A stretch of DNA of 39,479 nucleotides from Acidimicrobiia bacterium (GTDB lineage Bacteria; Actinomycetota; Acidimicrobiia; Spongiisociales; JAENVV01), in NCBI GenBank assembly GCA_041577335.1, contig JBFGJH010000025.1:1-39479 (forward strand). The letters are read 5' to 3'. Positions within the stretch are counted from its first letter, which is position 1, and each line of letters opens with the position of its first letter. The notes under the pieces are model-generated. The model worked only from the letters and a program-made list of their open reading frames with translations. It had not been told where the DNA came from and searched no databases. The position numbers were made by a program, and so were the translations under genes. Shown piece after piece: positions 1-39,479 of this stretch.

Positions 1-18
1 CCGGGGAGGGCGAGGCCG

Positions 19-1215
19 ATGGCGGGTCATGAGGTAGAGCTGGCGGTCGTCGTCTCCCCTCGTGAATGGGCGGAGCGTCTCCATCGGTTCACGATGGACT
101 ATGGGGGCGCTCGTGTGCGAACTCGGGTGTTGTCACCGGACGACGCCCTCGGTGAGGAGTACCAGGTTCTCGTCATCGACGACGTGACGTCGTTTCTCAA
201 CCGGCGCCTCGTACAACAGGTTCAGGTGCGCGGCCGGCGCGTGCTTGGTGTGTACGACGGCGCCGAAGGGGACGATGGGCAACGTCGCCTCGCGGAGCTC
301 GGCGTCGATGCCACGATCGACGCTCGACGCGGCCCCGAAGAGTTCCTTCACGAAATCGATGCTCTGGGGCTTTCCGGGGCCGCCCCTATCGGTTCCGTCG
401 GCAACGACGAGCCGGTCCCGATCGACGCGCCCGATCCCTATCAGCGCGCTTCAGTTATCGCAGTCGGTTCGGCCGGAGGAGGCTGCGGCGCAACCGAGGT
501 GGCTCTGGCGTTGGCACATGCGATGACTTCGTCGACCCGTCCTGTGCTCATGGATCTCGACAACAGCCGACCATCGATCGCACAGCGACTCGGCCTCGAC
601 CTCCATCCCAACCTGCGCTCCACGGTGGATGCGCTGCTGCATTCTCCCGACCGGCTCGATTCCACGGTGCACCGCCTTCGGAATGGGGTCACCGTCGTGA
701 GTGGGCTTTCCAATCCAGCGGATTGGATCGAACTGCGAGACGGAGATGTCGTCGAGTTGATCAGAGAAATGACGGAACGATCGTCTTCGGTCATCGCCAA
801 TATCTCCGGGATGATCGAGGATCTCGCCTATTACGGCGGTCCCGGTCGATTCGGCCTGGCACGAGAGACCATTCGAGTCGCCGACGCCTTGGTGGTGGTG
901 ACCGTTCCGACACCGGTCGGCGTCGCCCGCCTTCTCGACTGGATTGCCACAGCCCGCCTGATCGCTCCAACCACGCCTGTGTTCGCGGTCGTCAATCGTT
1001 CCAACCGCTCGTCGTACGAGCAAGGTGAGCTCATCAGGGAAGTCCAGCGAACCTACACACCCGAGTCGATCACCTTTCTCCCGAATGACAAACGTGTCCA
1101 TGATGCCGCCTGGTCGGGCGAGTTTGTCACCGGCGGAGCTTTCTACAAGGGAGTTGCTGCGATTGCAGGAGACGCGGTGAACTCACGCCGCAGCGCCGCA
1201 GCAGTGGTTCGATGA
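19..1215 (+). CDS. TadZ/CpaE-like pilus localisation protein (receiver-like N-terminus + MinD/ParA-like domain)
   Basis: Degenerate deviant Walker A GSAGGGCGATEVA, LMDLD motif, ADALVVVTVP; stop overlaps tadA start (ATGA). Confidence 0.8.
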   Translation: MAGHEVELAVVVSPREWAERLHRFTMDYGGARVRTRVLSPDDALGEEYQVLVIDDVTSFLNRRLVQQVQVRGRRVLGVYDGAEGDDGQRRLAELGVDATIDARRGPEEFLHEIDALGLSGAAPIGSVGNDEPVPIDAPDPYQRASVIAVGSAGGGCGATEVALALAHAMTSSTRPVLMDLDNSRPSIAQRLGLDLHPNLRSTVDALLHSPDRLDSTVHRLRNGVTVVSGLSNPADWIELRDGDVVELIREMTERSSSVIANISGMIEDLAYYGGPGRFGLARETIRVADALVVVTVPTPVGVARLLDWIATARLIAPTTPVFAVVNRSNRSSYEQGELIREVQRTYTPESITFLPNDKRVHDAAWSGEFVTGGAFYKGVAAIAGDAVNSRRSAAAVVR

Positions 1216-2492
1216 TGACCAACGCCTACGACGAGATTCGCGGCGAAGCTGTCCGGCTGGTCGAAGAACGGAAACTCGATCCGAGTCGTGATCGCGATGG
1301 TGTGCGATCGGTCGTCGCCGAGGCAGTCGAGGAGTACCAACGGAGAGCCCACCTCGGGCAGTCGAGAGCGTTGCGTGATCCCAACGAGATGATCAATCGC
1401 ATCGTTCAGGCGATCGCCGATTTTGGGCCGCTCACCGACCTGTTTGCCGCCCCCGACGTCGAGGAGATCTTCATCGAGGGATCGCGAGTGAGCTACATCG
1501 ATGGATCGGGACTGCTCAAAGCCATGCCGGCAGCAACCACCGAGGAGGAGAACCGCCAGGTCGTGAACAGGCTGCTCGCCGACACCGACCGCCACCTCGA
1601 CACGTCCTCACCGATCGTCCAGGCACGGGTGCTGAGCGACACAGCTCGATTGACGGCGGTCATCAGCCCAGTTGCTGACAAGCTTTCGGTGACCGTGCGT
1701 CGCTACGCCCTTCGGAAAGAGACACTGACGTCCATGGTCGAGTTGGGCTCCCTCCCGCCGGCGGCTGCCGGGTTCCTGTGGGCAGTGATGCAGACGAACA
1801 TGAGCGCACTGATCTCGGGGCCGCCGGGTGCCGGCAAGACCTCGATGCTGGCGGCGATGATGACCTCCGCTCCGACCACGCACTGCCTGCGGTGTTGTGA
1901 GGAAGTCCGCGAGCTGCACGTTCCTATCGTGCACGGCTCGTACTACGAAGCGCGCCCGCCGTCGCTCGACGGCTCCGGCGAGGTGGCGCTACGCGACCTG
2001 GTGAAGGTGGTCCTGGCGATGCGGCCCGACCGGATCATCGTCGGCGAGGTGAGAGGTGCTGAAGCCTTTGAGCTGACCCGAGCCGTCAATGCCGGGTGTG
2101 GCTTTGCATGTACGGTCCACGCCAACTCGGCGCGAGAGGCGCTGAATGCCATCGTCAACGCCGCGTTGATGGCCGGGGAGAATGTCTCTGAGCCAATTGT
2201 GCGCAAGGTGTTCGCATCATCTATCGACTTCGTTGTCCACCTTGGCCGAGATTCAGTTGCGCAGTCTGGGGAGTCGGGCCTGCGCCGGCAGGTCCTCGAG
2301 ATTCTCTCGGTGGTACCTGCCATGACCGACGACTTCTCTGCGGAGTTCATTTTCAAGCGTGAAGGCCTTGGCAAACCCATGGAGTGGACCGGCGCGCTTC
2401 CTCCCGAGCAAACGACTGCCATCATCGAGCAGTCACTGCCACCGGATATGACGTTGCGGGCCATCCTCGAGGGACGGGTGAGCCCGCTATGA
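1212..2492 (+). CDS. tadA: TadA/CpaF pilus assembly ATPase
   Basis: Walker A GPPGAGKT, Walker B MRPDRIIVGEVRG, His box TVHANSA. Confidence 0.95.
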   Translation: MMTNAYDEIRGEAVRLVEERKLDPSRDRDGVRSVVAEAVEEYQRRAHLGQSRALRDPNEMINRIVQAIADFGPLTDLFAAPDVEEIFIEGSRVSYIDGSGLLKAMPAATTEEENRQVVNRLLADTDRHLDTSSPIVQARVLSDTARLTAVISPVADKLSVTVRRYALRKETLTSMVELGSLPPAAAGFLWAVMQTNMSALISGPPGAGKTSMLAAMMTSAPTTHCLRCCEEVRELHVPIVHGSYYEARPPSLDGSGEVALRDLVKVVLAMRPDRIIVGEVRGAEAFELTRAVNAGCGFACTVHANSAREALNAIVNAALMAGENVSEPIVRKVFASSIDFVVHLGRDSVAQSGESGLRRQVLEILSVVPAMTDDFSAEFIFKREGLGKPMEWTGALPPEQTTAIIEQSLPPDMTLRAILEGRVSPL

Positions 2493-3385
2493 GGCTGGCC
2501 GCTGCCGCCCTGTCGGCTGTCTTCGTCTATTTCGCGGTCGGATATCTCACCGGGAACGCGCCCCAGATCCAGTTCAGGTCGAGTCGCAAGCAGCAGGTCA
2601 GCCCTCGCCAACTCTGGCTCCAGCAAGCGGGTGTCGAGCTCAGCCCGATTCAGTTCTGGATGGTCTCGCTTGGTGTTGGCTTCCTGGCGTTTCTGCTGTT
2701 GCTCTTGATCACTGGGATCCCGATGGTGGCGCTCGTTCCGTCGGTCGGCCTGGCTTTCTTGCCGAGGTTCTACTTCGCTCGACAGCGTGCGGTTCGCCTC
2801 GCCGAGGTTCAGAAGGCATGGCCCGATGGCCTCCGTGACTTGACTGCTTCGATCAATGCCGGCATGTCACTGCCTCGTGCCATCGAGGCGCTCGCCAACA
2901 AGGGCCCCGATCCCCTGCGGAGGGCGTTCGAGCGGTTTTCGCTGTTGTCACGGACCGTCGGCGTTGTTCCCGCGCTGGAGATCATCAAAGAAGAGGTCGC
3001 CGACGCCACTTCGGATCGAGTGATCGAGGTGTTGATCCTGGCCTATGAGCGGGGCGGCAACATCGTTCCCGAGATTCTCAACGATTTGGCCGACGCCACC
3101 ACTCAGGATCTCTGGACCATCGAGGAGATCCAGTCGGAAGCTCTCGAGCAGCGCATCAATGCCCGCATCGTGTTCGTCCTGCCTTGGTTCGTGCTCATCG
3201 TGCTGACGATGTTCCAAGGCCAATACGCCACGTTTTATCGATCGACGTTGGGCGGGCTGGTGATTCTGGTCGGCGCAGCTCTCAGCCTCTTCGGAATCTG
3301 GCTCGTCGGCCGTTTGATCGCCGAGCCGCCCGAGCGGCGGGTGCTGGGTGGCGCAGCCACGATCCAAGGGGGAGATCGAGTGTGA
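2489..3385 (+). CDS. tadB: TadB (T2SS F-family) membrane platform protein
   Basis: Start placed at ATG 2489 (ATGA overlap with tadA stop); TM helices; WPDGLRDLTASINAGMSL and ERGGNI motifs. Confidence 0.88.
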   Translation: MRLAAAALSAVFVYFAVGYLTGNAPQIQFRSSRKQQVSPRQLWLQQAGVELSPIQFWMVSLGVGFLAFLLLLLITGIPMVALVPSVGLAFLPRFYFARQRAVRLAEVQKAWPDGLRDLTASINAGMSLPRAIEALANKGPDPLRRAFERFSLLSRTVGVVPALEIIKEEVADATSDRVIEVLILAYERGGNIVPEILNDLADATTQDLWTIEEIQSEALEQRINARIVFVLPWFVLIVLTMFQGQYATFYRSTLGGLVILVGAALSLFGIWLVGRLIAEPPERRVLGGAATIQGGDRV

Positions 3386-4344
3386 TCGTCGACGACACGG
3401 GTCGGGTCATTCTGGCGGCGCTGTTGAGCGCGATCGCGGTTGGGGCTCTCGCCACCATGTTCGTCCGCCCAACCCGGCGCCTCGCTCACCGGGTCCGCCC
3501 CTATACCGTGATCAGTCGAACGTCGCTCGGGCGCAGCCCCGACCTGGTATCGCCCAGCTCGGCAGCATTCGGTTCAAGCCAGGTCGGCAAGGTGTTCGGG
3601 CCAATCCTCTCGTCGGTTGCCAACCGACTCGGCCGTGCTGTCGACTCGTCGTCCGAAGACGCACTCCTGCTCAAGCTCCGCAACGCCGGCATGTTTGATC
3701 ACTTACCCGAGAACCAGCGAATCATGGAGTACCGAATCCGTATGTTGGGGGCGGCCGTGGTCGGGGCCGTTGGGTTCGGCTTCCTCGGGTTTGTGGTGTT
3801 CGGTTCGGCCGGGGGAGTGCTGACGTTCGGCCTTCTTGGATTCATCGCCGCCGTTGGCCGGCGACGAGGTGCGGTCGATCGGGCTGTCCAGGAGCGCATC
3901 GAGCGGATGCGGATTGAGATCTACACCGTGAATCAGCTGTTGGCGATGCATATTCGCGTTGGCGGCGGTGTGGTCCAGGCTGTCCAGCATCTCGTATCGC
4001 GTGGAACGGGAGAGGTGATAGGAGAGCTGGCCGAGGCGCTGCGGCTGCATCGCAGCGGAATGCCTGCCGCGGATGCTTTCGAACGGGCGGCCCGCTTGAC
4101 CGCCGACACCAATAGCGCCCGAACGTATTCGCTGTTGGCCGCGGCTGAGGAGCGGGGGTCGGACCTGGCCGATGCCCTGCTTGCGCTGGCAGAGGACGTG
4201 CGCGAGTCGCGCCGGGAGGCGCTCAAGCGGGCGGCAACCAAACGAAGGGCGGCAACCCTCATCCCGACGATTGCCATCCTCGCCCCTATTCTGCTGGGTT
4301 TTGTGGCCGCGCCACTGCCCTCATTTATTTTTGGAAACGTCTAA
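3382..4344 (+). CDS. tadC: TadC (T2SS F-family) membrane platform protein
   Basis: GTG 3382 overlapping tadB stop; AEERGSDLADALLALAEDVRESRR motif; C-terminal TM with LIP...P. Confidence 0.85.
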   Translation: MIVDDTGRVILAALLSAIAVGALATMFVRPTRRLAHRVRPYTVISRTSLGRSPDLVSPSSAAFGSSQVGKVFGPILSSVANRLGRAVDSSSEDALLLKLRNAGMFDHLPENQRIMEYRIRMLGAAVVGAVGFGFLGFVVFGSAGGVLTFGLLGFIAAVGRRRGAVDRAVQERIERMRIEIYTVNQLLAMHIRVGGGVVQAVQHLVSRGTGEVIGELAEALRLHRSGMPAADAFERAARLTADTNSARTYSLLAAAEERGSDLADALLALAEDVRESRREALKRAATKRRAATLIPTIAILAPILLGFVAAPLPSFIFGNV

Positions 4345-4378
4345 TTCGCATGAGACAATGCCCGAACGGAGGTAATCG

Positions 4379-4585
4379 ATGGCAACCCCAACGGCATACG
4401 CCGAGGCAGTCCTAACCAGGGCACTTGACCGCATTTGGCGGGACGAGCGAGGGCTGAACACTGCTGAGTTGCTCGGCAATGCTGCCCTCGCCATCGTTGC
4501 ACTGGTAGCCATCTGGGCCGCGCTTCAAGCGCTGGGCGTTGACATTGTCGAGCTCATTCGCTCCCGCGTCACGTCTGAACTCTGA
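4379..4585 (+). CDS. Flp-type major pilin
   Basis: 68 aa; RDERG|LNTAE class III signal with Glu+5, then a hydrophobic helix; SD GGAGGT at 4369-4374. Confidence 0.8.
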   Translation: MATPTAYAEAVLTRALDRIWRDERGLNTAELLGNAALAIVALVAIWAALQALGVDIVELIRSRVTSEL

Positions 4586-4949
4586 GTCGGGGTACTCCAC
4601 CCCGGCGGTGATCGCAGCGGCCGGAATGGCCATGTTCTTCTTCGTCGCGTTTGCCAATCTGATCGCCTACCAATACGCAATAGGAGCGATCCGCCTGTCA
4701 ATGGACGAGGGCGTCAGAGCGCAAAGCCGAGCCGAGGCACCGGTCAACGAGTGTGAGGCGGTGGCCAACGCCTCCCTCGATGGCTTGTTGGGGGGCTCGA
4801 TGGGAGCAGGGGTCACGATTTCCTGTTCCGACAACGGTGCCACAGTGACTGCCCAGGCGAATGGGACGTTGGATTCGTTCTCTCCCTGGGTTCCCGACCG
4901 GGACGTGTCAGATCTCCTGGCTACTGCTGTGAAAGACGAGCTGCCGTGA
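4539..4949 (+). CDS. TadE-like minor pilin (start uncertain: TTG 4539 or CTG 4575)
   Basis: SESG|YSTPAV followed by a hydrophobic helix, DEGVRA motif, two Cys; position in the tad operon. Confidence 0.7.
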   Translation: MTLSSSFAPASRLNSESGYSTPAVIAAAGMAMFFFVAFANLIAYQYAIGAIRLSMDEGVRAQSRAEAPVNECEAVANASLDGLLGGSMGAGVTISCSDNGATVTAQANGTLDSFSPWVPDRDVSDLLATAVKDELP

Positions 4950-5398
4950 TGTGGAGCAACGACGACGGGAATGCCGTCGTGGAGCTGCCGCTCGCGGTAG
5001 CGGTGTTACTCATTCCGGTGGCGTATCTCGCGCTTATGTTCGCCCCGTGGTCGCAGCACATGAACATGGCCGATCTGGCCGCGTCGGAAGCGGCCCGGGC
5101 CATCGCCACGGCGCCTGATCGAGCCGCCGACCTCGGTGCGGTCAACAACCTCGTAACCACCATCGCCACCAATCACGGGGTCGATCCCGCCGATGTAGCC
5201 GCGTCTTTCTGCGCACAGGTCGACGCTCCAGCTGTGCGAGCGAATTGCCTCGATCTGCGGAGAGGCACCGTCGTTCGGGTCACCGTGACCGTGCAGATGC
5301 CGCTGTTGGAGGTGCCGATCTGGAACGCCGGAGGCGGGACTATCTCGTGGACGGCCACCCACGACGAGCAAGTCGACCTCTATCGGAGCTTCGGATGA
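4946..5398 (+). CDS. TadE-like minor pilin
   Basis: DDG|NAVVE prepilin motif, TM helix, AASEAARA motif, Cys pair; coupled by GTGA overlap. Confidence 0.82.
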   Translation: MMWSNDDGNAVVELPLAVAVLLIPVAYLALMFAPWSQHMNMADLAASEAARAIATAPDRAADLGAVNNLVTTIATNHGVDPADVAASFCAQVDAPAVRANCLDLRRGTVVRVTVTVQMPLLEVPIWNAGGGTISWTATHDEQVDLYRSFG

Positions 5399-5856
5399 TG
5401 CCCGCATCGGTCGAGTCGAGGCTCACCAGGGTCAGGCGGTCGGCGGGACGCGAAGCCGGACAGATCACCTTGTGGGTTTTGGGCCTGTCCATCGGCGTGC
5501 TCATCCTCGGGGGGATCAGCGTCGACCTCTGGCGGGTGTTGGCCGTTCGCACCGAGCTCGGATCGTTGGCCGATTCGGCCGCCATTGCGGGCGGCTCGGG
5601 AATTGACGAGGACGTGTTTCGTGCGAGCCCCGATCTTTCCGTCGCCATCGTCCTCGAGGATGGCCGTGCCCGAGCCCTCGCCGCCCAGGTTCTCGTAGGT
5701 GAGACATTCGCCACCGCGCCCGCCATAGATGTCCAGCCGCAATTGATCACGGTGGTACTCGAGCGTGAGGTCGAATTCACGCTGCTCGACATGGTGGTTC
5801 CGGGAGGTTCGTTTACCGTGAGAGCCACCGGACGGTCGCAACCCCGACCCGGATGA
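5395..5856 (+). CDS. TadG-like (Tad N-terminal domain) pseudopilin
   Basis: ATG 5395 (ATGA overlap); REAG|QITLW...VDLWRVLAVRTELGSLADSAAIAG is typical of the Tad domain. Confidence 0.8.
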   Translation: MMPASVESRLTRVRRSAGREAGQITLWVLGLSIGVLILGGISVDLWRVLAVRTELGSLADSAAIAGGSGIDEDVFRASPDLSVAIVLEDGRARALAAQVLVGETFATAPAIDVQPQLITVVLEREVEFTLLDMVVPGGSFTVRATGRSQPRPG

Positions 5857-6446
5857 CCGCCGCTCCAGAGCCCGGAAGCCCACTTCCACAGTGGCGGCGG
5901 TTGGCCGGCTACGTAGTGGTGGCGGTGCTGGCGGTTGTGCTCATCGCACTGTCGCTGCGCTCTGACAGGTCCGCGACGGATCAGCCCGTCTCGACCGGCG
6001 TCGGGTCGTCGCCGGTGGTGTCGACGTTTCCGCGGCCTTCATCGTCGGTGGTGACGGATTCTGGCGCGCCGGTTGCGACGGCGCCCTCACCGGCGGACGT
6101 CGAGGATGAGGTCAGGAGCGCAGCTGTCAGGGCGCTGGACGCCTGGGGCGAATTCGCGGTCACGGGAGATCTCGACACGATGCAACCGTGGGTTTGGAAC
6201 GATGGTCCGCAATGGGTCAACCTCGAGTCGGAGGCACCGGGGATCATCGAGCGAGACGATACCGGGCCGGCGTACGCCGTCGGGATTGCGGAATCGGCAA
6301 TCGACATGCAGAACGACACGGCGATCCTGACGGGCTCCGTTTCGTTTACACGTTTGGGCGAACAGGACCAAACGTACCGCTGGGTATTGAGCTTCGAGCG
6401 GCGAGATGGCGAGTGGCGGATCTGGTCTGTGACCGATGGCGCCTAG
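5853..6446 (+). CDS. Membrane-anchored hypothetical protein, Ser/Pro/Thr linker + probable NTF2-like domain
   Basis: N-terminal TM helix, low-complexity linker, C-terminal LSFERRDGEWRIWSV strand; ATGA-coupled to the tadG-like gene. Confidence 0.7.
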   Translation: MTAAPEPGSPLPQWRRLAGYVVVAVLAVVLIALSLRSDRSATDQPVSTGVGSSPVVSTFPRPSSSVVTDSGAPVATAPSPADVEDEVRSAAVRALDAWGEFAVTGDLDTMQPWVWNDGPQWVNLESEAPGIIERDDTGPAYAVGIAESAIDMQNDTAILTGSVSFTRLGEQDQTYRWVLSFERRDGEWRIWSVTDGA

Positions 6447-6455
6447 GCGGCGCTT

Positions 6456-6485
6456 TTGCTCGCGGCGGGATATGTCGGGCATAAT
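6456..6485 (+). promoter_or_regulatory. Putative sigma70-type promoter for rplY-pth
   Basis: TTGCTC (6456-6461), 18-nt spacer, CATAAT (6480-6485); SD AAGGAG at 6507-6512. Confidence 0.5.
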
Positions 6486-6519
6486 GGGCGTACCCCACAT
6501 GCCTCCAAGGAGCTCTGTC

Positions 6520-7197
6520 ATGGACATCACGCTGGTCGCCCAAACGGGCCGTGCGCAGGGAAGCGCGGCTTCGCGCCGCCTCCGGCGCGAAGGCCTCGTC
6601 CCGGCCGTCGTGTACGGCCGCGATCTCACCCCGTTGGCCGTTGCTGTCGACCACCGGGAACTGATGGCCGCGCTGGCAACCGATGCCGGCCTCAACGCCA
6701 TCATCTCGCTCGATGTCGAGGGCGGCGACACGCTCACCACGCTGGCTCGCGAGATCAAACGACACCCGTACAAGCCACGTATCGACCACCTCGATTTCAT
6801 CCAGATCTCGCTCACCGAGGTCGTTGAGGCCTCGGTGGGGCTCGAGCTCACGGGCGAACCCGTCGGCGTGCGAGAAAGCGGTGGCATCATCGAGACCATC
6901 AACACGACCGTGTTGATCGAGGCGCTGCCTGCCGAGATTCCCTCATCGATCGAGCTCGACATCTCCGACATGGAACTGAACGACACCATGACGGTCGCCG
7001 ATCTACCGGTGTTGGCCGGGGTTTCCTATCTCGATCCCGAGGACACTCCCATCGTGTCCATCTCGATACCTTCGGCCCTTCTTGCCGAGGAAGAGGAAGA
7101 GCTGGAAGAGGGCGAAGAGATCGAGGGCGTCGAGGGCGAAGAGGGAGCCGAGGAGTCGGAAGGCGAGTCCGCCGAAGGCTCCGACAGCGGCGAGTAA
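6520..7197 (+). CDS. rplY: 50S ribosomal protein L25/Ctc
   Basis: SRRLRREGLVPAVVYG, HP...IDHLDF, GEPVGVRESGG, acidic tail; start at ATG 6520 after SD. Confidence 0.96.
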   Translation: MDITLVAQTGRAQGSAASRRLRREGLVPAVVYGRDLTPLAVAVDHRELMAALATDAGLNAIISLDVEGGDTLTTLAREIKRHPYKPRIDHLDFIQISLTEVVEASVGLELTGEPVGVRESGGIIETINTTVLIEALPAEIPSSIELDISDMELNDTMTVADLPVLAGVSYLDPEDTPIVSISIPSALLAEEEEELEEGEEIEGVEGEEGAEESEGESAEGSDSGE

Positions 7198-7204
7198 GCA
7201 CCTC

Positions 7205-7783
7205 GTGCCCGTCATCGCCGGGCTTTGGAATCCGGAGTTCAAATACCACGGCACCCGCCACAACGTCGGAGCGGAAGTCATCGACGTTCTCGCCCGTCGA
7301 TGGGACGTTGATCTCAAAAAAGGCCCTATGCGAGTGCGCGCCGACGTGGGACGGCTCACGGTGCGCGGCACCCCCGTGATCCTGGCCCTGCCGCTGGCTT
7401 CGATGAACGTGTCTGGCCCATCTGTGCTGAGCGTTCTGCGCTATTTCAAGGAAGAACCCGAGGAGATGCTCGTCGTCCACGATGACATCGACCTGGCGTT
7501 CGGCCGGCTCCGGTTGCAGACGGGCCGGGGCTCCGGGGGCCACAACGGGATCAAGAGCGTGACGCAATCGCTGGGCTCCAAGGACTTCCAACGGCTGAAG
7601 GTGGGGATCGGACGTCCTCCCGGATCCACCGATCCGGCAACGTATGTGCTAAAGCCGTTCTCGAAGGCGGAGCGGCCCGAAGTCGACTTGCTCGTCGACG
7701 ACGCCGCCGACGTGGTCGAGGTCTGGCTCTCCGACCAGGATCGGGCGGTTCGACTTGCCGGTGAGCGGCGCCTACCCGAATAG
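7205..7783 (+). CDS. pth: Peptidyl-tRNA hydrolase
   Basis: GTG 7205; TRHNVG, MNVSG, VVHDDID, GGHNG, RLKVGIGRP motifs. Confidence 0.95.
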   Translation: MPVIAGLWNPEFKYHGTRHNVGAEVIDVLARRWDVDLKKGPMRVRADVGRLTVRGTPVILALPLASMNVSGPSVLSVLRYFKEEPEEMLVVHDDIDLAFGRLRLQTGRGSGGHNGIKSVTQSLGSKDFQRLKVGIGRPPGSTDPATYVLKPFSKAERPEVDLLVDDAADVVEVWLSDQDRAVRLAGERRLPE

Positions 7784-7843
7784 CGCCGGTCGGGCAGGGC
7801 TGGTGCGGCTACTCGCAAGAGTTGCGGTTTAGGGTAAAGCGCT

Positions 7844-9334
7844 ATGAAGTATGTGGGCGCTTTCGACCAAGGCACGACCAGTTCTCGATTCCTCATTTTC
7901 GATCATGGCGGGCGGGTGGTGGGCCATGCCCAACAGGAACACGAACAGATCTTTCCCAATGCTGGCTGGGTGGAACACGATCCTGAGGAAATCCGCCGGC
8001 GCATGTGGGACATCATCGACGATGGCCTCGATATCGCCGGGTTGACGGCCGGAGATCTCGTTGCGGTGGGGATCACCAACCAGCGAGAGACCACGATGCT
8101 GTGGGACAGAGCGACCGGCCAACCCGTCGCCAACGCCATCGTGTGGCAGGACGTTCGGACTGCTGGCCTGTGCGAGGAGCTCGGTGGAACCGAAGGTCAA
8201 GACCGTTTCCGAGACAAAACAGGCTTGCCGATCGCCACCTATTTCGCAGGCCCCAAGGTCCGCTGGCTCCTCGATCAGGATGATGACCTACAGCATCGGG
8301 CGGAAGCCGGCGAGCTGGCTTTCGGCACCATGGACTCGTGGGTGATCTGGAATCTCACCGGCGGTGTCGACGGAGGCCTGCATATCACCGACGTGACCAA
8401 CGCCAGCCGGACCTTGCTGATGAATCTCCGGACTCTCGATTGGGACGACGAGCTTTTGGATGCGATCGGCGTGCCGAAAGGCATACTTCCCGAGATCCAT
8501 TCGTCGGCCGAGGTATACGGCACCGCGACCGGGTCCCTCACCGGCGTGCCGATAGCGGGCATTCTCGGCGATCAGCAGGCCGCACTGTTCGGTCAGACGT
8601 GCTTTGAGCCCGGCGAGGCGAAGAACACGTACGGAACCGGCTGCTTCATGCTGATGAACACCGGGGCCGAGATCGTGACCTCCCATCACGGGCTCCTCAC
8701 CACGTTGGGATATCGGATCGGCGACGAGCAGCCGATCTACGCCCTCGAGGGCTCGATCGCCATTGCCGGTGCTCTGGTGCAGTGGCTTCGAGACAACCTC
8801 GGCCTCATCGAGGATGCCGCCGAGATCGAGTCGCTGGCGGCATCGGTCGACGACAACGGTGGCGTGTACTTCGTCCCTGCGTTCTCCGGGCTGTTCGCCC
8901 CGTACTGGCGGTCGGACGCTCGCGGGGTCATCGCCGGCCTCACCCGGTTTGCCACCAAGGGGCACATCGCCCGGGCTGCATTGGAGGCGACGGCTTTTCA
9001 GACGCGTGAGGTGCTCGATGCGATGAACGAGGATTCGGGAGTCGGGCTCACCGCCCTCAAAGTCGACGGCGGCATGGTCGCCAACGAGCTGCTGATGCAG
9101 TTCCAGGCCGACGTTCTCGACGTACCCGTTGTTCGGCCCCAGGTTGCCGAGACGACCGCGCTCGGGGCTGCCTATGCAGCCGGGCTCGCCGTCGGGTACT
9201 GGTCCTCGCAGGAGGAACTCAAGGAGAATTGGGCGGTCGCCCGACGATGGGAGCCACGCATGGCGGCCGCATCGCGCGACCGGCTCTACGCCGATTGGAA
9301 GAAGGCCGTCGAGCGCACATTCGACTGGATGTAA
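7844..9334 (+). CDS. glpK: Glycerol kinase
   Basis: [48 protein letters not shown]. Confidence 0.98.
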
Positions 9335-9378
9335 TACCGCGATCGTCCCGGTACCATCGAACGTCGGAGGAGGACGCC

Positions 9379-9930
9379 ATTTCCCTGCCCAATCAGTTAG
9401 CTGTCACCCGGATTGTGCTGGTGCCGATCGTCATGGCCCTGGTCTTGCGCGATCCCGGCGGCCCGTTGGTGCTCGCAACGGTGCTCTTCTTGGTCGCAGC
9501 CTTCACAGACTTTCTCGATGGGTACATTGCCCGGCGCCGGGACGAGACGACCATCATGGGCGCGTTCCTGGACAGCACCGCCGACAAGCTATTGGTGACC
9601 GGTGCTCTGTTGGCGCTGGTGGCGATCGACCGGGTTTCGGTCTGGGCGTCGCTGATCATCATTGTGCGTGAATTCGTCGTGATGGCGTTGCGGGGCCTCA
9701 CCGCCATCGAAGGCGAGCTCGTGCGTCCCTCGATGTGGGGGAAGCTCAAGGCGGCCGTTCAATTCATGGCGATCGCCTTCGCCATGCTGCGCCTCGGTGA
9801 GCCGCTCGGTCCGCTCTACTTCGATGAGTGGCTGATGTGGCTGGCGGTCGGCATAACGCTGTACTCGGGATGGGCCTACGTGGCAGCCTTCTGGGAAGTC
9901 GCCAGGCGCGTGGACCGCGTCGACCATTGA
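9379..9930 (+). CDS. pgsA: CDP-diacylglycerol--glycerol-3-phosphate 3-phosphatidyltransferase (probable ATT start)
   Basis: xSLPNQLAVTRI N-terminus; TDFLDGYIARR...GAFLDSTADK CDP-alcohol phosphotransferase motif; REFVV, GKLKA. Confidence 0.9.
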   Translation: MSLPNQLAVTRIVLVPIVMALVLRDPGGPLVLATVLFLVAAFTDFLDGYIARRRDETTIMGAFLDSTADKLLVTGALLALVAIDRVSVWASLIIIVREFVVMALRGLTAIEGELVRPSMWGKLKAAVQFMAIAFAMLRLGEPLGPLYFDEWLMWLAVGITLYSGWAYVAAFWEVARRVDRVDH

Positions 9931-10844
9931 GAGCGCTCGTCACCGGCGGGTCGGGTGTGGTTGGCAAGGCGCTCGTTGCCCATCTCCTCTCCGCCGGCGA
10001 CCAAGTGAAGGTCTTGACGAGGTCGGAGGGGGCAGCGTCGACCGTTGCCGACCTCGGTGCCGAGGCCGTCGGCGGCGACATCCTCGACTATCCATCATGC
10101 CTCACGGCGGCCTCGGGAGCTGACGTCGTCTATCACGTTGCCGGCCTCAACGAAATGTGTCCGGCGGCCGCCGAATCACTCCACGAGGTCAACGTCGCGG
10201 GCACCCGGACCGTTGCCAGGGCAGCGGCCACGGCCGGTGTGAAACGCTTGGTCTACACGTCCTCGGCGGCCGCCCACGAACCCCATCCGACGGCATACGG
10301 CCTGAGCAAACTCCGAGGTGAACGGGTGGCCTTCGCCGAGGCCGGCGCGGGCCTCGAAGTGGTGGCGGTGAGCCCGACCTCGGTGCAAGGCCCCGGTCGA
10401 TCGGACGGAACGGCTCGGCTTCTGTTGGCCGTCCTCGACGGTCGTCTGCGTTTTCTTCCCGACACGTCGGTGAGCATCGTCGACATCGGAGATTGTGCCA
10501 AAGCTCACCGGCTGGCCGCGGTCGCCGGGCGACCCGGGGCCAACTACCTGGTCAGCGGCGCGACCATTGTGACGTCCCAGGTTGGTGAGCTGTGCCGGGC
10601 GGTTGGGCTTGCTCCAGGTCGGGTGCGGCGGCTGCCACGGTGGTGGTTTCATGCCCTCTTGCCCGTTGTGGCATTCCGGCCCAAGGTTGGGGGCATCAGG
10701 CTCTGCCCCGATCTCGTGCGGGCGATGCTGGTGCCCCACGAAGTCGACGGGAGTGCCGCTGCCGATGAGCTCGGTTTCGTGTACACCCCGATCACAGACA
10801 CCCTCCGGAACCTGCTCGAGTGGGCACGTCCGGCGACGCCGTAG
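9927..10844 (+). CDS. NAD-dependent epimerase/dehydratase (extended SDR)
   Basis: TTG 9927 overlapping pgsA stop; VTGGSGVVG Rossmann motif, HVAG, YTSS, YGLSK catalytic motif. Confidence 0.88.
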   Translation: MRALVTGGSGVVGKALVAHLLSAGDQVKVLTRSEGAASTVADLGAEAVGGDILDYPSCLTAASGADVVYHVAGLNEMCPAAAESLHEVNVAGTRTVARAAATAGVKRLVYTSSAAAHEPHPTAYGLSKLRGERVAFAEAGAGLEVVAVSPTSVQGPGRSDGTARLLLAVLDGRLRFLPDTSVSIVDIGDCAKAHRLAAVAGRPGANYLVSGATIVTSQVGELCRAVGLAPGRVRRLPRWWFHALLPVVAFRPKVGGIRLCPDLVRAMLVPHEVDGSAAADELGFVYTPITDTLRNLLEWARPATP

Positions 10845-10855
10845 AATCGAAGCCG

Positions 10856-11272
10856 ATGGAACTGACCACCGAACAAGTCAACGCTTTCATACGTGACCAG
10901 TACCCGTCGGCTGCCGAGATCTATCGGTGCGAAGACCTGGCTGCCAAACAAGCAGTGGCTCGTTGGCCTTTCGATCCCGATCAGAATCGTCCCGGCGGGC
11001 TGATCTCGGGCCCGGTGCAGTTCGGCCTTGCGGATGTCGCCTTCTGGTTTGCGACGTTTACGGTGCTGGGCTTGGCGCCGATGGCTGTCACCTCCGAGCT
11101 CGGCATCCGTTTCCTTCGGCCCGCCTCCGGCGGCGATTTGATGGCACGAGCAGAAATCCTCAGGAGTGGCCGATCGGGCCTCGTGGGGGATGTGCGGCTC
11201 TGGGTCGATGGCGCCCCCGACCGGCTCGTGGCAGTTGCCCACGGCACCTACGTCGACGCAACCCGGCCGTGA
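10856..11272 (+). CDS. PaaI-family hotdog thioesterase
   Basis: RPGGLISGPVQFGLADVA, VTSELGIRFLRP, VAVAHGTY. Confidence 0.88.
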   Translation: MELTTEQVNAFIRDQYPSAAEIYRCEDLAAKQAVARWPFDPDQNRPGGLISGPVQFGLADVAFWFATFTVLGLAPMAVTSELGIRFLRPASGGDLMARAEILRSGRSGLVGDVRLWVDGAPDRLVAVAHGTYVDATRP

Positions 11273-14200
11273 CTGCCCCTCTCGTCGACCTCCTCGAGCG
11301 GTGGCCGCGCGGTCGGGCGGAGGAGCTCATGAAGATGGGACGGTTCGTGGTCCCTGCGGCCGGCCGGGCGATGACCCTCGCCGGAATGAGCCGGGTGGCG
11401 CAAGGATCGCTGCTCGCCATCGTTCCCACCGAGCGCGATGCGAGCGAGCTCGCCGACGATCTCCGCCTGTTCTCCGAGAACATTTTCCACTTGCCGGCCT
11501 GGGAAACTCTGCCGTTCGAGCATGTCTCACCGAACGCGTCAACCATGGCCGAACGGGCCGAGGCGAGGGCTGCCCTCTTGCGTGATCAACCCGCATCGGT
11601 GGTCGTGGCGTCCGTTCGGTCGGCGACGCAAAGGCTGTCGCCCTCCTCATCCGACCCCATCAGCGTCGCTCCCGGCGACGAGACGGACTTCGACAGGTTC
11701 ATCGCCGGCCTCACCGAACGCGGCTACCACCGGGTTGATCGGGTCGAACAACGAGGAGAGTTGGCGGTGCGCGGCGGAATCGTCGACGTCTACGGGGCCT
11801 CGGCCACCGATCCCTTCCGGCTCGAGTTCTGGGGCGACACGGTGGAGAGCATCCGGATGTTCTCGGCGTCCTCCCAACGATCACTCGACGCCGTCGAAAT
11901 CGCCGTCATCCCGCCGGCGCGTGAGTTTCGTGTCGATGACGACGTGCGGGCCAAGGCCCTGCAGCTCATCATCTCGGAGCCATGGGCGGCTGCCACGTGG
12001 GAGCGCATCGCCAACGGCATGTACTTCGCAGGCATCGAGTCGTGGATGCCGTGGCTCGCTCCCGAGCGAACCGTGGCCGACGACTATCAGGGGACCATCG
12101 TCCTGTTTGACCCGGTGCGCGCGCTCGATCGATCGCGAGACCTCGTCAAAGAGGAAGCAGAGCTCGCCGCAACCCTCGCTCCGACCTGGGGGTCGGGCGC
12201 ACCCGAAGCAGGCCAGCATCCCGCCCTCTATCTCGATCTCGATGATGCGCTCGCCGCATCCACCGTCCTGCAGGTGCCCAGCCTGGCTGCCAGTCCTTCC
12301 GACCATACGATCGAATGGAGCGGCTTTGATGCAGTGGCGGGGGATCCGGAATCGGTGGCCCGGTCTCTAGCGGCGCTGGTGGAACGGGACTACGCGGTGG
12401 TGGTGGCCATGGACGGCGAAGCGGCGGCCGACCGGGTCACCAAACGGCTGGGCGAGGCAGGTCTTGTGCTTGATGGCGCCGGCGCCTCCGGTTCGCGTGT
12501 GATCGGAACAGGAATCCACCACGGATTCGTCATGCCCGAACTCCGCACTGCCGTTCTCGGTGAGCAACAGATCGCCGGGCGACGGCGTGCCCACCGACGA
12601 GCCCGAGTGCGTGCCCGGGACGAAGGAACCGGCTACCGAGATCTCGAGCCGGGCGATTACGTCGTCCACCATCGTCATGGGATCGGTCGCTTCGAGGGTC
12701 TGGTGACCCGCACGATCGCCGGCGTCGAGCGTGACTATCTGGTGGTGGCGTACGCCGGAGAAGATCGCCTGTATGTGCCAACCGATCAACTTGCTGCCGT
12801 TCAGAAGTATGTGGGTGGTGAGGCGCCGCGTGTCTCCCGCATGGGCGGCGCCGACTGGGAGCGGACCAAGGGCAAGGTCCGCAAAGCCGTGGCAGCCGTA
12901 GCCGAACATGTTGTGGCGTTGCACCGTTTGCGGGCGGCCGCACCGGGCTTCGTGTACGGGCCGGACACCCCGTGGCAGGCGGAGATGGAAGCGAACTTTC
13001 CCTATGAGGAAACTCCCGACCAAATCTCCGCCATCGCCGACATCAAGGCCGACATGGAGGCCGGCAGGCCGATGGACCGCCTCGTGTTCGGCGATGTTGG
13101 CTTCGGCAAGACGGAAGTGGCCATCCGAGCCGCGTTCAAGGCAGTGCAGGATGGCAGGCAGGTGTCGGTGTTGTGCCCGACCACCCTGCTGGCGCAGCAG
13201 CACCAGCAAACCTTCACCGAGCGTTTCGCCGGATTCCCGGTTCGGGTCGAGATGCTCAGCCGCTTCCTCACGGCGGCGGAACAGCGCAGCGTGGTCAGCG
13301 GCCTGAGCACCGGCGAGGTCGACATTGTCATCGGGACCCATCGGCTCCTGTCAGGGGACATCACGTTCAAGAATCTTGGTCTCGTCGTCGTCGATGAAGA
13401 GCAGCGGTTCGGAGTCGGCGCCAAGGACCGCCTGAAGCAACTCACCGTCGGTGTCGATGTTGTCACGCTCACTGCGACGCCGATCCCCCGGACACTGGAG
13501 ATGGCATTGACAGGAGTTCGCGATGTGAGCCACATACGCACGCCTCCGGTGGACCGCCACCCGATCCTGACCTACGTCGGGCCGTATGACACTCCGTCGG
13601 TTTCCGCGGCGATTCGGCGCGAGATGCTGCGTGAAGGCCAGGTCTTCTATGTGCACAATCGGATCCAATCGATCGATCGAGCGGTAGCCCAGCTTCGGGA
13701 ATTGGTACCAGACGCCCGATACGCAGTGGCGCACGGTCGGATGAGTGAGGGCCAGCTGGAACAGGTGATGTTGGACTTCTGGACCCGCGAATATGACGTT
13801 TTGGTGGCGACTACCATCATCGAGTCGGGCCTCGACCTGCCACAGGTGAACACGTTGATCGTGGAGCGGGCCGACCTCCTGGGCCTTGCGCAGCTCTATC
13901 AACTGCGCGGCCGGGTCGGGCGATCGGACCAGCGTGCCTACGCCTACCTGTTCCACCCCACCGATCAGACCCTCACCGAAGAGGCGTTTCGGCGGCTCGA
14001 GGCCGTCGGCGAGCATACCGACCTCGGCTCTGGCTTCGAGCTGGCGATGCGAGATCTCGAGATTCGCGGAGCCGGGTCGATGCTCGGTGAGGTCCAGTCG
14101 GGCCACATCGCCTCGGTCGGGTTCGACCTCTACTGCCAACTCGTGGCCGAAGCCGTTGGTGAATTGGAAGGCCTGCCTGTGCCGACGGTTCCGGAGGCGC

Positions 14201-14631
14201 CGGAGATTCGCATCGATCTGCCGGTCGACGCCCATCTACCGGATGACTACGTGGCCGACCAGGGGGCTCGCATCGAGGCGTATCGGCGATTGGCTTCCGC
14301 TCTGACCCTTCGGGACATCGAGGATGTGGCGGTGGAATGGAAGGACCGTTTCGGGGAAATCCCACCCAACGCCCAGTCGTTGCTCGATGTTGCTGCGCTT
14401 CGCGCCGACGCAATCCGTGCCGGCCTCACCGACATCGTGAAGCTCAAGAACGAGATCCGCATCGGGCCGGTCGATCTGTCGGCGTCACAAGAGATCCGAT
14501 TGCAGCGGATCGCTCCGACCGCGGTGCTGCGTCCGGATGAGGGCACGCTCTTTCTCCCAGCCGGTGCCGACGGAACCATCATTTCGCAATTGAGAGACTT
14601 CATATCGGGCATGTGGCCCGACACCTCCTGA
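11269..14631 (+). CDS. mfd: Transcription-repair coupling factor
   Basis: GTG 11269; RGGIVDVY, GDYVVHHRHGIGRF, GDVGFGKTEVA, DEEQRFG, TATPIPRT, QLRGRVGRS, RDLEIRGAG. Confidence 0.98.
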   Translation: MTAPLVDLLERWPRGRAEELMKMGRFVVPAAGRAMTLAGMSRVAQGSLLAIVPTERDASELADDLRLFSENIFHLPAWETLPFEHVSPNASTMAERAEARAALLRDQPASVVVASVRSATQRLSPSSSDPISVAPGDETDFDRFIAGLTERGYHRVDRVEQRGELAVRGGIVDVYGASATDPFRLEFWGDTVESIRMFSASSQRSLDAVEIAVIPPAREFRVDDDVRAKALQLIISEPWAAATWERIANGMYFAGIESWMPWLAPERTVADDYQGTIVLFDPVRALDRSRDLVKEEAELAATLAPTWGSGAPEAGQHPALYLDLDDALAASTVLQVPSLAASPSDHTIEWSGFDAVAGDPESVARSLAALVERDYAVVVAMDGEAAADRVTKRLGEAGLVLDGAGASGSRVIGTGIHHGFVMPELRTAVLGEQQIAGRRRAHRRARVRARDEGTGYRDLEPGDYVVHHRHGIGRFEGLVTRTIAGVERDYLVVAYAGEDRLYVPTDQLAAVQKYVGGEAPRVSRMGGADWERTKGKVRKAVAAVAEHVVALHRLRAAAPGFVYGPDTPWQAEMEANFPYEETPDQISAIADIKADMEAGRPMDRLVFGDVGFGKTEVAIRAAFKAVQDGRQVSVLCPTTLLAQQHQQTFTERFAGFPVRVEMLSRFLTAAEQRSVVSGLSTGEVDIVIGTHRLLSGDITFKNLGLVVVDEEQRFGVGAKDRLKQLTVGVDVVTLTATPIPRTLEMALTGVRDVSHIRTPPVDRHPILTYVGPYDTPSVSAAIRREMLREGQVFYVHNRIQSIDRAVAQLRELVPDARYAVAHGRMSEGQLEQVMLDFWTREYDVLVATTIIESGLDLPQVNTLIVERADLLGLAQLYQLRGRVGRSDQRAYAYLFHPTDQTLTEEAFRRLEAVGEHTDLGSGFELAMRDLEIRGAGSMLGEVQSGHIASVGFDLYCQLVAEAVGELEGLPVPTVPEAPEIRIDLPVDAHLPDDYVADQGARIEAYRRLASALTLRDIEDVAVEWKDRFGEIPPNAQSLLDVAALRADAIRAGLTDIVKLKNEIRIGPVDLSASQEIRLQRIAPTAVLRPDEGTLFLPAGADGTIISQLRDFISGMWPDTS

Positions 14632-14654
14632 GCGCGCGCATGACGCTCGAGGCT

Positions 14655-14705
14655 TGCGCAACTCGTGGGGTCCGCCCGACGGCGCTTGAGTGTGCGCAAC
14701 TCGTG
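14655..14705 (+). repeat. Intergenic direct repeat TGCGCAACTCGTG x2 (period 38 nt)
   Basis: Exact 13-mers at 14655-14667 and 14693-14705 with similar flanks. Confidence 0.7.
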
Positions 14706-14746
14706 CGGTGCTCTACCATTCCATGCCGACCTAGGAAAGTACCAAC

Positions 14747-15663
14747 GTGAACCGACTACTGATTTTGCTTGGCGCCGCTGCAATCGTGCTGGCGGCATGC
14801 TCGGGAGCAGCTCCAGCGATCGTCAATGGGACTCCAATCACCGAAGCCGAGCTCGAGGGAATGTCGTCGGGCGGAGCGGTGCCCGAGGCGCAGCTGCAGG
14901 GAGATCTGTTCGACCTGGTGAGCACTGCGATCGCCGAGGACGGCGCCGACGAAGACTTCGGGTTCGCCATCACCGAGGAAGCGCGGACCGCTGAACTCGA
15001 GGCGATCGAGGCGGCCGTCACCGAGCAGGGAACCACGGTTCAGCAGATCCTCGACGAGCGGGCGAGGACGGATTCGTGGGTCGACCTGATCATCAAACAG
15101 ACCATTCTCAGCCGAGACATCAGCGCCGAGCTTGTGGCAGAGCAAGGACCGATCACTGACGACGAAGTTCTCGAGGCGTTCGAGGCTCAGCTCCCGCAGT
15201 TGATCACCATCTGCGCTCGCCACATCCTCCTCGAGAGCGAGACTGATGCCGCATTGGCGCTCGTGCGAGCCGAAGCGGGCGAGGACTTTGGAGATCTGGC
15301 CATCGAGCTGAGCACAGGCCCGTCCGGTCCCACCGGCGGAGACTTGGGTTGCGCCCCTCCGGGCAACTACGTCCCCGAATTTGCCGAAGCCGTCATGAAC
15401 GCCGAGTTGGCTGTCCCAACCGGCCCCGTGGAGACCGAATTCGGATGGCACGTGATACTCGTGGAATCGCGAGACGAGCCGAGTTTCGAGGCTTCGGAGC
15501 AGGTTGTTCGCGAGACGCTCGAGATCTCACGAGGGAATGAGCTGTATACGGCGTGGATCATCGAGAAGCTCCGCGCGGCCGACGTGTCGATCTCCGACGC
15601 CTACGGCACGTGGACCGTCCCCGACGATGAAACGCTGGCACCATCGATCGTCCCCCCGACGCC

Positions 15664-15667
<4 letters not shown>
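14747..15667 (+). CDS. PrsA/SurA-like parvulin peptidyl-prolyl isomerase lipoprotein
   Basis: Lipobox LAAC; CARHILL, GEDFGDLAIELS, GGDLG, VPEF, ETEFGWHVI. Confidence 0.92.
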
Positions 15668-18837
<3,170 letters not shown>

Positions 18838-18844
18838 CCGGCGC

Positions 18845-19354
18845 ATGACCGACGGCGAGGCCGTCGAAGCACAGCTGGGACGACCGCTGCGATCCGCCGC
18901 CGTCGTTGTCGCCCGATGCCCGCTCGGCCTCCCCGTGGTAACAGTCGTCCCGCCATTGCTCGATGATGGGACGCCCTTTCCCACGCGCTATTGGTTGACG
19001 TGCCCATTGGCCAATCGCCGGATCGGTCGCCTCGAGGGTGCCGGCGGAGTCAAGTCGCTGGAGCGGTATGCCGAGCGTGTGCCCGAGTTTGGCGCCCGGC
19101 TCGCCGCGGCTCATGAGCGGTATGCCACCGAGCGCGACGCCCATGTGCCCGAGGGCCACACTCCGGCGCCGTCCGGCGGAGTCGCCGGTTCGGCGACCGG
19201 CGTGAAGTGCCTGCATGCTCATTACGCAGACCATGCAGCCGGCAATGACAATCCGGTGGGGGAGGCGGCCGCTCCGTTTGTCGAGCCACTCGACTGTACG
19301 ATCCCTTGCGTCGTCGATGGTGTCCGCAATCCTGCCTGGACCGAGCCGAAGTGA
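18845..19354 (+). CDS. DUF501 family protein
   Basis: RCPLGLP, DGTPFPTRYWLTCP, VKCLHAH; eno-divIC-DUF501-ppx synteny. Confidence 0.92.
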   Translation: MTDGEAVEAQLGRPLRSAAVVVARCPLGLPVVTVVPPLLDDGTPFPTRYWLTCPLANRRIGRLEGAGGVKSLERYAERVPEFGARLAAAHERYATERDAHVPEGHTPAPSGGVAGSATGVKCLHAHYADHAAGNDNPVGEAAAPFVEPLDCTIPCVVDGVRNPAWTEPK

Positions 19355-20241
19355 GACTTGCAGCCGTCGATATCGGCACCAACACAGTTCGGCTGCTCGT
19401 CGTCGAGCGTGTCGGTGGCGAGCTCGTCGAGCTCCTTCGGGTGGCCACGGTTGTGGGCCTCGGGGTTGGCGTCGATTCCACCGGGCATCTCGGCGCCGAG
19501 GCCATGGGGCGGGCCTTGGCTGCCCTCGGCGAGTTCGCTGAACCGGTCTCCAGCGCCCATGCCTGCCGAGTGATCGCAACGGCCGCGTCGAGAGACGCCG
19601 ACAATCGGGAAACGTTCTTCGACGCAGTCCAAGCCGTATTGGGGCATCGGCCAGAGCTCATCGCCGGCGCGGAGGAGGCCGGGCTGGCTTTCGCCGGGGC
19701 GACGAGCGGCCGGTTGGATGGCCCATTCCTCGTGGTCGACATCGGCGGCGGCAGCACCGAGTTCGTTCTGGGCGAGCGGGAGGTGTCCCATGCCGTCTCG
19801 ACCCAGATCGGCTCAGTGCGGATCACCGAGCGCGCGTCGCTGGTTCCGCCGGCCTCCCCGACCGTTTTGGCTCATGCCCGATCGATCGTTGCCGACCTGT
19901 TCGTCGCCGCGCCAACAGCGGATTTCGCTACGGGAATCGGCGTGGCGGGGACGTATACCTCGCTGTCGGCTTTGTCGCAGGGCTTGACCGTGTACGACCG
20001 CTCTGCGGTTCATGGCTCGGTGCTCACGCCGGCCCTCTTGCGGGAACAAGTCGATCGTTTGGCGGGTCTCACCGTCGATGAGATAGCCGCGCTGCCCACA
20101 ATGGAGCCGCGACGAGCTCCCTTCATGCTCGGAGGAGCCGTGGTTGCCGAAGAGGTTTCGCGGTCGATGGGCATCGACCGATTGATCGTGTCCGAACGTG
20201 ATCTTCTCGACGGCGTGGTGGCAGAGCTGCTGCCACAATGA
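19351..20241 (+). CDS. ppx: Ppx/GppA-family phosphatase
   Basis: GTG 19351; AVDIGTNTVRL, ATAASRDA, EEAGLAF, DIGGGSTE, SERDLLDG. Confidence 0.92.
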   Translation: MRLAAVDIGTNTVRLLVVERVGGELVELLRVATVVGLGVGVDSTGHLGAEAMGRALAALGEFAEPVSSAHACRVIATAASRDADNRETFFDAVQAVLGHRPELIAGAEEAGLAFAGATSGRLDGPFLVVDIGGGSTEFVLGEREVSHAVSTQIGSVRITERASLVPPASPTVLAHARSIVADLFVAAPTADFATGIGVAGTYTSLSALSQGLTVYDRSAVHGSVLTPALLREQVDRLAGLTVDEIAALPTMEPRRAPFMLGGAVVAEEVSRSMGIDRLIVSERDLLDGVVAELLPQ

Positions 20242-20248
20242 TCGGTAG

Positions 20249-20332
20249 GCCCCGGTGGCGGAATTGGCATACGCAGAGGACTTAAAATCCTTCACCTTTC
20301 GAGGTTTGTGGGTTCAAATCCCACCCGGGGCA
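20249..20332 (+). tRNA. tRNA-Leu (anticodon TAA)
   Basis: Acceptor GCCCCGG/CCGGGGC + discriminator A; D-arm TGGCGGAATTGGCATACGC; anticodon stem GAGGA/TCCTT with loop CTTAAAA; long variable arm; T-loop GGTTCAAATCC; CCA not encoded. Confidence 0.96.
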
Positions 20333-20444
20333 CGAGACGCCGCTGATCGATCGGCACGAGGCGCCGCCTCCTCGCCACCATGATGATCACCGGTGACGAT
20401 GACTCGTCGGCCGCCCTGATGCACGCTCCTAGACTCCTCAGCTC

Positions 20445-22205
20445 ATGGACCGTCCTGTGACCCAAATCACCGATTCCAGGCGCTCGAACCTCGGTGCGCA
20501 CCTGATCGTCGACGCGTTCGATGGCTATCGCAGCCGATTCCGCATCATCACGCTGCGATCGCGGCTTCGCTTCGAGCAGCGCGACTGGGCGGCCTCTGCC
20601 GCCGACGCCGTGGAGCGTCTCACCTTGTACCGGGCCACCGTTGATCAGCTCGAACCGGACATCCGGGGGATGCTGGGCGAGCGCATCACCGACCCGTTCC
20701 TATGGGCTGGCATGAAAGCCGTGTATTCGGGCCTGATCGCCGATCGTGACGACTGGGAGCTCGCCGAAACGTTCTTCAACTCCATCACGAGGCGCATCTT
20801 CGATACGGTTGGCGTCGACGAGCGCATCGAGTTCGTCGACACCGACTTCGACACCCCGCCGAGCCGGGCCGGCGAGCCGGTCTACCGCACCTATCGTCGG
20901 TCCGACTCCATCGTCGACTTGCTCGAAGAAATCCTGGATGACGTTTCGTTCGACGCGGCGTGGGCGCACCGATCCTCCGATCTCGACCATGTTGCTGCGC
21001 GAATCAGTGACCGACTTCTCGAGCTCGGGGCACTGCAAGTGGTTGAGCGGGCCGAGATCGTGGGATCTGTCTTCTATCGAGGTCAGTCGGCCTTCGTCGT
21101 TGGCCGTTTGTACTCGGGCTCGCACCGCCTTCCCGTGGTCCTGGCGCTGAGCCACGGCGACGAAGGTATCTATGTCGACGCCGTACTTCTTTCCTCCAAC
21201 GAGGTCAGCATTCTCTACTCGTTCACTCGCAGCTATTTCCATGTCGATGCCCACCGTCCATACGACCTCGTCCGATTCCTCAAGAGCCTCATGCCCCGAA
21301 AACGGCTCGCTGAGATCTACATCGCGGTTGGTGAGAACAAGCATGGCAAGACCGAGTTGTATCGGGACCTGATTCGCCACGTGTCGGCCTCGCCAGAGCG
21401 GTTCGAGCATGCTCGGGGCACTCCGGGCATGGTGATGGTGGTGTTCACCCTCCCCGGCTACGACGACGTGTTCAAGATCATTCGAGATCGGTTTCCGCCC
21501 CCCAAGCGAACCACCCGGCGCACAATCATGGGGAAGTACCGCATGGTGTTCCAACACGATCGAGCCGGTCGACTCATCGATGCCCAAGACTTTCAACACC
21601 TCCAGTTCGACCGTGAGCAATTCACCGTCGAGCTCCTGGACGAGCTGCTCTCCGAGGCGGGTGACACCGTCCGTGTGGAAGGTGACAATGTCGTCATCTC
21701 GCACGTCTACGTCGAGCGACGAGTCATCCCGCTCAATATCTTCGTGAAGGAGGCGGCTCCGGTGGCCGCTCAGGCGGCGGTCGTCGACTTCGGGAAGGCC
21801 ATCAAGGACATGGCTTCCACCAATATCTTCCCTGGTGACCTCCTGCTCAAGAACTTCGGCGTGACCCGGCATGGTCGGGTCGTGTTCTACGACTACGACG
21901 AGCTCACGTCGCTCACCGACATGGTGTTCCGAGCGATCCCTGAGGCACGGGACGAACTCGACGAGATGTCGTCGGCGCCCTGGTACTCGGTGGGCGATCG
22001 AGATGTGTTTCCGGAAGAACACCGCAGTTTTCTCGGGTTGGTGCCCGAGCTGCGGGAGGTATTCGAGCAACACCATGGTGACCTCTTCGAGGTCGAGCCA
22101 TGGCGAGCGATGCAGAAGCGCATCGAGTCGGGCGAGCTCATCGAGGTGTATGCGTACCGGGAGGAGTTGCGACTCCCGGGTGCCGAGGCGCCGCGGGGTT
22201 GGTGA
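20445..22205 (+). CDS. aceK: Isocitrate dehydrogenase kinase/phosphatase
   Basis: ELAETFFNS, SFTRSYF, KHGKTELYR, GTPGMVMVVF, VFKIIRDRF, HDRAGRL, FPGDLLLKNFGVTRHGRVVFYDYDE. Confidence 0.95.
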   Translation: MDRPVTQITDSRRSNLGAHLIVDAFDGYRSRFRIITLRSRLRFEQRDWAASAADAVERLTLYRATVDQLEPDIRGMLGERITDPFLWAGMKAVYSGLIADRDDWELAETFFNSITRRIFDTVGVDERIEFVDTDFDTPPSRAGEPVYRTYRRSDSIVDLLEEILDDVSFDAAWAHRSSDLDHVAARISDRLLELGALQVVERAEIVGSVFYRGQSAFVVGRLYSGSHRLPVVLALSHGDEGIYVDAVLLSSNEVSILYSFTRSYFHVDAHRPYDLVRFLKSLMPRKRLAEIYIAVGENKHGKTELYRDLIRHVSASPERFEHARGTPGMVMVVFTLPGYDDVFKIIRDRFPPPKRTTRRTIMGKYRMVFQHDRAGRLIDAQDFQHLQFDREQFTVELLDELLSEAGDTVRVEGDNVVISHVYVERRVIPLNIFVKEAAPVAAQAAVVDFGKAIKDMASTNIFPGDLLLKNFGVTRHGRVVFYDYDELTSLTDMVFRAIPEARDELDEMSSAPWYSVGDRDVFPEEHRSFLGLVPELREVFEQHHGDLFEVEPWRAMQKRIESGELIEVYAYREELRLPGAEAPRGW

Positions 22206-22249
22206 CCTTCCGCTAAGGGGTCCGCCACCATCTGCCGATGCTTTGAGAG

Positions 22250-22996
22250 ATGTCCGTTATCAAGAAGTCCACGCGAAATTGGCTGATATTCGCTGTTGTT
22301 CTCGCGCTGGCTGCCGTGATCGGATACCGAGAGTTCGTTTCTCCGTACCCGGTGATGTTCGAAGCGGAGCAGGCTTTGGTGACGACGGACAGTGTCACGG
22401 TGACCAAGGAACCATATCTGCTGTTCGAGCCGGCCAACCGCGGGCCCCGCGCCGGGCTCGTGTTCTATACCGGAGCCCGCGTGGAACCCGAGGCGTATGC
22501 GCCCATCGGTGCCGCTCTGGCCGAGCGAGGTTATCTCGTTGCGATCCCGAGTCTCCCCTTCAATTACGCCTTTCTCGGTGTGTCCACCGCCAACGACATC
22601 ATGCTCGAGCATCCCCAGGTCGACACGTGGGTGATCGCCGGACACTCATTGGGCGGTGCCATGGCGGCGAGCTTCGCAGATCGCACCGAGAGGGTCGAAG
22701 GGTTGGTCTTGCTCGGTGCCTATCCCGGTTCGAGCCTCGATCTCAGCAATCGCGACATCGAGGTGTCGGTGGTGTACGGCGGCAACGATGCCTTATCCAC
22801 CCGCGACGAGGTACAGAATTCAGTCGATCGGCTGCCGTCGGAGACGGAGTTCGTTTTCCTCCCAGGAGCCAATCACGCCCAGTTCGGCTGGTACGGGGCT
22901 CAGCCGCGGGACGGTGAAGCCACAATCTCGCGCGACGATCAGCTGGCGGCTTCCGTGGCGGCCCTCGTTCGGGTGCTGACCGACGCCGATCGTTGA
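22250..22996 (+). CDS. Membrane-anchored alpha/beta hydrolase
   Basis: N-terminal TM; FYTGARV, GHSLGG nucleophile elbow, GANHAQFGWYG. Confidence 0.88.
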   Translation: MSVIKKSTRNWLIFAVVLALAAVIGYREFVSPYPVMFEAEQALVTTDSVTVTKEPYLLFEPANRGPRAGLVFYTGARVEPEAYAPIGAALAERGYLVAIPSLPFNYAFLGVSTANDIMLEHPQVDTWVIAGHSLGGAMAASFADRTERVEGLVLLGAYPGSSLDLSNRDIEVSVVYGGNDALSTRDEVQNSVDRLPSETEFVFLPGANHAQFGWYGAQPRDGEATISRDDQLAASVAALVRVLTDADR

Positions 22997-23047
22997 TACT
23001 CACCCGGTGAAGGCATGGCGCCGACCGCGGGCCACTAGTTTCATGGC

Positions 23048-24784
23048 GTGCTGAACGAACAACTGGCCGCCCTCTTTCGAGAGATGGCCGAGCTGACGAA
23101 GCTCGAGGATCAGAATCCCCAATCGTTTCGTGCTCGGGCCTACGACACGGCCGCTCGTGCCCTGGACGTCTTGGATGTCGAAGCCGACTCGCTGTCCCAG
23201 GCGGAGCTCATCAAAGTGGAAGGGCTCGGCAAGTCGAGTGCCGCCAAGATCCGCGAGTACTGCGAAACCGGCGCGATCGACAAGCTCGAGCGATTGAGGG
23301 CGGAGTACCCCCACGAGTTCCGCGAGGTCGTCCGGATACCGGGGATCGGCGCCAAGACTGCCATCAAGCTCCGCAACGAGCTTGGCGTGAATACCCTCGA
23401 CGACCTCAAAACCGCCCTGGAGGCACAAACGGTTCGCACCATCCCGGGCCTGGGAGCAAAGACCGAAGAGAAGATCGCCCACTCCATAGAGCGGCTCGGC
23501 ATGACGGGCAAGGATCGGCGGGTGCCCATCGGCGAGGCGATGGCCGAGGCAAAACGGATCGCTCAGCAGCTGGAAGCCCATCCGTCGGTCGACCGGGTGC
23601 AGATCTGTGGGAGCCTGCGGCGGCTGCGCGAGACTGTCGCCGATATCGATGTTCTGGTTGCCTCGGCCGATCCGGGCGCCGTAAATGAACACGCCACGAC
23701 GCTCGCCGCGGTACGGGAATTGCTGGCGGCGGGTGACACCAAGACTTCGTTCCTCACGGCTTCGGGCATTCAGGTCGACGTGCGAGTCGTTCCCCCAGAA
23801 AGCTTCGGCGCGGCGATCTTGTATTTCACCGGATCCAAAGCTCACAACATTGCATTGCGACAACTGGCACTGCAACGTGAGTGGACACTCAACGAATACC
23901 ACCTCGGAACCGACGATGAAGACATTGCCGGTGAAAGCGAGGTCGGTATCTATCGGGCGCTTGGCCTCGAATGGGTTCCCCCTCCGATGAGAGAGGACAG
24001 CGGCGAGGTTGGAGAAGCGTCGAGCGGCGCACTGGAGTATGTCACCGTCGACCAGATCCGCGGTGATCTCCACGTGCACACAGACTTGTCGGGTGATGGC
24101 GAGGAGTCGCTCGAGGTGATGGTGGCGGCAGCATCCGAGCGCGGCTACGAGTACGTTGCCATCACAGACCACGCCGAGGACCTCGCCATAAATGGCGCCA
24201 GCAGAGAGCAGATGCTCTCGCAGCGCGAGGCGCTGCGAGCCCTCCAGAAGGAGTATCCCGACCTGGTGTTACTGCACGGTGCCGAGCTCAACATCGGCCC
24301 GGACGGGAGCCTCGACTACGACCCGGAGTTTCTGGCCGGCTATGACTGGTGCGTTGCCTCGGTCCACTCTCACTTCGACCTGCCGAAAGAGGAGCAAACG
24401 GTTCGTCTCCTCACCGCGATGCAACATCCCTCTGTCAATGCGATCGGCCACCCATCCGGGCGCATGATCGGCCGTCGACCGGGCATCGAGTTCTCCGTCG
24501 GCGCCGTGCTGGAAGCAGCCGAGCTGTCACGGACCGCTCTCGAGATCAATTCGAATCTGGCTCGGCTCGATGCGTCCGCCGAGCTGATCCGCAGGGCGCG
24601 CGACCGCGACGTCTTGTTCGTCATCTCCACCGACTCTCATCGATCCAAGGAGCTCGCCTACACGCGATGGGGGGTCGCCCAAGCTCAACGGGGCTGGGCT
24701 CGCCCGTCTCAGATCACCAACACGTGGCCCCAGCAAGCGTTCCTGGAGTGGGTCGGGGCAGTCCGATCGGGGTCACCTGTCTGA
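23048..24784 (+). CDS. polX: DNA polymerase X / PHP 3'-5' exonuclease
   Basis: HhH motifs, GSLRRLRETVADIDVL, VDVR, YFTGSKAHN; PHP motifs DLHVHT, ITDH, SVH, GHPSGR, STDSH. Confidence 0.95.
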   Translation: MLNEQLAALFREMAELTKLEDQNPQSFRARAYDTAARALDVLDVEADSLSQAELIKVEGLGKSSAAKIREYCETGAIDKLERLRAEYPHEFREVVRIPGIGAKTAIKLRNELGVNTLDDLKTALEAQTVRTIPGLGAKTEEKIAHSIERLGMTGKDRRVPIGEAMAEAKRIAQQLEAHPSVDRVQICGSLRRLRETVADIDVLVASADPGAVNEHATTLAAVRELLAAGDTKTSFLTASGIQVDVRVVPPESFGAAILYFTGSKAHNIALRQLALQREWTLNEYHLGTDDEDIAGESEVGIYRALGLEWVPPPMREDSGEVGEASSGALEYVTVDQIRGDLHVHTDLSGDGEESLEVMVAAASERGYEYVAITDHAEDLAINGASREQMLSQREALRALQKEYPDLVLLHGAELNIGPDGSLDYDPEFLAGYDWCVASVHSHFDLPKEEQTVRLLTAMQHPSVNAIGHPSGRMIGRRPGIEFSVGAVLEAAELSRTALEINSNLARLDASAELIRRARDRDVLFVISTDSHRSKELAYTRWGVAQAQRGWARPSQITNTWPQQAFLEWVGAVRSGSPV

Positions 24785-24791
24785 CAGAGCG

Positions 24792-25697
24792 TCACCGACG
24801 CCACCAACGGCGCGTTGTGGACGCTTGTTCGAGGGCGGCGGAAACCTGAGCATCCTCCATCTGGCGGTGTTTGCGCTCGGACTTCCATTCCCGATTCTTG
24901 GCGTAGAAACGCTGCCTCTCCTCCATCCACCGGGCCATCCAGACTGCCGCGGTCTGCGCTTCGCGCAACCGGACGAGGCGAATCTCCTCGTCTACCCCGG
25001 CGAGGAGGGGGACATCGTCGGGGTCCGTCCATCGTTCGATGAACCGGCCCCAGTTCTCCCGCCAATACTCCCGCTTCTCATCACGTTGGTCGTTGACTGT
25101 GGCACTCGACTCGTGCTCTACGAGGACCCGCTCATCGAGCACGACCTCGCGGTTGTTGCACCACATCATGAACAAGAGATCGAGGTCTTCGCGACTCGCC
25201 ATGTGATACCGCTCGTCCCACCCTCCGAGGGCGCGCATGTCTGCCGTCCGGACGACATAGACCACGCCACTGGGGAGCTCGCGGAACGCCGGCACGACCA
25301 GCCGATGCGAGCCGGGGGCTTCCCTGACCGCGTAGGGGTTCCCGGCGGCGGTGACGGCCGGAAGGACAATGCCTGCCGATGGGTAGGCGGCGAAGGTTTC
25401 GAGCAGGCGGCTCGCCCACGACGATGGGAAGACGGTGTCGTTGTTGGCGAAGGCAACGAACTCTCCTCTCGCCACGCGCAGCCCGGCGTTCATGCCCGGC
25501 GCGAAGCCGAGGTTGGCCGGGTTGAGGACCGCCACATCGGCTACCTCCTCGGTCCACTGCGGGGTTGGCTCATCCGACCCGTTGTCGACCATGATCAGTT
25601 CGAAGTCGGTGTCCGTGTGGGCGCGGATGGACTCGATGCAGCGCTCCGTGAGCTCGCGCCGGTTCCAGTTGAGGACGACGACGGACAGCTTCGGCAT
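24792..25697 (-). CDS. Family 2 glycosyltransferase
   Basis: LSVVVLNWN, MVDNGS, NLGFAPGMNAG, FANNDT, GGWDERY, EDLDL; start at ATG 25697. Confidence 0.92.
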   Translation of the reverse strand: MPKLSVVVLNWNRRELTERCIESIRAHTDTDFELIMVDNGSDEPTPQWTEEVADVAVLNPANLGFAPGMNAGLRVARGEFVAFANNDTVFPSSWASRLLETFAAYPSAGIVLPAVTAAGNPYAVREAPGSHRLVVPAFRELPSGVVYVVRTADMRALGGWDERYHMASREDLDLLFMMWCNNREVVLDERVLVEHESSATVNDQRDEKREYWRENWGRFIERWTDPDDVPLLAGVDEEIRLVRLREAQTAAVWMARWMEERQRFYAKNREWKSERKHRQMEDAQVSAALEQASTTRRWWRR

Positions 25698-25810
25698 GAG
25701 CGAGAGTGTACCGATCCTGTTCTCGCACCCTTGCGCGATAGCACCGCTACCCCACAAGACGGGATTGCTCGCGGATCCAGCTCCTATCTGTCCCGTTGAT
25801 TCGATGTTGG

Positions 25811-25839
25811 GGCCGTTGTGGCACAATTGTCCAACGGCC
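25811..25839. promoter_or_regulatory. Inverted repeat between divergent GT2 and CBS-BON genes
   Basis: GGCCGTTG...CAACGGCC arms enclosing TGGCACAATTGTC. Confidence 0.5.
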
Positions 25840-25879
25840 GAGCCGTGGTCGGTCCACGTTCCGCAGAAAAGGGTTTCTC

Positions 25880-26500
25880 ATGCACGTAATCGACTTGATG
25901 ACTATTGACGTCCTTTGCGTCACACCCGATACCACGCTCAAGGAAGCGGCACGACTGATGGTGGAAGCCCGCATCTCCGGCTTGCCGGTCATCGATCAGG
26001 GTCGCCATCTGGTTGGGATCATCACCGAGGCCGATTTCCTGGAGCGACAGGCGGACAGTCTCCAAGACGGTCGGCTTCTCGCGGCGGTCTTCGACGACGA
26101 GGCGCCCAACCCGGCGACGACGCTCGTCGGCGATGCGATGTCGTCCGACCCCATCGTCATCTATCCCGAGGCAACCATCGCGGAGGCTGCTCGGCTCATG
26201 GCCGAGCACGGCGTGAAGCGGATTCCTGTGGTCGACCCGGAGAATCGGGTGGTGGGCATCATGAGCCGCGCCGATGTCGTGAAGGCATTCACGAGGCCCG
26301 ACGACCTCATCGAAGATGAGATCCGCGTTGACCTGCTCGGTCGGGTTTTCGGTGCCGATCAGGAGGCAGTCGACGTCACCGTCGAAGAGGGGGCAGTGAC
26401 GCTCGAGGGAAGGCTGGAAGATCCTTCGGACGAGGCCCTGCTGGTGGAGTTGGTGCGCCGGATGGAGGGCGTGGTCGGCGCTCGATTCATCCGCCGCTAG
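25880..26500 (+). CDS. CBS-pair + BON domain protein
   Basis: ISGLPVID..LVGIITEADFL and VKRIPVVD..VVGIMSRADV CBS repeats; C-terminal VTVEEGAVTLEG..EGVVG BON-like domain. Confidence 0.9.
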   Translation: MHVIDLMTIDVLCVTPDTTLKEAARLMVEARISGLPVIDQGRHLVGIITEADFLERQADSLQDGRLLAAVFDDEAPNPATTLVGDAMSSDPIVIYPEATIAEAARLMAEHGVKRIPVVDPENRVVGIMSRADVVKAFTRPDDLIEDEIRVDLLGRVFGADQEAVDVTVEEGAVTLEGRLEDPSDEALLVELVRRMEGVVGARFIRR

Positions 26501-26539
26501 CCACCAGATCCGGCCGGGCCGGACCTACGCTGGGGCGTC

Positions 26540-26869
26540 ATGACCTGGACCGGCGCACAACGCATCCGAGCCATCCTGTTCGTCGCTATCGCCGCAGCCA
26601 TGATCCTCGTTCCTGCCGTCCGATTGATCGACGGGGGCACCCGGTTCGGCTGGCGGATGTACAGTTTCCTCGAGCCGCTGCCGAAGCTCACCCTCGTTGA
26701 CGAGAGCGGTACGCCGAGCGAGATCGATCCCGTCCCATTCATCGGTCGCCTACGCGGAGACGTCCCCTTCGCGTCAGCGCTGCCGCCGCACCTCTGTGAG
26801 GTCGTCTCCGGGACCGCTCGGGTCGTGATCGAATTGGGCGATGACCGGTTTGAGTTCGTATGTCCATGA
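26540..26869 (+). CDS. Small membrane-anchored protein resembling the post-HTTM segment of vitamin K-dependent carboxylases (SdpA-like position)
   Basis: TM helix then RFGWRMYS...KLTLVDESG...IDPVPF...HLC; ATGA-coupled to the HTTM gene. Confidence 0.65.
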   Translation: MTWTGAQRIRAILFVAIAAAMILVPAVRLIDGGTRFGWRMYSFLEPLPKLTLVDESGTPSEIDPVPFIGRLRGDVPFASALPPHLCEVVSGTARVVIELGDDRFEFVCP

Positions 26870-27936
26870 AGCATCTCCACGCCATGGTCACGACGTCATC
26901 CCCCGTCATGCCGGTCGCCGTCGTCAGAATTGCGATGGGAACCATTGCACTGGTCCGCGGGGTGGCCGCCTATTGGCTCCTGTGGCCTCTCACCGACTCT
27001 GAGATCGTCAAAGTGCCCTTCGTGGCATGGATACCGTCGCCGACACCTGTCGTGGTGGCGGTGGTGTTGGGATCCTGGGTGGTGGCGGCCGCCTGCTTCG
27101 CCATTGGCTTCCACACCCGGCTGGCGGGGACCGTCTTGGCTGTTGCCATGGCGTTGGTGCTCTTCGTCGACCAGCAGGCCTACGCCAACCACCTGTACCT
27201 CCTCATCGTCATCGTCGGCCTGCTTGTTGTCGCCGGACCGGCCGGGGCATTGTCGGTTGACGCTCGGCGCGGCGCACCTGCCCCTCCGGCCAACTGGGCG
27301 GTGCTCTTGATCAAGCTGCAAATCACCGTCGTGTATCTGTTTGCCGCCATCACCAAAATCAACGCCTCCTATCTGGCCGGCTCCGTGCTGTCCGCTCAGG
27401 TTGGCAGGGGCCTCATCTCGGCCACCTGGGCAGCCCAGTCGAGTGCCTTGATGCGCGGGACGGCGTTCGCCTCCATCGTCCTCGAAGTGGTCATCGGACT
27501 CTATCTCTGGCATCCGCAGCGACGCTACGTCGCAGTCGGCGCGGGTGTGCTCTTTCACGGCGGTATCACGCTGCTGATGCCGTCGCCCGTCCTGCTTGGT
27601 CTTTTCTCGGCCATCATGCTGTCGTCATACCTCCTCTTCATTCCGCCAACGGTGAAGGGGCGATGGGTGGCAGCACCGGATGGCCTGGCGGCGCGGCTGC
27701 GCCGGCACGATGTGCTGAACGTGCTCGATGTGGAGGACGGTGTATTTCTGACGACCAGCCGACACGGCGAGCACACTGGCTGGGCGGCGCTGGTCCGGAT
27801 CTGCGACGAGCTGCCGGCCTGGTACCTGGCAGCTCCCTTCTTGAGGCTCGTTCCTGCTCGATGGGCCCAGCAGCGATGGCTCACCGCTGTCGTCGATCGA
27901 CCTGCTGAATGGGGCGAAGGCGTTTCCTCCGGTTAG
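26866..27936 (+). CDS. HTTM-domain membrane protein (gamma-carboxylase/SdpB-like) with degenerate DCC-like tail
   Basis: IGFHTR, YANHLYL, LSVD, QITVVYLFAAITKINASYLAG, FHGGI, LGLFSAIMLSSYLLF. Confidence 0.88.
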   Translation: MKHLHAMVTTSSPVMPVAVVRIAMGTIALVRGVAAYWLLWPLTDSEIVKVPFVAWIPSPTPVVVAVVLGSWVVAAACFAIGFHTRLAGTVLAVAMALVLFVDQQAYANHLYLLIVIVGLLVVAGPAGALSVDARRGAPAPPANWAVLLIKLQITVVYLFAAITKINASYLAGSVLSAQVGRGLISATWAAQSSALMRGTAFASIVLEVVIGLYLWHPQRRYVAVGAGVLFHGGITLLMPSPVLLGLFSAIMLSSYLLFIPPTVKGRWVAAPDGLAARLRRHDVLNVLDVEDGVFLTTSRHGEHTGWAALVRICDELPAWYLAAPFLRLVPARWAQQRWLTAVVDRPAEWGEGVSSG

Positions 27937-27982
27937 GGCTGTTTTCCACTACGATTTCTCCAATTCCTCAAGGAGATTGCCA

Positions 27983-28591
27983 ATGTCCGGGTCGCGCGGG
28001 CGCACAGCAGAGTTGGAACGGGCCCGCAAGGCCGAGGAGAGAGCTGCCGCCAAGGAAGCGGAGCTTCGCCGCAAGAGCGCCATGTGGGTCATCATCGGAT
28101 TGGCCGTTGTTGCGGCCCTGATCGGTTTCATCGTCACCCGCCCCCCTCCGCCCGGCGTGGTATTCGCCGACCTCGGCAATCAACACATTCCGGACCCGGC
28201 TGACGCTCATGCCCCCTACAACAGCTCGCCTCCGTCGTCTGGACCGCATTGGGGAGGCTTGGCGCAATGGGGAGAGAGTGCCGAGCCGGTCCCCCCGGAG
28301 ATCTTCGTGCACAACCTCGAAGATGGTGGCATCGTGCTTGCCTACGATTGTGCGGCCGGTTGTGACGAGATCACTGACGGCATGCGAGCCACCCTCGACG
28401 CTCTCGGCGTTGATCGCCTCGTGATGACCCCCTATTCCGGCATCACCGATCCTGACGGGGTGGCCCATCAAGGTGCCGTCGTGGCTTGGACTCGGGTCTT
28501 CTACTTCGACGATTGGTCGGAAGAGACCGAAAAAACCATCGACCAATTCATCGCTCTGTTCCGGTACGAAGACCACCACGCCACCGGGTGA
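27983..28591 (+). CDS. DUF3105 family membrane-anchored protein
   Basis: SD AGGAG; TM helix; YNSSPPSSGPHW, VHNLEDGGIVLAY, MTPY, VAWT. Confidence 0.88.
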   Translation: MSGSRGRTAELERARKAEERAAAKEAELRRKSAMWVIIGLAVVAALIGFIVTRPPPPGVVFADLGNQHIPDPADAHAPYNSSPPSSGPHWGGLAQWGESAEPVPPEIFVHNLEDGGIVLAYDCAAGCDEITDGMRATLDALGVDRLVMTPYSGITDPDGVAHQGAVVAWTRVFYFDDWSEETEKTIDQFIALFRYEDHHATG

Positions 28592-29403
28592 GAGGCACGG
28601 CCACAACGACGTGGCCCGCCAAAGAGAGCGGCGGCATCCTCCTCTCGCATGCCACGGGCTTCTGCAAAGAAGTCTGGACGCCTGTCGCCGAGGAACTGCA
28701 TGAGTTGTCGTGCGACCTGCCCATCCTCGCCTGGGACTTCTACTGCCATGGGGCCAGCGACGGCCTTCCCCATCCGATCGATTGGTGGCAGTTCGGCCGC
28801 CAGGCCCACGATGTGGCGGCCACCACCACGCGGCCGCGGATCGGCGTGGGTCATTCCATGGGAGCGGCAGCACTGGCGATGGCCGAGGTGCTCCAACCGG
28901 GTATGTTCGACTTGCTCATCCTGGTAGAGCCAATCATCTTCCCGCCCCCCTACCGAAGGCGCTCTGGCAACCCCATGAGCGAAGTCGCCATCAAGCGGCG
29001 CGACCGGTTCGACACCCGACGGGAGGCATACGACAACTACGGCGAGAAACCAGCCTTCGCCGACTGGGATGAGCGGGCCCTGGCCGGATACGTCGATGGG
29101 GGCCTGGTGTCCGACGGCGACGGGTTGGTGATGTCGTGCCGGCCCGACGACGAAGCCGAGATCTTCGCCGCTGCGTACGCTCACGATCTATACGATCGGC
29201 TACCCGAAATCTCCTGTCCGGCGGTCCTGCTGATGGGGGAAACGTCGACGACGCACACACGAGAAGCAACGGCCGACCTGGCGGGGCGGATGGGTGGTCC
29301 GGCTCGATGGGAAGAGTTTGATGGCGCTTCTCATTTCCTGCCGATGGAACAGCCCCTCCGCCTGGCGGCACTGGTCGTGAGCGAGGTCGCCAAACTCGGC
29401 TGA
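28588..29403 (+). CDS. Alpha/beta hydrolase
   Basis: GTG 28588 overlapping DUF3105 stop; HATGF, GHSMG, LVEP, SHFLPMEQP. Confidence 0.9.
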   Translation: MRGTATTTWPAKESGGILLSHATGFCKEVWTPVAEELHELSCDLPILAWDFYCHGASDGLPHPIDWWQFGRQAHDVAATTTRPRIGVGHSMGAAALAMAEVLQPGMFDLLILVEPIIFPPPYRRRSGNPMSEVAIKRRDRFDTRREAYDNYGEKPAFADWDERALAGYVDGGLVSDGDGLVMSCRPDDEAEIFAAAYAHDLYDRLPEISCPAVLLMGETSTTHTREATADLAGRMGGPARWEEFDGASHFLPMEQPLRLAALVVSEVAKLG

Positions 29404-29466
29404 GATGGGTGGCTCGACCTCGTGGGCGGGTTTCTGGTTTTCCTGAGGTTTCCATACAATGAACGT

Positions 29467-30792
29467 GTGTTGATCGATCGCTCAGTTATCGAGTTACTGG
29501 ACAAAGCGCTCACCTCGCAGCCCGCTGATCGAGTTCGCTTCGCGACGGCCCGCGTAACGACCGATCCGCTGCAATTGGTCGACTCAGGCGCCCACCTCGT
29601 TCGATATGCCGCCTATCTCGGAGTACCGGGCGAATCCGAGATCGGCGCCCTCGGCAACGCATGGCGAATGGATTCACCCTACGGAGCGGATCGCTTTGCG
29701 CAGCTGTCGTCCGCGGTCGGCGCCCTCGATCTTCCTGAAGATATCCCTGTACTGGTCGGGTTTTCGTTCGCAAGCGACGGAGCGTCGCGGCCCGAGTGGG
29801 ACGAATTCACTCCGTCCAGCGCGGTCGTCCCTTTGGTGTCGATCCGCACCGATGGCGAGGCGAATCACCTCTATGTCGTGGTGCCGCCAAACGCCGAACC
29901 CTTTGTGGCCCTCGAGCTCCTTCGCCAGCTCGAGGATGATTCGATGCTTCAGGGTGCGAGAGCAGCCGATCATTCCATCGAGTCGCATCCAACGCCGGGC
30001 ACCTGGGAAGGAGCCGTTGCCGACGCAGTGAATTCGATTCGAGAGGGAGGTCTGCAAAAGGCCGTGTTGGCGAGGTCGCTCCACGTGCGGTCAGATGTTC
30101 CCCCCCGTCCGTTTGGAGTCGTTCGGAGGCTGCGATCGGACTATCCGTCTTGCTTCGTCTACGGCTGGCAGGAGGGCGAAGGTACGTTCGTCGGTGCCTC
30201 ACCCGAGCTGTTGGTAGCCCGCCGTGGCAGTCAGGTGCGCTCTCATCCTCTCGCCGGCTCGGCACCTCGCGGGCCCGAAGAAGAAGCCGATCAGGCACTC
30301 GGCGAAGAGTTGATGGCGAGCTCGAAGAACCGGGCGGAGCACCAGATGGTTGTCGATGACATCGCCGAGCGGCTCGCCTCCGTCACCACCGAGTTGCGCG
30401 TCGATCCGACTCCGTCGCTCCGCAAGGTCACCCATGTCCAGCATCTGTCCACCGAGATCGCCGGCACGGTCGCCGACGGGCTCGGCGTGGTCGAGCTTGC
30501 CGGGCGGATCCATCCCACACCAGCGGTCGGCGGCAGCCCTCGGGACGAGGCGCTTTCTTTGATTCGAAAGTCGGAGGGGTTCGATCGGGGCTGGTACGCA
30601 GGCGGAATCGGGTGGACCTCTACCAGCGGCGACGGCGAGATCGCCCTGGCGCTTCGGTGCGCGTTGCTCAGGGGTGACCGAGCTTGGCTGTACGCAGGAG
30701 CCGGCATTGTTGCCGACTCGGTCCCGGCGAGTGAGCTCGAAGAGACCAGGCTCAAGTTCCGCACGATGGTGGACTTGTTGACCGAGGCTTAG
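29467..30792 (+). CDS. menF: Isochorismate synthase
   Basis: KAVLAR, GASPELL, LAGS, KNRAEH, HPTPAVGG, RGWYAG, AGAGIV; men cluster context. Confidence 0.92.
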   Translation: MLIDRSVIELLDKALTSQPADRVRFATARVTTDPLQLVDSGAHLVRYAAYLGVPGESEIGALGNAWRMDSPYGADRFAQLSSAVGALDLPEDIPVLVGFSFASDGASRPEWDEFTPSSAVVPLVSIRTDGEANHLYVVVPPNAEPFVALELLRQLEDDSMLQGARAADHSIESHPTPGTWEGAVADAVNSIREGGLQKAVLARSLHVRSDVPPRPFGVVRRLRSDYPSCFVYGWQEGEGTFVGASPELLVARRGSQVRSHPLAGSAPRGPEEEADQALGEELMASSKNRAEHQMVVDDIAERLASVTTELRVDPTPSLRKVTHVQHLSTEIAGTVADGLGVVELAGRIHPTPAVGGSPRDEALSLIRKSEGFDRGWYAGGIGWTSTSGDGEIALALRCALLRGDRAWLYAGAGIVADSVPASELEETRLKFRTMVDLLTEA

Positions 30793-32456
30793 GTCTCGGC
30801 GACTGCCTCGGCGGCTGCTGCCAGCAGCCCTCGATGGAGAGCTTCGTTCTCACCTCGGTCGGTGACGACCTCGAGTACCTGCATACCTTTGGGCGGGGCC
30901 GCCAATGCGTCGGTGAGTTCTTCGGATCCGCCGATACGCCGATGGTGGGCGCCGAATCCTTCGACGATGGCTGCGAGGTTCTGGCCGTGGGGTACAACAA
31001 GCAGCTCTTCGAAATACTCAGGATGCTCGACCTGTGGCAAGAAATGGAAGATGCCACCCCCATCGTTGTTGACGACGACCATGGTCAGATCGAGATTGAG
31101 CCGGTCGGCGGTGATGAGCGCAGTGGCGTCATAGAGCAGCGACAGGTCGCCCGCCAGCGCGTAGGTGGGACGACCGGCAACCGCCGAGGTGCCCAGCGCC
31201 GACGAGATGAATCCGTCGATGCCGTTGGCTCCCCGATTGCCCATCACCATCGGTGGGTCGTCGCGCCCCGGCCAGAAGCTGTCGACGTCTCGGACAGGCA
31301 TGGACGATGCCACCCACAGCACGGCCTCCGACGGGATCGATGCGAGCGTCAATCGGGCCGTGGCCGGTTCGGATGGGAACGGCAGGGAAGCAAACACCGA
31401 CTGGACGCGATCCTCGGCGCTTCGCCATTGGTGGAGCCAGCGGACCGATCCACCGACGTGGTCGAGCAGTGCAAGAGCTGTCGCATCGGCATCTGCGGAA
31501 ATCATCAACGGCGCCACCGGCTGAGGCTCTCGCCACCCGGGAGTGTCGATGATGATTTGGCGAATCTGGGGATTGGCGGCTTGCCACAGCCCCAGAGCCT
31601 TGGAGGTGGCCGGGGCGCCGACCCGGATCATGACGTCGGGCCGCAGCTCCGAGTCCAGCATCCCAACCCGGGCCAAGGTGTCGCCGGTGCTGATCACGTT
31701 GGGATGGCCGTTGCGGAGATTGGAGAGTGGATCGGCTACCACCGGTGCCCCCATGGCTTCGGCGAGATCAAGCACCGCAAGCAAGGGAGCCGACGTAGGC
31801 CCGGCAACGATCACCACCCGCCGGCCTTCCACCATCTCGGCTACGGCGGTCAGCGCAGTCTGAGACGCAACGGTCAGTCCCGGCTCCACACTCGGTGCAC
31901 GGGGCGGGTCGGGTCGCTGTCGATCGACGGGCGCCAGGGGGTCGCGGAGCGGCACGTTGATGTGAACTGGCCCTGGGCCCATGGCGACCGATTCGTTCCA
32001 CGCCTGGGCAGCAACCCTTGCGACATATGGAAGGAGGCTGGGATCAGGTGTGGCCAGCTCGTGGAACCATTTCGGCGCATTCGCGTAGAGGTGGTTCTGG
32101 TTGATGGCCTGCGGGGCAGCTACGTCACGCAACTCAGGTGGTCGATCTGCGGTGAGAACGATGAGCGGCACCCCCGAGACCGCCGCTTCGTGCACGGCCG
32201 GAGCGTATTCGGCGGCGGCGGTCCCCGACGTGCATACCAGCACAGCCGGCTGCCCCGTGTACTTGGCCGCCCCCAACGCGAAAAACGCCGCCGAGCGCTC
32301 ATCGAGATGCACCGAGTGGGTGATCCGGTCATGGTCGGCGAAAGCGATTGCCAACGGCGTGTTGCGCGATCCGGGAGTGATGGCGGCGTGGCAGACGCCG
32401 AGCGCCGCCAGCGTGCCGGCCAGCGTGTCGGTGAAGAGGTAGTTGGGGTTCGCCAC
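30789..32456 (-). CDS. menD: SEPHCHC synthase
   Basis: GTG 32456; PGSRNTPL, DERSAAFFALG, TSGTA, TADRP, GPVHINVP, NRGANGIDG, GDLSLLYD, NNDGGGIF. Confidence 0.97.
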   Translation of the reverse strand: MANPNYLFTDTLAGTLAALGVCHAAITPGSRNTPLAIAFADHDRITHSVHLDERSAAFFALGAAKYTGQPAVLVCTSGTAAAEYAPAVHEAAVSGVPLIVLTADRPPELRDVAAPQAINQNHLYANAPKWFHELATPDPSLLPYVARVAAQAWNESVAMGPGPVHINVPLRDPLAPVDRQRPDPPRAPSVEPGLTVASQTALTAVAEMVEGRRVVIVAGPTSAPLLAVLDLAEAMGAPVVADPLSNLRNGHPNVISTGDTLARVGMLDSELRPDVMIRVGAPATSKALGLWQAANPQIRQIIIDTPGWREPQPVAPLMISADADATALALLDHVGGSVRWLHQWRSAEDRVQSVFASLPFPSEPATARLTLASIPSEAVLWVASSMPVRDVDSFWPGRDDPPMVMGNRGANGIDGFISSALGTSAVAGRPTYALAGDLSLLYDATALITADRLNLDLTMVVVNNDGGGIFHFLPQVEHPEYFEELLVVPHGQNLAAIVEGFGAHHRRIGGSEELTDALAAPPKGMQVLEVVTDRGENEALHRGLLAAAAEAVAET

Positions 32457-32474
32457 GGATGGAAGAATACCGGT

Positions 32475-33236
32475 ATGACAGCCACGCTCATACCAGTCGT
32501 CGGCACCGGGCCCATCAAGGTGACTGGCGTGCATGGCTTCAGCCAAACCGGTGGCATGTGGCGTGAAGTCGCCGAGCTGAGCGGCCTCGGCATGGTTGCA
32601 CCCGACCTGCCGGGCCACGGGTCCGCGTGGCCAGGGCTTACCCGATGGGAGGATGCGGTGGCGGCCGTCACGACGCTGCTGGGCCCTCGACCAACGGTCC
32701 TGGTTGGATACTCACAAGGGGGACGGGTGGCGCTGGGGGCAGCGCTGGCCACTCCCAGGTCGATTCGTCACCTCGTGCTCATCTCGGTCCGTCCCGGGCT
32801 GGCAGACGCTGCCGACCGTCACGCCCGTCGACAGGCCGATGAGCAGTTGGCTGCTCAAATCGAAGCCGGGGGAGTGGCGGCCTTCGTCGACGCCTGGATG
32901 GGGCGACCCCTGTTTGCCGGGCTCGGCGAACGCCCCTCCGAATGGCTTCGACGAGACCGCGCGATGCGCCTTGTCAACACGGCGGAAGGCCTGGCGGCAG
33001 CTCTCAGAGGCTATGGGCTTGGGGCGATGCCCTATCTCGGGGGGCGGCTGGCCGAGCTCGCTTTGCCAGTGACGCTCGTCGTGGGAGAGACCGACGAGCC
33101 CATGGTCGCGGCTGCCCGCCGGATGGCAGAGCGCATGCCGCACGCGAGCATCCGGGTGGCCCCGGGTACCGGCCATTCAGTCGTCGGAGAGGCACCCGAG
33201 TGGGTCGCAACGCTCCTGGCGGAGCTGGCCGGCTAG
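32475..33236 (+). CDS. menH: SHCHC synthase (alpha/beta hydrolase)
   Basis: VHGFSQTG, DLPGHG, GYSQGGR, RRQADEQLA, VGETD, GTGH; start ATG 32475 (the track's 800-aa ORF is over-extended). Confidence 0.85.
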   Translation: MTATLIPVVGTGPIKVTGVHGFSQTGGMWREVAELSGLGMVAPDLPGHGSAWPGLTRWEDAVAAVTTLLGPRPTVLVGYSQGGRVALGAALATPRSIRHLVLISVRPGLADAADRHARRQADEQLAAQIEAGGVAAFVDAWMGRPLFAGLGERPSEWLRRDRAMRLVNTAEGLAAALRGYGLGAMPYLGGRLAELALPVTLVVGETDEPMVAAARRMAERMPHASIRVAPGTGHSVVGEAPEWVATLLAELAG

Positions 33237-33253
33237 GGAAACCCAGATAGGCG

Positions 33254-33631
33254 CTATGAGAGAAACAAGGCGATGAGCGCGACGAGCGGTGGCAACCCTT
33301 GGACGAGGGCTCCGCGCAGGAGTTTGCGGTTGGACGTGACGAGCACGAATGCCGCCAACACCATGAGCCAACTCGTGAAAATGATGATCGGCACTCCGGA
33401 CGGCTCATCCGCGACTGCAAGGCCCGCTGCCACGAGCGTACCCACCCCGAGGCCGAGGTTGTAGAAGCCCTGGTTGTAGATGGCGAACGCGGTTGCCGCC
33501 GCGGCCTCCTTGGTCCTCACCCCAAACAACCGGTAGACCGCAGGCCTATCCCACAACAAGCTCTCGAGCACAAAGAACCCGATGTGGAGGATGCCGGCGA
33601 GGGTCGCCGCGGCATAGGCAACGGTCTGCAT
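33254..33631 (-). CDS. DUF1304 family membrane protein
   Basis: LHIGFFVLESLLW, NQGFYNLGL, QGLP; four TM helices. Confidence 0.88.
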   Translation of the reverse strand: MQTVAYAAATLAGILHIGFFVLESLLWDRPAVYRLFGVRTKEAAAATAFAIYNQGFYNLGLGVGTLVAAGLAVADEPSGVPIIIFTSWLMVLAAFVLVTSNRKLLRGALVQGLPPLVALIALFLS

Positions 33632-33638
33632 CGACCAA

Positions 33639-33947
33639 TCAGCTCGCTACAAAACGTTTGGCTTCGGCTACGAGGGCCGTCCAACGCTTCACGTCGAAGT
33701 CGGGGATCTTCACCCATTCCCGGAATACTCGACCGTTCGGGGCGAACGGATCTCCGATCCCATCATCGACGAGCTCGGCGACTCGCTGTTCGTGCAGCTT
33801 CACGATGAGATGTCCGGTTTGTGGCTCGAGCGAAGCGAAGAACTCCCCATGCGACCGCAGGCATGGGAAGCCCAACATGGTGGAGCGTTCTACTCCCGTT
33901 TGTTGGAGGAACTTCTCTTCGATCGCTTCGTAACCCGCGACGGACAT
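33639..33947 (-). CDS. TfoX-N/MmcQ-like small protein
   Basis: MLGFPCLRSHGEFFA, LIVKL, FAPNGRVFREWV; start ATG 33947. Confidence 0.7.
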   Translation of the reverse strand: MSVAGYEAIEEKFLQQTGVERSTMLGFPCLRSHGEFFASLEPQTGHLIVKLHEQRVAELVDDGIGDPFAPNGRVFREWVKIPDFDVKRWTALVAEAKRFVAS

Positions 33948-33970
33948 GGGGGGCACGCTACCCCATCTCG

Positions 33971-34846
33971 TCAGCCCAGCGTGGCGCCGACCGCCATCGA
34001 GATGCCCATGAGCAGGTGGAGGCGCCCAACGCCCTTGAGGACACCGATCAGCTTGGCGCCGTCGACCTCCGTCGCCACCGTTCGTACCAGTGGGGCAGCC
34101 CACGGAGCCCAGAACAGTGCAATGCCCGTGGCCAAGGGGACGAGGCGAGCGATCACCAGCACGAACAGGCTTGCGAATGCCCCCCAGATGAGGACGGCGA
34201 AGAGCGTTCTGGTCCGATCTCGGCCGAGAATCACAGCCAGGGTTCTCTTCCCGGCGGCTGCGTCGGTCTCGATGTCCCTGATGTTGTTGGCCACCAGGAT
34301 CGCCGTCACTGGCAGTCCCACCGGTATCGATAGGAGCCAAGCGTCCAGAGGAGCGGCGTTGTCGTACACGTACCGCGTGCCAACGGTGGCGACGACGCCG
34401 AAGAACAGAAACACAAAAACCTCGCCCAGACCCCGGTATCCATATGGTCTTGGGCCACCGACATACCCGAGCATTGCCACCGTTGAGATGACGCCGATTA
34501 CAGCAACGATCCAACCGGCGACCGTGATCAAGTAGACCGCAGCCAACGCCCCGACGGATACTGCAATCCACGTGGCGACCCACATCGCCCGAGAGGTCAC
34601 CAATCCAGTGGCCACTGCTCGAGCCGGCCCGACCCGGTCCTCCGTGTCGGCTCCCCGCTTGGCATCGGATGCGTCATTGGCGAAGTTGGCGCCGATCTGA
34701 ATGGCGAGAGCCGCGACAAGCACTGCCGCGAAGACATCCCAGCGAAACACTCCGTCTCCTGCTGCGAGACCCGAGCCAACGAGGACCGGCACGATCGCCG
34801 CGGGAAGGGTGGCCGGCCGGGCTGCCTCGACCCAGATGCGGAACAT
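33971..34846 (-). CDS. menA: DHNA polyprenyltransferase
   Basis: ARPATLPAA, NFANDASD, YGYRGLGE, NNIRDIETD, GKRTLAV. Confidence 0.96.
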   Translation of the reverse strand: MFRIWVEAARPATLPAAIVPVLVGSGLAAGDGVFRWDVFAAVLVAALAIQIGANFANDASDAKRGADTEDRVGPARAVATGLVTSRAMWVATWIAVSVGALAAVYLITVAGWIVAVIGVISTVAMLGYVGGPRPYGYRGLGEVFVFLFFGVVATVGTRYVYDNAAPLDAWLLSIPVGLPVTAILVANNIRDIETDAAAGKRTLAVILGRDRTRTLFAVLIWGAFASLFVLVIARLVPLATGIALFWAPWAAPLVRTVATEVDGAKLIGVLKGVGRLHLLMGISMAVGATLG

Positions 34847-34852
34847 CAGTGC

Positions 34853-35743
34853 CTAGTAATGCCAGGGGAACGGGGAATAATCCTGATCCCGCTTTTCCAG
34901 GAATGCGTCCCGGCCCTCCTGGGCTTCGGGGGTGCCATACGCCAGCCGCGTCGCTTCTCCCGCAAAGAGCTGCTGGCCGACCAGCCCATCGTCGGGAAGG
35001 TTGAATCCATACTTGAGCATGCGAATCGCAGTCGGCGACTTCGACAAGATGATTCGCCCCCACTCCAATGCAGTCGCCTCGAGTTCGTCGTGTGGCACCG
35101 ATGCATTGGCCATGCCCATGGACACTGCTTCCTCTGCTGAGTAGTCGAAACCCAGGAAGAACACCTCGCGAGCGCGCTTCTGGCCGATCTGGCGGGCCAG
35201 CAACGCCGAGCCGTATCCAGAGTCGAACGACGCCACGTCGGGGTCGGTCTGCTTGAACACCGCGTGCTCGGCGCTGGCAATCGTGAGGTCGCAAACAACG
35301 TGGAGGGAGTGACCGCCGCCGACGGCCCATCCTGGCACCACGGCGATCACCACCTTCGGCATGAACCTGATGAGGCGCTGCACCTCGAGGATGTGCAGTC
35401 GCCCGAGCCGGGCGGGATCCGGGCCATCATCGCCCTCGTATTGATAGCCGTCTTTTCCCCGGATTCGCTGGTCGCCACCGGAACAGAACGCCCAACCTCC
35501 GTCCTTCGGTGAGGGCCCATTGCCGGTGAGGAGGACACACCCAACGTCGGATGTCATGCGAGCGTGTTCGAGTGCGCGATACAGCTCGTCGACGGTGTGG
35601 GGCCGGAAGGCGTTGCGCACGTCGGGACGATCGATGGCGACGCGGACCACGCCGGCGTCGGTGGCGCGGTGGTAGGTGACATCGGTGAAGTCGAAGCCTT
35701 CGACTTCGACCCACGACGATTCATCGAACAGCTCAGAGACCAT
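34853..35743 (-). CDS. menB: 1,4-dihydroxy-2-naphthoyl-CoA synthase
   Basis: RNAFRPHTVDEL, FCSGGDQ, LHILEVQRLIR, GGGHSLHVVCD, SFDSGYGS. Confidence 0.98.
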   Translation of the reverse strand: MVSELFDESSWVEVEGFDFTDVTYHRATDAGVVRVAIDRPDVRNAFRPHTVDELYRALEHARMTSDVGCVLLTGNGPSPKDGGWAFCSGGDQRIRGKDGYQYEGDDGPDPARLGRLHILEVQRLIRFMPKVVIAVVPGWAVGGGHSLHVVCDLTIASAEHAVFKQTDPDVASFDSGYGSALLARQIGQKRAREVFFLGFDYSAEEAVSMGMANASVPHDELEATALEWGRIILSKSPTAIRMLKYGFNLPDDGLVGQQLFAGEATRLAYGTPEAQEGRDAFLEKRDQDYSPFPWHY

Positions 35744-35785
35744 CGCAACCTTCTCATCGGCGAACGCCGATACTGTAGTGACCCC

Positions 35786-37111
35786 ATGGCCGGCTACTCA
35801 GACCTGGCGGTGCCCGACAGTGCCCGCCCCTTCATCACCGACGAACACCGCACGTATTCGTTCGGCGATGTCGCGGCGATGGTGCGCGAGCGCGCTGCCG
35901 GATTCGAAGCCAACTGGGGCGAGGTGATCGCCGTTACTCCAGACAACACCATCGAGTCGATCATCAGTTGCCTGGCGGTATGGGAGGCCGGAGGCGTGCT
36001 TCAGCTCGTCAACTCCCGCCTCACTCCGGGTGAGATGGCCCAACAGCTGGAACAGACCGGAGCGAACTGGGCTGGGCACACCGAATCTCCTCGACCGACG
36101 ACGTCGGGCGGCCCACTTCCTGACGATCATCCGGGCCTACCCCCTGCGTTGATCGTCTCGACCTCTGGCACGGGTGGCCGGTCGCGCCTGGTGGAGTTGA
36201 CCCGGGATAACCTGCTGGCCTCGGCTGAGGCGTCGAGCCAACACCTTCGACACACACCCGAGGACCGATGGCTGGCGGTGCTGCCGCTCTTCCACGTGGG
36301 AGGATTCTCGATCATCGTGCGCTCAATGCTGGTCGGGAGCGAGGTCGTGCTGCGGCGCTCGTTTGAACCTGCCCAGGTTGCCCACGACCTTCATCGAGTC
36401 ACTCTCGCCTCGCTGGTCGGTGCGATGCTCCCGAGAATCCTGGCTGCCGACCCAGGGCCCTACGCGGGGCTTCGGGCGGTCCTGGTCGGAGGAGGGCCCA
36501 CCGCCCAATCCACCCTCGACGAGGCAGTGGCCGCGGGCCTTCCGGTCTTGTCGACCTACGGCATGACCGAAACGGCCAGCCAGATCGCCACCGCTGCGCT
36601 CGGCGACGGTGCGCGGCGGAGGGCTCGCGCTCTGCAGGGCGCCGAGATCCGCATCGGTTCCTCCGGCGAGATCGAGGTTCGGGGACCCATGGTGAGTCGC
36701 CGGTATGTGGGTGAGCCACCTCGCGGCGCCGACGAATGGTTCCGCACCGGTGATCTCGGCACGATCGATGCCGATGGCTACCTGCGCGTCACCGGGCGGC
36801 GCGACGACCTCATCATTTCAGGGGGCGAGAACATCGTGCCGTCCGAGGTGGAGGAAGCGCTCGAAAGGGTCGAGGGAGTCCACGCCGCGGCCGTGTTCGG
36901 TGTGCCCCATCCCGACTGGGGACAGCAAGTGGTGGCGGCAGTGGTCGCCGACATTCCCCGGTCGGCCATCGAAACAGAGGTTCGAGGACATCTCGCCGGC
37001 TACAAGCTCCCGAAGGGGTGGCTGGAAGTCGAGGAGCTGCCGCGTAACCAGCTCGGCAAGGTCGACCGCAGGGCGCTCAAGCTCATGTTGGAAGAAACAG
37101 ATGGCCGATGA
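35786..37111 (+). CDS. menE: o-succinylbenzoate--CoA ligase
   Basis: STSGTGG, LPLFHVGG, TYGMTETASQ, FRTGDLG, GRRDDLIISGGENI, GKVDR; divergent from menB. Confidence 0.9.
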   Translation: MAGYSDLAVPDSARPFITDEHRTYSFGDVAAMVRERAAGFEANWGEVIAVTPDNTIESIISCLAVWEAGGVLQLVNSRLTPGEMAQQLEQTGANWAGHTESPRPTTSGGPLPDDHPGLPPALIVSTSGTGGRSRLVELTRDNLLASAEASSQHLRHTPEDRWLAVLPLFHVGGFSIIVRSMLVGSEVVLRRSFEPAQVAHDLHRVTLASLVGAMLPRILAADPGPYAGLRAVLVGGGPTAQSTLDEAVAAGLPVLSTYGMTETASQIATAALGDGARRRARALQGAEIRIGSSGEIEVRGPMVSRRYVGEPPRGADEWFRTGDLGTIDADGYLRVTGRRDDLIISGGENIVPSEVEEALERVEGVHAAAVFGVPHPDWGQQVVAAVVADIPRSAIETEVRGHLAGYKLPKGWLEVEELPRNQLGKVDRRALKLMLEETDGR

Positions 37112-37514
37112 CCTGACGGTGGGGCGATATGTGATCCCCGAAGCCGAGCTCCATTGGACGTTCAGTCCCAGCGGTGGCCCCGGCGGCCAGCACGCCAACC
37201 GTTCACATACGCGTGCGGAGCTGCGTTTCGACCTCGCCGCTTCCGAGGCTTTTCCCGCCGAGGTCCGCAATCGAATCGTCTCGGCGCTCAGCCTCACTGA
37301 CGGAATCGTGGTCGTGGCCGTGGACGAGTCCCGCAGCCAGTGGCGGAATCGCCAGACGGCACGGCGCCGGCTGGCCGAGCGCCTGCAGGAAGCCATGGTG
37401 CCGCCAACACCTCGCCGACCCACCAAACCGACACGCGCATCGAAGCAGCGGCGCCTCGACGAGAAGAAGGCGCGCAGCGAGACAAAGCGTCTGCGGCGGC
37501 CCCCACCGCTTTGA
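37101..37514 (+). CDS. arfB: Alternative ribosome rescue factor B (YaeJ)
   Basis: SGGPGGQHAN (GGQ motif), SRSQWRNR, basic tail RRPTKPTRASKQRRLDEK. Confidence 0.95.
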   Translation: MADDLTVGRYVIPEAELHWTFSPSGGPGGQHANRSHTRAELRFDLAASEAFPAEVRNRIVSALSLTDGIVVVAVDESRSQWRNRQTARRRLAERLQEAMVPPTPRRPTKPTRASKQRRLDEKKARSETKRLRRPPPL

Positions 37515-37545
37515 GTTGGGCGTCGAGGTTCTAGCATGCCGGGCG

Positions 37546-39479
37546 ATGAACCCGACTTCGAGAATCGATGGCGCCTCCGACTGGTATCGCGATGCCGTCA
37601 TCTACGAGGTGCATGTCCGAGCCTTCGCAGATAGCAACGGCGATGGAATCGGTGACTTCGTCGGGCTGACCTCACGGATCGACTACCTGAGGACCCTGGG
37701 CGTGAGTGCCATTTGGCTCCTGCCGTTCTATCCATCGCCGCTGCGCGACGATGGATACGACATCGCGGAGTATTTCGATGTTCATCCCAGCTACGGCACG
37801 CTCGATGATTTTCGTGAGTTTCTGGATGCTGCCCACGCCTGCAACATGAGGGTGATCACGGAGCTGGTGATCAATCACACGTCTGACAAGCACCCATGGT
37901 TCCAGCGAGCTCGACGAGCCGAGCCCGGCAGCCCCGAGCGCGATTTCTACGTGTGGAACGACACCCCGGACAAGTTCAGCGACGTACGAATCATCTTCCA
38001 GGACACCGAGTCGTCGAATTGGAGTTGGGACCCGCTGGCCGGCGCCTACTACTGGCACCGGTTCTTCTCCCATCAGCCCGATCTCAACTACGACAACCCA
38101 TTGGTTCGTGAATCCATCATCGAGGTGCTCGACTTTTGGTTGGACATGGGTGTTGACGGCCTGCGTCTCGATGCGATCCCCTATCTGTATGAGCGGGAAG
38201 GCACCAATAGCGAGAATCTGCCGGAAACACATGCTGAGCTGAAACGGCTCCGTGCCCACCTCGATGACAAGTATCCCGATCGAATGCTTCTGGCGGAGGC
38301 GAATCAGTGGCCAGAGGACTCCGTGGAGTATTTCGGGGACGGCGATGAATGCCATATGGCATTCCACTTTCCACTCATGCCGCGCCTGTATCTGGCACTG
38401 CAGAACGAGACTCGTATCCCCATCGTGGACATACTCGAGCAGACGCCCCCGATCCCGGCCGACGCCCAATGGGCCATTTTTCTGCGCAACCATGACGAGC
38501 TGACGTTGGAGATGGTGACCGAGGAAGAGCGAGATCTCATGTGGCGCACCTATGCGCCGGACCGGCGAGCTCGCCTCAATCTCGGGATACGAAGAAGGCT
38601 GGCGCCGTTGCTCGAGAACGATCGGCGACGCATGGAGCTCTTGTTCGGCTTGTTGTTCTCGTTGCCCGGAACGCCCGTTCTCTACTACGGAGACGAGATC
38701 GGCATGGGCGACAACATCTTCTTGGCAGACCGAGACGGGGTCCGCACACCCATGCAGTGGAGCAGTGACCGCAACGCCGGATTCTCGGAGGCGAACCGCC
38801 AGTCGTTGTATCTGCCCGTCGTGGTCGATCCGCAATTCCACTACGAGACCGTGAATGTCGACACTCAGAATCGCAGCCCGAACTCGCTTCTGAGCTGGGT
38901 TCGCCGCATGATCCGTCGCAGGCATGGCCACCCGGTGTTCGGGCGAGGTGACATCGAGTTCCTGTCGCCGGACAACCTTCATGTCCTGGCCTTTCTGCGC
39001 GAGGGCGAAGGCGAGACGATTCTCGTGGTGGCCAACCTCAGTCGCCACGCCCAATTCGTCGAGCTCGACCTGAGCAGGTACTCCGGGGCGGGCCCCATCG
39101 AGCTTCTCAGCGCCACCGCGTTTCCCACGGTTGGTGATCTGCCGTATCTCTTGACGCTCACGCCCTACGGCTTTTTCTGGTTTGTGGTCGAGTCGGGCGA
39201 GGTGGCACCGACACCTCACGATGGGCCACTCGTGATCAGCGGCCGGCTCGAAGATGCCTTCGATCACGGCAGCGCCCTCCTGGAAGCGGTTGCCCAGTAC
39301 ATCGAGACCAAGCCGTGGTATCGGGGAGCCGGACGGAGGCGCATCAACGTCGCGGCACCCGACATTGTTGCCTTCGACGAGATTGTTGCCTCCGACGAGG
39401 GTGAACAGAGTTGGTCATCCTGGATTCTCTTCGTCGACGTCGAATACTCCACGGGAGTCTCCGATCGGTATGTCGTGCC
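37546..39479 (+). CDS. treS: Trehalose synthase TreS fused to a probable maltokinase (Pep2) N-terminus; partial, runs off the window
   Basis: Absent from the ORF track because it has no stop; translated by eye: WYRDAVIYEVHV, DSNGDGIGDF, NHTSD, GLRLDAIPYL, LAEANQW, FLRNHDELT, YYGDEIGMGD, then PWYRGAGR..VDVEY..DRYVV. Confidence 0.95.
   Translation, partial: MNPTSRIDGASDWYRDAVIYEVHVRAFADSNGDGIGDFVGLTSRIDYLRTLGVSAIWLLPFYPSPLRDDGYDIAEYFDVHPSYGTLDDFREFLDAAHACNMRVITELVINHTSDKHPWFQRARRAEPGSPERDFYVWNDTPDKFSDVRIIFQDTESSNWSWDPLAGAYYWHRFFSHQPDLNYDNPLVRESIIEVLDFWLDMGVDGLRLDAIPYLYEREGTNSENLPETHAELKRLRAHLDDKYPDRMLLAEANQWPEDSVEYFGDGDECHMAFHFPLMPRLYLALQNETRIPIVDILEQTPPIPADAQWAIFLRNHDELTLEMVTEEERDLMWRTYAPDRRARLNLGIRRRLAPLLENDRRRMELLFGLLFSLPGTPVLYYGDEIGMGDNIFLADRDGVRTPMQWSSDRNAGFSEANRQSLYLPVVVDPQFHYETVNVDTQNRSPNSLLSWVRRMIRRRHGHPVFGRGDIEFLSPDNLHVLAFLREGEGETILVVANLSRHAQFVELDLSRYSGAGPIELLSATAFPTVGDLPYLLTLTPYGFFWFVVESGEVAPTPHDGPLVISGRLEDAFDHGSALLEAVAQYIETKPWYRGAGRRRINVAAPDIVAFDEIVASDEGEQSWSSWILFVDVEYSTGVSDRYVV
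39364..39399 (+). repeat. In-frame 18-bp tandem duplication (IVAFDE/IVASDE)
   Basis: ATTGTTGCCTTCGACGAG followed directly by ATTGTTGCCTCCGACGAG (17/18 identical). Confidence 0.85.

Follow-up and report, generated by a model that had tools for sequence, protein, structure and literature searches.

Two adjacent genes of an acidimicrobial contig, here called A and B, raise the question of whether an enzyme resembling the eukaryotic gamma-glutamyl carboxylase (GGCX) can be assembled from two small bacterial proteins whose genes lie in the reverse of the order found in GGCX. The pair lies within a stretch of 39,479 nucleotides that was analyzed in full (hereafter the window), and a sequence-only reading had interpreted it as a split, order-swapped carboxylase-like system. 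Among the bacterial GGCX homologues, MloH is the only one with a described reaction that we found in the literature searched. We infer that A and B together constitute a quinone-dependent modifying enzyme, and present here the evidence for the two parts, for their association, and for the chemistry that they might perform.

Organization of the locus

Genes A and B are present in one copy each in the host assembly, and the closely coupled arrangement described previously is evident in the sequence and its open reading frames as an ATGA overlap at 26866-26869; a second in-frame ATG for gene B is located at 26860. The coordinates of all features discussed are collected in Table 1. A relative of gene A at 49% identity is labelled Acidimicrobiia. 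The pair had also been credited with its own -10 element, TACGCT, and the hexamer is indeed present. A scan for two-hexamer sigma-70 promoters upstream of gene A found none, and the recurring pattern TANNNT fits a leaderless -10 element, being positioned 5-9 nt before a candidate start of gene A at 39 of the 101 distinct loci, compared to 5-10 of the 101 in five shifted controls; it is found ahead of A in five of the six closest loci (L001-L006). Because of this enrichment over the shifted controls, TACGCT is likely to be the -10 element of a leaderless promoter for gene A.

Table 1. Positions of genes, putative functional residues and the candidate promoter element in the window.
Feature	Coordinates	Strand	Description or basis
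TACGCT	26526-26531	+	8 nt ahead of gene A ATG; candidate leaderless -10 element
Gene A	26540-26869	+	109 aa small subunit; one membrane helix, then compact beta/alpha domain
A, membrane helix, residues 5-30	26552-26629	+	structure model, alignment
A, putative active-site loop, residues 35-42	26642-26665	+	alignment, predicted contacts with B
A, R72	26753-26755	+	invariant in 143/143
A, C86	26795-26797	+	99% conserved in 143 relatives
A, C108	26861-26863	+	99% conserved in 143 relatives
Gene B	26866-27936	+	356 aa from ATG at 26866; eight-helix HTTM domain and tail
B, N108-H109	27187-27192	+	equivalent to GGCX N159-H160; alignment to GGCX
B, K164	27355-27357	+	equivalent to GGCX catalytic base K218; alignments to GGCX
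B, E207, H231, F247	27484-27606	+	equivalent to GGCX D263, H287, F299; alignment
B, decayed DCC1-like (thioredoxin-like) tail	27658-27900	+	without cysteines; predicted cytoplasmic

Gene B encodes a GGCX-like HTTM protein

The identification of B as an HTTM protein with GGCX motifs holds in sequence and structure comparisons alike. The Pfam HTTM model matches residues 17-261 (E 1.5e-27; 97.3 bits against a cut-off of 27.7), and the domain is present in 47 of 47 relatives. Searched against the PDB as a single sequence, B finds GGCX only (E 4.5e-4), and GGCX is likewise the only significant match of the 47-sequence profile (E 3e-26, GGCX residues 50-318). In the structure model (pLDDT 92.7), residues 14-258 contain eight long helices, and all 15 Foldseek matches at E<=1e-3 are to GGCX (9wf3, rmsd 2.6 over 273 columns). 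B stops after these eight helices, the equivalents of GGCX TM1-8, and so ends ahead of the substrate-binding segment, as had been noted.

The catalytic residues of GGCX are conserved in a set of 127 distinct B sequences, some of which are cut by contig ends. K164, whose codon had been proposed to encode the equivalent of the GGCX base, does align to K218 and is conserved in 127/127; N108 and H109 are found in 120 and 124 of the 127, and E207, H231 and F247 occupy every ungapped row (125/125, 124/124 and 121/121 respectively), the H287 equivalent being treated here only as a conserved position. In GGCX, N159 and H160 are described as binding the glutamate carboxylate (PMC12647623) and F299 as forming the CO2 pocket, with residue roles drawn from PMC12647623 and bioRxiv 10.1101/2025.02.09.637231. 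Alanine mutants of GGCX Y395 and W223 are reported to impair carboxylation (PMC12647623); the W223 position (Y169 in B) is Phe or Tyr in 124 of the 127 sequences, and a hydrophobic residue takes the place of GGCX N290.

A feature absent from the earlier reading is the tail of B, the last ~90 residues of which match a profile of 38 CxxC-bearing tails at E 8e-14. Pfam DCC1 is recognized in 13 of the 47 relatives, not including the studied copy, and the 127 B proteins comprise 38 with a long tail containing CxxC, 14 with a long tail lacking it, and 75 with a short one.

Gene A corresponds to the segment of GGCX that B lacks

Gene A matches no Pfam or NCBIfam family, either alone or across 143 aligned members, and no description of this small-subunit family was found in the literature searched, which lay mostly outside subscription papers. 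A nine-sequence profile run against 1.84 billion representatives places 666 clusters in the family at E<=1e-3, and matches in the best 150 of the 666 clusters are 93-262 aa long. In the 262-aa match (P0062) a lasso-B2-like domain is fused with one resembling A, which may be a read-through; among 8000 candidates there were no longer, fused forms of A (weak evidence). W38 and M40 are invariant among the 143 aligned members; conservation reaches 90% or more at P25, R35, G57, P82, C86 and C108, and in the membrane helix position 21 is Gln in 84% of relatives and P25 is kept in 98%. The two cysteines that had been noticed in the small ORF are C86 and C108, and their near-universal retention makes an internal disulfide of the outer domain of A likely.

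The proposal that the upstream ORF supplies the missing GGCX segment is substantiated by profile comparison, according to which A is homologous to the part of GGCX that comprises TM9 and the beginning of the lumenal domain, at about residues 363-490. When hhalign was used to compare the A profile with a profile of the C-terminal regions of 15 fused homologues from bacteria, the probability was 96.8% (E 2.6e-10) and the score 63 over 94 columns. Of 40 column shuffles none scored above 17.6, and of 40 controls in which only the columns after the first 40 (the helix region) were shuffled none scored above 37.5. In a blind search of 401 genomes the A profile gave matches in five; apart from family members, it picked out two fused GGCX-like proteins, in each of them at the last helix and the beginning of the lumenal part. 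One of the 15 fused proteins aligns to GGCX 363-505 at E 1e-8, and the register obtained through it places position 21 of A at Q374, P25 at P378, W38 at W399 and M40 at M401, with C86 within about one position of C450. R72 falls at R436, at the edge of the well-aligned part and transitively, the bridging fused bacterial protein having Gln there. GGCX Y395 is not kept, the corresponding position of A being variable (Ala in 48%; T34 in the studied copy). A review of GGCX describes P378 as structurally important (PMC5343777), and R436 is described as binding the backbone of the substrate peptide (PMC12647623).

The likeness of the small ORF to the post-HTTM segment is thus clear in profiles, whereas structure comparison gives only a weak match for A by itself. 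The A model (pLDDT 91.5) finds no Foldseek match at E<=1e-3, and in a wide structural search its match to GGCX (9bum 407-490; Z 4.2, rmsd 2.9, 64 aligned) ranks 12 of 48,161, tied with unrelated chains. The A profile run directly against PDB sequences does not reach GGCX, and the Pfam model of the lumenal domain is not reached by any family member, the best E being 0.076.

The two genes are obligately adjacent and widely distributed

That the two genes should co-occur is borne out in both search directions. Scanning species genomes with a motif produced 54 matches, of which 42 were confirmed, and A lies directly upstream of B in all 42; the reverse test recovered 80 of 142 confirmed metagenome loci, with A upstream in 77 and the remaining three cut off, so that 77 of 77 informative loci have the pair. 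These counts are not independent, as 131 loci collapse to 51 lineages. The junctions overlap in 40 of 41 non-duplicate loci, by four bases in 22 of them, with the B start chosen as that nearest to the stop of A.

By record labels, no fewer than seven phyla carry the pair (Acidobacteriota, Actinomycetota, Chloroflexota, Gemmatimonadota, Planctomycetota, Verrucomicrobiota and Binatota), including cultured Nocardiopsaceae. One locus labelled as a beta proteobacterium (L014) is nearly syntenic with the Chloroflexota-like metagenome loci L149, L177 and L179; it may be mis-binned, and was left out of the phylum count. Among 301 genomes from the host's class, 51 have an HTTM gene of some kind, and the best 30 HTTM loci comprise 11 with a clear A upstream, one with a weak A, 10 fused genes and eight of other types. 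The pair looks accessory, since the single genome of the same genus (98% complete) has no match to it.

In a tree of 70 proteins, which is unrooted and from which no order of events is claimed, a branch with 99/99 support separates the 47 B proteins and two divergent split partners from 14 fused proteins, three DUF5819 partners, three other split partners and one further HTTM protein. The fused GGCX-like proteins form a clade of their own (100/99). The tree omits one duplicate, L061 among the DUF5819 partners, and three B copies that are frameshifted or cut (L006, L014 and L022). The alignment shows N159/H160 to be kept in B and absent from the six other split partners.

We note several variants of this theme. 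B is frameshifted in L006/L081 (G150) and in L014, and A in L133, reflecting either decay or assembly error. Two Acidimicrobiia-like loci carry a second, distant HTTM gene near the pair (L048:3170-4180 and L120:2444-3586). Further split HTTM systems have other small subunits, some of about 200 aa that score near or below the DUF5819 cut-off (L058, L059, L060), some matching A only in the helix and loop (L091, L092, L099, L101), and some very short (L010, L054). It seems that several distinct families represent the post-HTTM segment.

Relationship to known split and fused systems

The closest architectural precedent is the pair formed by DUF5819 (PF19136) and an HTTM-DCC1 protein, for which a preprint (bioRxiv 10.64898/2026.08.19.745780) predicts, without experiments, a heterodimer resembling GGCX and MloH, and which it proposes as a bacterial vitamin K-dependent carboxylase. 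The genes of that pair are adjacent, the N-terminal helix of the small subunit fills the position of the GGCX helix and clamp, and the partner is an HTTM protein with a DCC1-like tail; A and B similarly comprise a small, helix-anchored subunit encoded next to an HTTM(-DCC1) protein with which it is predicted to associate. Membership of A in DUF5819 was considered and rejected: none of 143 members matches PF19136, and there is no match in the host genome. The profile probability of A against four Streptomyces-type DUF5819 proteins is 2.5% (a shallow profile), DUF5819 proteins are about 190 aa long as opposed to about 110 aa for A, and the three DUF5819 partners compared, which lack N159/H160, are separated from B by the 99/99 branch. 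We conclude that A-B forms a clade of its own, whose glutamate-binding site is more like that of GGCX than is the site of the DUF5819 partners compared. The split two-gene design had already been predicted for DUF5819, and this precedent limits the surprise of the architecture; the small-subunit family and its clade are new here.

Relative to GGCX itself (PDB 9BVK, 9L21, 9WF3, 9BUM), the pair has the same fold for TM1-8 and keeps N159, H160, K218, H287, F299, W399, M401, R436 and P378, with D263 present as Glu. The catalytic set of Lys218, an acidic residue at 263, His287, Phe299 and Met401 is accordingly complete, whereas the glutamate-binding triad of N159, H160 and Y395 lacks its third member, that position being variable. 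GGCX is one chain, whereas here B covers GGCX 50-318 and A about 363-490, as two chains in swapped order. The propeptide-binding and Arch domains of GGCX are absent from A-B, and no match to PF22777 was found in the host genome; the likely internal disulfide of A would replace C99-C450, and the DCC1 tail is optional.

The fused bacterial GGCX-like proteins (PF05090 with PF22777), which include MloH, provide in their C-terminal part the closest profile match to A, and share N159, H160 and K218 with B. They differ from A-B in being single chains, in retaining W223 and D263, in usually having Tyr or His at position 395, and in carrying Gln (15/15) where A has R72. No NRPS is near the A-B pair; the called genes of the window contain neither an NRPS nor an SdpC-like gene, in agreement with the earlier reading.

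In Bacillus, SdpA and SdpB are likewise a pair. These proteins, together with LinG, an HTTM protein of linaridin biosynthesis (PMC9927463), and its partner LinL, provide examples of an HTTM protein and a small partner gene in peptide maturation. Assignment of A-B to the SdpA/SdpB type was rejected, as none of the 143 A members matches the SdpA model and no SdpC is present among the called genes of the window; weak matches to the SdpB model occur in three of 47 B proteins, the studied B not among them. Nor, in 131 loci, does LinE or a linaridin precursor family recur beside the pair, and the alpha/beta hydrolases of the window are not among its recurring neighbors.

The A-B clade is the smallest version of the enzyme so far, at about 260 + 110 residues, and in retaining nearly the whole catalytic set without the propeptide clamp it can be used to find out which elements suffice for vitamin K chemistry. 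Its recognition also assigns a role to a previously unannotated family of at least 666 protein clusters.

Predicted complex and proposed chemistry

The predicted complex of B(1-266) with A scores 0.90, and its best control 0.00; the 0.90 mark is reached by 116 of 157 solved pairs and by 2 of 215 mismatched pairs. Separate runs agree in at least 98% of contacts, the pLDDT of the partners is at least 86, and residues 35-44 of A contact residues 103-108 and 155-169 of B. The expected A-B interface is therefore predicted, and the prediction may pass through the likeness of the split halves to solved GGCX. A review (PMC5343777) describes GGCX that was cut between the last two helices as then assigned and that stays together, the passage making no mention of activity. 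Overall, it is very likely that a split, order-swapped, GGCX-like heterodimer of A and B is real.

What this heterodimer does is less certain. The likeliest reading, to which we give a probability of about one half, is that a Glu or Asp of some exported peptide or protein is carboxylated with menaquinol and O2 as cosubstrates. In the predicted complex the helix of A would complete the ninth helix, and its loop 35-42 would cap the pocket for quinone and CO2 on the membrane's outer face. By analogy with GGCX, K164 would deprotonate menaquinol, and addition of O2 would generate a strong base that takes a proton next to the carboxylate held by N108/H109; R72 would grip the peptide backbone, and CO2 held by F247 and M40 would then be added. 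An aspartate substrate has a precedent in the bacterial homologue MloH, which is described as carboxylating Asp (bioRxiv 10.64898/2026.08.19.745780; PMC12647623). As Y395 and a propeptide clamp are lacking, the enzyme likely reads a short local segment of its substrate, and this substrate probably differs between lineages. The loss of Y395, the replacement of W223 by Phe or Tyr and of N290 by hydrophobic residues, and the absence of the propeptide-binding domain argue against a carboxylase. Also counting against it are the lack of a neighboring gene common to the lineages, the negative searches of the host genome for a lasso-B2 gene, a precursor-like motif and VKOR, and the association of other HTTM systems, such as linaridin LinG, with dehydration instead of carboxylation.

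The host carries menaquinone genes, with menF, D, H, A, B and E-like genes at 29.4-37.1 kb of the window, and no VKOR for epoxide recycling was found in its genome (90.75% complete). The menaquinone region (29422-37111) contains menF, menD, menH-like, menA, menB and menE-like genes in mixed orientation, and the menH-like gene (32475-33236, +) is opposite menD with an adjacent start.

Alternative explanations

Several other readings must be weighed against carboxylation. The same heterodimer and the same base could yield a carbanion that is re-protonated or eliminates, making the pair a peptide epimerase or dehydratase like LinG/LinL and SdpB/SdpA. LinE, LinG and LinL are reported to be genetically tied to dehydrobutyrine formation (10.1101/2020.07.09.196543), linaridin D-amino acids are described as lacking a known enzyme (PMC10125368), the pair sits within a RiPP cluster in four loci, Y395 is lost, and the best of the weak SdpB-model matches among the 47 B proteins has an E of 4.4e-6. 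We nonetheless regard this reading as unlikely, as A-B keeps the carboxylate-binding N159/H160, which the three DUF5819 partners tested do not, together with the CO2-pocket F299 and M401, and neither a LinE-like hydrolase nor a Thr-rich precursor recurs beside it. Quite unlikely, in our view, is a carboxylate-bearing surface glycan or lipid-linked sugar as substrate, for example a uronic acid carboxylated or epimerized at C5. Such a substrate would fit the glycosyltransferases (GT2, GT4, GT87, PMT) that make up 13 of 160 nearest neighbors (up to four nearest called genes in each of 49 lineage representatives), against a host background of roughly 1% of genes (16 GT2 and 15 GT4-type matches), the latter being our own estimate from one genome rather than from matched genomes. 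Genes for nucleotide-sugar epimerases or decarboxylases and for sulfatase-like and flippase-like proteins also recur near the pair, and a GT2 gene lies two genes upstream in the window. These glycosyltransferases are nevertheless confined to nine of the 49 representatives, the other 40 having none among the nearest genes; several of the GT87 cases come from Chloroflexota that are related to one another and rich in paralogues, GT87 finds no match in the host, and the invariant R72 maps to a peptide-backbone contact.

It is improbable that the pair is simply a redox device, a menaquinol oxygenase/epoxidase or O2 sink, perhaps DCC1-coupled, that transfers no group: the CxxC DCC1-like tails of 38 of 127 B proteins and the frequent insertion of the pair alone among housekeeping genes would suit such a function, but the tail is absent or cysteine-less in many members, the studied B included, and the substrate-binding N108, H109 and R72 stay conserved. 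The one explanation that would dispense with the heterodimer, in which A is an unrelated small membrane protein merely co-transcribed with B, draws on the lack of a significant fold match for the A model alone and of any member reaching the Pfam lumenal-domain model; set against the controlled profile homology, the blind recovery of fused proteins, the adjacency to B in both search directions and the predicted interface, it is very improbable.

Genomic neighbors and candidate substrates

No neighbor is common to all 51 lineages represented by the 131 loci, and there is thus no general substrate gene. The gene calls around the pair come from a simple caller of our own and should be taken as approximate. 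We rejected the idea that the pair forms a functional cluster with the menaquinone, CBS-BON, DUF3105 or alpha/beta hydrolase genes nearby, as these do not recur among the 131 loci, a DUF3105 neighbor being found only in the 82%-identical locus L105; GT87 as an obligate partner was also rejected, the host genome having no match.

A RiPP-like cluster is present in four related Thermoanaerobaculia loci (L013:3362-11158, L015:3062-10718, L016:1-6384 and L161:1-7602), and encodes a B2-type peptidase, PqqD, a radical SAM protein, a nucleotidyltransferase, a secreted lamin-tail protein and an unassigned protein that may be kinase-like. The A-B pair is inside this cluster on the opposite strand, its position relative to the precursor varying. 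The precursors are conserved, 49-53 aa long, and have a C-terminal tail with a single Glu following Val, which fits the preference of GGCX for hydrophobic-Glu (PMC12647623); this lineage thereby offers a concrete candidate substrate of 50 residues. It is possible, if rather doubtful, that the pair is specifically a minimal two-chain gamma-glutamyl carboxylase, distributed over at least seven phyla and forming Gla in exported peptides or proteins without the need for a propeptide, with the Thermoanaerobaculia Val-Glu precursors as its first identifiable substrates; if so, these precursors would define a class of Gla-containing RiPPs. The host genome (90.75% complete) showed neither a lasso-B2 gene nor a precursor-like motif.

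Other neighborhoods are of a different character. In five loci of the same Thermoanaerobaculia lineage (L139, L142, L150, L152 and L162) the pair is alone between recF and dnaN, antisense within the dnaA-dnaN-recF-gyrB block. Tad/Flp pilus genes flank it in Nocardiopsaceae and in two other loci. The window also has a Tad/Flp pilus locus at 19-5856, 20 kb from the pair, with an ATPase, two T2SSF proteins, a small Flp-like pilin and TadE/G-like genes. At 20445-22205 of the window is a gene for the isocitrate dehydrogenase kinase/phosphatase AceK, a protein known mainly from Proteobacteria, here located in an actinobacterial genome.
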